A stretch of 64,000 bases of DNA from positions 176,666-240,665 of the forward strand of contig NIVC01001761.1 in NCBI GenBank assembly GCA_002269645.1, read 5' to 3'. A program made the position numbers and the translations under genes. This document shows, one piece after another, positions 1 to 64,000 of the stretch (positions within the stretch are counted from its first letter, which is position 1; every line of letters begins with the position of its first letter). Under the pieces are notes generated by a model. That model was not told where the DNA came from. It made no database searches and worked only from the letters and a program-made list of their open reading frames with translations. This DNA comes from Macrostomum lignano. Lineage: Eukaryota.

Positions 1-115
1 GCCCACTCCCAATGCCCCAGCCACCCCACTCCCAATGCCCCAGCCAGCCCACTCCCAATGCCCCAGCCACCCCGCTCCCAATGCCCCAGCCACCCCACCC
101 AGCTTCAGGACGAAC

Positions 116-3100
116 CTGGCCAGCGCACTGGTGCAGCCGGCCTGGTGAAATTGGTACGCCATGGCCTCCCATTCCTCCTTGCCGGATAGGACAGTCTGGC
201 AGAGCTCAGCGGCCTGGCCGAACTGCCCGACAGACAGCAGGTGATCAATGTACTTCCGGCCGACGCTGGCCGCAGTGAACTCCCCTATCGAGCCGCCTTG
301 TTGGACATCGTCGAGGGCCTGTTTGAATTTGCCGCGCGACAGCAGCCACTGCAGATGGTCGGACCTGTCCCGCTGCTGGGCGCAGATGATGTCCTTGGGG
401 CACACAATAAAGTACATGCCCTCTGAGCGAAGTTGCTCAAACCGAAAGTTTGCTGGGCTGTAGCGCTCGAAACCGCGCACCTGGAATTGCCAGGTCAGCC
501 CTGGTTACCAACTGCCTCGCTTTGCAGAAGCGAGAAGTTTGAAGTGATAAGCTTAAAGCAGACTGTTGGACGCAACAAGGACTGCAGCCTACTAGACCCG
601 GCCACTGCAATCTACTAGACCCGGCCACTGCAACCTACTAGACCCGGCCACTGCAGCCTACTAGACCCGGCCACTGCAGCCTACTAGACCCGGCCACTGC
701 AGCCTACTAGACCCGGCCATTGCAGCCTACTAGACCCGGCCACTGCAGCCTACTAGACCCGGCCACTGGAGCCTACGAGACCCGGCCACTGCAACCTACT
801 AGACCTGGCTACTGCAACCTACTAGACCCGGCCACTGCAGTCTACTAGACCCCTCGGTCACCTTGAGCTCCTCAATCGCGAGCTCCACGTAGGTGTCGAT
901 GCCGGGCTCCACCAGGTGCAGCTGCGGCTTCTCCTTTTCCTTCTGGCTGAGCAGCAGCAGCTCCTTGCCGAAGCCGCAGATGCCGCAGACGGTCATCGGG
1001 AAGCTGAAGCTGGCCACGATCTGGCCGACTCTTCGGCCGCTGTTCGGGTCCGGGGCGATGCGGCAGATGTACACGCTGCGGCGGAAGGCGGCGATGAAGT
1101 TCGCCTCATCGGAGGCCTGCAATGGAGGGCCCGGGGCGTCCGAAACTCAAAGGAAGGCGTAAAGATATAGGTCAAAGGATGGGTTAGAGAATGGGTCAAA
1201 GGATGGGTTAGAGATTGGGTCAAATGATGGGTTAGAGATTGGGTCAAAGGATGGGTTAGAGATTGGGTCAAAGGATGGGTTAGAGAATGGGTCAAAGGAT
1301 GGGTTAGAGATTGGGTCAAAGGATGGGTTAGAGATTGGGTCAAAGGATGGGTTAGAGAATGGGTCAAAGGATGGGTTAGAGATTGGGTCAAAGGATGGGT
1401 TAGAGAATGGGTCAAAGGATGGGTCAAAGGATGGGTCAGAGGATGGGTCAGAGGATGGATTAGAGAATGGGTCAAAAAATGGGTCAGAGGATGGGTCAGA
1501 GGATGGGTTAGAGAATGGGTCAAAAAATGGGTCAGAGGATGGGTCAGAGGATGGGTTAGAGAATGGGTCAAAGGATGGGTTAGAGAATGGGTCAAAGGAT
1601 GGGTTAGAGAATGGGACAAAGGATGGGTCAAAGGATGGGTCAGAGGATGGATTAGAGAATGGATTAGAGAATGGGTCAAAAAATGGGTCAGAGGATGGGT
1701 CAGAGGATGGGTTAGAGAATGGGTCAAAGGATGGGTTAGAGAATGGGTCAAAGGATGGGTTAGAGAATGGGACAAAGGATGGGTCAAAGGATGGGTCAGA
1801 GGATGGATTAGAGAATGGATTAGAGAATGGGTCAAAAAATGGGTCAGAGGATGGGTCAGAGGATGGGTTAGAGAATGGGTCAAAGGATGGGTCAGAGGAT
1901 AGATTAGAGAATGGGTCAGAGAATGGGTCAGAGGATGGATTAGAGAATGGGTCAAAAAATGGGTCAGAGGATGGGTCAGAGGATGGGTTAGAGAATGGTC
2001 AAAGGATGGGTCAGAGGATGGATTAGAGAATGGGTCAAAGGATGGGTCAGAGGATGGATTAGAGAATGGGTCAAAGGATGGGTCAGAGGATGGGTCAAAT
2101 AATGAGTCGAAAAATGGGTCAGAGGATGGATTAGAGAATGGGTCAAAGGATGGGTCAGAGGATGGGTCAGAGAATGGGTCAAATAATGAGTCGAAAAATG
2201 GGTCAGAGGATGGGTCAGAGGATGGGTTAGAGAATGGGTCAGAGAATGGGTCAGAGGATGGATTAGAGAATGGGTCAAAGGATGGGTCAGAGGATGGGTC
2301 AGAGGATGGGTCAGAGAATGGGTCAAATAATGAGTCGAAAAATGGGTCAGAGGATGGGTCAATGAATGGGTTAGAGAATGGGTCAAAGGATGGGTCAGAG
2401 GATGGGTCAAAGGATGGGTCAATAATAACAATAATAATTGATTACACCTGTCCCAATGGGCAGATGTGCAACGACAGCTCAGCCTGGGGGGTCGCCACAC
2501 ACACACACACACACACACACCCTAAATTACCCCAGCTAATGCTGGCACCCATTTTACAGCTGGGTGAACTGAAGCAATGCAGAGTTGAATGTCTTGCTCA
2601 AGGACACAAATTGTTCCGAGTGGGTCAAGAATCGAACCCCAGACCTTTCAGTCGTGAGTCGACGCTCTGACCACTAGGCTAAAACCCCTAACTATGGGTT
2701 AATGGATGGGACACATGATGGGTTAAAGGATGGGTCAGGGGATGGGTCACATGATGGGTTAAAGGATGGGTCAGGGGATGGGTCATTAAATGTGAAAATG
2801 TCCCTCAAACCTGAATGAAAGCGGCTGTCCTGTCGGTCTCGGTGGCCGGCCTGGGCAGAGAGGTGAGGCTGCGCCGCTCCACCAGGCAGTAGGCCCGGAC
2901 GCCCTCCTCGGTGCCCCACACCACCAGGCTGTTGGCCCACACAATGCAGCGAATGGCGCCGCAGTTCGGCCTGGCCTCCGCCAGCACGCGGTGCTGCTTC
3001 TTGATGAAGCCGGGCTCCACCAGGATCAGCCGGTCGTCGCCAGTGACGTATGACTGCGTGGCGGCGAAGTTCGGCGAGATGGCCACGGCGTACACCTGTT

Positions 3101-3918
3101 AATGAATTCGTAAAATTTCATACAACTGACGTAGCTAGTGTCTCAGAGTACTTTTAATGCCTGGGTCTACTTTTTCTTTCACTACTAAACCAGGCTACTG
3201 CAGCCATACTTTTACTTTCATTGTCTGGAGTGCAATTTTAGTCCACATGTACTTTTAGTGTGTACTTTCATTACCTGGAGTACACTTTTAAGTGTACTTT
3301 CAGTGCCGCCCGAGTGAATCATGAACTCATTTCACACTAAAGAAGACAGTAAACTCCATAAGCTCAAAACTTTACAAGCTTTTTGAGTTTTCTAAAGTGT
3401 ATAGCTTATTGCTAAAATGCCCCCCTCTACTGTCTAGTGGCTGATGTCAGGATGCACTTTGCGTGCACAGCATTGGCAGAGGACAATGTGGCTTTGAGAA
3501 CCCACTCAGCCCTCACCGGCTTGTCCAGCTTCAGAGTGGAATAAGTCTTCTTGTTGAAAAGGTTGTGGATGATGACTCTCTCGTCCATGGAGCAGCTGGC
3601 CAGGTACTCGCCCTTCTCGTCCACGGAGATCTGATTGACTGTGGTGCTATGGCCGGACAAAGACCTGCCCTGGATATTGTTGCCCATGTGGTCAAGAATG
3701 TAGATGTTGCCCCAGTTGGTGCCAACGCAGATGAACTTGCTGTGCACGGCTAAACAGGTGATGAAGTCTTTGTCCAGGATGCGCGGCAGATCTGTGTTGC
3801 CCTGCCCGACCCGGTGGTACTTGAGCCGCGGCTCCAGCTCCTCGTACTCCGCCTCGCTGTCGCAGCCAGCCTCGGGTGGCTCCTCGGTGGCCTCGCGGCT
3901 TTCCTCGAGCTTCTCCAT
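116..3918 (-). CDS. VPS41: Vacuolar protein sorting 41 (HOPS subunit), 5' four exons; gene continues beyond the left edge
   Basis: Exons 3517-3918, 2811-3095, 862-1116 and ~116-480 have GT-AG ends and join in phase 0. Product: acidic N-terminus then EPRLKYHRV...ITCLAVHSKFICVGTNWGNIYILDHMGN...TVNQISVDEKGEYLASCSMD (VPS41 WD40 region), then VRGFERY...FIVCPKDIICAQQRDRSDHLQWLL...VGRKYIDHLL (VPS41 helical region). The donor near 116 is the least certain boundary. Confidence 0.93.
590..850. repeat. 23-bp minisatellite in VPS41 intron
   Basis: Unit CTACTAGACCCGGCCACTGCAGC. Confidence 0.95.
1170..2790. repeat. 12/24-bp G-rich minisatellite in VPS41 intron, interrupted by a SINE
   Basis: Unit GGATGGGTTAGAGAATGGGTCAAA and variants. 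It generates the spurious (THPL)n ORFs. Confidence 0.95.
2421..2688 (-). mobile_element. tRNA-derived SINE with CORE-like central domain
   Basis: The reverse strand shows A-box-like TAGCCTAGTGG and B-box GGTTCGATTC, then TGTGTCCTTGAGCAAGACA...CAGCTGTAAAATGGGT (similar to the MIR/CORE consensus), a (TG)n tract and an (ATT)n-like tail. A second copy lies at 36460. Confidence 0.75.
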
Positions 3919-3984
3919 GAAGACCAAAAAAGAAGCGCAGTGCAAAGTGCGATTTGTAAGTGCATTCATGCAGTTAAATGCAGT

Positions 3985-4425
3985 GCACCTGCATCCCTGC
4001 CTACCCTGACCTGCATCCCTGCCTACTCTGACCTGCATCCCTGCCTACTCTGACCTGCATCCCTGCCTACTCTGACCTGCATCCCTGCCTACCCTGACCT
4101 GCATCCCTGCCTACTCTGACCTGCATCCCTGCCTACCCTGACCTGCATCCCTGCCTACTCTGACCTGCATCCCTGCCTACCCTGACCTGCATCCCTGCCT
4201 ACCCTGACCTGCATCCCTGCCTACTCTGACCTGCATCCCTGCCTACCCTGACCTGCATCCCTGCCTACTCTGACCTGCATCCCTGCCTACCCTGACCTGC
4301 ATCCCTGCCTACCCTGACCTGCATCCCTGCCTACCCTGACCTGCATCCCTGCCTACTCTGACCTGCATCCCTGCCTACCCTGACCTGCATCCCTGCCTAC
4401 CCTGACCTGCATCCCTGCCTACTTG
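3985..4425. repeat. 22-bp minisatellite upstream of the VPS41 ATG
   Basis: Unit CCTGCATCCCTGCCTACYCTGA. Confidence 0.95.
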
Positions 4426-4444
4426 CATAATTACAGATCGATGA

Positions 4445-5615
4445 CCCGCAACCTTTCAACCCAGTCTCTCTCACCTGCAACCCTTCAACCCAGTCTCACT
4501 CACCAGCAACCCATCAACCCAGTTTCTCTCACCTGCAACCCTTCAACCCAGGCTCTCACCTGCAACCCTTCAACCCAGTCTCGCTCACCTGCAACCCATC
4601 AACCCAGTCTCTCACCTGCAACCCTTCAACCCAGGCTCTCACCTGCAACCCTTTAACCCAGTCTCTCTCACCTGCAACCCTTTAACCCATTCTCTCTCAC
4701 CTGCAACCCATCAACCCAGTCTCTCACCTGCAACCCTTCAACCCAGTCTCTCTCACCTGCAACCCTTCAACCCAGTCTCTCACCTGCAACCCTTTAACCC
4801 GGTCTCTCTTGCCTGCAACCCATCAACCCAGTCTCTCACCTGCAACCCTTCAACCCAGGCTCTCACCTGCAACCCTTCAACCCAGTCTCTCACCTGCAAC
4901 CCTTCAAGCCAATTTCTCTCACCTGCAACCCTTCAACCCAGGCTCTCACCTGCAACCCTTCAACCCAGTCTCTCTCACCTGCAACCCATCAACCCAGTCT
5001 CTCACCTGCAACCCTTCAACCCAGGCTCTCACCTGCAACCCTTCAACCCAGTCTCTCTCACCCGCATCTCTTCGACCCAGTCTCTCACCTGAAACCCTTC
5101 AACCCAGTCTCTCTCACCCGCATCTCTTCAACCCAGTCTCTCTCACCTGCAACCCTTTAACCCAGTCTCTCTCACCTGCAAACCTTTAACCCATTCTCTC
5201 TCACCTGCAACCTATCAACCCAGTCTCTCACCTGCAACCCTTCAACCCAGTCTCTCTCACCTGCAACCCTTTAACCCAGTCTCTCTCACCTGCAACCCTT
5301 TAACCCATTCTCTCTCACCAGCAACTCTTCAACCCAGTCTCTCCCACCTGCAACCCTTCAACCCAGTCTCTCACCTGCAACCCTTTAACCCATTCTCTCT
5401 CACCTGCAACCCATCAACCCAGTCTCTCCCACCTGCAACCCTTCAACCCAGTCTCTCACCTGCAACCCTTTAACCCGGTCTCTCTCACCTGCAACCCTTC
5501 AACCCAGTCTCTCACCTGCAACCCTTCAACCCAGTCTCTCACCTGCAACCCTTCAACCCAGTCTCTCACCTGCAACCCTTCAACCCAGTTTCTCTCACCT
5601 GCAACCCTTCAACCC
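4445..5615. repeat. 27-29-bp minisatellite between SMARCC copy A and VPS41
   Basis: Unit CACCTGCAACCCTTCAACCCAGTCTCT(CT). Confidence 0.95.
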
Positions 5616-6104
5616 GTTTATTTATTTAAGTCCATGCAAATGGAATTTCTAAGACACGGTGCCATTTCCACCAATCAGCACATCTAATCAACATTAAAAG
5701 TATTGAAAATGAGATCTAAATGATAAAGCCCAGCTCAGCGAGTAATAAAGCAGGCCATAAAGCCGCAGCCTTAGCCATACAAAATGCACAAATGAACAGC
5801 TTATTTATTAGAAAGCGAGCAGGAGACTTTGCTTGTAATAAAAAAACACTAAAGATAGTGGTAATAGAAGCCGATTAATGCCAGGAAATTCAAGATAAAA
5901 CACGAGTTGAAATGATAAAGAAATGCTTAATTCAAACCGAACTATATATAAATCGTGTAGGGGGGGATTGCCAATGCTTTAAATTTCTGTTACTGAAATC
6001 GTTACTGAGCAGCAACAAGGTCATCTTCAAAGAGTTAAAAGGCAGTATAAACGGACACTTTTTGTACTGCAAAATATACAGCGGGTCTGTTGACCTCCGG
6101 GCCC

Positions 6105-9100
6105 TCAGCCGCTGCATTCTCGCTGAGACGCGCCAGCGGCCGACATGGCAAACCGGTTGACCTCCTGGTAGAACTCCTGGCGCTCCTCCAGCAGCAGGCG
6201 GCGCTGAGACTCCAGGTGCTCGCGCTCCCTGTCCATCAGCGACTCCAGCTCATGGAAGTGGCGCAGCTTAGCTTCAATCTTCTTTGCCTGAGCCTCCACT
6301 AGAGAGCCCACCAGGCTCTTGATCCTGGACTCCTCAGCCTGTGCCAGCTGCTTGGCGCTTGCCGCCGCTGCGGCCAGGGCTGAGGCCGGCTCAGCCTTCT
6401 TGGCCTCTTCATCCGCTGCCTCTCTGGGACTCATGGCGGGATCTGCTGCCACCTTGGGACTCTTGGCGGGATCCGCTGCCGCCTTGGGACTCTTGGCGGG
6501 ATCTGCTGCCGCCTTGGGACTCTTGGCGGGATCCGCTGCCGCTTTGGGACTCTTGGCGGTATCTGCTGCCGCCTTGGGACTCTTGGCGGGATCCGCTGCC
6601 TCTTTGGGACTCTTGGCGGGATCTGCTGCCGCCTTGGGACTCTTGGCGGGATCCGCTGCCTCTTTGGGACTCTTGGTGGGATCCGCTGAATCCTTGGGAC
6701 TCTTGGCGGGATCCGCTGCCTCTTTGGGACTCTTGGCGGGATCCGCTGCCTCTTTGTCGCCGACGCTCTGCTGGTGAGCCTTGAGCACGCAGCTGGGAAT
6801 CTCGTCCCTCATCTTGGCGTACTCGTCCAGAGCAGCCTTGGTGGCGGCGCTGGCAATCCTGGGATCAACAGTGGCAGCCAGGAAGGCCACGGTGCACATG
6901 ATGGGGTTGCCGGCCTTGCTGAAGGGAATCGGCTGGTGGATCAGCGGGCCCAGCGCCTCTTCGGCGCCCTCTAAAAACGGATCCTCGATCGGCAGCTTCA
7001 GGAAGTGCAGCACGCACTCCTCCTGGGTGCGGGACCCCACGTGCTCGGCCACTCGGTTCCAGTCGTCTTTGAATAGCTCAAGGCCCTCCAGCAGGCTCAG
7101 CGTCTCCTGGTCAGTCCAGTCCGACTTGCGGCTGGCCGGCGGCTTGTCCGGCAGCTTCGAGCTCGCCTCGGACTTCTGGATGTCGCTAGCGGCGTCCTTT
7201 GAGCTGTCCTTGGCAGACGGATGAGCGGCGCCGTTCACTTTTTCGCTGGCGCCGGACGGCGGCGCGGGTTTCAGCGGCGCCAGACAAGCCGGGCTGTCCG
7301 ATAGGGCGCGGAAATTCGACGCAGATGGCGGGCCAAGAGCGGCGAGCTTGGACTCCTTGTCCACCTGTCGGTGTCCATGCAGGGGTGAACGAGGTGGATG
7401 CAGTGAGTCACGCGAGCTACGATGAGCTTACGGCTGAGGGAAACCCCGGACTAAGACTCAAACTCCTACTGTGGGGTCGAACAAAGACTCAAACGCCTAC
7501 TGTGGGGTCGGACAAAGACTCAAACTCTACTGTTGGGTCGGATAAAAACTCAAACTCTACTGTTGGGCCGGACAAAGACTCAAGCTCTACTGTGGGGTCG
7601 GACAAAGACTCAAACTCTACTGTGGGGTCGGACAAAGACTCAAACTCTACTGTTGGGTCGGATAAAAACTCAAACTCTACTGTTGGGTCGGACAAAGACT
7701 CAAGCTTTACTGTGGGGTCGGACAAAGACTCAAACTCTACTGTGGGGTCGGACAAAGACTGAAACTCTACTGTGGGGTCAGACAAAGACTCAAACTCTAC
7801 TATAGGTCAGACAAAGACTCAAACCCTACTGTGGGGTTTAGACAAAGACTCAAACTCTACTGTGGGGTTGGACAAAGACTCAAACTCTACTGTTGGGTCG
7901 GATAAAAACTCAAACTCTACTGTTGGGTCGGACAAAGACTCAAGCTTTACTGTGGGGTCGGACAAAGACTCAAACTCTACTGTGGGGTCGGACAAAGACT
8001 TAAACTCTACTGTGGGGTCGGACAAAGACTCAAACTCTACTGTGGGGTCGGACAAAGACTCAAACTCTACTGTGGGGTCAGACAAAGACTCAAACTCTAC
8101 TGTGGGGTTTAGACAAAGACTCAAACTCAAAGCAAAAACTCAAGTCCAGCCTCACCTGATAGTTGATGAGGCCCCACTGTTCCAGGAAAGCGTGCACCCT
8201 GAGGATGCCGCACACGTCGCCATGCAAATTCCGCCTGCAGGCAGTGAAGGTGAGGTACTCCTGCGGGTTGAGCCTGTAGGTGTCAATCATGAAGTTGCGG
8301 CAGGCCAGGTAGGCCTCAGGAGTTTTGGTCGGTCGGCCTTCGAGGAAGAACTCCGGAAGGCTGCGCCTCTCCAGCGCGTGGATGGAGTTGTAGTCGAACC
8401 AGGTGGCGTAGGAGGGCACGATGATGGCGTGCGCCTGCTCAGTCACCGTCACGTCGTCTGCTGCCGCTTTCTGCAGTTTAGAGCGCGTATTCAATGAAGC
8501 TAATTAATGCTGGGAATCCAATTCTTGGGATTCGTAATGAATGTTAAGAAATAATTGGCCTAAGAATTGAACTGTATGGTGGGATAACTGTTTATTTGAA
8601 TCGGATGCTGGAAATTATCTGTTGATATTCGAATTGGATGACGGGAATTCCTCTGATGGAATTTGGATTGGATGCCGGGAATTCGCAAGGATCAGATTGG
8701 ATGCCGGGAATTCCCCTGCTAAATTCAGATTGGATGCCGGGAATTCCCCTGCTGGATTCAGATTGGATGCCGGGAATTCCCCTGCTGGAATCAGATTGGA
8801 TGCCGGGAATTCCCTTGCTAGAATCGGATTGGATGCCGGGAATTCCCCTGCTGGAATCGGATTGGATGCCGGGAATTCCCCTGCTGGAATCAGATTGGAT
8901 GCCGGGAATTCCCCTGCTGGAATCGGATTGGATGCCGGGAATTCCCCTGCTGGAATCGGATTGGATGTCGGGAATTACCCTGCTGGAATCGGATTGGATG
9001 CCGGGAATTCCCCTGCTGGAATCGGACTGGATGCCGGGAATTCCCCTGCTGGAATCGGATTGGATGCCGGGAATTCCCCTGCTGGAATCGGACTGGATGC

Positions 9101-9472
9101 CGGGAATTCCCCTGCTGGAATCGGATTGGATGCCGGGAATTCCTTTGTTGAGAGTCGGATCCAATTAACAACCAATCAGGAATTCACCTGTCCATTAAAA
9201 TCGTCCTGATCGCCATTCCCGCTGTCCCTGTCGCTGCCTGCGCTCCCAGCCGAAGTGCCACCAGCGGCCTCGGCTGCAGCTCCATCGCTGCTGCAGCTGC
9301 GAGAGTCAGCTTCCTCCAGCCGCTGAATCAGCTGGCGAGTCCTCTTGTTCTCACTTCTGGTCAGCAGTTTCCGACTGCTCAAATCTGAGGCTCTGGCTGC
9401 CCCATTCAATGCAGCAGACGGGGCTGGCGATTTCTCGGGCGATGGGGATCTGGCTCGCTTGTGAAGCTTCAT
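6105..9472 (-). CDS. SMARCC1/SMARCC2: SMARCC/SWI3-family subunit, short paralogue (copy A): SWIRM + SANT + KSP repeats + coiled coil, ~619 aa
   Basis: Exons 9188-9472 ([12 protein letters not shown]...), 8156-8470 ([19 protein letters not shown]...[52 protein letters not shown]) and 6105-7364 ([53 protein letters not shown]; [10 protein letters not shown]; [14 protein letters not shown], coiled coil). All introns are phase 0 and the spliced ORF is open. Confidence 0.9.
6420..6752 (-). repeat. Coding 30-bp tandem repeat ([10 protein letters not shown])x11 in SMARCC copy A
   Basis: Unit GGGACTCTTGGCGGGATCYGCTGCCKCYTT on the plus strand, in frame within exon 3. Confidence 0.95.
7450..8130. repeat. 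30-bp minisatellite in SMARCC copy A intron 2
   Basis: Unit GACAAAGACTCAAACTCTACTGTGGGGTCG. The same unit occurs at 23075-23245. Confidence 0.95.
8690..9145. repeat. 33-bp minisatellite in SMARCC copy A intron 1
   Basis: Unit GGATTGGATGCCGGGAATTCCCCTGCTGGAATC. Confidence 0.95.
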
Positions 9473-9669
9473 CTGGCTGCAGCATTGGGTGAGGATGTGG
9501 TTTGTATGGCTCCAACAAATACAGACAAAACAGACAGAGTAAGATTAGTTATAGTATCTTCAAGTATATGGTGTGTTTGCTCTTGAAGTCAAAATATACT
9601 AAGCAAAAAGCTATCCAAATTTACCCATGCTCAAATCAGTCATTCGCAGATTTTCTTTGACAACAGTAG

Positions 9670-10380
9670 GAGTTATGTGCCCTCTGCCGCAGGAATTTCC
9701 GTGGGAAAACCACGGGCCTACAGTGTGTGAACATAGGAGCCTATGTAAATGCATTGGTGCGCTCTGCCACAGGAATTACCATGAAAAAGCCATGGGCCCG
9801 CATCGGGCGGGCGCCTATGTGGGAGAACTCTGCAGAGAAAGCCATGGAAATAGCGTGGGGCCTAATGAGAGAACATAGCCGCTGTTGTTTTAATACATGC
9901 CATGGACTCTGCTCCTGGACTCAAAGTACATTGTTTTAAGCCGACAATACACGTTTGTAAATTGCAGTAAGTTTTCCTAAGTTTGAAAAATCTCACTTCC
10001 ATGCCTCTCATCTCAACAAGAGTTCCCTAAACATTTGTGTGCTGACTATACGATCATTCCATTGAAACAAAAATAAAATCGTAGCAATTTGGCTGCGTAA
10101 AATGTGTCCTGTAGGAAGTTTTGATTTTTTAATAAACATTTCAGTGAGAGTCTTTTTAGATGGTGACTGCGTTTGGTCATGGGTGCCTCTGCACTTGAGT
10201 AAATTGGACTGAATGTTTTGTGAAAGTGAACTTTTAAAGCGCCGTTTATTGCTTTGTTTTTGTTGATATTGCTGGTTTTTATTGAATTCGGCGGCGGGAG
10301 AGTGGGGTGGCGGTCTTTAAAACTAACTGGTACACTGGGCGGGGAATGTTATCAGTTTTATTACTTTTGTTCAATAACGA
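9670..10380 (+). repeat. Dispersed repeat, copy 1 (homologous to 41025-41610)
   Basis: Shares CTCTGCCGCAGGAATTTCCGTGGGAAAACCACGGGCCTA and ACTGAATGTTTTGTGAAAGTGA...AAAGCGCC blocks with the second copy. Confidence 0.75.
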
Positions 10381-10421
10381 TAAGAAAATAATTAGTGTAT
10401 ACACATATGTAACGTGTAAAC

Positions 10422-11079
10422 TAGGGGTCACTGAAACTAGGGCTTTTTCCGGGATCCCGGGATTCACAGGGTCGGGATTCAATCCCGGAAAGTTTATGCT
10501 ATGTTTTTATTATGTCTGATATAATAGCATTTAGCAAGACAGTTAGGTAAAATATCGAACATGCATGCATCCATGTCCACTCTCCGCTGCCCACTTTGTA
10601 AAATCTTTGATGTTGAGTTCAGTCTTGTTTAAATAATTTAACCTTGATTTTAAATTTTGAACTCATCGTGCATGTCGTGACAACCTTGACAACGTGAATG
10701 CCCACTGCCCAGACAGTAGTAGGTTGTGATTGTGAATGTAATATATACATTCATATTGCTTTGCACAGTGATACATGTACATTACATAATCCAATATATG
10801 TCATACATAATATATATATGCATATTACAATATTGATATTGCGAGTAGTAACATACTACTATAATATTTAATATACTACGAGTATAATAACATCATTATT
10901 ATAATTTTATATATTACATTACCAGCCTAGCATTACCCCTTTAGCTCCTACCATAACTGTAAGCGTTATAAAAATGTCAGTCGCAGCATTTTTATGACAT
11001 TATAACTATGTTGTGACAAGGATGGTACTGGAAAATATAACTCCCGGGATGGACAGAATACGGGATTTTGTGACCCCTA
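10422..11079. mobile_element. Non-autonomous hAT-type MITE
   Basis: TIR TAGGGGTCAC...GTGACCCCTA, with a perfect 8-bp TSD GTGTAAAC at 10414-10421 and 11080-11087. Confidence 0.85.
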
Positions 11080-11699
11080 GTGTAAACATATCTGTGTGTG
11101 TGCATATGGGGCAAATTGCCTGGTGATTTGGATATAAGGAAGGACTGAAAACTTTCTATTGCCCCAATAAAGTCAGATTTTTTTAAACTCTACCGTTTGG
11201 AATTCTGTTGAAAAACAATAATGAGCAGGACACGTTGCCCATCCTATGTGCATGAGGTTTGCACAACCTGCAATATAAGCAGACTCGGTGGGTTCAAACC
11301 GTATGAGCACACTGCTCGTGAGACCTGCTGCATCACCCGCTGGCTGATCGATTGAACTGTTTACGGCTAGAAACCAATCAACAAGACATGGAAGCCACAC
11401 CGTCGTAAATTGGAACTCAGCTGAGGATCGGGAGCAAGCCCGCATCATCGCTTTGGAGGTGGCAGAGCAAGAAGAGGAATTTAGGGCTGCTGAGCGAATT
11501 CGAGAACCTGAGACCTCACTGAGTCAGGTGATCTCAAGTGAATGCGGTCGGCCATTGATGACGGTCACCACTGAGCTGCCTGCCGCCGCTGCTGCTTCTC
11601 AGCCGATCACCGCTGAGCTGCTCGTTGTCACGTCACGACAGATGAAGATTGTGCTGAGCTGCCCGAATTAGATACGGCGTTCCTTGAGGAGTTAAGTGT

Positions 11700-12050
11700 A
11701 GAAAAGACAATGTGACCGGGAAGAATGTTGCCGGGAAGAGGCCACCAGCTTCAGAAGACTCCGCACGGGCCACTCGTTGGAGCTCGCCAACTATGCGAAG
11801 CGCATCGGAAGATCCGAGGATAGTAACTGCCTGGAATGCGAATCGCAGGAGGAAAGTATCGAACACCTGATGAATTGCCCGGCGACCCGGAGGAAGAGAG
11901 AGGAGATGGACATCACATTTGGGAGCTTGCGGATCTTAACAACAAGGCCGAGAGGGCGCTCAACTTCTGGCGTTGGATTCGAGGCAGGAAGGCCGAAAGG
12001 CCAGCAGTAGTCTATGGGCCTTACACACACACATAACAGCAGCAGCAGGC
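11700..12050 (+). mobile_element. 3' fragment of a non-LTR retrotransposon
   Basis: RRLRTGHSLELANYAKRIGRSEDSNCLECESQEESIEHLMNCP is the RLRTGH + CxxC...HxxxxC zinc knuckle of LINE ORF2 C-termini. It is followed by a (CA)/(CAG) simple-repeat tail. Confidence 0.75.
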
Positions 12051-14399
12051 CGCCATCCCAGTAGCTATGTTGTGCTCGTGCGCTTGCCCTGCCAAAGTGC
12101 ACTCTGCCCCCCCCCCACGCGGCATACCGTATTTGTTTTGGCGTTATATGCTCAGCGGTGTAAGCCGCTTAGCTGCCATTGTGTTCTCTGTGCACTGGTT
12201 GGCTGAGCCGCCCTGTCTGGCCCTCGCCCCGGGCTGCTCCTCCCTCAGCTGCGCCGTGATTGGCTGCCCGCCCGTGTGTTTTCTGCGCTCTCCAACGCAG
12301 GCCCGGAACGACGACTACCGTTTTTGTAGACCGTCCCCCTACCACACAGACAACAAACAATAAACATTGACCGTCGGGTCTGCCAGCCGCGAACAGACTT
12401 CAGCTGCAATTAATTGACCGCACGCGCAAGGGCGAGCTGTACGTGAAGTAAGTCACTGCCTTGTCTCCTTCATTTCAGGGGCTGTAGCAGGGACAGTCCT
12501 GACGCCGACTAAGGGGGGACTTGGCCAGGTAGTCTGCCAGGGACCACCCTGTACTGTAAGCCCGCCAGCTCGTGCGCTTTGACGCCCTGCTGAAGTTGAT
12601 CGACATCACAGCGTCCACGCGTGTGCCGGCCACTTGGGTGCGTCCTGACGCCCCAGACTTAGGGTCCCGTGCGGACACTCGCGCCCTGACGCAGGCCAGC
12701 ACGGGCCCGCGTACTCTGACCCTCGTAGACACACCCTTCCTGAGAGTCGTGAGTACAACAGCTGGAAAGAATCTTGAGCAGGCTTGGACGATGATGATGC
12801 CAGAAAACTGTATTTCTGACATTCTCTGCGAGCTGGAATCTGGCCCTGCTCAACCATCAACGATGGATGCGGAAGCAATGGCGGGGGCAACAACGGGTGC
12901 GGCTGAGACGGCTTCTTCTGGATTGCAGCAGCAGCCTTCGTGTCTATTCAGCTCGTCCTTCCTAGCAGTGTTGTGGGGGCATACATGCGCAACAGTCGGC
13001 CGAGTCGGCCGATCCGGCCGACCGATTTGGCGGCCAACCATGGAAGTCGCAAAAATGCCCACGCGAAAAACACGAAGTAGTGGTACTAAGTAGCTGACAA
13101 GGCATTTTGGCTTTATAAGACAGTCATAGTTACTCCTGCCGTTTACCCAAAGTTGCGTTATTTGCGGTTTTTTACATGTAAGTCGCATTTTTGGCCAACA
13201 ACTACGTCGCATTTTTGTTAAAACTAAGTCGCACGGCCGACCGAATTTTGGAGGTCGCGCATGTATGTGTGGGGGAATACTTGGTTGACCTCGGGGGTAA
13301 CTTTTGAATCCGGCTTAGCAACTCATAATTTTGCATTTAATTTTTTTAATGGGTAGATTGCTAATTAGCGGTAATCATGGGTAAAAGATAATGTGCAATT
13401 TTAAATGTGTATTGTATATAGTTTGTAGCGTTTAATGTGTAGAAATTAACAGCTAGCTGAAAGACTAGGATATCTATCAAATGCAATATATGTAGCTTAT
13501 TACGAAATCAAGAAGTGCAGTGGCTATAGTTCAATTGCAGCTTTGAAACCAATTATCTGAAGCAATTACTGTTTCGAATTAGCTAATGGGATCTCTCATT
13601 ACAGGGATTATGTTCTCATACACTAAAGAGGTGTGAAATGGGGCATATCCTATCTAAAATGAGCATTGTGGTCTTTCGGCTGTAAACTTATAGGGTCGTA
13701 GTATGCTCTACCGTTTACGTGTTGTTTATTGTCGTTTCTGGGACCCCAAAAATTTTTGCAAGCTGAAAGTAAATGCAAGTTATTCTATGCATAATTTTCA
13801 ATTATCTATCAAGCAATTTTGTTCAAAGCTTTGTGTTTCTATTTGTTTTCACTAATTTTTATAATTTCTTTTAAAATAAAAAGCTCGTAATACGAGCATA
13901 TAACGGCTTTGAAGGCTGATGAAAAAACATGCCAGACTTGATTTTCAATCATTTCCATCGAACTGACTACTGTCTGATGGAGGATTCGGTTCGGGAACCC
14001 ACAGGACAGGGCTCGCTGCTAGAGTCCGCCGATTTCAGTGTTGAACCTGGGACCAACAGTGAGTTAGATTAACTATAAAGTTTGCGAATTCTTTGAATAA
14101 TAGATTACAAATCTGAGAAATCCCCACAAATAATCAGACAGATGATTCATTTAAATGAAACGCCCAAGTTGAGTAAATCTATGAGCAAATTTCAAACTGT
14201 TGGGATTCTCAAGCTCCGATCCACTGATTACCGATATGCCAATTTCCATAGCTATCTGAATCATATCAAAACGCCATGGGATTTGCTTCTTAAAAGGACA
14301 GTACATTTTAAAAATTTAAAACTGAAAATTTAAAATTGGCTTTGTTCAAAAATATTTAGTACACTTTGCTTTAAATTCTATACCATATTTTATTTCCTC

Positions 14400-16694
14400 A
14401 TCCGTCTATCAGGAATCCCATTCCGATCTGCAATCGTATCAACAGCGCACAACAATCTCTTTCAAGTGCTGCGCTTTATTCCGACTGTGCCATGCGATCC
14501 GTTTGAATTGCTTCGTGAGACCAAAGACGCCATTGGACAGGTGCTTGAATTGCGACTCGACTCTTCTGATGGCCAGTCTGTTTGCGCACAACTCAAGCTC
14601 AACTTTCGCATGACTAGACTAGCTGGAACGGATGTATTGCCTATTAACGCTGAAAATAAGTACATCACACACCACCTGGTATGTCTTAATGGCATATGCG
14701 AGTTTAAGAACTGGTGGATGCAGAAATTTGCTGAGCTTGAGCGCAAAATTGACGTTTACAATTCTAATGGCAGTGGGTGGGTTGTTGATGGTCTCAACCA
14801 CGTCGATCTGTGCAGTGCCTTGTCCGACTGCATTCGATACTATTCAGGTAGATGCAGTGAATTTTCCTTGCCTATTGAGCTACTAAATAAAAAGGCTCTC
14901 ATTAATCCACCGAGTAATGGAAATGACTGTTTCCGCTTTGCCTGCTCGGCTTATCTTCATTGTGATGATCCCACCGTGAAGAAGTCGGGTCACAGATTGT
15001 CGACTTAAAAACTGGGAGGCGGAAATCGATTTGACAGGTATTAATCTGCCAGTCTCAATAAGTGACCTAGAAGCGATTGAGCAGAGAAACAAAGAAATTC
15101 GTTTCATGGTTCTAACATGGAAGAATTCGGAGCCTTCAGTGATCCGCCAACCCAGGGCACAATTGGCAACATCTCGGAAGATTGTGCTACTCATGTTGGT
15201 GCAGTCAACATTGTCTCACAGGGACTCAGAAGATAGCAGTGAAGAGGATGACAAGCAGGAAAATGATGGGATCGACACCAACAATCTTGCCCACTGGTGT
15301 GCGGTGTCAAGCCTCGATTGGTTGTTCGACAGCAAAGGGGGTTTTCGAAATCGAAAGTGGTGTGAACGATGCTTGAATTATTTTCGAACCGAAAAAGATC
15401 TACAATCACACCAAGTGCATTGCAATCTCCAACATTCGATCTCCATTAAGGAGATTATGCCTGAGTCAGAAAGTTCCTGCCTGCACTTCAAGTCCAGGGA
15501 GACGACACTGAGCCCTCCTTTTGTCGTCTACGCCGACTTTGAAGTACTCAACGTTCCAACTACTGCTGTAGATGATGCATCAATCACAAAGCTAACAGAG
15601 CACGTGCCAGCTGCTGCAGGCTACATCACAATCTCCTGAGAGGGAATTAGCCAGTTGCGTAGGCCTTGCGAGGATGTAGCTCTGTTTTGCAGTTCTGATG
15701 CACACGCATGCGTCAAGGAATTTTTTGTCTCTGGAGCAGTTGGCTCGAAAAGTTTATGACTGAAACAAGGAGTTCAGTCATAAGCCAGCCGTTAAACATG
15801 AATCAGACATTAGAAAATTAAATGAGGCTGTTTGCTGCCACTATTGTGAAGAAAGTATTCTCTCTTCTAGTGAGAAACACTGGGACCACAATCACTTGAC
15901 TGGTGCATTCCGTGGTGCTGCCTGTAGTTCATGCAACAAACTCGCCAGACTAAAGCGCCACTTTCTACCAGTTGTTCTACACAACTTGCGTGGCAATGAT
16001 CTGCACCTCATCTTCTCAACCGCCCTTGGTGATATGCCTGGCTGGAAAATCAGCATCATCCCGCAAATAGCCAAGGCATACCTATCAATGCAGGTTGAAA
16101 TTGATGAATATGAAAAGGATAGTAAGATAAGGCCACTAAACTTCACGCTTCCGTTTATCGACAGCTGGCAGTTTTTACACAGTAGCATTGCACAACTAAT
16201 TGCAACTTTGCCGGAAGATGTGTGCATAGTGATGGCTCAAATGCGTGAGCATTTCCCAAACGTAAGCCATGAAGTCCTTTTTTCAAAGGGAGTATTCCCA
16301 TACAAATATCTTTCTAATAGTCATGTACTCAGTGATACACAACTTGCCTAGCTGAGAGCAATTTTTCAATTGATTGAACAACTGCAAATGCAGCATACCA
16401 GAGTATAAGCATGCTCAAAAAACATGGCGTGAATTTGATGCGGTTAACTAGCGTCATTATATGCTCTGCTACCTTGAGTTGGATATCCGTCAACTTGCGG
16501 ATATTTTTGAGAATTTCCGCCGGCTCAGCCTCCCAGAAGATGGACTAGATCTGGTCCATTTTGTATTAACACCTGGGCTTTCATTTGCTTCCACCCTAAA
16601 GTCACTTTGTGGCATTGCGAAGGAAGGCATTCAGCTTTTGAGTGACAACAAAATGGATCAAACCTTTGAGCAAGGCATTTGTGGTGGCATGTGA
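14400..16694 (+). pseudogene. Decayed protein-primed DNA polymerase B of a Polinton/Maverick (adintovirus-like) element
   Basis: Motifs occur in the expected order over four frames: NGSGWVVD, LPIELLNKKALINP...DCFRF, C2H2 WCERCLNYF...HQVHC, Exo-I PFVVYADFE, endonuclease-VII-like CHYC...DHNHLTGAFRGAACSSCN, Exo-II PVVLHNLRGNDLHL, FIDSWQFL, SKGVFPYKYL, YLELDIRQLADIFENFR, LTPGLSF, FEQGICGG. There are several stops and frameshifts, and the sequence ends before the polymerase catalytic motifs. Confidence 0.85.
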
Positions 16695-19600
16695 TTTGTC
16701 AATATTCATCATGTGTAGGCATTTCAATCATGTTTTTACCTAGGCAACCTGCCCAAAATACATATTTATCTAAATTCTACTATACAAGCATAGCTAGTCA
16801 TTGGTCAATTTAATCTAGCCCATTTGCAATATAATGTGTGTGTAGCTTAGTATTTGTATAGACAAAATGCCATTTTGTAGGTTGGAATGATTTAAATTTA
16901 GATAGCAAAGTATGAAAATAATAGCCTGTAATTAGCCCTGCTATTGCACCAATAATTGAGGGGTTTTGTTTCCTTTAGACTTCATATGAAAAAGCAAATG
17001 CATAATATTCATCTAACACTTAGGCCTTATATAGCAAAAAACTAAAATTAAAAGGCTATACCAAAATGGTTCTATTATCTATTAAAATGCTCTAGCTTTC
17101 TAAATAGGCCTACCTTGAAAAAAACATAAGTAGATAGTAGACATTAAAAAAGTGGCAAACAACAAAAAACAAACTTGCAAGAATTTTTTGCTAGGAAATA
17201 GAAATATTTTTACTTATCAAAAAAAACATTGAATATAGTTCATTCTTATTTAGGCATAGGCTAGTTTAGTTTTATAATTTTATAATATTTGCAATACTAG
17301 GGCCTAATAGGTCCTATTTTTCTAATATATTTTGTAAAATTTAAGCCTTTTTAAGGATTTAGGAGCCTATTTAATTTTTTGGCATTAATAGGCCAAGTCC
17401 AAAAAATGATAAGAAAAAACTTGAGGCCTCTTTCAAACTTCAAATTAGGCCTAGGCTAGACTATTTTATGACTAAATAAGTAAACTTGGGCCTAGTTGTC
17501 TAATTACCATAGTCAGGAAAGTGGCAGTGTGCACAGGAATAAATTTTAGAGGGACAATCTGTGCACCATCTATGCGCCGTTATTCAAAAATTGAATAATT
17601 ACAAATGCATGCCAAAAAAATTGGTGCATGTCCATTCTCAAAAATACGCCAGTGTTGCAACAATAAATGACCTTTTTTACATTGTGACAATAAAAGACCT
17701 TTTTTAAATTGCATAGCAGACCCTTATTATTAGATAATTTTGTTGCTTTTAAAGCTTTTTTGGCGATACTATTTATAGCGAAAAGTTTATACACACAAAG
17801 ATTTGTTTAAATACTCTTTTACGAGCTGGAAAAAACTGGAAAGCTTGAAATTTGCACCTAAAAATGAACTTTTTTCATCTTTTTTCTACTTTACAATAAC
17901 TCTTACTTGTGATTCTATAAAGTGCACGCCAGGTGTGCACACATACTTTTTTTTCAAGAGTGATGCACGCCAACTATGCATGCCTAATTTTGGCGTGCAA
18001 GGCCAATGCACGCCCAAATTTTCGGGCGTATACTATATGATCCAGAGTGTGGGTGTGCCAATGTGCACTGAGACCCTTTGTGTGCACCGCGCTTGTGCGC
18101 CAATGTGCACTGAGACCCTTTGTGTGTGCCGCGCTTGTGCGCCAATGTGCACCAAGACCCTTTGTGTGCGCAGGAATTTTTCCCCTTAGAGGCCACCTTC
18201 CTGACTATGGCCTAATTAGAATTATAGCCTAGGCTTATAATATTTACAAGGTTTAAGGTCTAGGGTCTACATATAGATATAGGCTATTATTTTGTGATTG
18301 TCAGTTGAGGTGGCCCCAAAAAGGGCTGCTTTAGTGAAAGCAATGCCATTCTATAATAGTTTATTTGATGTCATTTTCTGCCATTTAGATGGTCTTATAC
18401 TCTAATGTCTGCTTATAGTAATTCTTATAATAATGCTTAGTAAGCATATATGTAATGCTCAATAATGCATAGTAATGCTTATATGTTTTTCGTCTTCATC
18501 ATTTGATCCTAGGACTATGTCATCTTCATTAAGCCTAGGCCTAATTGTCACAGTTTAGTTAGTATATTGTGATATATGCCATCAATTTACCATTTAGTCA
18601 AGTATTCTTTTGGCAATAAACTAGGCCCTAAACCAATAGTAAAAGACAAGGCCAAATCCAAATATCTCCTAAATTAAAAAAATGTAGGAATAATATAGTA
18701 TAGGCCTATTAGAGCTATCCTAGGCATAGGGCCTCTAGAGAACTTATTTCGTCATATAAAACTATATTAGGGCCCTACTATTATATTATAAAGATAATTT
18801 CAACTTTAGCTTGATATTTCAATGTGTAATAAAAGAGGAAAACATAATACTTATAATTATAATTTATAATTAAATTATAGAATATAGGCCCTAATTTAAA
18901 AAAATATTATAACTAGGAGCTAGGACTAGGCATAGTAGCTAGGCCCTAGCCTATGCCTAGAGGCTAGGGCGCCTATGGATAAAATTTGTAAAAATCTATG
19001 CATTTAATTAATAAGTACGGCCTACATTATTAGAGTATGATGCTGCAGCTGATCAAATTATCTAGATTGTGACAATTTCCCAGATTTAATCTAACCTTTT
19101 TGTTAAAGCCCAGATTAGCTAATATCAGGATCAACAACACATCATAGACACACGACACTCGCTCGCGCCACTAAAGCTAAAGGTGGCCGACTTGCGGCCG
19201 ACGGCCGGCGGCTTGTCCGTTGTCCGGCTGCTTCGAGCTCGGACTTACTGGCGGTTTCTATTTTTTGGAAACTTGAGTTCGCGCCACACTACGAGTAAGG
19301 TCTATAACTCAGTATATAATTTTTCGAAGGTAGGCAAAGCAGACAGCCACATAGCATTGCAAAAAACATAGCAATATTTTTGAAAAACGTACCAAGAACT
19401 TGATAAAGACAGATTTGATAGTTAGAATCGTCACTTACACTTGCTCCACACTAGGGGATAATTTTCTTTTACAGATATCGTTCGAGAGCCTCAGCTCCTG
19501 TCAATGACTCAAGGATGTTTTAAAACTTGAAAAAAGATATTGATTAAATGATTCCAGAAGGGAGCAATTATTTCATGCAGATATGCTTTTGCGCAGCTGA

Positions 19601-20899
19601 CTATAATTTCGGAATACATGTACATGTACATTCGCGGTACGCCAGAGGCAAAGTAAACTTCCGCCAAAATACAGGCCCGCTCCCTCCGGCCCCCATTTTG
19701 GTCTTGACCCACGATCCCTCACCGGTTTTTGGTTGGCACCACCGAAGACTCGATTAGCACACTTCCTCTTCTTAGGGCACTTCTGAAGTTAAGATCGAAT
19801 CAATAGAGATAAAAATTTGGTCGGAAATTGGTGGTAGCGTGATCTGGCACATCACAGGGGCTGTTAATGAGCGTGCGATATATGTACATGTATACATCAA
19901 TAGGCCGTATCATGTAGCCCATAGCCTTTAACTAACCGCGGCCTCTCATATGAGTCCACGACCACGGCATGCAGTCGTCCATCACCCAATAATCTGCATA
20001 GAAGCCATGGATACTGGTAAAAAGGCAAAACGAGTTAAGTAACAGGATCGGAACCTAAAGGCACAGTCCTTGCATGTAATAATATACAGGTGCATCATTA
20101 CTGCAATCCCAAATGCGTATCCAAGCACAAGATCTTCTCCTGTTTGCAGTCTTCTTTGTAGCTCATATAGTTTTTAGCCAATAGATACAAAAAAGCAAAC
20201 AGCAGAAAAGACAGCCACCCGCCATGTACGCACTGATGAGAATTCGACTAATACAAATAGGTTAATAACGGCAATTTATTAATAACATTTATAACAGTAA
20301 TAATGCATAAATTACTAAAATTAGACATCGGGATGACGGACAGCGAATGATTAAGCTGCTTTACATTTTAAAAAATCAGTGCATGCAACACTCTTACGCT
20401 CGTGCGCTATAAAGATTTGTAGTTGAACTTACTGTATTGTAACTAGATTGCATAATAATAATAATATTATAACAAATACTAATAGAGCATTGGTAGCAGC
20501 GGCCGAACTTTACAACGGATACCAGGGGGGGGGGGGGGTCAGTAAGACTCGGAACCGGATTGCACTGCTGGGGATTCTATCGCCACGCCCAGATATACTA
20601 AACAAGCACGGCAGACAAGCGCCACAGATACAGACGCAGAAGCAAACGATAAACAGTTGAATAAACAGCATTGAGAAACTATTAAATTTTTATAACATCA
20701 AACAATGAAAACGGCGATGCTGGTGGTGCAGGCAGAACGCGCTGGGTGCAACAAGGCCAGCCAGTGCCGGCAATACGATATGTACATTTGCACGGAGACA
20801 ACTCAGCACTGGGAATAATACGGCTAACAGATTATTCGGTTCAGAGTTTTGTTATCGAAATTCAAATTAAAGTTTCACAAGCCGAAAACGGGAAAGCCG

Positions 20900-23800
20900 C
20901 TACTGCGGCCCGGCCTGGTCCGTCTCCATTGGCTGCGGCCCCTCCGCCTGGGCAGCGGCAGGCGGCTGCTCTGGCGCCCTGTCCGGCACCGGGGGCATCT
21001 CCGAGTCCGAGGGCGCGGCGCCGCGCGCCTCTGAGGCCAACGAAGGCGGCGGAGGCGCCGCCGGCGACGTCACAGAATCGCCGGAGGGGGTCACCGAAGC
21101 GGCGGCCGGCGCAGACGCTGGGGCCTCGTCGAGGGCTGCGGACAGAGTCGGAGGAGCGGCGGCGGTTGACTCAGCGCCCTGAGGAGCTTCAACAGCCGGA
21201 CCGGCCGCAGCTCCGGCAGCCGAGGCGACACTCGAAGCCTGCGGGGCGGCCGGCAGTTGCGGCTGGGCGGACAGCGAAGGAGGCTGCGGAGTTGCCGGCT
21301 GCTGCGACGTCGGGGGCGGCGGCGGTGGCGGCGGAGGCATGGCGGAATCGGAAGTTGGCACAGTCGATGCCTGAGCAGTCTGCTCAGCCAATTGCTGCTG
21401 CTGCTGCTGCTGCTGGCGGACTTCTTGAGCGGCCAGCTGGCGAGCGCGCTGCTCGGCCACGCGGTTCATCTCTTGGTAGAAGGCCTGGCGCTCCTGCAGC
21501 AGCTGCTGTCGCTGGGCTTCCAGCACTTCCCGCTCTCGGTCCATCAGCGCCTCCAGCTCCTGGAAGTGGCGCAGTTTGGTTTCAATCTTCTTCATCTGGG
21601 TCTCCACCAGCGAGGCCACCAGGCTCTTGATCTTCTTCTCCTCCACCTGGGCCAGGTGCTTGGCTTTGACAGCAGCGGCGGCCAGAACGGACGCGGCAGC
21701 GGCGCTCATCGTCTCCTTGGGATCGGCCGGGGCTGCGGCGGCGGCAGCGGGCGGCTGGCCGCTGGTCTCATTGGCCGCGTCAGCCGGCTCCTTATCGCCG
21801 GCTTCGGTTGAGGCAACCTCAGCAGCAGCTGCGGAAGCAGCCGGAGGACTCTTGGGCTTGGCGGCTTCACCTGCAGCGGGATCAGTCGTCACCGGCTCGT
21901 CGCCATTCGTTTTCGCGGCGGCGGCGGCGACAGACTCAGAGGAAGCAGCGGCGGCCGGGGCACCGCCGGAGTCGTCGCCTTCCTTCTTGACAGAGGCGGC
22001 GTCGCCGGCGGACTCGGCGGATGCGACAGCAGCTGGTGGCGCAGCGTCAGCCGTGGCAGCCAGAGCAGCGGAAGCGGCGTCCTCGGAGGCAGCAGACTTG
22101 TCAGCAGCAGCAGCAGGCGGAGCTCCGTTGCCCAGCGAGCTGGTGGCGGCCGCGGAGGCCTCCTTGTTGGCGCCGACGCTCTGCTGGTGAGCCTTGAGCA
22201 CGCAGTTGGGAATCTCGTCCCTCATCTTGGCGTACTCGTCCAGAGCAGCCTTGGTGGCGGCGCTGGCAATCCTGGGATCAACAGTGGCAGCCAGGAAGGC
22301 CACGGTGCACATGATGGGGTTGCCGGCCTTGCTGAAGGGAATCGGCTGGTGGATCAGCGGGCCCAGCGCCTCTTCGGCGCCCTCTAAAAACGGATCCTCG
22401 ATCGGCAGCTTCAGGAAGTGCAGCACGCACTCCTCCTGGGTGCGGGACCCCACGTGCTCGGCCACTCGGTTCCAGTCATCTTTGAACAGCTCGAGGCCCT
22501 CCAGCAGGCTCAGCGTCTCCTGGTCAGTCCAGTCCGACTTGCGGCTGGCCGGCGGCTTGTCCGGCAGCTTCGAGCTCGCCTCGGACTTCTGTCCGGCGGC
22601 GGACTGCGCTGCCGACTGAGCCGACGGCGCCTGTTGCTGCTGCTGTTGCGACTGAATCGCCGCCGTGCCGCCGGGCACTCCGGTGCCGCTGCCCTGCTGG
22701 GAGTCGCCGCTGGCAGCTGCAGCAGACACCGCGGGACTGTCCGCAGCGGAAGCCGCAGATGAGACCCCATGACCGTTGGAGGTCACAGTCGCTGTTGTGG
22801 TTGTCGTAGAGGCTGCGGTTGAGGCGGGCACCGCGGCGGTGGCGGCGGCGGCTGATACTGAAGCTTCGCTGGTGACGACAGCGGTTCCGCCGTTGCCGCC
22901 GCCAACATTGAGGAAGGGCGGAGCGGGCTTGAATGGCGGGTTGACGGGCGCCAGTCCGGCCGGGGTGTCCGCCAGCACGTGGAAATGCGAGGTTGACGGC
23001 GGCCCCAGAGCGGCGAGCTTGGCTTCGTTGTCAACCTGGGAAATCGGCGAGCTTCTACTTGACAAGTGCGGATGGGGTCGGACAAAGACCTAAACTCTAC
23101 TGTGGGGCCGGACAAAGACTCAAACTCTACTGTGGGGCCGGAGAAAGACCTAAACTCTACTGTGGGGCCGGACAAAGACTCAAACTCTACTGTGGGGTCG
23201 GACAAAGAGTCAAACTCTACTGTGGGGTCTAACAAAGGCTCAAACGCAAGCCCAGACTCAAGTTCAGCCTCACCTGGTAGTTGATGAGGCCCCACTGTTC
23301 CAGGAAAGCGTGCACCCTGAGGATGCCGCACACGTCGCCATGCAAATTCCGCCTGCAGGCAGTGAAGGTGAGGTACTCCTGCGGGTTGAGCCTGTAGGTG
23401 TCAATCATGAAGTTGCGATAGGCCAGGTAGGCCTCAGGAGTTTTGCTCTGTTTGCCCTTGGTGAAGAACTCAGGCAGGCCGCGCTCCTCCAGCGCGTGGA
23501 TGGAGTTGTAGTCGAACCAGGTGGCGTAGGAGGGCACGATGATGACGTGCGCCTGCTCAGTCACCGTCACGTCACCGCCAGCGGCAGTCTGAAAATTTTA
23601 GGTTTAGGTTAGAGTTGGGGTTTAGGTTGGGGTTGGGGTTTAGGTTGGGGTTGGGGTTTAGGTTAGAGTGAAGTTTAGGTTAGAGTTGGGGTTTAGGTTA
23701 GAGCTGGGGTTAAGGTTGGGGTTGGGGTTTAGGTTGGGGTTGGGGTTTAGGTTAGAGTGAAGTTTAGGTTAGAGTTGGGGTTTAGGTTGGGGTTGAGGTT

Positions 23801-26767
23801 AGGGCTGGGGTTTAGGTTAGGTCTGGGGTTTAGGTTAGGGCTGGGGTTTAGGTTAGGTCTGGGGTTTAGGTTAGGTCTGGAGTTTAGCTTAGGGCTGGGG
23901 TTTAGGTTGGGGCTGGGGTTTAGGTTGGGGCTGGGGTTTAGGTTAGGGCTGGGGTTTAGGTTAGGGCTGGGGTTTAGGTTAGGGCTGGGGTTTAGGTTAG
24001 GGCTGGGGTTTAGGTTGGGGCTGGGGTTTAGGTTGGGGCTGGGGTTTAGGTTAGGGCTGGGTTTAGGTTAGGGCTGGGGTTGAGGTTGGGGCTGGGGTTT
24101 AGGTTAGGGTGAAGTTTAGGTTAGGGCTGGGGTTTAGGTTAGGGCTGGGGTTGAGGTTGGGGCTGGGGTTTAGGTTAGGGTGAAGTTTAGGTTAGCGCTG
24201 GGGTTTAGGTTAGGACTGGGGTTAAGGTTAGGGTTGGGGTTTACGTTAGGGCTGGGGTTTACGTTAGGGCTGGGGTTTAGCTTACGAACGGGGTTTATTT
24301 CTGAGATTGTGTCGGCAGTTGTTTGGTGCAGACCGAGTGTCCTCGGAAATTTGAAATTTCGAGCTTGTGAAAGAGGCCCAATGACTGCTTCATGTTGCCT
24401 CTGCCAGGTAAGCAACAGATCGGAAATTAATCCCACAGGCTGTCTGCACTACTACCAGTAGTGTGACCTCACCTGCCCGTGCTCATCCTCTCCGTCTTCG
24501 ACTTTGCCGCCACCGCCGCCCTCCGTGCCGCCGACCGTAGCGGCTGTGGCATCCGCGTCCTCATCGGCGCCGCCGCCAGCGCGGCCGGACCCGCCGCCGG
24601 GCGCCTCCGCGTCCATGGGCTCGCCGGAGGGCTGGCCGCCTGTCGCAGAAGCAGCAGCGGAGGCGCCCGTCTCCCGGCGCGCCTTCTTGCCGCCAGCGCC
24701 GCCGCCGGAAGCTGCCGCCGCCGCCGAGACGTTGGCAGCCGACGACTTCCGGCCGGAACCGGCGGTTCCGCCAACGCCGGAACGGGAATTCGACGAAGGC
24801 GTCGATGCAGCCACCGCCTGGGCGCCGGTTGACGAGGCTGGCGGCGAAGGCGATCGCTTTCGTTTCTGAATTTTCTTCTCCCGCTTGAGCTCCACGAACT
24901 CGGAAACCGAGTAGTAGCGCGGCGGCGCCGCTGGCTTGCGGCCGGTGCGCCGGGCGAACTCCTGGTACTCCACCAGGAAGTCCTCCTCCGGCGGGAACTC
25001 GCACTGCTCGTCCAGCGTCAGCAGGTAAGCGGCGTCCAGCTCCCAGGGACCGTCCGGGACGCAGCGGGTCACCTGGCGAAGGAGTGGGATTGATTAGGGA
25101 ATCTCAGTGTCTCAGGCAGAGGGAATCTCAGTGTCTGAGGCAGAGGGAATCTCAGTGTCTCAGGCAGAGGGAATCTCAGTGTCTCAGGCAGAGGGAATCT
25201 CAGTGTCTCAGGCAGAGGGAATCTCAGTGTCTGAGGTAGAGGGAATCTCAGTGTCTGAGGCAGAGGGAATCTCAGTGTCTCAGGCAGAGGGAATCTCAGT
25301 GTCTCAGGCAGAGGGAATCTCAGTGTCTGAGGCAGAGGGAATCTAGTGTCTCAGGCAGAGGGAATCTAGTGTCTCAGGCAGAGGGAATCTCAGTGTCTGA
25401 GGCAGAGGGAATCTAGTGTCTCAGGCAGAGGGAATCTAGTGTCTGAGGCAGAGGGAATCTAGTGTCTGAGGCAGAGGGAATCTAGTGTCTGAGGCAGAGG
25501 GAATCTAGTGTCTGAGGCAGAGGGAATCTCAGTGTCTGAGGCAGAGGGAATCTAGTGTCTGAGGCAGAGGGAATCTAGTGTCTGAGGCAGAGGGAATCTA
25601 GTGTCTGAGGCAGAGGGAATCTAGTGTCTCAGGCAGAGGGAATCTAGTGTCTCAGGCAGAGGGAATCTAGTGTCTAAGGCAGAGGGAATCTAGTGTCTCA
25701 GGTAGAGAGAATCTAGTGTCTCAGGTAGAGGGAATCTCAGTGTCTCAGGTAGAGGGAATCTCAGTGTCTCAGGTAGAGAGAATCTCATACACTGGGTGGA
25801 GAAGGAAATCTCATTCTGGGTGGAGAGAAAATCTCATATTGTTCAGAATGGAGAAGGAATCTCATATGCGGGATGGAGGGAATCTCATATTCTAGGTGGA
25901 GAGGGAATCTCATAGTCGGAACAGAGAGAGGAAATCTCATTCAGAAATGGAGAAGGAATCTCAAGTCCTTGCATAAAGAACGAATCGCAGATTAGAGAGG
26001 AAATGAGATGGGCGAATCTCTTTACCCAGAATCGCCTGAGCTGGAATTTATCCCATGCTGATTACCTCAACCTCCAGCTCAGCGGGGCTGGTGTAGAACA
26101 CATCATAGCTGGACACGGTGCCCTTCCAATGCACCACCGAGTGCTTGCCCTCCTTGAAGGCCGGGGTGACCTTGTCCTCGAGCAGCTGCTGGGCGGCGGC
26201 GGCCGGGGCAGCGCTGGCCGGGCCGTACACCAGGTGTGTGCATCCCTCCTCGGTGTCAGCCAGCTCGAGGCCGTGTCGCTGGCAGATGTCCAGCAGGCGA
26301 GTCCGGATGTCCTCGGGCACGTCCGATTTGATGTGCACCCGCGGCAGCGACCACAGCTTGGAGTCCAGCAGCTCCTTGCGCATCAGCGCCAGCATTTCCA
26401 GATTCTTCTCCAGCCAGGAGGCCTTGTGAAAGTCCAGCCTGCGCCAGCCCTGCTCGCCTTTGAAGCGGAACACAGTCAGGAAAATCTGGCAGAGCGCGCC
26501 GCCGGGCTGGAAGTCCAGGAACAGCCGGCCGGGCAGGCGGGTCGGATACGGCGGCGACTTTGCCTGGCGGCGGACCTGCTCCTCCTGGAAGCAGAGCAGC
26601 TGGTAGCAGATGGAGGCCAGGCTCTTGTTGGTTGGCGGCTCCGTCTGCATGAGTTTCTTGTGATTGCGGGTGAGCCAGGTGCGGACCGTGTCGAACTCGG
26701 CGATCACCTCCGGGTGCTCGAAGAACCGCTGACTGGGCGCGGTGTCCTTCTTGCGCTGCAGACTCAT
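20900..26767 (-). CDS. SMARCC1/SMARCC2: SMARCC/BAF155-170 (Moira) full-length subunit (copy B), ~1250 aa
   Basis: Exons 26066-26767 (MSLQRKKD...PPTNKSLA...[22 protein letters not shown]-terminal MarR-like/BRCT-like module), 24473-25072 (chromo-like segment, KRKRSPSP), 23274-23588 (SWIRM) and 20900-23035 (SANT, coiled coil [40 protein letters not shown]-rich tail). Introns are phase 0 GT-AG and the ORF is open. Confidence 0.95.
23075..23245. repeat. 30-bp minisatellite in the homologous intron of SMARCC copy B
   Basis: About 5-6 units of the 7450-8130 repeat. Confidence 0.9.
23600..24285. repeat. Telomere-like 18-bp G-rich array in SMARCC copy B intron 2
   Basis: Unit GGGGTTTAGGTTAGGGCT, containing TTAGGG/TTAGG variants. 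Confidence 0.9.
25095..25790. repeat. 22-24-bp minisatellite in SMARCC copy B intron 1
   Basis: Unit GGGAATCT(C)AGTGTCTSAGGCAGA. Confidence 0.95.
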
Positions 26768-27440
26768 GGCGTGACTGGGACAGCGGCGAGCATGAAAGCG
26801 GATTTTATGGTTTATCAGCTGACCATTGGAGAAAAAAATTGGAGTCAAGTAAGCTGCATGTTTGTTTCCACTTTACTTTGCTTTTGTACAATAACATTTT
26901 CAACAAGGCCAACACAACACTACTTAAACAAAACAACCTCATGTGAATATAATTAATATATTTAGCATAACTGGAACAACACAAATTTATTATATTATCA
27001 GCTAAAATGATGAATTATGATTAATTATAAAATATTTAGCAGCACTAATTCAATAAACAGTATATATGAATATAATATTTTGCTTTGCTTTGACAAATAA
27101 AGTATATTCAGATCTATTTTCCTATTTTGTTGAAAAAATTTCTTCTAATTTGTGATCAGACTAAGTTTTGCCAGAAGCAAGTTTTTTAATTTACTTTTAC
27201 TTAATTTGCTAATATAATACTCAATAGTATTATAAAACTAAATATTGATATTTAAAACTTTAACCCTTCAATTTAATTGAATTCAATGAAAATTTAATGT
27301 AACAAACAATAGAATTATTGACTAAAATATTTTAGTAAGGTGACAAATAATATGATATAACTTTTGGTACTTGGTTAATTGGTTTTGTAGCATTTAGTCA
27401 CTTTATTACCTATCTAGATTGGTTAGATATTGTGCATATA

Positions 27441-27980
27441 TGAGGGGTATCCCAAAAGTTCCCGGAATGTCTAACGTAGCTCTTTAATAGAGCCATAAAA
27501 TTTCATGCCCACGGTGTCAAATGAAAGGAAATTTTGTCACAAAGAAAACAAAGTTAAAATCATGTTGATATTTTTTTTTATTTAGGAGTTGCAGCAAGAA
27601 ACGTTCACAAAGGTCAGTGGTAGTGTTACACAACCTGACATATCAATGAAAATAATATTTCATCTCCATTTTTGGATATTTTCATTTTGAATTTGTGCTA
27701 CTGACGTGTTAGAAAGATGTGGTAGTGTCTATGGAAAAAAAGCAGAAATGCTCATAAAGCTAATCTGAGCTTTTGCATGAGTGCAGATAATTCATACCAA
27801 GCGCTTGCTTTCAAAGTGCTTGCTTGCTTGCAGCTCCTGAATAAAAAAAGATATCAACATGATTTTAGCTTTGTTTTCTTTGAGACAAAATTTGTTTTCT
27901 TTGACACCATGGGCGTGAAATTTCATGGCTCCGTTGAAGAGCTACGTTAGACATTCTGGGAACTTTTGGGAAACCCCTTG
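27441..27980. mobile_element. Tc1/mariner-type MITE
   Basis: Imperfect TIRs of ~160 bp (TGAGGGGTATCCCAAAAGTTCCC... / ...GGGAACTTTTGGGAAACCCCTTG) flanked by TA on both sides. Confidence 0.85.
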
Positions 27981-29196
27981 TATATTAAAAAAATAAATGC
28001 AAATTTATCCAACCTTATATATTTTTATAACTAGGCCTTGTTTCCACATATACTATAATCTAGAATATAGCCTCTATAGTTATATCTATGCCAGAAAATT
28101 CCAGCATATTTCTTACCCTCATTATGAATTTTTCTATACATATAGGTGGTTCTACAAGAAGGAAACACTTAAAGAAATGGAAATTTTTAGATAACACATA
28201 AACTAAAAGAGCTATTTTAAAATTGCTGTTTTTTAAAGAAATATCTATGCATGAACAGCTAATTTATTGACTCTAGATCACATTTTTTTATTTTATCCTT
28301 AATGTAGATGCACTTTATCAAAGCTCTGCATTGCTATTTTACTTTATCATTGGCATGCTATGATAATATGGCTGACTTCTCTTAGATTCAAACTCCAAAA
28401 TATTTTGGATAACTCATTTTGTCACTTTTTTCTAAATTTCAAATTGTATCAATAGTTTTTTAATACTTGACCTTGCTTTAGGCTATGCTAGACTTGTCCA
28501 CACAGACCTCAAAGACATATTTTGTCTATGGCTAAACTGGCTATAAATAGATTTAGCCAAATCAGACAATTTGTACTTAGGGCAAACAATAGTCCAGAAA
28601 CTTTTGTAGCAACCCTTGCATACTTGGGCGCAATATCATGAGTGACATGTTATATATAGGGTTTATATTCTATAATAATTTAAAACTTTGTATAAATATA
28701 TATATAACACAAATAATAGTATAGTAATATATATAAGATCACTTATTCTAAGAAAAAAATTGTAATTTAATTGTAATTCAAAATTTTAGTTTTTTTTTAT
28801 ATAAAGTGTTGTAATATAAACATAATTGGGCCTACAACTAGTTTATTATACTGTGCTTATTTCTGTTAAAGTTTCTTATGTCCTATGGCACCTTTTTAAA
28901 CCTTAAATTACAGATTTAAATGTGAAATTTATTCCAATATAAATGTTGATATATGAGTAGCTTCTTTACTACTATTTAATACTTTCATACTACTTACTAA
29001 TTATGTTACAATATAATGCTGTTTTTCATCTACAAAAGGATCATTATTTCTATAACAATCAAAATGGAAGCAAAAATACATTAAGCGCATATTTGGCCTT
29101 AAAATTTCAACCTAAAAGCTTTAAAATCTGTATTTTTCTGATCCTGAGATTGAATCATAGGATTGGCCAATTATTAGTTAGAATAAGAGTCGAAAT

Positions 29197-29983
29197 GGCT
29201 CATTCCATATAAGATGAACATTTTTGGAAAATAGAAAAAAGTCAATATTTTTGCTTGCCATTGCCTTATCAGCCAATTTTTTTTACCAAATGTTTTTTAT
29301 GTGTAATATCTACAATCTAAGAATAAATAAATGATAAAATGTTGGATTAGTATGTTATCAAGTGGCAAAAAGTCATTTTTGTAAAAATTTGGACATTTTT
29401 CTAAGCAAAAGACATCATTAAGTTTGTGTACCTTTTAAAAACAAATAGAAAGCTTTGGAAGGTTGAAACAAACTATAGATAAAAGTATAGTACTTGCATC
29501 ATCAGATAAAAGTATTGGTGACCAAATAATCTATTATATTTTTAATATATTGGTACCTCAAAGTTACTGAATTGACAGAAAAAAATAAGTTACGACCATA
29601 ATGTTATGACCATAAGGCTGCCTTTTCTTTTGTATCTTTGTTGCCTTTTGAGTTTATATATTCTACAAAAAGAGTATGATTACTGAAGATGTTGTTAGTC
29701 AAATTTTAAAAAATGTATTGCAAAATATCAAAAATAAAAAATGTTATAAGACTTTTACCTTTTAGTTTCTATATGTCAAAAATCCTATTGTTACGACCAT
29801 AAGTGCCATTTAAGGTTTAATAGCATCTATACTAATGATGATATCTACATGAAACTCTATAAAAATATTCTTGACAAAATTATCTTTCATTTAAATATTG
29901 GTTTAGTATATTCTATTATTATATTTCATTTTATAAGTAAAAATAGTCTGTCATGTTACGACCGTGCTTATATGGAATGAGCC
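29197..29983. mobile_element. Non-autonomous DNA transposon, Sola1-like
   Basis: A 17-bp perfect TIR GGCTCATTCCATATAAG...CTTATATGGAATGAGCC, with AAAT on both flanks (4-bp AWWT-type TSD). Internal GTTACGACC repeats are present. The superfamily call rests on the TSD alone. Confidence 0.7.
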
Positions 29984-30606
29984 AAATGATACTTAGTTTA
30001 GACTATTATCATTTAGTAATGGCAACTGTTATTTGTCCAGTTAAATGGATATTATTACTTATATATATTTTAATAAATCTTTCTAGATTTTAAAGGTTTC
30101 TAACTTGCATCTTGATTAATATATTGTTATACTAGTGTATGTCTAATCACACTTAGTCTGATTGCTTCTTGTCTTATATAGCTTGTACCCTTTTATGCTA
30201 CGCACCCTTTTATGAGGCAAAACATACCAGAAGATAATAAGGCATGAGGAGGTATAAAAATCAAACTGAACTTAATGAGAAGTTTCAATAATCATGCATT
30301 CAATATGGAAAATTTTTTAAGCAAGTTAATTCTATATACTAATATAGGCCTACATATATATGAGTATATATTACCCAATAATCCTAGGCTTATTAACTAA
30401 GTATAACAATATATTAATTAAGATAGGAAAAAATAGCTCTTAAAAATCCAGAATATTAATTAGTTAAGAAATACTTTAAACTTTAAATTAAAGTAGGCCT
30501 AGAAAATTTGTTTATAGCAATTTAACCAGATGAATAACAAAATGGCTATTTGTCTGGTGACCAGACAAATAACAATGTTGCTATTTGTCTAGTCATCAAA
30601 TAGCCT

Positions 30607-31197
30607 AAATAACAATTGGGCAATAGGCCTAGTGCAATTTCGTTTGCAAAATTTTTTTTGTTTAAATTTGAAAGTTTGAAACTAGAAAACAATAATAATG
30701 ATGTTTTAAACCATTCTAGCAACTATGCCAGAGCTCACTGGTCACAGAACTTTAAAGCAAATGGGCACTCTATTAATATACTTTTTTCATTAAATCTGTG
30801 CCACACTCGAATGCTACTTGAAACGCAAGTTGTCTATGGAAAAAATAGTTTAAAAAAATCAAAAGGGGCTCAAGTTGGGGGGGGGGGCTTGAACTGTTTC
30901 CCTTTAGCTGAGAAGCTGCTAATATCTGCTTTTTATTTTGGACAACATATTGCATCATGGCTGGACGACCACCAAGACCCTTGTGGATAATTCCGCCAAA
31001 TGAAGTGCTGCCAGCGAATGCTCTACCACAACTAGAGCTAAATGCGTGTGACCTGATGGCTGCCACTGTCTTTGCCACAATCGCTAGAATGGTTTAAAAC
31101 ATCATTTTTTATTGTTGTTATTGTTTTCTGGTTTTAAACTTTCAAATTTAAACGAAAAATAATTTTGCGAACGAAACTACACTATTGCCAACAATTG
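30607..31197. mobile_element. MITE-like element with ~120-bp degenerate inverted repeats
   Basis: 30616-30722 (…GATGTTTTAAACCATTCTAGC) is the reverse complement of 31084-31190 (GCTAGAATGGTTTAAAACATC…). No TSD could be resolved. Confidence 0.6.
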
Positions 31198-31548
31198 CCT
31201 TTAATAATTAATTGGAATAGGAGTTGGAATTCCAACCATTGTTCCAACTTTTAATTCAATTGCATTATTAATCAGAATAATAGTTGAAATATTCTGAGTC
31301 AGACAAAGTTTAAGAGCTCTTAGGCTTAGTAGGGTATTATTATTTATTATTCTTGACTCTTCCTCTTAGCTTATGGCTTATATATGAATAGACATATTCT
31401 TATAGACCAAACTTTTATTTAGGCCTAGTTAAGTTAGTATTGGTTCAGATTGCAAAATAAAGTAGGTTGTAGCCTGCAGCAGGTAGCAGTTGAGTGAGGT
31501 GGCTCGATTTACTCCCTTGACGGCTCGACGAACGACATTTACATTTTT

Positions 31549-32558
31549 ATGCAGGGATTCCCCGAGCGATATTCAAGATCGATATTCGGAAATAACAAAA
31601 ATCTTTGCTTTTAAAGCACCAACCGCTATGATTTTTTACAGAAAAAACATCACTCACGAGATAAACCGACTTGAAAAAAATTACGGCTACAGATAGAAAG
31701 GATTTTTTACAATTTGCAAAAAACTGATGTTCCTATCTCCACAATGCATTAGATTGATATTCGATTTCGAGTACTTCTGCTTGCTCTCTGTCGCTGAAAA
31801 TTGACATGCAGGACTTCACCCAGACACTAAGCGATTATCATAACTCAAACCGAACTCAAAGCTTCATGCTCGAGAACTATTCGAGAAAAACTGATGTTCC
31901 TATCTCCACAATGCATTAGATTGATATTCGATTTCGAGTACTTCTGCTTGCTCTCTGTCGCTGAAAATTGACATGCAGGACTTCACCCAGACACTAAGCG
32001 ATTATCATAACTCAAACCGAACTCAAAGCTTCATGCTCGAGAACTATTCGAGAAAAACTGATGTTCCTATCTCCACAATGCATTAGATTGATATTCGATT
32101 TCGAGTACTTCTGCTTGCTCTCTGTCGCTGAAAATTGACATGCAGGACGACAGAGAGCAAGCAGAAGTACTCGAAATCGAATATCAATCTAATGCATTGT
32201 GGAGATAGGAACATCAGTTTTTCTCGAATAGTTCTCGAGCAAGAAGCTTTGAGTTCGGTTTGAGTTATGATAATCGCTTAGTGTCTGGGTGAAGTCCTGC
32301 ATGTCAATTTTCAGCGACAGAGAGCAAGCAGAAGTACTCGAAATCGAATATCAATCTAATGCATTGTGGAGATAGGAACATCAGTTTTTGCAAATTGTAA
32401 AAATTCCTTTCTATCTGTAGCCGTAATTTTTTTCAAGTCGGTTTATCTCGTGGGTGATGTTTTTTCTGTAAAAAATCATAGCGGTTGGTGCTTTAAAAGC
32501 AAAGATTTTTGTTATTTCCGAATATCGATCTTGAATATCGCTCGGGGAATCCCTGCAT
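31549..32558. mobile_element. Foldback (FB/MULE-like) element: near-perfect palindrome with internal 167-bp tandem units
   Basis: Ends ATGCAGGGATTCCCC...GGGGAATCCCTGCAT, with a 9-bp TSD TACATTTTT (31540-31548 and 32559-32567). The unit starting CTGATGTTCC recurs at 31724, 31891 and 32058, and in reverse after ~32148. Confidence 0.88.
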
Positions 32559-34419
32559 TACATTTTTTTATTTTTTCCCTTATTAGGCAAAAACTTAGTC
32601 TTAGGCTTCGCGATAATGCAAAATTTACTAGCTCAAAACTTGTCAATTAGTGTAGCTATTAACGAGAAATTTTTATTTTTAAAACCTTAAAAAAAGTAGG
32701 ACCCAGTCAGAAAGGACAAAATCATGACAAATTTATTTATTCGCTTGTTATATTCAAAATTAAATTCACAATTATTAAATTCACAATTATTGCCTTTTTG
32801 TCATATTAAATTTTAGCAATACATATCTACGCAGTTAAACAAACTATAAAACCCAACACTATTAGTAAAACATTTTGAGTTCCAGCAAGTATATTTTTAG
32901 TTAGTTAATAACAAGTCTAATAAGATTACTACTAAAATAAATATTTTAGTTAATTTGCTTTCATACGCGCATCTTATAAAAAACACAATATTCTGATCAA
33001 TTACTGTAAATGTACTTGACGGTGTCCATTCGAACACTATACGCTGGGAAACTAGCACATGTACATGTTTAAAAAATTAGTTGCCCATCAACAAATGCCT
33101 ATATAGGGCGGCAACTGCAGGCGCACTGAAAAATACAACTTCAGCAGAAAACTTCGAACAAAACAAAACTTTCACATTTTCACCTACCGTTGCCTACATG
33201 TACCTCGCTGGTTCCGTCTCTTTGGGGCTTTTCCGAGCTGCTCCTTCTCTAGCTGAGCCAGTTTTTTCAATTGGTTTAAAGCTGAAATATTAAACTAATT
33301 GTGTTGATTGAAAATTATAATATGATGTGTTGTTAATAACGCACAAATAAATATATAATACCATATATATATTGATTTGTATATTACATATAAACTGAAC
33401 TGCTTCAGAAATTGCAAAACGTCAAGGATAACCACGATAAACGGCGAAAAACTAAAAAGTACATGAAAACTGTAGCCGCGCTCTCCGTGTTTTTTAACGC
33501 ATTTTCCACGATTGGCTCGATCTCAGTCTGCAGTTGGAGACCCAGAAAACGTACGTGCTATCCGAAAGCAACAAATCACTGTAACTTACTGGTTGTTGTC
33601 CTTTAATATGCCTGTGTGTACATGTATTTATTGCGTGCATTTTTTCGCGGCAAAAATTGACAGTCTGCTTTTTATAGATTGCGGTTATACATGTAGATAA
33701 AGAATAGAGAGTGTGTGGTCTCGGTCCCCGGAAGGCCTGTGTTTTTCCTGCAATTTTGCGGGCATTTCGTCTTAAATGGAGGTTCTTTCTCAAAATTCTA
33801 GCGTTTACTTGACCACTTTTGGCTCCACTTTACCAACTCGATCGGTACAGTAGTTGTCTATGGGCCAAACCTCATATGACAGCCAGTCTTGCTTTTTTAG
33901 TTTATGGTACAAACCCCGAATTTGCAGTGCGCCTAAAGTGGCCGGGGTTCGTCTGGCAGTATCGTCTATGGCTGAAACCCTAAGTTTTGCGTACTCTTTC
34001 ATGTATAGGCTGGCTGGCAGGACTCAGATGGTGAGGAGCTCAGATGCACAATCAAGCCTTATTGCCATCTTTGACAGCTTCAATTGATTTTAAGCTAAAA
34101 TGTGCATGTTCATAATTGTTCGCTTCTCAATTTCACACACTGACACACACAGACAGACAATTTTTAGTATAGTGGATATCAAGCCACTCGGGACGGACAC
34201 AACAGTTTGCTGTATTGGCTCAGTCTGTACTGTAATAGAATCAATATACAGTATTGCGATACGGCAAATAGGATAGGCCTTGAACAAACGATTCAGAGAT
34301 TTAAAACTATTAGCTCCTGTTTTCCTATCGTCGGAGGGCAAGTCCTACTAAACTTTCTCCAAAAGTCGCAGGTACATTACAAGGTTGCGCAAGGGAATAA
34401 AAAGTGGACCGAGGCAGAA

Positions 34420-34870
34420 ATCCAAGCGCCTCCTGGGAAGGCGTTGTTGGAATGACAAGCGGGTTATAGTGAAATTCTTGGGAAGGCGTTGTTGGAATGA
34501 CAAGAGGGTTATGGGGGAATTCCTGGGAAGGCGTTGTTGGGATGACAAGAGGGTTATGGGGGAATCCTGCAGGAAACTAAGCTTGAATTGAATTTCAGCC
34601 ACGGCTCCGGAGTTCGACTCCCCGGTGCGGTCACACTATCACACTGGGAAGACTGTGGCCAAGCCACTGCCCTCGCTAGCTCAGGGTGAACTGAGAATAT
34701 TTTTATACTGATCATTGTCGTACACTCACTCTGATTACACTCACTCTGATTACACTCACTCTGATTACACTCACTCTGATTACACTCACTCTGATTACAC
34801 TCACTCTGATTACACTCGCTCTGATTACACTCTCTCTGATTACACTCTCTCTGATTACACTCACTCTGAC
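34420..34870. repeat. Small arrays: ~45-bp unit x4 and 15-bp TCACTCTGATTACAC x9
   Basis: GGGAAGGCGTTGTTGGAATGACAAG... at 34435-34570, and the 15-mer at 34722-34870. Confidence 0.85.
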
Positions 34871-35211
34871 TTGACTCAAGCTGCTTCTAGATAAATTATT
34901 TAAGGACGCGTTTTTGACAACTGCAGCTCGGTAAAACCTAAAAGAAGTCTATTTTCGTGGCTGTCAGGTTAATAAAATTAACCAAATTTGCATTTGTTCT
35001 ACTAAGGAAAGTAGCCTTTTGAGCTAACTGACTGACTAATTGCAGTTAGGACGAGTTGGATTAAAGCAACTGGGATTAGAGCAACTGGTAGTAAAGCAAC
35101 TGGGATTAAAGCTATTGGGATAAAAAAATTGGGTTTATAACTGGGATTAGACTAGGATTTATCCATAGCCTTCACAGTTCAGAGTCAGTTCATCCAGTTT
35201 TCAGCAGAATT

Positions 35212-36188
35212 TCAGCGCACCAGATCGAAGAAGCTGCGGATCTCAGGCTCGGTCATTGTGTCGTTCATGACGGCCACCGCCTGCACCGTGCCGTTCAGCA
35301 TTCGCGAGTCGCCATGTCGAAATCCCAGTCTCAGGCAGTTGCAGCTGGGAATGCTCGATTCAAGATACGGGCCTCCCACATTCACCTGCCCTGGCGGCAC
35401 GAAGCCTCCGTTGGAGAAAAATGTTCGGCTCGAGCGAGACGCCGACGTCAGGCCGACTTCCACGAACGAATTCGGGCTAAACGAGTTCGTTTCCGGTGCG
35501 GTTTGAAGTACAGGCTGATTGAAGCTGGTTCGTCGTCCCAGAAGACGGCTCCAAAGTTCTTGGTGGTGCAGTCGTAGCTCTCCAGAATTGCTACATTCTT
35601 GATCTCCCGCTTGAGCCTGAAGAGCCACATGAGAGCCTGCTGGTAGTTCGCGAGCTCCACGTTCTCCAGCCACATCTTGGACGACACTCCGTCGAGCTTG
35701 GCTCCCTCGCTGCTCCACTCCACATTCTCCGACATCCACTGCTGCGTCTGGCCGCACACCAAGTTGCTCCTGCTGGCGTCCGCATCGTCGCTCATCACCC
35801 AGGCGGCCCTCAGCTTCGAGCCCACACCCAGCATATGAGCTTCCTGCTCAAGGTGAGGAACTTGGCGGCTCTGGCATTGGCGAATGCGGCACAGCAGCGG
35901 GGCTGCGAGCTCTCTGCAGCAGCGAGTCCATCGATGATGTGGCACACTGCGGTGTATTGGAAGGGAAGCCGTTGCGCTGCCTCATCAACTCACCTGCTGG
36001 TCTCTCCGCATGCAGAGATGCTTGCAGGCCGCGTGCACAGCAAGGTGGGGCTCAGGGGAGATGGGCGCAGATGGGGCTGGGCGATCAGCAGCAGAAATCG
36101 CCTGCGGGAAGCGGCGTGGGCGATGCGGGCGGCCCGTGAGTCGCCGCAGTTGCCTTCCCGCGTTGCCTTCTGCGCGCATTGTGAGAAA
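35212..36188 (-). CDS. LamG / concanavalin-A-like jelly-roll domain protein; 3' exons with an apparent 1-nt frameshift
   Basis: KLRAAWVMSDD...GAKLDGVSSKMWL...ALMWLFRL in one frame continues after ~35495 in another frame as SFVEVGLT...FFSNGG...LRLG...LNGTVQAVAVMNDTMTEPEIRSFF, which resembles Laminin_G_3. A 47-nt GT-AG intron lies at 35947-35993. Upstream exons were not found. Confidence 0.5.
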
Positions 36189-36459
36189 CTACAGTAGAAA
36201 CTCTGCTTAATACCTGGTCAGTAATTCAGTTAGCAATGCATCCCGATGCCCGCTATCCATTGAACAGCCCAGAGCACCGAAATTCCCGTTAATTCGTGTG
36301 CGAGCTCATGGGCCTGGCGACAGTCTTTTGAATTGAAACGTCCGTCACTTTACGAGCGATGGGTATGGATTTGTCGATGTGCACTTTTTGGACATTTTTT
36401 CTCTAGCTCAATTGTCTAGTGTACGAGCTATTTATATCTACATTATTCCCAACTGCCAT

Positions 36460-36625
36460 GGGGCTGGTTGTAGCCTAGTGGTTAGTTGTCGGACTCACGA
36501 CTGAAAGGTCGGAAGTTCGAATCCCGAGCCACTCGGAACAATTTGTGTCCTTAGTAAGACACTTAACTCTACATTTTCTCCAGTTCACCCAGCTGTAAAA
36601 TGGGTGCCATCATTAGCTGAGTTGT
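36460..36625 (+). mobile_element. tRNA-derived CORE-like SINE, second 3'-diverged copy
   Basis: TAGCCTAGTGG...GACTCACGACTGAAAGGTC...GTTCGAATC...CACTCGGAACAATTTGTGTCCTT...GTTCACCCAGCTGTAAAATGGGTGCC, matching 2421-2688 in reverse. Confidence 0.75.
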
Positions 36626-37567
36626 CTAATTGTCTCAGGAACTGTCACATCATGCAAATGAAACTGGACAGCTTATATGCCCAAGATCAACTTGGAAATT
36701 AATGTCAACAGGCTCCTTTCTTGCGACTGTAATTTGCATTGCGGCTCAATGACTCAATACAAAGCACTCAATACAATACAAGTAACGTTTCCTCCGTGAA
36801 TCGTCTACATGTATGCATGTGTAATTGGTTACGTTTGGTTTTGTTACCTGTAAGCAGTGCCCCTTTCGGGGCGACGTTTGCCCTCGTACGGTGGTTAATG
36901 ACCGCTCGGGCACTGCCCCGTTTGCGCTCTCTCCCTGGCTCTGTCCACTTTGTGTGCCATATGTACTTTCTCTCCCTCGGTCGCGCCCCTCCCTCTCCGT
37001 CTCTCTGCCCCGCGCGCACCCACCTCCCCCGATCTGGTTTTAAGGCCTTCTTGGGTTGCAATAATTACATACAAATTATTAGTATAGGAGCTCTTAGAAC
37101 TTTCAATTTAGTTTACTTTCTCAAGGCAGTTGTAAAAACTGTTTAAAATCAAGCAAAGCTTTTCATGGCCTGCTGGAAGCTTCTTTATTTTGTCTTTTTA
37201 CAAGTTTAAATAATTCAGAGCAGCAACAAACTATGATTGCTACTGATAAAGGCAATACAAGTAGTATGATTGAGAACATAATGGAGTAAAATAAATAGAT
37301 GAGGTAGAGGCTAGAATGACATGATTAATAGCGAGGTAGATATTTAATTCAAAGCGCTTCTTTTAGAAGCAAAAAACGATTGCACGGAAGGAGCTGATTA
37401 GCTGAGGCCAATATTTACAGAAAAGCCTGAAGCTCGCGAACCAAGCATTGAGCATGCGCGATCGATGAGGTCAAAAGCGGATTGTCTCAATGAAAACTGC
37501 CGACAGTGCTGAGGCAGCCCTGCGGGGGGGGGGCTCAAGCGGCACAATGCGCTGTCAGCTCTGCCGC

Positions 37568-40500
37568 TCAGTCCTGCCTGAATGAGTGCCCGCGCTGGAA
37601 TATGCGGATAAGCGACCGACTGTGACCGGAAGTACCAGAGGCCGAGCCGGAGTTCGATCTGCCGTGCTGCTGCTGCTGCAACCTTCGGGAGCCGTCCAGT
37701 TGCTCCGCGATCTCGCGAAACGCGCCGGTCTTCCAGTGGTCGACCTCCGTGTAGTTCAGCTGGGGAGCGCCAGCAGCCGCCGGGGTCGCGGAGGCCATCG
37801 CCAGAGCTGGCTGGGCAGCAGCCGCCGAGTGGTCCAGCGTCGCGTACAGCAGCGTCGAGGTGTCGCCGGCAGCTGAAGTCGCTGAGGGCGCCGACCGGCA
37901 CGGGTCAGCTGGGCGGCGGGCCGCGCTTTCGGCGGGCTTCTTGCTGAGCGGTGCGGGATTCGGCAGACTTGCATGGCAGCCGCTTGCCGCCGACAGGGAG
38001 GCGACGCGCTGCCTGCTGACGTACTCGAAGCCGTGGCGCGGGTTGCGCACGCGAAAGTCGTCGGAGGTGGCGGCGCTGCCAGAGCTGCTGAAGCCGCCGT
38101 CAGCCGCTGGGTCGCGGCAGTTCGAGCGGCAGCCGCAGGAGCTGCAGCAGCTGCTGGCGGAGCCGCACAGGTCGGAGCTGGAGCGGACCAGCCGCCGGTA
38201 GCCGCTGGCGGGGCCCGGCGAGTCCGCCTGCTGCGAGTTCTGCAAATTTTATCAATTCGAATTCAGCCTGCTGCAGCGCTCCTTATGGATGCAGTGGAAA
38301 AGCAAAAAATTGGTCTGCTTCAAGAGCCAGAACCAACAGTATGAAAAGTCTCGCGGCTTTCAGTTGCCATGGCTACCATATGAGTCACAAACCTGTCGCC
38401 GACGCCAAGTCAGACTGGCCAGCCTCAGTTTGGACATCGCCGCTGCCGCAGCCGCAGTCGACGGCGCGCTGCCGACACCGGCAGGCAGGTTGCAGTAATC
38501 CTGACTGCCGCAAGGCTTCAGCAAGGTGCACAAGGTGAAGTAACAGGGCAAGCCGCCGCTGTAGCCGCTGTCCGCCGTCCACTGGCCGAGCTGCTGCTGC
38601 GCCTTCAGCTGCTGCTCCTCGCCGCTCACTTGGCCAGCAGCCGGGTTGTGGCAGCGGCAGCGACAGCGCTGCAGATCCCCCAGCCTGCGACTGGCGCACC
38701 GGTGCCGACACCGGTTACCCGTTCCCGGTTCCGGCTGCTGCTGACTGTCGGCTCGCGGCTTCGGGATGTCGATGCTGCTGCTGGCGGTTGGCCGGCGCGG
38801 ATCGGCGACCCCGACAGTGGAGCCTAGGAAGGCGTTGTTGGGATGACAATAGGATTATGGGGAAATTATGGGGGAACACACTAGCGAGCATGTGGCCAGC
38901 TGTGCAGTCACATCAACACAATGGCTAGCGGTGTCTACCATAGTTAGAGATCTGAGGCCAAAATGATCAACATAAAAGTACACAATGATCAACATAAAAG
39001 TACACAATTATCAGCATAAAAGTACACAATTATCAGCATAAAAGTACAAAATCATCATAATAAAAGTACACAATCATCATAATAAAAGTACACAACGATC
39101 AGTATAAAAGTACACAATGATCAGTATAAAAGTACACAATAATCAGTGTAAAAGTACAAAATGATAAGTGTAATTCTCAGCTCACCCTGAGCCAGCGAGG
39201 GCAGCGGCTTGCTAACACAGGCCGCTTTCATGTCGAGGTACAGCTGGTGCCGCCGGTCGCATTGGAAATACTGCATGCCGCGAACTGTCAAATGTCAAAA
39301 ACAGACATCTAGATTTCGAGGACAGACATCTAGATTTCGAGGACAGACATCTAGATTTCGAAGACAGACATCTAGATTTCGAAGACAGACATCTAGATTT
39401 CGAAGACAGACATCTAGATTTCGAAGACAGACATCTAGATTTCGAAGACAGACATCTAGATTTCGAAGACAGACATCTAGATTTCGAAGACAGACATCTA
39501 GATTCAAAAAAACTACTCACCCTGCCCGCAGCCAACGTCGCCCTCGAACACAAAGCAGCGCATGGCCTCGTTAACCATGTACCGCTTGATGAATTGCAGC
39601 GGCCAGACGGCCAGGCCCCCGTGAGAGTCGGCCGGCTCCGAGTAGAAGCACAGCCGGGACGGCTGCACGTGCAGTCGGCCTCCGCCGCCGCCAGATGGAC
39701 ACAGCTGCTGCTGGGTTGGCTTGCCGATGGACTCGCACTTGATGAACCTGGCCCGATAGCTGGCGTCTGGGCCGGCGGGTTGGGAAGGCGGGCGGGTCAT
39801 TGGGATAAGCAAGGGGTCATTGGGATAAGCAAGGGGTCATTGGGATAACCAAGGGGTCATTGGGATAAGCAAGGGGTCATTGGGATAACCAAGGGGTCAT
39901 TGGGAGATTCAAGGGCAGAGAGGGTCATTGGGAGATTCAAGGGCAGAGAGGGTCATTGGGATAACCAAGGGTTCATTGGGAGATTCAAGGGCAGAGAGGG
40001 CCAGTGTGATAACCAAGGGGTCATTGGGAGATTCAAGGACAGAGAGGGTGATTGGGATAAGCAAATGGTCATTGGGATAAGCAAGGGGTCATTGGGAGAT
40101 TCAAGGGCAGAGACGGTCAGTGGGATAAGCAAGGGGTCATTGGGAGATTCAAGGGCAGAGAGGGCCAGTGTGATAACCAAGGGTTACTGGGAGAATCCAA
40201 TGCCATGAACAGAGATTAAACAGCTCACCTTGAACGCAGTTACTGATTTTCTCAAGCCAAAATGTCAAATCACTGTAGCTGTTGAATCCCAGCAGCACGA
40301 GGCGATCCTCGCAGGTGAGCACGATGGCAGCCATGACTGGCGATTTGTCAGAACTGGACACAGAGTCGAGGCCATAGACAGTGTCATATGGTGCTTGGGC
40401 TGACAGGTCAGCTGATTTTTTGTAGTCGGATGCCTCTTTATAGACAAACAGCTTTACAGATCCTGGATTAGTTTGCATACAGTTTAATAATAACTAATGT

Positions 40501-42919
40501 TAAATAGATAAAACATTTGATAGTGCTCAATTGGCTTACCAGCAAAAGCAGTTTTGGCTACCACACAAAACCGTTGCTTCCACTAAAATTAATGAAAAAG
40601 AAATAAATGAGAAACTGATTTTCAAAAGAATTCTTGAAAAAGAAATATCATTAACCATAAAAAATTATAATTGTAGCATATGTAATAACATTCTATTATT
40701 GTGACAGAAATGTTGCATGATAGACTAAAGTACAATTGGCACTAAAACTACATTCCTAGCCTTGTAAACAAGAAATTAGCGTTGTAAACAAACTAGCCTT
40801 AGCCTTAGCCTTTGTCTTAGCCTTATCCCTAGCCTTGTAAACAAGGGCTTTGCCTTTGAGTGTATCTAAATCGTTATATACGAGTCGATTACGAGTATTT
40901 TAAGCCACACATAATAAGGAAGATTGACCAACTTGTCAATTATTAGTAATACCTTCCTCCAATAGCTTTGTCACATTAGCATTTTCCTTGCCAAACATAT
41001 CTAAGCCAATGACATGAGTGGTAGGGGAAATGTGGACTCTGCCGCAGGAATTTCCGTGGGAAAACCACGGGCCTAGTGAGTGAACATAGAAGCCTATGTA
41101 AATGCATTAGTGGACTCTGCCGCAGGGAAAGCCATGGAAATTCCATGGGGCCTTAGTGAGAGTGCCTATGTGTTTGCATGGGAGAACTCTGCCGCGGGGA
41201 AAGCCACGAAAATAGGGGGGGGGGGATAGCCGCTGTTGTATTGTACTGTACGAGTATTGAGCCGACCAAAAACATGTTTGTAAATAGTAGGTTTACTAAA
41301 GTTTGTAAACATTCACCTCCATTTCATTTGCCTTTCATCTCAGCATCTCAGCAAAATAGTGAGAGAGGCTTTTTAGATAGCGACTGTGTTTGGTCATGAG
41401 TTCCTCCGCACTCAAGTAAATAAATTAAATGCACTTTAGTAAGCGAATAACTTGAATTGGACTGAATGTTTTGTGAAAGTGAGCTTGCAAAGCGCCATTT
41501 ATTGCCTTGTTATTTGTTGATACTGCTGATTTGGTGGCAGGGAAGTGGGGTGGGGGTCTGTAAAACTAACCAATACGAGCCTGGGGAATATTATTACTTT
41601 TGTTCAATTTGGCATGCCATAATGAAATGTCATTGGCTTTTATTATATCTATACTTAGGAAAAACTTTTGTCAGCTTATCTTTATTTTTTCTGGCTAAAT
41701 TTCAAATTGTATTTTTATCTTTAAAGGTTGCAACTAGTTTTTTACTACTTTTTATTTAGAGTTTATAGTAAACTTTGCTTTTATAAAATTGTACTTTATT
41801 TCATTCACATTTTAATGTTTTTAAAGAAAAAATACTAACCCTCATTTTAACTTTTTTCACAATTTCTACTTTTATCAGCTTATTGGAGCATATAATATCA
41901 CATAGAATGCTTATTTGTATTGTATAAAACTATCTGGACAATTTATAATGCCATCACTTTACTTTTGGAATAAAGAAAGCAAATAGTATAAACCAAATTT
42001 AACAACTTTGCATCATTATGTTATGTTTTATTTCTAGATCCTAACATTTTTTGTTCAACCTTGTTAACACATGTTGCTTGTAATATTTTAAAGACCTGAT
42101 CCTGATTCCCAGATCCCAATCCTAATCCCAAAATTTTTTCCCAATCCTGATCCTGCACAATGATTTCAATCCTATCCAACCTCTATTGATTTGTAATCAT
42201 TCATTCGTTATAGTTTGACACTGCTATGAGTAAGACACTAACTCTTGGCCTTAATCTTAAAGATTGGTATATATTAGGGTTCAAAATTCCTATGACTAGG
42301 CCTAGGCCTATTAAACTTAAAAAGCCACAACCAACTAACTTAAAAACCTTCCTTAGCCTTAGGACTTTATACTCTTGATCTGGACTCTTCCTCCTTTTAT
42401 TTGGGTGCCAGTTGTTTGTCTGCCAACAGTTTGTCTGCTGAGCAGACATTCCTTTCTCTTTAAATTTATTTGTCTACTGGGAAATGATGGTAGGAATGCA
42501 GAATAAGATGGGAGCTGCCTAACAATCTCTTTGTTGATATTGGTTAAAGTGCTGCAGGCGTTGGTCTCATTGAATATGACAATATATACTAGTTATAGAT
42601 ACATGCCATTAAGGAAAAGGTTTTTTATTAGAGGGGGAGACATGGTATGCAACAACTCTAGATTTGAACCAACACATGTCTTGCATCTAAAAATTGTTGA
42701 AAAAGAAAAACAATTTGTTAATATTTATTATCTCTAGCAAATTTTCAACTGTTTTAGTTCAAGCTTTAGTTCAAGCTACTACAAGACATATATCAATACT
42801 TTGGAACGTAGGCCGCGGCGGCGGCGGCCGGCCACCTATGCGCTATGCCTTACCTTCTTGTTGCTGAGTAGTTTCATTTTTCCAGAAACAACGACAGAGA
42901 CGGAGTTTGTACTTGACAT
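37568..42919 (-). CDS. DOK7: DOK7-like PH + IRS-type PTB adaptor, 7 exons, ~596 aa
   Basis: Exons 42854-42919, 40540-40582, 40229-40462, 39521-39766, 39186-39284, 38393-38823 and 37568-38239 join in frame (1791 nt). The PH domain VVSGKMKLLSNKKWKQRFCVV...LFVYKE...VYGLD...LVLLGFNS...FW parallels Dok-7 VEGQVKLRDGKKWKSRWLVL...LVYKD...ICGLE...IMLGFDS. The PTB domain reads WPLQFIKRY...FVFEGDVGCG. The tail carries Tyr motifs. Confidence 0.82.
38960..40195. repeat. Three different minisatellites in DOK7-like introns 5, 4 and 3
   Basis: AAAAGTACACAATGATCAG.. at 38960-39165; AGACAGACATCTAGATTTCGA (21 bp) at 39300-39505; GGGTCATTGGGATAAGCAAGG-type at 39795-40195. Confidence 0.9.
41025..41610 (+). repeat. 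Dispersed repeat, copy 2, in DOK7-like intron 1
   Basis: Colinear similarity to 9670-10380. Confidence 0.75.
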
Positions 42920-43876
42920 TTTTATATATTAAGGGGCAAAGCCTTTTATTTTCTTGCCTTTTAGTAAATTTCCGATTGTAATTTTAAACAGTTTCTTAAT
43001 AAAACTAGACCGTCTACGGGCCTAGAATTATTAATGTATAATGTGGCAAGGAATTCTAGGACACCAGCAAATTCAAAATTTTAATTTTTGTTTTGCGGGC
43101 TAAACAAAGATTTACTTGAGCCCCTAAACTTCAAAGGGAACATAAGCTTGCTTTAAAAAAATAACGTATCCTACCTAAGTTGCACTATCTAATAAGGCTT
43201 AGTGCATACATACGACTAGTATGGCTATGGTACGTAATGCCTAACACCACGTGAGTAAAACCAAGCTATTTTTAGAGCCGGTTATGTGGCAGTGATTCAG
43301 TGAGGCACAACTTACTCCCGATAGGCCTATCGTTCTCGAGACTAGAATAGGGTTCTAGTCCTACCCTCCAGCCCGGAGTGACAGCTAATCCATTATGTCC
43401 TACTCAATGCTAAGGATCTGACAGCGGTGTCGGAAAATTTTTCAAAGTGGGGGGGCTATTTGGTGGGAGGGCCACATTGCATATACATTTTTGTAATCGA
43501 AGGGCACCCTAACACCTGATTTTATGTAATTTTGTGACATTGTGAAAACCAGGCCAATATTCAATTCTATGTTGGAAGTCGGAAGATGCTCGAATTTTCA
43601 ACTGATTCAAACATTGCGCAACGGTACTGCACCATTAATTTATCTAGTAAATATCCCAAAGGAATGAAAATTGCAAGGGCAAGACCAATCAGTTAATTTT
43701 CTGGATCTCTTGGCTACCTCCTTCAGTTCCTCTTGGCGTTGCATGCCTCTTTATTCTTTTAGCTGACGGCATTTTAATCATTTTGGTTGCAGCGCCAGCA
43801 GCGGTTTAAGTCTTGGGATTGCGGTTAGACTCGACAACAACAACAACAACGGAACACGCGTTCAGCGCCTCAGGGC

Positions 43877-44632
43877 GTGCCAGCCGACGTTTGCCAGCTG
43901 ACGTTTGCCAGCTGACGTTTGCCAGCCGACGTTTGCCAGCTGACGTTTGCCTGCGGGACGTTTGCCAGCGGTACGTTTGCCTGCGGGATGTTTGCCTGCG
44001 GGACGTTTGCCAGCCGACGTTTGCCAGCCATGGCCAAACTCCGTTAAGCAGAGTTTGGCTTTTGAGTTAAGTATATATCAAGGACTACTCAAGTAACCAA
44101 GTACTCAAGTCATTGGTATTGGGCGAGATTAATGCAATACCATTATGGATGTCTCAATCTTTTCCCATATTTAGCTTGTAAACACTAGTTTGTTTGGCCA
44201 CTGAGATGGAAAGGGCCATTCCATGGCATACATAGACATCAACTGTGACGATGGAAATTTCTTTTTTGTATTTTTACCTTTCTATTTAGGCAGACAAGAG
44301 CAATAACTTCAATAAGCCTGAACAGTTGTTTGTTAGTAAAACCTGTATATTTAATAGCAGTAGTAGGGAGCGAGGTGGAATTAGATTAGTGCTATGTCCA
44401 CAGTTTTCAAATGCAAGTACATGCAAGCCTAGAGAGGGCATACTTATTTAACCAATTGCCGCCTGCAAATTTCCAGCTGGCAAACGTCCCGCAGGCAAAC
44501 GTCGGCTGGCAAACGTCCCGCAGGCAAACGCCGGCCGGCAAAGGTCCCGCTGGCAAACATCGGCTGGCAAACGTCGGCTGGCAAACGTCCCACTGGCAAA
44601 CGTCGGCCGGCAAACGTCCGGCAAGGCAAACT
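43877..44632. repeat. Pair of inverted ~15-bp minisatellite arrays around a ~430-bp core
   Basis: (ACGTTTGCCAGCCG)n at 43877-44030 and (GGCAAACGT...)n at 44480-44632. Confidence 0.75.
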
Positions 44633-44649
44633 TCGTAGACCCGGTCAGA

Positions 44650-45200
44650 CCACAGACTCCTCCTGATCTGCGACTTGCGGCTCCGCGACCAGCTCTACCG
44701 ACCACCAAAGCAGCGGCCACGGCACTACTATCGCGCACTGTTGGACACCTGCGTGAAACGTCAATTCGCGGGTGCCTTCGTCGCCACGCTTGGAGACCAG
44801 CGCGAGGCGGAGTATTCCGAGACGTGGACGCTGACGGATACGCTAGAGCGGCAGCTGGACTCGGCGCACTCAGGGCTGCTCCGTGCGGCCTTTCGAGCTG
44901 ACGAGAGCGTCGGGACCGAGGCCCTGTACGATCGGGCCAAGCTGCAGCGCCCGTCCACCATCATGCGCCGGCGGCGACTTCAACTGGCAAACCACGTGAT
45001 CCGGGCCGAGGGCTACTGCCCCCAACCTGTTCAGGACGTCCTGCTGCTCACCTTGCAGGGTCCCTTCAGGCGGGGTCAGGCCCGAACCCGTCGATTCGTG
45101 GACTGCCTGCTGTGCGACGCTGGGGTGCCCGACACTGCCAACGGAGCGGACTTTGTTCGTTCCCAGGCTCTGCGGCGCGCCATCTGACGCGCCCTGCTAG
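44650..45200 (+). mobile_element. RTE-clade LINE, 3' ORF2 fragment
   Basis: YSETWTLTDTLERQLD...LLRAAF...RRRRLQLANHVIR...GPFRRGQAR matches the RTE-type RT C-terminal region. Confidence 0.8.
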
Positions 45201-48200
45201 CTAGCTAGTTACTTAGACGAGTTAGTCTGCTTGTGTAGTTAACACCCTTGAAGGCACAGTGAAGTGTATATGGCTAACGATAGATAAAGTTAGGGCCGCT
45301 GTATTTAACTCAGTAGTCAAAGTGCTCCAAAGCAATCAGGGCACGGCATGAAATGCAGACCAATTCAGGTAACAAGCAACAGGAATTACGCAGTTTGGTC
45401 AATCAAAATGTCCGTCTTGAGCCACAGCCGAAGACTCTCACAGTCACAGTATTCTGTGCTCACAGTTGCCGTCAGTCATTACTCGCACTTCTTCCAATAG
45501 CCAAGCACCCCGCCAGAAGCCAGTAACACTCTTTTCCCGGAGCAGCGCTTTGAGCAGCAATACGAGGCTGCACTGTCCTTACAGATACTGCCTTTCTTGT
45601 CGCACTCCACTTTAACGCACGCGATTGAGCAGCCTGTATGTGAATTTTGTATGCGATTGATTAATAATAGTCTTGCCAACCAGCAAGCCAAGGATGTAAT
45701 TAAATAAAATTTGGCTCAATATTCCCGCGAACCTCACCGAGAACCGCGAGCAGGACAAGCAGAACTAGCAGCACGAGTAGCTGGGTCTTCATTTCGAATA
45801 TTTTAGTTTGGCTTGCAAGTCTTTAGCTTTAGCTTGCAAAAAAGTTTGCTTGGGGTCAACGCCTGTTCGCGTAGGAGCGCAGAGGGAATCTTTTGATGTC
45901 TATGGCAAAAGCCATCGAGGTAACACTGTTTACCGCGGGACCTTTTGCCCAGGGGGCTGACGACTACGTCCGTTAATGCCATAGACATATTAATCATTAG
46001 GCGCCAGCTGGTGGTTAGTTATGCACTCGCCCCTGACTTGTCCAAGGGCACTGAATGATTTTCCCTCGTCCGCGAGGTCGATAAGTCTTTCTTGTCTAAG
46101 GCCTGAATACTGTCTTGGTTATAGTGAAGCTGCATACACGAATTTAATTGTGTCTAGTTTCGTTTGGGCCACAAACGATTGCGTCGACGGAAATTGTGAA
46201 CTAAGTAAATTTTTGCGCGCCTTTCAGGCATCGAAACAGGAATACAACAGATTGCTTATCTGCGAATAGTCTATGGTCAAGCCGCCCACCATTTTTGGAT
46301 ATTCCCAACGGGTTATATTTGGATATACCCATTGCAGATAAGCAATCTGTATATTCCTGTATTAATGCGTTTGCGAGGATATTTTTTATTCAATACAACA
46401 AAGCTGAATAAACAGATTGTATAACATGTACGAAAACGGCCGTAACGTGGGCATAATGAAACGTGGACCAATTGTTCCGCAATAATCGATGAGTGGAGCT
46501 AGAATCGACAATAATTACACTCACATCGGCCGAATTGCATGGTTTGTTCCGCATGGGATCCTCGGGGCAAGCCTCTTCTTCGCTTGGCAGTGGTGGCAGA
46601 GCATCATCGTTACCGCATTCAATGAATCGGATGAACTCCATCAACTCTTCGTCATACGCCTCGTCACGTCCACCCATACTCAAGTCGCTGAGAAAGTTGA
46701 CCTCATTTCCATTCAAGCCGTCAATGCTTTCAATCGGCAAATTCGACCAATTTATCATTCGTATGAGTGGCATGAGTAGAGGTTAGGGCAAACAGAAGAA
46801 ACCACAGAACTTACAGAAGTTCTGTGGAAGAAACAGGAACATGCATCCTCTGCTGCAGAGTTCCAGCTTATAAGACCACAACTTCAATTCATTTAACATG
46901 TTTCGTCTATGGTAATTTCAGACTGTTCCGCTTAACTTTTCGTTCCAGACGTTTAGTCTATGGCCTTTATTTGGCTTGCGCCAAGTGGAAAATGCCTATG
47001 ACACAAATCCCTAGAATCGCTTAGTGAACAATTCCCGTCTGGGAAGTTGTGTCCTAGCCGTTTTGAATTGGTTTTTGGACGAAACTAGACACAATTTCTA
47101 GTTGAGCAGCAAGTTTGAGCAGCCGACCTACCGACCTACCGGCCTCGACGCTATGGCAGTTGTGTGTGAGGCGTGAACTCTCGATAGTGGAATTGTGTCT
47201 AGTTTCGTCCAAAAATATCTCTACCTCTTGATAACCTTGATACCTCTTGATAATCATAGATTGTGTTGCCTATAAATGCTAACTTAGGGACGAATTAAAG
47301 TGTGCCTGACAAAAACAGCTGTCAGTGACACAAGCCTGCACTGACACAGGAGAGTCTAGATACATGAGTCTGGCACAAGCGCCCAGTCTAGATACATGAT
47401 CTGGCACAAGTGCAGTCTATGAGTCTGGCACAAGCTTTCTACACTAGCCGTCCATCTAATAGTGAAGAGAAGTGATAATTTTAATAGTTTTTATAAATTT
47501 AGCTCGTACTACTAAGAAAGTACACAACATGAGTAGGCTGTGCGAGTTTTAATTCGTTTTGTAGCAGGAACCATTATTCAGCAATAAGCAGATCGGTCAA
47601 TAATTGAGTCTCTTGGACGGACCAGGCCGGTGCGGCAATGATGGAGTCGATGGCGGAGAACTTTTAAACTCTGACTAAATCCAGATTAGGTACAGCATAC
47701 GGTTCGTCTTCGTGTTGAACTTTTCTAATAAAACTCTTTCCCAAAGCTCGTAACAGAATGCAAATGTACAAAAGGAATTTATGCTTCTAACTGCCTTATT
47801 TTTGCGAACACTTGCATGTACAGAAAACTTTTTATTCTGTACGTTTCAGTTTTTATTAACAGAAATTGATATAGAAATTGAAAATATTAATCAGTTTCTG
47901 CTGGACAAATATTGCTGGTCATGCGGCAAATTATAACAAACAAAATTTCCAAGTGTTTTTGTGCGAGAGCATTTTAAAAAAGTTAGAAAAGCAGCAAGCA
48001 GAATGATGCGGCGGCTATGTTGTTGCCAGGTACTCAGTCAGGTAGCCTTCCCTGCCGCCGCCACCGGTGGGTTCGTTTGAACGCGTCTGGCTTTCCTGGA
48101 AAATTGTTCGAATAAAAACTGGTTTGACCCGACCGAATGATTGACAATTCCAGAGCCAATTAATGTAAAATCGTGCATCCAAATATTTATCAATAAGTAG

Positions 48201-49594
48201 ACTAAAACAAACTGAACCAAAGACGAAAGTTTTGAAAGTAGATATATAAATTCAGTTTATCTAAAGAGTACATAGAATTTTGTATCTGCATGCTTTCCGA
48301 CTATACTACTCATGGCATTGTTGGATGCATTAGCTTTGGCGCCGAACGATTTTATCATTGTTGAGTTAAACAAATTCCTGCTCATAAACTTGCTTGTTTT
48401 ATGATTTCCTTGTCAATAGTGCAACTATGTTGTTAGGTGAAATTCGATAAAACAAAATGTAATAGCGAAAGTACAAAGGGATAGTAAAAAAACTAAGGAA
48501 AGATACAATAAAATCAAAACCAATTTTTATGTCATATGTTGGCAGGCGTGAATATTTAAATGTTCTGATTTGTGTGTCCGAGTGCTCCGTGTCGGGGTCA
48601 CTGCATTGCTACAGGAAATCTCCGGATTTTTATGCACATTTAAACAAACATTACGCATTTCATTAGATTGTATTTTAGTAAAGGAACGGTGTTTGAGCTG
48701 AAGTTGTCTGGGCTTGCGCCCATACAGTCCAGCTTTGTTTTAATAAACCGATCTCCGTGCAACCGTGCAATCCACGCTGTGCAGACAATTCGAGAAAGTG
48801 AAAAATGGCCAAGGAGAATAAAATTAATGCCATTATTAACAAATTTATTACTGAGAATGGCGGCTGGGCCGACGGAGGCGTCGGGATCGAAGGGCTGTCA
48901 GCAAAACTTGTAGTTGTACTCCTAGGAATGGCCAGAGAGATGCTCAGTTAGAGGCAGGGGGCCTGTACACCCTGGCGCACTTCAAGCAACATTGTCACAC
49001 CACCGGCGAGAGGCATTGCTGCCCATTCCGCCCACTCCCCTGAGCAGGCACACAAGCGCGCGGATACGTACGCAGTCATACGCACAGGCACACACTCACA
49101 CAGGAGTGTACAGCGGCCCCAACTTTACTAATCCTTAAGCATGTACACTTCCCTGTGTCTTGCGAGTTGGCCGTCAGGGGCTTTTATTGCACGAGCAGAG
49201 CCAAACCGAGATTCCAATTAAGCCCCAAATTAATGCGACTGCACTTGGAATCGAGCCTGGGCCGCTGGCACATCAGAGCATCGCGCCGCCCCAAGGTCCG
49301 TATTCTGATTCATTTTTAGTCATCGAAAAAATAATTTTTTCTAACTACGAGACCGCGACTTTTATCGACCTATCTTTTTGCACTTTTCTGCACAACTGGT
49401 CATTGAAGCTGTAGGCCATTCAACTGTCATGTCCTTCCAGACTTCATGGGGAGGTGCGGACGTTTTGACGGCAAACGTCTTACTTAGTAGGCGGAAAATT
49501 CTAGAATTATCCGGGGATCCATGGTATGCCACTGAAGCGTTGCGTATTAAATGAAGTACATTTTGAGGAAGGTATTTCTCTTTTTGATTTGTCC

Positions 49595-52500
49595 CTAGCG
49601 GTGCGATCTCGCAGACTCCAGGCTCACCTGCAGCTCCCAGGGATCTTCTTCATCATCGCTGTCGGACCCGGTGGTGGTGTACTGCCCGCTGTCCACCCGG
49701 ACGTCTTGTAGGCGGATCTCCGCCACTGCGGGCGCCATCTCGCCGGCGATGCCGCAACGACCAGCGTCCGGAGCATCGACGGCGTCGGCGTTGTTTTCTA
49801 CAACGTCAACGACAAGGGCTTCTTCAGCCTTACCGACGTCGGGCGAATCGGCATCGGCGACGACCTCCTGCGGCGACTCCTCCTCGACATAGAGCTGGCG
49901 CTGCAGAATTGAGTTCCGCTTGCCCTGCCGCTGCCCCGACGGCCGGCCGTTCATCGTTGGTCGCTCGGCATCAGGCGACGATGGCGTCGAGTTGCCGCCC
50001 TTGTCGACAGGCACCGCTGTCGAGGCAGCGGTGGAGGCTGCGGTGTTAGCAGCGTCCTCCACGATGGTGTCCAGCCCAGAGGACTGTCGGGAGGTGCTCG
50101 GCGGGGTGCCGAGGTTGTTGGTGAGGGCGCTGAGCGAGCGGCGGTGCTGCGCCCCGGCGATGCCGCCAAAGATGCCGGCGGACATGGCGGCCATGGACTT
50201 CAGGGCGTTGTTGGACTGGCGCTTGCTGATGTTTACGACTGTGTGGGCGGGAGGGACGGCAGAGGGTTTCTAGTTGAACTATTTCTCGGAAACCAATGCC
50301 TAATATTCAATGATGAGATTCTTGGAAATCATTTTCTTATATAGTATGTCGTAGAAACCGATGCTTTAGTTGCGACGAACCCTTGGAAACAATGATGTAG
50401 TTTTCCTAGAAACTAATCCCGTAGTTCTCTTAGAAACAACTAATGTAGTTTTCTCAGAAACCAGTGCTTTAGAATTCCTAGAAGAATTGTTATTACTCGT
50501 ATATTCCCAGACACTTGGCTGCAGGGTGGTCCGTAGACACAGTGGTTAAGCGTGGGTCGCCCATTCCGCTAGATCCCAGACGTAGAGACACAGAAGATGA
50601 TCTCCATTACCGAATCACTTGAAATCTTTGCTACTTTCCGTAAAAAAAGTTCTCTTCGCTCATCCTTGTATTTAGATATTAAGTTAGCTTAGACTAGAAA
50701 ATGGAATGTCTGACTCAATAATTCCCGCCTGCGTTCTGCAGTCCGCAACACGTGGCCCATCTAATGAACTTCTCGCGTCTGCTCACGCTGAAGCCCCCCC
50801 CCCAACTATCTGGCTGAGGGTCTGCGGTGCGCTGCGAAGTGCAGCGGAAGAGACGAAGAAAGAGCGACCTCTCAGCTCAGGACTCGAGCCCCCGGGGGCG
50901 CTTGGGGATTCCGATGCTCCCCAAACCCCCACTGGATTCCCGCCAATAGACGGGACAAAAAGCGCTCAGGCGGCCACTGAGGCCTCCTTGACAGACAGGC
51001 GGCCTTCGCGGCGCAGGAAGCTGGCGACGACTGCTCGCGGACTTTTGGCTCGCGCGCGCGCCCCCACTTCAGAATTCTATCCGCCTGCCTGCTCCAGGAG
51101 CTGCTACCGGCTGCCACTTGAAAGCCATTTATCATCTTCTTGACGACCAGAAAGGACGGACGGACGGCCGCCGCCGGAAGGAAAGCCCGCAGTCTGGCCG
51201 TGGGGCGAGGCGGCTGCACTTTTCACTGGGAACTCCATCAACTGGTGCTACGAAGAGCGCTGAGAGGGGGGCTGTCCCTCTTCACTTCTCTCTCTCTCTT
51301 TGTCACCCTTGCAGCCCCTCTTCTTCTTTTCACTCTGGCTGTGGATCTCCATTTCCACATATCCCTAACACGCATTCGCTCCCCATCTCAGTCTCCCCAT
51401 CATCTCAGTTTCCTCACTTCTGACACGCTGGAGATTGACGTTAAAAAATAGAATTCACAGCTCAGGTGAGGCAACTCACACCGCGGCTTGCAGTTGGCAA
51501 TCTGCTCCTCCCCGCCGCCCAGTTCTCTGCAGAGCTCCTCCAGGAACAGGATGTGCTTCTGAAAGTGAACAGCGAGATTGTGGTTGGCGCTCTTGCTGGC
51601 AGCTGCTTCTCTGCTCGAGTTATCCATCATGCGCGCCGCCTCGACTCTCGGGCCCTAATTGATCCCCGGCCGCCTGTCCCGCCCCGGCTAATCCCCTACT
51701 GCTGCCAGGCCGCGAGATCATTCCGCTTCTCAACTTTTGCTACTAGGGGCGGCATAGGGAGACTGAGTAGTTAATTACCCCAGCCTGTTTGCCCGGGGAA
51801 TTCGGGGCGCGCTGTTTGCAGACGCATTTCTGGTACAGAATTCCTGCCTCATGTTGCGACAGCCATTCTGCCCCCCCCCTCAGTCCAATCTGAGCTCCCT
51901 GCCCTGTGCGGCTCGTGCTTTCTGTCAATAGGCAGCTGGCAGCCCTAAGTAGTATTTGACTTTGAAACTCCCCCTGCTTTTATGGCACCTCCTGCAGGTC
52001 GCGCTCCGTCTCCAGGGTGTCACACTTCATCTCGGACATTCGCCTGGCTCGCTTCTGCAGCTGGATTCTGAACTCGCCACGCTGCTTCTCGTGCATCATC
52101 AGGCCTGCGGACGGTGTTGCGGCTTTGTTTTAACACGGGGGCTTGAGGGCCCGAAGTCTATGGCCAGCCCTGCTGCCGGGCTTGGGGGCCCGAAGTCTAT
52201 GGCCAGCCCTGCTGCCGGGGCTTGGGGGCCCGAAGTCTATGGCCAGCCCTGCTGCCGGGTTTTGGGAGACCGAATTCTATGGCCAGCCCTGCTGCCGGGG
52301 TTTGGGGGCCCGAAGTCTATAGCCAGCCCTGCTGCCGGGGTTTGGGGGCCCGAAGTCTATGGCCAGCCCTGCTGCCGGGGTTTGGGGGCCCGAAGTCTAT
52401 GGCCAGCCCTGCTGCCGGGGTTTGAAGGCGCAAAGTCTATAGCCAGCCCTGCTGCCGGGGTTTGAAGGCCCGAAGTCTATGGCCAGCCCTGCTGCCGGGA

Positions 52501-55500
52501 TTTGAAGGCCCGAAGTCTATGGCCAACCCATAGACTTCGGGCCGGGGCTTGCTGCCGGGGCTGCCGGGGCTTGGGGGCCCGAAGTCTATGGCCAGCCCTG
52601 CTGCCGGGGTTTGGGGGCCCGAAGTCTATGGCCAGCCCTGCTGCCGGGGCTTGGGGCCCGAAGTCTATGGCCAGCCCTGCTGCCGACAAAAACAGGTTTC
52701 GTTCTGGTATAAACAGATTGTAAATTCGCTCTCTTGTATTCGAAATTTTAAACACAGAATTTATAGGAGACTGGCAATACAAGACAAAGCTGACAGGGAA
52801 TTACTTATTCAATTTGATGCTATATCAGCGGGTGTACTTTATTGTGACACAGTGTGATACGCAGGACCCAGTTAACACCGTGTGGCCACTAAAGGTGTAA
52901 GATCATGGTTTAGCTCTAACTCGCCTTGTCAATCTCAAATGCTGCTCAGTGAATAGTGCACCAAAGTCGCTCAGGCCCTGACTAAAAGAAACGTGAATGG
53001 AATGCGAGCCTCGAGAGACACTGGAGAAAGGAAGTGCCAGAGATTGGCTGGGGCAAATTGGGCTGAGATGCAATTTGTAGTCGGGCCGCAGCTCCCCAGC
53101 CCACCGGTGAAATTTTCTGAATTCAAGCGTGCAAACGAGGTACAGGCGAGCTGAGGACATGCCCGATGCGGCTTCAACTGAGAGGCAGAGGCAAAGGCCA
53201 GAAAATGTCGATAACTGGCTGGCACAGATGACTGCTCGCATTTGCCCACGGGTGGGTCTCGTTGCGTTTCTTCTCTATCCGTTGCCGAGCAGTTCCCCCC
53301 CCCCGCCGCATCGGAAAGGTACGGGATGGGGGCCTTCTACTTCTCCATCGACTAGTCCATTCCCCGATGAAAAGTCCCCGATCCTTCGATCTGTGCCGAC
53401 CCGTGCAGTCGAGTAACTCGTAAAAAAAGGGCAGCCTCAGCCAAGACTCATTACTGGCTTGTTTTTAATCACTCGCTAATAATTTCCAATCTCTTCTGCC
53501 GTGAAAAAAATAAAGTCAACTGATTCCACGGATAGAGATGAATACTGCGGTAACCCTCTATGCATGCAGATTTATCAGTTTAACTGTATAGGCAGACAAT
53601 AAACAGGTCGAATAACCAACTTCAGCCCTTCTCATACTGGTCAATTTAATCAAGTGTACAGAGGTAGTGCGAGTGTACACGTAGACAGAGACCCTTTTGT
53701 AAATAATTGAGGGCGTTGGCCTGGAATGCCGAAATTGCAGTGCATAGGGAAATCTAATTCAGAAGATTAATTTCTGATGAGGTACTCAGTTACAAACCCG
53801 CTAGTTTACATTTAAATTCATTTTAATAACTTTTACTAAAGCTTGTTAATATCTGCGCACTTCTGCATCTGCGAGTGATTTCGACTTGTGGGATTAGAAA
53901 GTCGCTGAACTTTTATGTAAGCACTATTATTAATGGCCTTACTGATAATGCGAATATGGAGATCCTCTGCTGGGGCAGGAGAAGAAATGTGAGACTGATG
54001 GGGCCTAGCATCTATAGCCATATTGGCAGCTGGGGGGGGGGGGCTCAGAAGTGCTGAATACGAACTCCTGCTATTGTCCGTGCTCTGCAAGTGTCGGGAG
54101 AACCCAGATGTCTGGCTTTTCCTCTCCCAGCAGCGAGCATCCTGCACAGAACCCGTCACGCACCATTGATGACGCGAACAATTCGCCAGAGCAGGAACAG
54201 GACCATGACTGACACTTCCGTGGACTCCAGCTTCACGAAGACGATGTCCGCCACAAATGAGATCATGATCACCACTGCGTCGACGATCTGAAATCGAAAT
54301 TTTAATAACAATTCGATTAATTATAAGCCCGCGCGTTGATCCGCAAAATTACCTTTTTGAGATCTTAGGCACACTTTGCAAACACAGGAGAAGTTGATAA
54401 CAAGTTTTCTCTGTACTGCAGAGAAGTTCATCTAGTTTTCTAGTAACCAGAACTGCATGCATTGCTTTAGATATTCGCAAGTTTCTGGGGGTCTCCCTAA
54501 TGTACCTCCTTAATTTTTATTGTGTTTTGTTTCAAAGAAAGTTCAGAAGAGTTCTGCAAGATACGCCAGTCGATTCAAGCATTCAAGTATTTCAAGAAGG
54601 CATTTCACTCGGTCGCCAGGTCAATGGAGCTCCGAGCGTCAATGTGTCGGAGCGGCTGGTCTGTCTCTACCATCATGGCGATACACAATCACTCGAAAGC
54701 TGTTGTTTCGACATCGGACGGCCTATCAGACTTCTTCAAGACGTCCTCTGGGATGCTCCAAGGAGAACGCGGATTGACGCCAATATCGCCCCTCCTGTCC
54801 TCAGCCGTTGAGGACGCCCAGCGATAGCACTCTATCGTCATGCCAGGCTGGTCCGTCCAAGGGACCTGTTGCGCTGTCGGCGATTCCAATTGAAAGGTCA
54901 CCTCATCAGCAGTGTCCACAGTCGCAGTGTCCACAGACGGTGCAGGAAGTGCTGCTGCTAACGCTGCAGGCACCCTACCGAAGCGCACTCGGCGTTTCGT
55001 CGACTGCCTGCTGGCTGATGCCGGCGCCCCGGATTCGGTCGGTTGCACGGCTTACGTTGTGTCCAGGCCCAGAGATAAACCCGGTGCCGCTGCTCTCAAT
55101 AAGGACTTGAACAACAACGCATTGAGCTTTTTTGTTGTTTAACGAATTTCATCTCTTGTGTGAAAAAAACTAGACATTTCGAATTCTCTCCTTTAAAATG
55201 ACGCCCTCTCAATGGACTGAATTACAAGACTCCCTTCCCAATTCGCAAAATCTCGTTTCCTTGTGGGCTCGAAACCATCAGGAAAAGATAAACTCTTAAA
55301 ATGTATCTAACGGCAAAGTGCGCAAAAGACGCAGCCGCCTCGGTTGTGCGCCTAAAGTTCGCAGCCGAGCGAGAAATGCGGAACAAGAATGTCCTGCCTG
55401 GTGAATATTTCATCAGCATGCCAGTCCCCTGGCCGCTGGGCCCGAGTCAAATTCCAGACAGGGCGTCCCTGTTCCTGCACTGCCAGCGTCTTCTCCGCGC

Positions 55501-58500
55501 CTCATCCTACTGCGCAATAATTGATTGACTCATCCCAGATCTGGCTGTCTCGGTCCCGGCGGATTACCGACCAGGAAAGAGCGCATTTGTGCAGTGCTTT
55601 GTACAGCGCGCTGTGCAACAGCAAGGCCTCGCATTAATGTAGCTTCAGTTTTCCGTGCGAATCGGAAGGGCGCTCTTTGCCAGCTTCATTGAGCTGGCTG
55701 ATTCGAAGTATCTGTGTGGAAGATCTTTTCAGATCCTGGAAATTCGCACTTAACTGTTTGTGCACTGAAGCATTCATTTTATTGAAGGATGAGCCTCGAC
55801 GAAATTAAGCATCGAATGGTTTCCAACTTTTGCGTTATCGGAATTGCCATGGTTGGGCTCGATCGGTGGCTTAACTCTCGAGTGTTCATTCGGTCCCACT
55901 GTTAATTTGTGAACCCTTGTCTAAGTGTACGAGCGTACTGTTAATATTTTTGTTCCAAATTTTTGTAGGTAGAAGATAATAATACACGAACTTGCAGCAT
56001 CAATCTAGTGGACGTCGCAAGAGCAGGACGTATTGAAATTCTGTGAAGCACCGAGTGAATCTGAACACGATCTCCTGTTCTGGACCCTGATATTGACCTC
56101 TTGGGCGAAGTCAGACGGGCACTCGGCGTTTCGTCTACTGCTTTCTGGCTGACACCCAGTTTCCAAAAGCTACCCTTTGATCTAAAAAGAGTCACTTGAG
56201 CTGTTTTTATCGTCGATAATGACTCAGACGTGCTCCATTCGCAGATGGACCGGTTATCGGTGCGCATTCGCGAGGGCACAAATACACCCCGGGTGACGAG
56301 CGGCCTCCGGTTATCAAACTTGCCGTCGAAAGCAGATTTCCTAATTCGAAAATCATGATGCAAATACCTTTGAAAACATTTCCTCCGCCTCTAATATTAG
56401 TCAATATTGCTGGCTTTGAAGTCGGCTCGAGTTTCCTCGTAGTGAAATTGGAGGCCTGTTTTTGCGGCCTGAATCCGCGTAGGCAAGGGGTTGGCTGGAT
56501 GGGAATATGTTCGGTTTGTCAGGCCGCTTATTAATTCACTGCAACGGCTTCGAAGCCCTTCTGGACCAAAATAGACAGTCCATGCGAGTTGGAACGCGTG
56601 CTGCTGACGGCTTTCAGGTACGAAATGGACAATAATATTTTTCGACAGCATATTTTCAAGGCGTTTTTTTAATCTATTTTTTATGCTTCTTCGGTTCAGT
56701 GGCACCTGGATAGTTGTCTCAGTTTCTCTTTCTGACATCTTGTTAATAAGGGCAGCAGGAGTCAACCTTGCAGTTTGGAAATTAATTACACACTAAGCAG
56801 TGCGCCTGCGGAGCCTTTGATTTTACCTGCAGCTTCAAACTCGAAGTCCAAGTTCAACTAATCTTTTAGATGCCCTTCTTCGACGAACTCAATGTCAAAG
56901 CGAGTACTGAGAATTTGAGCTATCAATTTTGCAAGACACAAGTCTGATTCAGATTCCATTGTACAATTATCTACTCACCTCGAACTTCTCTCGCACAAAG
57001 TTCCGACCGAGGCAGACAATTTTCAGCGCCACCTCGAGGACGAACAGGCCGAGAATCCCAATGCTGACGAAGTGCAGCACGGCTGAGACGTCGTGCAGTA
57101 CCTTGGCGTGGCTGAACTCCTGCTGGAAGTTGGCGAACGCCGAAGTCGCCGACGAATACGACGGTTGGTGTCATCCCAGCGCGGCGGCGCCGGCGTCGCT
57201 GGCGACGTGTCGACGCAACGCGGCTGGTGGGACCCGGCTACCGACGGACTGGGCGAGCTCGCTCCGGGCTGCCCGCCAGCCACCGAGGAGGTCACGTTGC
57301 ATGAGATGCTGGAGTTCTGACTCAGCGTCAGGAGCACGTCGGCCATGTTGGTCACCAGGCGCTCGGCAAACTGAGGCGACGACGTCAGCTCCGGACTGAA
57401 GGCCGGCAGCAGGAGGCCTCGCTCGCCGAGCTGCTTGGCGAATGTTCGATTGACGAATCCGGCAGTCTGCACGAAGGCGTCCTCGAGCTCCTGCTTCTCG
57501 CTGCAATTCGCAAATTTGTGAGCGCCGGTGTTTCGGATTCAGGCAATTTTGAGCTTGAGAAGTTTGGAGTTGTGAAACCGACCCAGCGAAATAGCATCGA
57601 GACAAAGTGACCGACTCGCTTTGGGTGGATCCCTAGGATAGCAGCTCCATTTCCGATTGGAGTCTCCTACCATAGGGTTTTTTGCATCAACTGATAGCTC
57701 GTATCGGGATGCAGTGCTCGGTGCCACAATCCATTGGTTACACAGCCACATGGACTCGAGCTTCAGCTCTGCTAACTCTCATCTGTTTTCTACATGTCTT
57801 CATCCCTGACTAATCCTTTGGATAACTAAAATCAACAGCATTGAGCTTAAATTCCTGAGATTCCGAGAACCCTTTAGAAAATCCCTAAACTGCGTAAGCA
57901 GTTTCCATCATCAACAAAATTCTCCGCTATTCGGCCATTTTCGAATATTCCGTCCTTGCAGCCTCTTCCATCATCTTCCTAAGCCCCTTTCAGGTAAATC
58001 TCAAATTCCAAAGATTTCCACAAACCCATGCAGATTAAACCTGGATGCGGTGTGCATCCCGGATGGATGCATCGCGACTCCAGGAACGATGGATGAATAA
58101 ATATGGAGGCTTCAATCGGAGAATAAACCCCACCCAGCATATCCTGACAGCCCACAGCCAGGCACTGAGCAAATCCTGACAGCCCACAGCCAGGCACTGA
58201 GCAAATCCTGACAGCCCACAGCCAGGCACTGAGCAAATCCTGACAGCCCACAGCCAGGCACTGAGCAAATCCTGACAGCCCACAGCCAGGCACTGAGCAA
58301 ATCCTGACAGCCCACAGCCAGGCACTGAGCAAATCCTGACAGCCCACAGCCAGGCACTGAGCAAATCCTGACAGCCCACAGCCAGGCACTGAGCAAATCC
58401 TGACAGCCCACAGCCAGGCACTGAGCAAATCCTGACAGCCCACAGCCAGGCACTGAGCAAATCCTGACAGCCCACAGTCAGGCACTGAGCAAATCCTGAC

Positions 58501-61500
58501 AGCCCACAGCCAGGCACTGAGCAAATCCTGACAGCCCACAGCCAGGCACTGAGCAAATCCTGACAGCCCACAGCCAGGCACTCAGCATATCCTGACAGCC
58601 CACAGTCAGGCACTGAGCAAATCCTGACAGCCCACAGTCAGGCACTCAGCATATCCTGACACCCCACAGACGGCACCTATAGTCCTGGCTACTTACTGGT
58701 GATGGCCTTGATCTCCAGGATGATCTCGGCGATCACAATGACGGCGTCGATGAGCACGAAGGCGCACAGGATGATCTGCACTACGTTGGACCGGATTGCG
58801 TACAGCAGCCGCTCCTTCCATCTGAAATGCCGGTGGCGGGAGGAGCGCCTGAGGCTTCCGCTGGCGTCGCCATTTGCCGCCGCCGTTGCAGCTGCCGCCG
58901 CCGACCGAGGCGTGGACGGCAACGTCGGCGACAGGAGGCTGAGCAGCGACGATGAAGCTGACGAGGAGGAGGCGGCGGCAAACAGCAGCGGCGGCCTGGC
59001 TGGTGGCCCGCCGCCAAGGGCTCCTCCGTCGTCGCATTCATCGGATTCGTCACCGGATGACCGGTGGCGATAGCGGCTGCGCCCAAACCGAGGCAGCTTG
59101 ACTGCTTCTGTCTGCTTCTGTCTGCTTCTGTCTGCTTCTGTCTGCTTCTGTCTGCTTCTGTCTGCTTCTGTCTGCTTCTGTCTGCTTCTGTCTGCTTCTG
59201 TCTGCTTCTGTCTGCTTCTGTCTGCTTCTGTCTGCTTCTGTCTGCTTCTGTCTGCTTCTGTCTGCTTCTGTCTGCTTCTGTCTGCTTCTGTCTGCTTCTG
59301 TCTGCTTCTGTCTGCTTCTGTCTGCTTCTGTCTGCTTCTGTCTGCTTCTGTCTGCTTCTGTCTGCTTCTGTCTGCTTCTGTCTGCTTCTGTCTGCTTCTG
59401 TCTGCTTCTGTCTGCTTCTGTCTGCTTCTGTCTGCTTCTGTCTGCTTCTGTCTGCTTCTGTCTGCTTCTGTCTGCTTCTGTCTGCTTCTGTCTGCTTCTG
59501 TCTGCTTCTGTCTGCTTCTGTCTGCTTCTGTCTGCTTCTGTCTGCTTCTGTCTGCTTCTGTCTGCTTCTGTCTGCTTCTGTCTGCTTCTGTCTGCTTCTG
59601 TCTGCTTCTGTCTGCTTCTGTCTGCTTCTCCTGCTTTTCGATGCTTCTAAATCCTTCGGGGTCCAAGTTTGTCAGCTCAGATAAGGCCGAGTCTTAGGAA
59701 GGCCGCACTGCTCAGTAGTCGGACTCTTTTGATCCGGGTCAAGCAATTCCCAACCCCCCCCCCCCTTTCAGCCTCAGCCGGTGCCAACCCGCGGAGAGCA
59801 TCAGGGAAGGCAGGGAGCGAGTTGTCCGGAATGCCTGCTCCCATTGGCCCAGTGAGATTGGATGCTCAGCTGAGGAGTTCCAGACGGAGGCTTGAGCAGG
59901 GAAGGGACCATGAGCTGCTTGTTGATTAAAATAGGTTGTTTGTTAAACCGCTTCGATAGCTTTTGAATCCAAGTCGCTTTATTTGGTGCTTTCGATCGAA
60001 AGGATTTGGTATTTAAATCCCTCAATTGCGACATTCAGTGGTCAATTTTTTAACTCAGACACAGATTTGTCCTCTTTTAGCTCGAGATTGTGCCGAACTG
60101 AGAGAAAGGCCTGAGGGAGCAGAACTAAGGTCAGGCCAGCTTCCCAGACTAATTACCGCTGGGTTCCCCGGCTCTCGGGAGAGTCTCGAACTCAGACTAA
60201 GTGCGGCCGCTCTGTGACAGCTCGCGTCTCCATCAAGGCATCAAAGGCTCCGGGAGGGGGGGAGCTGGAGAGGCGGCCTCTCTGTGTGCCCCTGGATTCC
60301 TGGGAATTCCCAGCTAGCAGCGAAGGTAGCGAAGACGAGGCGGCGTTGTCACGGAAACGAGGACTCGAGCAGGGAGCTCCGGAGGCGGAGTCTGGGGGGC
60401 GGCGGCTGTTTTTGGCATGGAATTTTCCAGTTTGCGCGCAACAGACGCGGTGGGGGGGGGGCATTTTTGTTCATTCTGCTACTGCGGAGGAGGGGCAGGG
60501 AGGACAAAGAGGCGGGTTTTCCCCGCTCCCCAATCATTGATTGATCCCTTTGCGAAAGCGAGCTCGGCAAGTGAGCTGCTCACAGTCACCGCCCTTTATA
60601 TTCAGAAGAAGTGATGAAGGAAAGGCAATAAAAAGCACAAGCAGCTGTGAGGTCACTGCTCAGATAGGGAGAGTGAAAGTGAGTTTATTGTATTGGATTA
60701 TGATTATTATTATCGCACACGCATTGTCCCGGGCACAAAGGCCGATAAAAAAGCAGCCGATTCCTCTTTTGAGCACAAAGGCGAGCGGACGGAAAATCCA
60801 GGATTAAAACAAAAGGTTTGGCAGGGGAAACTCCGGCAGGGGAGGCTTCGATCGCGAATTAAAAGCTGGGCGGAACTGCCGCCTTCCGGTTGCTATGGAT
60901 ATTTTTAGCTGCCTTGCCATACGAGCTCGAAATTCGATCAATTGGTAGACGGCCGATCCGCTCAGTAGCCGAATAATGTGTTTTAAAAGTACACCATTTT
61001 AGCAATCCACTTCTTTTATTCATCCTTGACGTTGGCTAGATTAGCAATCCATTTTATCCAATTCATAACTGATTAGCTAGATTAGCAATTCAATTCTATT
61101 CCTTCATTCATGATTGGCTAGATTAGCAATCCATTCTGTTTCTATATTAATTCAGTGCTTTGGCTAGACTAGCAATCCATTTTATCCAATTCATTCATGA
61201 TTAACAAACCCAATTTTACGCGTGCTGCAGAATACGCAACAGAAGCATTAAAGAGTCAAAGGAAAAATGAATAAACAATTTCATCCTTCAAACTCTATCC
61301 ATTTGCAAAACACGCATAGAAAATTTAGCTTTTTCCTACTGTCAGTAGTGCAATATGTTAGAAATCTAAAATACAATATTTTTCTGTAACCAAAACCGGC
61401 TGCCCTCTGCAACACGCCAAGGGATATCGATTCCGGGGATTACTGGGCTGCACATGGAGGGGGAAAGTTTGTTTTGGGACAAGTTTGAGCTTTAAGAAGA

Positions 61501-62821
61501 TTAGCTGTCGATTGCCGCTGCAGACTAAGCTAATTACCAGCGCTCTATCCCGCTGCCGGGATCTGAAAGGCCGGCCCCTGCGACTCATAATCTGCTCCAG
61601 TCGATCATTCTCTGTCCCCGGGGATCGAGACGGATCTCCCCTTGTCTTGAAGGCTTTCAGTTTCTGTGCCATTATTTTTAAACTGCAAACCGGCTGTCTG
61701 TCAACTGGCCCGCCGGGACGCCGCCTCAAATCGATGAGGGATATTGGGCCTGCAGCTGCTGCCTGTTCGCAATTGGATTGCTAATCTAGCCAACCATGGA
61801 TTTGCTAATACAATGGATTGCTAATCTAGCAATCATGGATTAGCTAATACAATGGATTGCTAATCTAGCCAATCATGGATTAGCTAATACATTGGATTGC
61901 TAATCTAGCCAACCATGGATTTGCTAATACAATGGATTGCTAATCTAGCCAATCATGGATTTGCTAATACAATGGATTGCTAATCTAGCCAATCATGGAT
62001 TAGCTAATACAATGGATTGCTAATCTAGCCAATCATGGATTTGCTAATACAATGGATTGCTAATCTAGCCAATCATGGATTTGCTAATACAATGGATTGC
62101 TAATCTAGCCAATCATGGATTAGCTAATACAATGGATTGCTAATCTAGCCAATCATGGATTTGCTAATACAATGGATTGCTAATCTAGCCAATCATGGAT
62201 TTGCTAATACAATGGATTGCTAATCTAGCCAATCATGGATTTGCTAATACAATGGATTGCTAATCTAGCCAATCATGGATTAGCTAATACATTGGATTGC
62301 TAATCTAGCCAATCATCGATTAGCTAATACAATGGATTGCTAATCTAGCCAATCATGGATTTGCTAATACAATGGATTGCTAATCTAGCCAATCATGGAT
62401 TTGCTAATACAATGGATTGCTAATCTAGCCAATCATGGATTTGCTAATACAATGGATTGCTAATCTAGCCAATCATGGATTTGCTAATACAATGGATTGC
62501 TAATCTAGCCAATCATGGATTAGCTAATACAATGGATTGCTAATCTAGCCAATCATGGATTAGCTAATACAATGGATTGCTAATCTAGCCAACCATGGAT
62601 TAGCTAATACAATAGATCGCTAATCTAGCCAATCATGGATTAGCTAATACAATGGATTTCAGCTCAAGCAACAGCAGCGGTAAGAAATCACTCACGACTT
62701 TTTTCTCCGCTTCGTATTCACGGAGCCGATTTCGCTCTGCAGGATGGCCAAGTCAATGTTGTCCTTCTGCAGCTGCTTGATGAACTTTTTGTTGTTCATC
62801 CAGCCGAACTGGTAGGAGTAC
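49595..62821 (-). CDS. HVCN1: Hv1-like voltage-gated proton channel (voltage-sensor-domain-only protein); 5' end not located
   Basis: Exons 62696-62821, 58697-59076 (S1 QIILCAFVLIDAVIVIAEIILE with the selectivity Asp), 56979-57500 (loop + S2 LHFVSIGILGLFVLEVALKI...KFE), 54164-54287 (S3 IVDAVVIMISFVADIV + S4 VLFLLWRIVRVING), 51989-52104 and 51480-51558 (coiled coil), and 49595-50238 (low-complexity tail). The junction after S1 and a frame break near 57165 are unresolved. Confidence 0.85.
52140..52685. repeat. ~41-bp minisatellite in Hv intron
   Basis: Unit GGGGCCCGAAGTCTATGGCCAGCCCTGCTGCCGGGGTTTG. Confidence 0.95.
54500..55135 (+). mobile_element. Internally deleted RTE-clade LINE in an Hv intron
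   Basis: RT fragment DFFKTSSGMLQG, then QTVQEVLLLTLQAP and RRFVDCLLADAG, homologous to 45030-45130. Ends in a (CAA)n tail. Confidence 0.7.
58140..58670. repeat. 32-bp minisatellite in Hv intron
   Basis: Unit CCTGACAGCCCACAGCCAGGCACTGAGCAAAT. Confidence 0.95.
59102..59628. repeat. Perfect 10-bp tandem repeat in Hv intron
   Basis: (TCTGCTTCTG)n, about 52 units. Confidence 0.97.
61775..62655. repeat. 40-bp minisatellite, with inverted partial copies at 61030-61200
   Basis: Unit AATGGATTGCTAATCTAGCCAATCATGGATTWGCTAATAC. Confidence 0.95.
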
Positions 62822-62949
62822 CTGCGGCCGGTGACAGCTTGACATTCAAATGTACCTTCTTTGCTTCAGAATGCGAATCGTTGAAATTTTGATTCTTTAT
62901 GTCCTGCTTTCGGCTTGGATTTGTTTGCTTGTGTTATGAATCATGCTGA

Positions 62950-63290
62950 TAACCAGCACTGTACATTGCGTCTATAGATAACCAGCACTGTACATTGCGT
63001 CTATAGATAACCAGCACTGTACATTGCGTCTATAGATAACCAGCACTGTACATTGTGTCCATAGATGACTAGCACTGTACATTGCGTCTATAGATAACCA
63101 GCACATTGTGTCCATAGATGACTAGCACTGTACATTGCGTCTATAGATAACCAGCACTGTACATTGTGTCCATAGATGACTAGCACTGTACATTGCGTCT
63201 ATAGATAACCAGCACATTGTGTCCATAGATGACTAGCACTGTACATTGTGTCTATTATGTCTATAGATAAGCAGCACTTTACAATGTGTC
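62950..63290. repeat. 29-bp minisatellite
   Basis: Unit AGATAACCAGCACTGTACATTGCGTCTAT. Confidence 0.9.
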
Positions 63291-63741
63291 TAAAGATAAG
63301 CAGTAATTTAATCACAAGTCAGTTTTCAGTCATATTCACAGTTAAAGTTCAGTTTTATAAAGTTAAGGCTGGAAATTCAGTCATCAAGTGCACATTGCCC
63401 CACACACTGCTGAGTTCTTCGCTGGCCTCTGAGACTTTGGCAGACGCTTAGAATTCGACTGCAGCCTCCTCAGCTCCCGCAGCCCCAGGCAACCTCAGCT
63501 GACCCCGAAAAAGAAAACATCAGCCGGAGGGGGCAAACAAACGGCCGAAGAAGCGATGCCGTGATTGAGTGGGGCTTGGGGCGATCGCGGAGCTTCAAGC
63601 TCCGCTGGGAAGAACCGGGACAGCAATTATGCGTTACCCCGGATCCCGGCGGCATCCCCGACCGTCGGGGACTCGCTGTTTGCGGATTCCGCTAGGAGCT
63701 TCTGAGTGGCGATCAAAGATTATAGCACAGGCCTTCACAAA

Positions 63742-63919
<178 letters not shown>

Positions 63920-64000
63920 AAAGTGTGCTCACCCTTATTTAGTCCCAGCACTTTAACACCCAGAATGAGCAGCAGCTAAGAGAGGAAAGGCCTTAACAGG

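What the first reader, a model, noticed from the sequence alone, without database searches (positions are those of the whole stretch)
6105..26767. Tandem SMARCC paralogues: one canonical, one truncated Swi3-like variant with an intact ORF
Seen: both copies share the SWIRM exon (315 nt each, same intron phases), SANT and coiled coil. Copy A starts at [12 protein letters not shown], homologous to KRKRSPSP in exon 2 of copy B. It therefore lacks the whole N-terminal MarR/BRCT/chromo-like module and the Q/P-rich tail, yet splices into an open 619-aa frame. It also changes conserved residues (SWIRM YRNFM to CRNFM; [10 protein letters not shown] to [10 protein letters not shown]). Established: SMARCC proteins dimerise as the BAF scaffold, and fungal/plant SWI3 lack the animal N-terminal module. 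Inference: a lineage-specific BAF variant subunit, possibly tissue-, germline- or stem-cell-restricted.
Basis: partly seen in the sequence, partly recalled or inferred. Interest (0 to 1): 0.72.

Follow-up and report, generated by a model that had tools for sequence, protein, structure and literature searches.

The report
Truncated SMARCC duplicate beside canonical gene
The flatworm Macrostomum lignano carries, next to its normal SMARCC chromatin-remodelling scaffold gene, a shortened second copy that keeps only the core assembly domains, has RNA-based gene models and looks selectively maintained, so it is probably a lineage-specific variant subunit, but its function is untested.

Summary
Two SMARCC genes lie head-to-tail on the minus strand. 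Copy B (26767-20900, 4 exons, 1250 aa) is canonical. Copy A (9472-6105, 3 exons, 619 aa) has SWIRM, SANT and coiled coil but lacks the N-terminal MarR/BRCT/chromo module and the Q/P tail. The organism is Macrostomum lignano.

Copy A is intact, with identical exon lengths, in two further scaffolds of assembly Mlig_3_7. Both carry RNA-seq-derived gene models whose 5' ends fall directly after AG acceptors flanking the ATG. That fits spliced-leader trans-splicing, and no N-terminal exons exist elsewhere in the window.

A and B form a mosaic. Unconverted blocks have dS 0.65-0.76 and omega 0.20-0.27. The 3' half of the SWIRM exon and the SANT tract are 99% identical, which indicates gene conversion. 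A has 22 lineage-specific changes at conserved sites against 4 in B.

Best reading: an old partial segmental duplicate that is expressed, evolves under relaxed purifying selection, and has an architecture like yeast Rsc8. Incorporation into BAF and tissue restriction are untested. The gene is already in databases as a hypothetical protein or SMARCC2, but I found no paper describing it. Moderate interest.

The parts
6105..9472 (-). Copy A, truncated SMARCC paralogue (3 exons, 619 aa)
   Evidence: Splice model. Pfam domains. 97-99% identical RNA-seq-derived models P0001 and P0121.
9188..9472 (-). A exon 1 (95 codons). The ATG aligns with an AAG (Lys) codon inside B exon 2. It encodes KRARSPSP plus a disordered linker.
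   Evidence: The peptide has no relative outside M. lignano.
9457..9482 (-). Two candidate SL trans-splice acceptors flanking the ATG: CTGCAG|CCAGATG (AG at 9478-9477) and CACAAG|CGAGCC (AG at 9459-9458)
   Evidence: The 5'-partial CDS of P0121 starts at CAG ATG and that of P0001 at CGA GCC. The SL acceptor motif [T/C]TNCAG and the SL ending in ATG come from PMC8629364. TBONE cuts transcripts at SL peaks (PMC5730564). Frames were checked.
8156..8470 (-). A SWIRM exon (315 nt). The 3' half (8299-8156) is nearly identical to B.
   Evidence: 24 mismatches in the first 171 nt and 1 in the last 144 nt; dS 0.16 for the whole exon.
7447..8128 (-). 30-nt minisatellite in A intron 2, shared with B intron 3
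   Evidence: Shared intron sequence shows a DNA-level duplication, not retroposition.
6754..7178 (-). SANT / SWIRM-assoc_3 tract of A, 98.8% identical to B 22167-22591 (gene-conversion tract)
   Evidence: dS 0.03, against 0.65-0.76 in flanking homologous blocks.
6411..6756 (-). Coding 30-nt x 11.5 minisatellite ([10 protein letters not shown] repeats), specific to A
   Evidence: Repeat composition differs between the window and L001 while total length is the same.
6144..6383 (-). A coiled coil (SWIRM-assoc_1), 78% nt identity to B
   Evidence: dS 0.65, dN 0.17, omega 0.27.
9473..20899 (.). 11.4 kb AT-richer spacer between B's stop and A's ATG. It holds decayed ORFs and no SMARCC N-terminal exons.
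   Evidence: GC 0.42. Collinear with L002.
20900..26767 (-). Copy B, canonical SMARCC (4 exons, 1250 aa)
   Evidence: 43% identity over 99% of residues 1-580 to Patella SMARCC2. Match to solved SMARCC structures.
22167..22591 (-). B counterpart of the SANT conversion tract
23073..23417 (-). B counterpart of the second near-identical tract (SWIRM 3' half, intron start and 30-nt minisatellite)

Best explanation
Copy A is an expressed, protein-coding, lineage-specific SMARCC paralogue of Macrostomum lignano.

Origin. It arose from an old partial tandem segmental duplication of the canonical gene (copy B). The duplicated segment ran from the middle of exon 2, at the KRKRSPSP motif, to just past the coiled coil. 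A Lys codon became the ATG, and a new stop lies 13 codons after the coiled coil.

How it gets a 5' end (inferred). The duplicate lacks the parent's 5' exons. Its mRNA 5' end is most probably made by spliced-leader trans-splicing at AG acceptors 4 nt upstream or 15 nt downstream of the ATG. At the downstream acceptor the leader's own terminal AUG is in frame. Either way the protein starts at the KR-x-RSPSP motif.

What the protein keeps. It retains the parts of SMARCC that build the BAF core. These are the SWIRM domain (each SWIRM binds one SMARCB1 repeat; the R487 equivalent is retained), SANT, SWIRM-assoc_3 and the dimerising coiled coil. It lacks the MarR/BRCT/chromo module and the Q/P tail. 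This is a yeast Rsc8-like architecture.

Evolution. Gene conversion from B keeps the SWIRM 3' half and the SANT tract almost identical to B. The remainder evolves about five times faster than B but still under purifying selection.

Function (inferred, not shown). A pairs with B or with itself and enters BAF-type complexes that lack one or both N-terminal modules.
For: Structure and domains.

Three intact copies. The window, L001 (NIVC01000736.1) and L002 (NIVC01000319.1) all have exon lengths 285/315/1260 with no indel or stop.

Transcription. Mlig_3_7 gene models are built from RNA-seq and cut at SL and poly(A) peaks (PMC5730564). Models P0001 and P0121 reproduce my splice junctions.

5' ends. 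Both models start directly after an AG. One of these sites is CTGCAG, which matches the published SL acceptor motif. The SL ends in ATG (PMC8629364).

No N-terminal exons elsewhere in the window.

Selection. Unconverted blocks give omega 0.20 (post-SWIRM) and 0.27 (coiled coil) at dS 0.76 and 0.65. Even if every replacement were on A's branch, omega_A would be at most about 0.4-0.5. In a substitution-only neutral simulation, 777 unconverted nt stay stop-free in only 0.2-9% of replicates at 0.3-0.1 substitutions per site. A's GC3 is 0.75, against 0.80 in B and 0.42 GC in the spacer.

Conversion. dS is 0.03 in the SANT tract. The last 144 nt of the SWIRM exon have 1 mismatch, against 24 in the first 171 nt.

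Age. A-B dS is 0.65-0.76, against 0.03-0.05 between L001 and L002.

Interface. SMARCB1 Rpt1 and Rpt2 each bind one SWIRM, and R487C impairs this (PMC7506551). A keeps that Arg.
Against: I saw no reads, so transcription and trans-splicing rest on deposited gene models and on where their 5' ends lie.

A has 22 lineage-specific departures at conserved columns against 4 in B (P = 5e-4). They include Y152C in the SWIRM domain and H217N/H219R in the invariant [10 protein letters not shown] motif. This pattern is also what early decay would look like.

The A-versus-A comparisons lose significance once converted tracts are removed (5 nonsynonymous to 4 synonymous differences, my count from the difference list).

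Conversion imports B's sequence and can mimic constraint.

At the CTGCAG acceptor the leader's AUG is out of frame and opens a 42-codon overlapping uORF.

No promoter was identified. No orthologue from another species was available. BAF incorporation is untested.
Confidence: 0.6

Rival explanations
1. A is a non-functional partial duplicate on its way to becoming a pseudogene. Its ORF persists by chance plus repeated gene conversion from B. Its transcripts are by-products, such as read-through or opportunistic trans-splicing at any exposed acceptor.
For: Replacement at conserved sites is five-fold faster in A (22 against 4) and touches invariant motifs. Conversion tracts cover about 570 nt of the most conserved coding sequence. 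Outside those tracts the three A copies differ by 5 nonsynonymous and 4 synonymous changes, which is not significantly different from neutral (my count). M. lignano is rich in recent duplicates (PMC5730564, PMC10468722).
Against: At dS of about 0.7 since duplication, unconverted blocks still show omega 0.20-0.27. No stop or indel occurs in 1860 nt in any of three copies. Neutral simulation gives 0.2-9% stop-free outcomes before indels are counted. GC3 remains coding-like. The ATG and both splice junctions are conserved, and gene models exist at two loci.
Confidence: 0.2
2. A's exons serve mainly as alternative 3' exons of B. Long B-to-A transcripts would splice B exon 2 to A's SWIRM exon, or B exon 1 to the AAG|CGAGCC acceptor, so the N-terminal module is supplied after all.
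For: Both genes are on the same strand and all junctions are phase 0. B e1-e2 joined to A e2-e3 reads open for 958 aa, and B e1 joined to A e1 at the alternative acceptor reads open for 848 aa. P0001's CDS is 5'-partial and begins exactly at that in-frame acceptor.
Against: Both deposited models begin at A exon 1, and no upstream exon is attached. B has its own stop and an AATAAA 620 nt downstream of it. The spacer is 11.4 kb of repeat-rich DNA. A exon 1 keeps an ATG and an open frame in all three copies, which a purely internal exon would not need. The CTGCAG acceptor is out of frame for cis-splicing from B (stop at codon 276).
Confidence: 0.1
3. A is functional but acts as an antagonist rather than a scaffold. 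It would dimerise with B or bind SMARCB1 and titrate them, giving complexes that cannot do what needs the N-terminal module or the tail.
For: A retains the dimerisation and SMARCB1-binding parts that conversion keeps matched to B. It has lost two whole regions and changed conserved residues.
Against: Nothing here separates this from the variant-scaffold reading. Yeast Rsc8 is a working scaffold whose SWIRM starts at residue 74 of 557, so an N-terminal module is not needed for scaffold function in general.
Confidence: 0.1

Closest known systems
Animal SMARCC (BAF155/BAF170, Drosophila Moira, planarian smarcc2)
   Same: SWIRM, SANT, SWIRM-assoc_3 and coiled coil in the same order. About 45-50% identity to vertebrate SMARCC2 over the shared part. 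The KR-x-RSPSP motif and the R487 equivalent are retained.
   Different: No MarR/BRCT/chromo module (PF16496 absent) and no Q/P-rich tail. 619 aa, against roughly 950-1250 aa. An A-specific decapeptide array. Substitutions at sites invariant in 8 outgroups.
Vertebrate SMARCC1/SMARCC2 paralogue pair
   Same: Two SMARCC paralogues in one genome that could pair in the BAF core.
   Different: Both vertebrate paralogues are full length and unlinked. Here one is truncated at both ends, sits in tandem with the other, and exchanges sequence with it by gene conversion.
Yeast Rsc8 / Swi3 (and, from my own knowledge, plant SWI3A/B)
   Same: A short N-terminus followed by SWIRM, SANT and coiled coil. In solved Rsc8 (557 aa) the SWIRM starts at residue 74, against about residue 105 in A.
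   Different: A is not an orthologue of these. It is a secondarily truncated animal SMARCC derived from copy B. The resemblance lies in architecture only.
SL trans-splicing supplying the 5' end of mRNAs in M. lignano (PMC8629364, PMC5730564)
   Same: The annotated 5' ends of A sit directly after AG acceptors, one of which matches [T/C]TNCAG. The leader ends in AUG.
   Different: Here it would give a 5' end to a duplicate that lost its parent's first exons. No SL-containing reads were inspected.

Membership tests
SMARCC / SWI3 family | SWIRM domain | tested here: met
   PF04433 in A at E 2.6e-27 and in B at E 8.5e-27. Matches solved SMARCC, Swi3 and Rsc8 SWIRM structures.
SMARCC / SWI3 family | SANT (Myb-like) domain following the SWIRM domain | tested here: met
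   PF00249 in A at E 1.5e-11 and in B at E 3.2e-11.
SMARCC / SWI3 family | C-terminal coiled coil (SWIRM-assoc_1) used for dimerisation | tested here: met
   PF16495 in A at E 1.6e-22 and in B at E 7.6e-26. Dimerisation itself was not tested.
Canonical animal SMARCC (BAF155/170 type) | N-terminal MarR-like/BRCT/chromo module (SWIRM-assoc_2) | tested here: not met
   Absent from A. No such exons occur anywhere else in the window. Present in B (E 2.1e-46; 6YXO/6YXP E 7e-49).
Canonical animal SMARCC (BAF155/170 type) | Pro/Gln-rich C-terminal tail | tested here: not met
   A ends 13 codons after the coiled coil, and its 3' flank has no similarity to B's tail. B has a 184-aa tail.
BAF/SWI-SNF core subunit | Physical incorporation into the complex (binding SMARCB1 repeats, pairing with a second SMARCC) | not testable with these tools
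   Only indirect evidence. The R487 equivalent and the whole SWIRM 3' half are identical to B. The interface role comes from PMC7506551.
SL trans-spliced gene of M. lignano | Mature mRNA starts at an AG acceptor carrying the 35-nt leader | tested here: inconclusive
   The CDS starts of two deposited models fall directly after CTGCAG and CACAAG. The annotation pipeline cuts at SL peaks. No reads were seen.
Processed (retroposed) duplicate | No introns and a poly(A) remnant | tested here: not met
   A keeps two introns at positions and phases homologous to B's, and shares an intronic minisatellite with B.

The most novel reading that the evidence does not exclude
SL trans-splicing rescued a 5'-truncated gene duplicate and so created a minimal, Rsc8-like SMARCC scaffold in an animal. 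Gene conversion keeps its SMARCB1-binding and SANT surfaces matched to the canonical partner, while the rest diverges. The A/B heterodimer or A/A homodimer then defines a distinct BAF assembly, possibly specific to neoblasts or germline, in a regenerating flatworm where transgenesis and RNAi are available.
Probability: 0.25. Interest if true: 0.6.

Novelty: new variant of a known kind. Interest (0 to 1): 0.4.

Why it matters
SMARCC dimers are the platform on which BAF complexes assemble, and what the animal-specific N-terminal MarR/BRCT/chromo module does is poorly understood. A naturally occurring, selectively maintained SMARCC without that module, sitting beside the canonical gene in an animal that allows transgenesis and RNAi, would be a ready-made experiment on that question. 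BAF controls neoblast differentiation in planarians (PMC10589948). The locus also shows how spliced-leader trans-splicing could let partial duplicates become genes without inheriting a first exon. It further shows conversion keeping interface domains alike in tandem paralogues. The limits are real: M. lignano is full of duplicates, the gene is already deposited (unnamed or named SMARCC2), and nothing yet shows a distinct function.

Tried and rejected
- Upstream N-terminal exons for A. tblastn with B residues 1-440 found only B's own exons. Rejected.
- Homology of A's 5' flank with B exon 2. DNA local alignment was no better than shuffles.
- Homology of A's 3' flank with B's tail. DNA local alignment was no better than shuffles.
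- Origin of A's decapeptide repeat from B's KPKSP segment. Only a 10-nt match, reached by 40 of 500 shuffles. Not shown.
- Expression class (neoblast or germline). Gene ids Mlig033952 and Mlig033098 were not found in full text. They were also absent from the held supplements of PMC5816591, PMC7336406 and PMC12896417, and PMC8629364 has no held supplements.
- Orthologues in other species. The third word-indexed search, with exon 1 plus the start of the SWIRM domain, returned nothing. The exhaustive search with exon 1 returned only an M. lignano A-type protein.
- A canonical B-type M. lignano protein is absent from the protein database, so the homeologous B loci could not be fetched.
- A guess that the ORF cluster at 14466-16694 encodes a protein-primed DNA polymerase was not supported by Pfam or PDB searches.
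- No SL RNA gene lies in the window.
- Retroposition was rejected because introns and an intronic minisatellite are shared.
Full report
**What is there.**
Both SMARCC-like genes lie on the minus strand. I read the junctions directly and translated the spliced models.

| Gene | Exons (window coordinates) | Exon lengths (nt) | Protein |
|---|---|---|---|
| Copy A | 9472-9188, 8470-8156, 7364-6105 | 285, 315, 1260 (with stop) | 619 aa |
| Copy B | 26767-26066, 25072-24473, 23588-23274, 23035-20900 | 702, 600, 315, 2136 (with stop) | 1250 aa |

All introns are GT-AG and phase 0.

Pfam finds SWIRM, Myb/SANT, SWIRM-assoc_3 and SWIRM-assoc_1 in both proteins. The N-terminal SWIRM-assoc_2 is found only in B. 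B residues 2-270 match the solved SMARCC1 N-terminal module (6YXO/6YXP, E 7e-49). In the same search B's QKRKRSPSP aligns with human KKRKRSPSP.

**Organism and other copies.**
The best database hits to A are Macrostomum lignano proteins. P0001 is BOX15_Mlig033952g17 (614 aa, 97% identity). Its cluster-mate P0121 is BOX15_Mlig033098g1 (620 aa). Several UniProt entries are named SMARCC2.

Their contigs were fetched as L001 (NIVC01000736.1) and L002 (NIVC01000319.1) and are collinear with the window. In both, the same 839-aa Vps41-like gene lies downstream. All three A copies have exon lengths 285/315/1260 with no indel and no stop.

M. lignano is a recent hidden polyploid, and its assembly holds 180 Mb of duplicated blocks at 95% identity or more (PMC5730564; PMC10468722). 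L001 and L002 differ by dS 0.03-0.05, which fits such copies. A therefore predates that duplication.

**Is A transcribed, and is the N-terminus really missing?**
Mlig_3_7 gene models are not ab initio predictions. They come from StringTie/TACO assemblies of RNA-seq plus a de novo transcriptome. The TBONE pipeline then cuts them at experimentally mapped SL trans-splice and poly(A) sites (PMC5730564). P0001 and P0121 are collinear with my spliced model, so the deposited models use the same junctions.

Both are flagged 5'-partial. P0121 starts QMKLHK, so its CDS begins at CAG ATG, one base after CTGCAG. P0001 starts RARSPSP, directly after CACAAG.

The published M. lignano SL acceptor motif is [T/C]TNCAG, and the 35-nt leader ends in ATG (PMC8629364).
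- At the AAG|CGAGCC site the leader's ATG is in frame and gives M-RARSPSP.
- At CTGCAG|CCAGATG it is out of frame. It opens a 42-codon overlapping uORF, and the genomic ATG four bases further on would be the start.

I infer, but did not see, that A's mRNA 5' end is made by SL trans-splicing. This would explain how a duplicate without the parent's first exons acquires a cap and leader.

tblastn with B's first 440 residues finds nothing else in the 64 kb window. The annotations of L001 and L002 show no same-strand gene within 10 kb upstream.

**How the duplicate was made.**
A's ATG aligns with an AAG (Lys) codon of B exon 2: [13 protein letters not shown] against [13 protein letters not shown]. 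Upstream of it there is no detectable similarity. Downstream of the coiled coil there is none either.

The introns flanking the SWIRM exon are at homologous positions. The 30-nt minisatellite of A intron 2 is shared with B intron 3. So this was a DNA-level partial tandem duplication running from mid exon 2 to just past the coiled coil. It was not retroposition. The two genes are separated by 11.4 kb of lower-GC, repeat-rich spacer.

**Mosaic divergence and gene conversion.**
Nei-Gojobori estimates by block:

| Block | Codons | dS | dN | omega |
|---|---|---|---|---|
| Post-SWIRM | 30 | 0.76 | 0.15 | 0.20 |
| Coiled coil | 77 | 0.65 | 0.17 | 0.27 |
| SWIRM exon | 105 | 0.16 | 0.064 | 0.41 |
| SANT tract | 139 | 0.03 | 0.003 | 0.10 |

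Within the SWIRM exon, 24 of the 25 mismatches lie in the first 171 nt and one lies in the last 144 nt. Similarity then continues into the intron. Synonymous sites are as alike as replacement sites in these tracts. The cause is therefore gene conversion (or later partial re-copying), not protein-level selection.

The two tracts are A 8299-8156 plus the intron start, and A 7178-6754. They cover the SWIRM half that carries the R487 equivalent, and the SANT/SWIRM-assoc_3 region.

**Selection on A.**
Eight outgroup SMARCC proteins were aligned with A and B. At the 290 columns where at least 7 of 8 outgroups agree, A has 22 private departures and B has 4 (binomial P = 5e-4). The A changes include Y152C (human Y465), H217N and H219R. 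A therefore evolves much faster than B.

It is still constrained. If every replacement in the unconverted blocks is assigned to A, and half of dS is assigned to each branch, omega_A is at most about 0.53 (coiled coil) and 0.41 (post-SWIRM).

A substitution-only neutral simulation of the 777 unconverted, non-repeat nucleotides gave these stop-free fractions:

| Substitutions per site | Stop-free replicates |
|---|---|
| 0.1 | 9% |
| 0.2 | 1.4% |
| 0.3 | 0.2% |

Indels were not modelled, and three copies are open. GC3 is 0.75, against 0.80 in B and 0.42 GC in the spacer.

Comparisons among the three A copies give omega 0.22-0.41, with P = 0.007 and 0.001 for two of the three pairs. Outside the converted tracts only 5 nonsynonymous and 4 synonymous differences remain (my count from the difference list). 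That test has no power on its own.

**Likely function.**
The following is established elsewhere. One SMARCB1 binds two SMARCC SWIRM domains through Rpt1 and Rpt2, and this heterotrimer is needed for BAF assembly (PMC7506551). Planarian smarcc2 is neoblast-enriched and essential (PMC10589948). Yeast Rsc8 is a working scaffold whose SWIRM begins at residue 74 of 557.

A keeps every part of that minimal architecture. I therefore consider it most likely that A enters BAF-type complexes as a partner of B or of itself, giving complexes that lack one or both N-terminal modules and tails. This step is inference.

The rivals are:
- neutral decay masked by conversion;
- use of A's exons as alternative 3' exons of B (B e1-e2 joined to A e2-e3 is in frame);
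- an antagonist role.

None of these is excluded.

**Novelty.**
The gene is in public databases as a hypothetical protein or as SMARCC2. I found no paper mentioning it or a truncated flatworm SMARCC. The exon-1 peptide has no relative outside M. lignano among 1.84 billion representative proteins. That library probably lacks other Macrostomum species, so 'lineage-specific' means only 'not seen elsewhere'.

It is a new architectural variant of a well-known family, in a genome rich in duplicates. Interest is moderate. It would rise if copy-specific expression or a distinct complex were shown.

Noticed in passing
window 5000-5615, 7447-8128, 8629-9143, 23073-23245, 23601-24284, 25096-25785: Introns and spacers are packed with long minisatellites with units of 18, 23, 29, 30 and 33 nt. 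The array at 5000-5615 lies in the window with the extreme GC skew (-0.58). Many spurious long ORFs are read-throughs of these arrays.
   Followed up: partly
window 6411-6756 (-): A 30-nt x 11.5 minisatellite lies inside copy A's coding exon and encodes [10 protein letters not shown] repeats with 11 SPK motifs. The order of unit variants differs between the window and L001, yet total length is identical. Its origin from B's KPKSP segment is not shown.
   Followed up: partly
window 14466-16694 (+): A cluster of four ORFs in different frames, conserved in L002 and partly in L001, has no convincing Pfam or PDB match. It may be a decayed mobile element. A weak zf-RVT-like remnant lies at 11777-12010 (E 0.004).
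   Followed up: partly
L001 2325-8943, relative to window 12418-10524: The L001 copy carries about 6.6 kb where the window has about 1.9 kb of unmatched sequence. The extra stretch contains a THAP-domain gene on the opposite strand.
   Followed up: no
window below about 3900 (-); L001 15093 onward; L002 15738-23142: The downstream neighbour of copy A, on the same strand about 2.2-2.5 kb away, is an 839-aa Vps41-like WD40/TPR gene. Whether it shares a transcriptional unit with A is unknown.
   Followed up: no
copy B, window 20900-26767: No M. lignano protein of the canonical B type was returned by the protein search. The best hit was a limpet SMARCC2 at 43% identity. The truncated A type has seven entries. 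The canonical gene may be missing from the deposited annotations.
   Followed up: partly
window 26753-26767 (-): B's start reads ATGAGTCTGCAG|CGCAAGAAGGAC. The CTGCAG matches the SL acceptor motif, and trans-splicing there would put the leader's ATG in frame as M-RKKD, close to the human N-terminus MAVRKKD. This is read from the sequence only.
   Followed up: no

Follow-up and report, generated by a model that had tools for sequence, protein, structure and literature searches.

The window analysed here is a 64,000-nucleotide stretch of a Macrostomum lignano contig (NIVC01001761.1). Its minus strand carries a gene of at least seven exons, running from ~62.8 to 49.6 kb (Table 1), with a predicted protein of ~570 residues or longer that includes a ~130-residue loop between S1 and S2 and a ~290-residue tail after S4, the latter encoded by three exons. 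The exons were mapped by tblastn with 18 homologues (17 relatives with an LxWR motif in S4 and the M. lignano paralogue P0002), and the splice sites were read from the sequence. In a tblastn search, human Hv1 matched the exons for S1, S2, and S3-S4, which lie in their proper order on a single strand; this argues against a chance match.

Table 1. Features of the gene in the window (positions of the window; a slash marks an exon edge)
Feature	Position	Strand	Sequence and remarks
N-terminal cytoplasmic exon	62696..62823	-	RRYSYQFGWMNNKKFIKQLQKDNIDLAILQSEIGSVNTKRRKK; donor TC/GTGAGT, phase 2
S1 exon	58697..58821	-	(S)WKERLLYAIRSNVVQIILCAFVLIDAVIVIAEIILEIKAIT; acceptor cag/A, donor A/GTAAGT (phase 1)
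S1-S2 loop + S2 exon	56979..57500	-	EKQELEDAFVQTAGFVNRTFAKQLGERGLLLPAFSPELTSSPQFAERLVTNMADVLLTLSQNSSISCNVTSS... then ...SAFANFQQEFSHAKVLHDVSAVLHFVSIGILGLFVLEVALKIVCLGRNFVREKFE; donor GAG/GTGAGT
S3-S4 exon (flagged feature)	54164..54287	-	IVDAVVIMISFVADIVFVKLESTEVSVMVLFLLWRIVRVIN + G, read from 54287 to 54164; acceptor tttcag/ATC, donor AATG/GTGCGT
CTG, Leu at R1 equivalent (human R205)	54192..54194	-	
C-terminal exon 1	51989..52104	-	(G)LMMHEKQRGEFRIQLQKRARRMSEMKCDTLETERDLQE; S4 helix continuation, putative coiled coil
C-terminal exon 2	51480..51558	-	KHILFLEELCRELGGGEEQIANCKPR; conserved L..LC...G..E..I..CKP motif
C-terminal exon 3	49628..50238	-	(F)VNISKRQSNNALKSMAAMSAGIFGGIAGAQ... to ...DDEEDPWELQ

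Gene structure and the reading frame of the loop exon

The segment flagged in a preliminary description of this DNA is bounded by splice sites on both sides and hence corresponds to exactly one exon. The S1 helix is encoded by a separate exon on the same strand, 4.5 kb upstream, where FVLIDAVIV lies at 58734-58760 and the selectivity-filter aspartate, equivalent to human D112, is specified by GAC at 58748-58746; S1 does keep its Asp, as had been proposed. The boundaries of this exon recur in the Logan contig L001, whose S1 exon is 73% identical. Because L001, the only related genomic contig found, spans the S1 exon alone, it fixes the boundaries of S1 and not those of the loop. Further upstream, the N-terminal exon is matched by nine homologues in tblastn (eight flatworm, one brachiopod; E down to 6e-9); neither its 5' boundary nor a start codon was found, the sequence ahead of the conserved motif having no in-frame ATG.

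On the other side of S4, C-terminal exon 1 is identical to the M. lignano model P0156, and C-terminal exon 3 is followed by GTGAGC, which represents a further donor or else the beginning of a 10-codon read-through to a stop. The B-box/NHL gene that is fused to the paralogue models P0175 and P0177 is absent downstream in the window. In the AlphaFold model of the paralogue P0157, which contains S1-S4 only, a single helix (residues 312-379) extends from S4 through the region of C-terminal exon 1. A Foldseek search of this model against the PDB returned voltage-sensor matches too weak to be informative (E ~1), probably because of the long loop and the extended single helix in the model. The length of the protein, its big S1-S2 loop, and its long tail led us to reject a short Hv1 carrying a point change.

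The loop ORF (57500-57200) is homologous to the loop of the paralogue models P0157 (AITSEKVALEGAFVKTASFVNETF...) and P0175, which show that it is coding; three N-x-S/T sequons for N-glycosylation are found in the S1-S2 loop. As assembled, the combined loop and S2 exon measures 522 nt, one off the 2 mod 3 that is required, and its loop and S2 parts do not share a frame, a TGA interrupting the S2 frame at 57173-57171. The AG acceptors available ahead of this ORF all yield phase 0 or 2, and the S1 donor, as in L001, is phase 1. No canonical GT-AG path in the assembly leads from S1 through the loop to S2 while keeping both the frame and all conserved residues. Joining S1 straight to S2 was rejected, since the phases do not fit and a conserved loop ORF lies between the two.

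Because no single frame spans this exon under canonical GT-AG splicing, the copy in the window may not make protein; its single-base indels stem either from assembly error or from decay of the copy. A pseudogene, a duplicated M. lignano gene whose loop exon has been broken by single-base indels while its transmembrane exons stay intact, would explain the clash of phases, the wrong exon length, the change of frame, and the TGA. It would also fit with P0001, a UniProt proteome entry from the same or a near-identical locus, being open here and three single-base indels apart, and with the existence of several near-identical M. lignano copies (P0157, P0174, P0175). We nevertheless regard decay as possible but rather unlikely: the remaining exons, which hold ~1,300 coding nt, have open frames and consistent phases and match P0001 and P0156 at 99-100% identity, all indels fall inside ~340 nt of GC-rich, low-complexity sequence, and frame-restoring alternative splices can be drawn (TCG/GTAGCC ... 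TTCCAG/CAG; GCGAG/GC). Moreover, local frameshift artefacts are obvious in other M. lignano models, for example P0174 ('LFLLCAHCRVING'), suggesting that assemblies of this species may often contain indel errors.

An Hv-type voltage sensor with leucine at the first gating position

The assignment of the encoded protein to Hv-type voltage sensors, made in the preliminary description, was confirmed by database searches. The protein matches two UniRef M. lignano entries named 'Voltage-gated hydrogen channel 1' (P0001, 99%; P0002, 91%), and a phmmer search of the PDB retrieved mouse/human Hv1 at E ~1e-20 (3WKV, E=3.3e-20; 5OQK, E=5.7e-20), compared with 2e-4 for Cav3.2 and 3e-4 for Ci-VSP among the non-Hv matches. 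Ion_trans, which scored above cutoff, is the sole Pfam domain found. The gene model comprises four helices followed by a coiled-coil-like helix and a tail, with no S5-S6 pore domain; its homologues of 400-960 aa likewise contain no additional transmembrane block. All residues of the Hv permeation pathway are present: the S1 Asp, Phe/Glu/Lys in S2, Glu/Asp/Asp in S3, and Trp-Arg-x-x-Arg-x-x-Asn in S4. Across 25 proteins without the first S4 arginine (R1-less proteins), the S1 Asp, the equivalents of E171, D174, S181, and D185, the Trp, R2, R3, and the Asn are invariant.

Placement with VSP or TMEM266 is excluded by the PDB search and these core residues. VSPs have a cytoplasmic phosphatase domain, an S1 filter without an acidic residue, and an S4 without Trp. 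In the M. lignano protein, Asp and Trp are present, Ion_trans is the only Pfam domain, and the VSP matches are weaker than those to Hv1 by 16 orders of magnitude. TMEM266 (HVRP1), whose orthologues occur in vertebrates only, has the non-polar residues V111 (S1) and M185 (S3) at the core positions and three S4 Arg plus K213 and D217 (PMC6392501), whereas in the flatworm protein both core positions are Asp, and S4 has two Arg, Trp, and an Asn after R3. The NCBI label 'transmembrane protein 266' on two Lingula isoforms of the LxWR family is an automatic name.

S4 reads LLWRIVRVIN in M. lignano versus RLWRVARIIN in human Hv1. In the HMMER alignment, 'FLLWRIVRVING' pairs with 'LRLWRVARIING' of mouse/human Hv1, and the S4 Trp and Asn set a register in which the first Leu takes the position of human R205. 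The CTG of this Leu is followed by CTC (Leu), TGG (Trp, 54188-86), and CGA (R2, 54185-83), and further on by CGC (R3, 54176-74) and AAT (Asn, 54167-65). The RxWRxxR signature is absent from this S4; LLWRIVR keeps Trp, R2, and R3, with Leu at R1. The first gating arginine is indeed missing, as first noted from the letters alone, and only R2 and R3 are present, in line with the proposal that two gating charges are left.

CTG is one base away from CGG (Arg), as would suit a sequencing error or a recent private mutation in an otherwise canonical RxWRxxR Hv1. We consider such an origin exceedingly improbable and reject it, because LLWRIVRVING is common to four separate M. lignano protein models (P0001, P0002, P0157, P0175), including a paralogue only 60% identical overall, because flatworm orthologues agree, and because the R1 position is aliphatic in all 67 R1-less relatives, which come from six phyla. 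Three further M. lignano models with LLWR correspond to two paralogues, and the R1 position is Leu in at least 90% of the 25 R1-less family members. Judged from the sequences, this conservation across phyla indicates that the R1 leucine is ancestral and under selection.

R1-less relatives across phyla

Of the homologues recovered from cestodes, trematodes, and monogeneans, only one lacks L[LIV]WRxxR, namely that of the monogenean Cichlidogyrus, which has lost the Trp too (LFLRVLR); annelid, bryozoan, brachiopod, and nemertean relatives also carry the motif. Among 172 aligned relatives, 40 are LxWR, 27 xPWR, and 105 RxWR, with median lengths of 650, 581, and 252 aa, respectively. The distance from the S1 Asp to S2 is ~143-154 residues in LxWR/xPWR proteins versus 14 in RxWR proteins, and tails have a median of 328 aa in the LxWR branch versus 70 aa in canonical Hv1. 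The proline before the S4 Trp is missing in all 40 LxWR-branch proteins. Motifs specific to the tail of this branch are LQKRARR, CKP, and NALKSIAALTTGxMGG. An N-terminal motif, [DEQ][DNS]xD...x..E, is present in 30 of the 40 LxWR proteins and in none of the 105 canonical or 27 LPWR proteins.

In a neighbour-joining tree of Hv relatives other than AcHv3 itself, built with no outgroup and with the R1 and x columns masked, the 53 R1-less sequences all fall into a single clade (transfer bootstrap 0.87, classical 0.29); support for the flatworm clade is 0.92. As a point estimate, the long R1-less proteins would thus group with the mollusc LPWRxxR (AcHv3-type) channels, apart from RxWRxxR Hv1. Core identity of the M. 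lignano protein is 33-36% to LPWR proteins and 36% to the best canonical Hv1. The proteins of Owenia (LLWR), Bugula (LLWR), Lingula (LMWR), and Tubulanus (ILWR) group with those of flatworms and have the same N- and C-terminal motifs.

We consider it quite probable that the flagged segment is the S3-S4 exon of a multi-exon M. lignano gene from the proline-less LxWRxxR branch of a lophotrochozoan family that includes mollusc LPWRxxR/AcHv3. By its sequence, the protein falls in the proline-less 'unconventional' Hv group of Annelida, Bryozoa, and Nemertea; a review describes these large-loop relatives in its section 2.1.4 (PMC10377628). The same review places Platyhelminthes under 'other Metazoa' and, for Schistosoma, names two channels whose S3-S4 loop is elongated, leaving R1 loss unremarked (PMC10377628). 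In the schistosomatid proteins P0010 and P0013, the long insert instead lies between S1 and S2. The R1-less state is already known, being common to the other flatworm homologues found and to the 'Hv3-like' family, and no new kind of channel is involved. The earlier idea of a non-canonical Hv subfamily in this lineage stands as to the subfamily, but its restriction to the lineage does not: its sequences span Platyhelminthes, Annelida, Bryozoa, Brachiopoda, and Nemertea and, with the proline, Mollusca.

No flatworm sequence is among the best 120 matches to canonical Hv1; Lingula, Tubulanus, Lineus, Owenia, and Aplysia, which have R1-less paralogues too, are all among them. Tentatively, and with considerable doubt, we suggest that the canonical three-arginine Hv1 was lost from flatworms, which would rely on R1-less LxWRxxR channels alone. 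In that case, the M. lignano protein would amount to a natural experiment on an Hv channel that has lost R1 by itself, free of the proline, and constitutive proton leak or weak gating would be the animal's sole Hv activity. Transgenesis and RNAi are possible in M. lignano. More broadly, the R1-less state is of ancient origin and occurs widely in Spiralia, and flatworms, parasitic species included, may have no other Hv type.

Expected function and comparison with known systems

In a channel of this kind, each subunit would conduct protons via its own voltage-sensing domain, and the helix continuing from S4 would dimerise. With only two charges in S4, a voltage dependence shallower than that of canonical Hv1, whose gH-V has a limiting slope of ~4-6 mV per e-fold, would be expected. 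By analogy with AcHv3, which has a proline absent in M. lignano, the channel may fail to close fully at negative potentials, giving a proton 'leak', and may function chiefly in intracellular membranes. Given this missing proline, shallow gating and leak are features that we can only infer for the flatworm protein.

Alternatively, the LxWR proteins could have lost proton conduction and serve as voltage/pH sensors that signal via the conserved C-terminal tail (compare the proposal for TMEM266), the loss of R1 reflecting a change of job. The long conserved tail after S4, with its three motifs confined to the LxWR branch, would be consistent with such a role, as would the replacement of the E153 equivalent by Thr, Cys, or Gln in neodermatan members and the disappearance of the Trp in the one monogenean. 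However, the S1 Asp, the D185 equivalent, the Trp, R2, R3, and the Asn are invariant across the family and are exactly the residues lost in TMEM266 (V111, M185; PMC6392501), and AcHv3, which is alike in its R1 loss, large loop, and long tail, conducts protons (PMC10911540). A purely sensory role is therefore improbable, and a proton channel remains our preferred reading.

Compared with canonical Hv1/HVCN1, the M. lignano protein has the same four-helix voltage sensor without a pore domain, with S4 continuing as a C-terminal helix, and shares the equivalents of the S1 Asp, F150/E153/K157, E171/D174/D185, W207, R208, R211, and N214. It differs in the Leu in place of R205, in the length of the S1-S2 loop (~130 versus ~14 residues) and of the tail after S4 (~290 versus ~70 residues), and in its short S3-S4 loop, which has no counterpart of H193, the second Zn-binding His of Hv1. 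The comparison with TMEM266 differs in taxonomic range as well, TMEM266 being vertebrate-restricted and the present protein coming from a flatworm.

The closest functional counterpart is AcHv3 of Aplysia californica, which corresponds to the leaky first-Arg-less mollusc paralogue mentioned in the preliminary description. AcHv3 has LPWRxxR, with L429 in place of R1 (Chaves et al. 2022, PMC10911540), and displays a proton-selective leak and weak voltage dependence, with gating of ~60 mV per e-fold (PMC10911540). It is a functional proton channel even though its S4, like that of the M. lignano protein, departs from RxWRxxR. The M. lignano protein resembles AcHv3 and other mollusc Hv3 proteins in its Leu at R1, the retained Trp-Arg-x-x-Arg-x-x-Asn and S1 Asp, a long cytoplasmic tail with an L..LC...G..E..I..C stretch after the coiled coil, and a large S1-S2 loop (in M. 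lignano with its sequons, though out of frame in the assembly). As a neighbour-joining point estimate with the motif columns masked (classical bootstrap 0.29), it would share a clade with the mollusc LPWR proteins. It differs in having Leu (CTC) where AcHv3 has the proline before the S4 Trp, and the 27 LPWR proteins lack the N-terminal KDNID and C-terminal LQKRARR/CKP/NALKS...GG of the M. lignano branch. AcHv3 is the only recorded Hv channel without R1 and combines two adjacent S4 changes (Arg to Leu, x to Pro); its authors could not tell the effect of R1 loss apart from that of the proline and noted that leak is unreported for single S4 Arg-to-Ala changes in human/mouse Hv1 (PMC10911540). The flatworm branch, in which Arg to Leu is the sole departure from a canonical S4, could be used to assign the leak and weak-gating effects.

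A similar neutralisation of the outermost S4 charge in an otherwise canonical S4 has been engineered in R205A and R1Q mutants; in M. lignano the loss of R1 is natural. Human R205A lowers the apparent gating charge (z-delta 0.57 versus 0.90), and R1Q activates faster and at voltages shifted to the negative (PMC10377628). A natural gating-pore current is known from the flatworm Kv channel N.at-Kv3.2 (Klassen et al. 2008, in PMC3982104). This is a six-helix K+ channel rather than an Hv, with His/Gly at R1/R3 and homology limited to the voltage-sensor fold, but it too is a platyhelminth sensor that naturally misses S4 arginines, and it conducts through the sensor at negative voltages.

The S4 exon and the surrounding gene

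The minus strand of window positions 54287–54164 translates to IVDAVVIMISFVADIVFVKLESTEVSVMVLFLLWRIVRVIN and ends on the first base of a Gly codon; its borders are tttcag upstream and GTGCGT downstream, so the interval singled out in the preliminary description corresponds to exactly one exon. In a phmmer comparison with PDB sequences, FLLWRIVRVING aligned to LRLWRVARIING of mouse Hv1 (3WKV, E = 3.3e-20) and human Hv1 (5OQK, E = 5.7e-20). With the register set by the Trp and Asn residues, the position of the first S4 gating arginine (R1, human R205) is occupied by Leu (CTG, 54194–54192), and the equivalents of human R208 (R2), R211 (R3), and N214 are retained. The initial observation of an S4 lacking its first gating arginine is thereby borne out, as is the retention of the S1 Asp in the string FVLIDAVIV (58734–58760, on the same strand as S4).

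UniRef entries A0A1I8I230 and A0A1I8HS36, both from the flatworm Macrostomum lignano and annotated as "Voltage-gated hydrogen channel 1", match the S2–S4 part at 99% and 91% identity, respectively. Exons were mapped by placing flatworm homologs from an exhaustive phmmer search on the window by tblastn and reading the splice sites directly.

Exons of the R1-less gene in window coordinates
Feature	Position	Strand	Content
N-terminal exon	..62823–62696	minus	RYSYQFGW...KQLQKDNID motif
S1 exon	58821–58697	minus	S1 helix; Asp codon GAC 58748–58746
Loop + S2 exon	57500–56979	minus	S1–S2 loop and S2 helix
S3–S4 exon	54287–54164	minus	R1-less S4
C-terminal exon 1	52104–51989	minus	helix continuing from S4
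C-terminal exon 2	51558–51480	minus	...LCRELGGGEEQIANCKPR
C-terminal exon 3	50238–49628	minus	...NALKSMAAMSAGIFGGIAGAQ... to DPWELQ

The resulting model comprises at least ~570 residues, with an S1–S2 loop of ~130 residues and ~290 residues after S4; hence, the protein is not a short Hv1. No in-frame ATG was found 5′ of the conserved RYSYQFGW (window 62824–62870, minus strand), so the start would lie in an exon not found, possibly beyond position 64000, or arise via trans-splicing. The loop reading frame, EKQELEDAFVQTAGFVNRTFAKQLGERGLLLPAF...NSSISCNVTSS, is coding, as shown by a homologous stretch in two M. lignano paralog models. In A0A1I8IXJ9 (P0157) this stretch is unbroken from S1 to S2; A0A1I8GWV1 (P0175), which is truncated at its N terminus, has it from the loop into S2. 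Its three N-x-S/T sequons fit an extracellular loop.

All exon junctions are phase-consistent apart from those of the loop and S2 exon. The S1 donor is in phase 1, with an identical boundary in the related Logan contig L001, and the AG acceptors 5′ of the loop reading frame yield phase 0 or 2. At 522 nt, this exon is one base off the required length of 2 mod 3; its loop and S2 parts lie in different frames, with a TGA at 57173–57171 in the S2 frame. Such a break could mark a decaying copy, that is, a pseudogene. The remaining coding sequence is intact, and the protein model P0001, derived from this locus or one almost identical to it, has an open frame; three single-base indels within ~100 nt set it apart from the window copy. 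Evident local frameshift artifacts are also present in other M. lignano models (e.g., P0174). In our view, the more likely cause is indels introduced during assembly of GC-rich, low-complexity sequence; the S4 finding is independent of either explanation.

The DNA of the window is eukaryotic, and its long introns are packed with tandem repeats. Within this gene, long clean arrays lie at 52138–52685, 58136–58676, 59102–59629, 61774–62658, and 62948–63255, built from a 40-mer (×14), a 32-mer (×17, 97% matches), the 10-mer CTGCTTCTGT (×53, 100%), a 40-mer (×22, 96%), and a 29/58-mer (×11); some produce long spurious reading frames, such as GGPKSMASPAAG repeats. In P0175 and P0177, UniProt models of a second M. 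lignano paralog, DPWELQ is followed directly by a B-box/NHL-type protein, which probably reflects the fusion of separate genes in the prediction; downstream of the window copy, no B-box/NHL gene is present. Elsewhere, a segment is duplicated ~15.4 kb apart (6754–7178 versus 22167–22591, 98.8% identity; 7953–8455 versus 23073–23573, 92.6%), with a reading frame that we take to resemble part of a SWIRM/SANT-type chromatin protein.

Placement within the Hv family

Alignment of 172 relatives to S1 and S2–S4 profiles yielded three classes: canonical RxWRxxR (n = 105; median length 252 aa, median S1 Asp-to-S2 distance 14 residues), proline-less L[LIVM]WRxxR (LxWR; n = 40, including one ILWR, one LLWQ, and one LFLR; 650 aa, 143 residues), and [LV]PWRxxR (LPWR; n = 27; 581 aa, 154 residues). 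The LxWR class spans cestodes (Rodentolepis, Hymenolepis, Spirometra, Sparganum, Taenia, Mesocestoides, Anoplocephala, Hydatigera), trematodes (Clonorchis, Opisthorchis, Fasciola, Calicophoron, Schistosoma, Heterobilharzia), and the monogenean Cichlidogyrus, together with the annelid Owenia, bryozoan Bugula, brachiopod Lingula, and nemertean Tubulanus; the LPWR class includes the gastropods Physella and Patella and the nemertean Lineus. The S1 Asp, the E171/D174/S181/D185 equivalents, Trp, R2, R3, and Asn do not vary among 25 R1-less proteins, in at least 90% of which Leu occupies the R1 position. This conservation indicates that the Leu is ancient and selected, neither an error nor private to Macrostomum.

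Three motifs are specific to the LxWR branch: KDNID...E at the N terminus, LQKRARR following S4, and CKP. Each occurs in 30–35 of 35–40 LxWR members and in no LPWR or canonical protein, and a post-coiled-coil L..LC...G..E..I..C stretch is common to both R1-less branches. In a neighbor-joining tree of 161 columns, with the R1 and x columns masked, all 53 R1-less sequences form one clade (transfer bootstrap 0.87, classical only 0.29), within which the window protein and two M. lignano paralogs belong to a flatworm clade with a classical bootstrap of 0.92. The proposed non-canonical Hv subfamily stands as an R1-less, large-loop family, albeit one that is known in outline and shared with annelids, bryozoans, brachiopods, nemerteans, and, with a proline, molluscs; the window protein is a new flatworm member of it. 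The S2 Glu (human E153), retained in M. lignano, is Thr, Cys, or Gln in cestode and trematode orthologs P0004, P0005, P0007, and P0008, and in the Cichlidogyrus protein P0014 the S4 Trp is gone as well (LFLRVLR).

An affinity to TMEM266 or voltage-sensing phosphatases (VSPs), named beforehand as grounds against the Hv assignment, is rejected. The diagnostic features of TMEM266 are two non-polar core residues (V111 and M185), an S4 with three arginines, and occurrence in vertebrates alone (PMC6392501); Asp fills both of these core positions in the window protein. VSP matches are ~16 orders of magnitude weaker than those to Hv1, and no phosphatase domain was found in the window protein.

A large protein database was also searched with a profile built from 32 sequences of canonical Hv1. 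The best 120 of 382 matches include the canonical channels of Lingula, Tubulanus, Lineus, Owenia, and Aplysia, all of which have R1-less paralogs too, and no flatworm sequence; this suggests, without proving it, that flatworms, planarians aside, lack canonical Hv1.

Expected gating and comparison with known channels

The sequence shows the window protein to be a voltage sensor of the Hv type in which the residues for permeation and selectivity are all intact and S4 carries just two charges. Protons would be conducted through each voltage sensor, and the helix continuing from S4 would mediate dimerization; the AlphaFold model of paralog P0157 has a single helix over residues 312–379 (transmembrane pLDDT ~90). 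Voltage dependence is expected to be shallower than in canonical Hv1; in human R205A, z-delta falls from 0.90 to 0.57. Whether voltage dependence is clearly weakened in the window protein is, in our estimate, an even call. By analogy with Aplysia AcHv3, a standing proton conductance may also be present, a true leak being the less probable outcome given the absence of the proline.

AcHv3 is the leaky, first-Arg-less mollusc paralog to which the preliminary description alluded. It lacks R1 (L429), carries a proline before the Trp (LPWRxxR), and is a proton-selective channel that leaks protons; an e-fold change in gH takes ~60 mV, versus 4–6 mV in AcHv1 and AcHv2 (Chaves et al., PMC10911540). The authors were unable to tell the contribution of the absent Arg from that of the proline, and noted that no leak had been reported when single S4 arginines of human or mouse Hv1 were changed to Ala (PMC10911540).

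A 2023 review defines "unconventional" Hv channels by large S1–S2 loops, large intracellular domains, and xPWRxxR, and states proline-less proteins of this type for Annelida, Bryozoa, and Nemertea (PMC10377628). Platyhelminthes are handled apart, with only two Schistosoma channels named, each with a long S3–S4 loop; in P0010 (Schistosoma mekongi) and P0013 (Heterobilharzia), by contrast, the S3–S4 loop is short and ~240 inserted residues separate S1 from S2. Our literature search returned no paper reporting the flatworm S4 motif or recording a proline-less member. R1 is missing from both AcHv3 and the window protein, and of the two only AcHv3 has the proline before the Trp; the window protein has some use as a naturally occurring case in which the effect of R1 loss could be tested without the proline.
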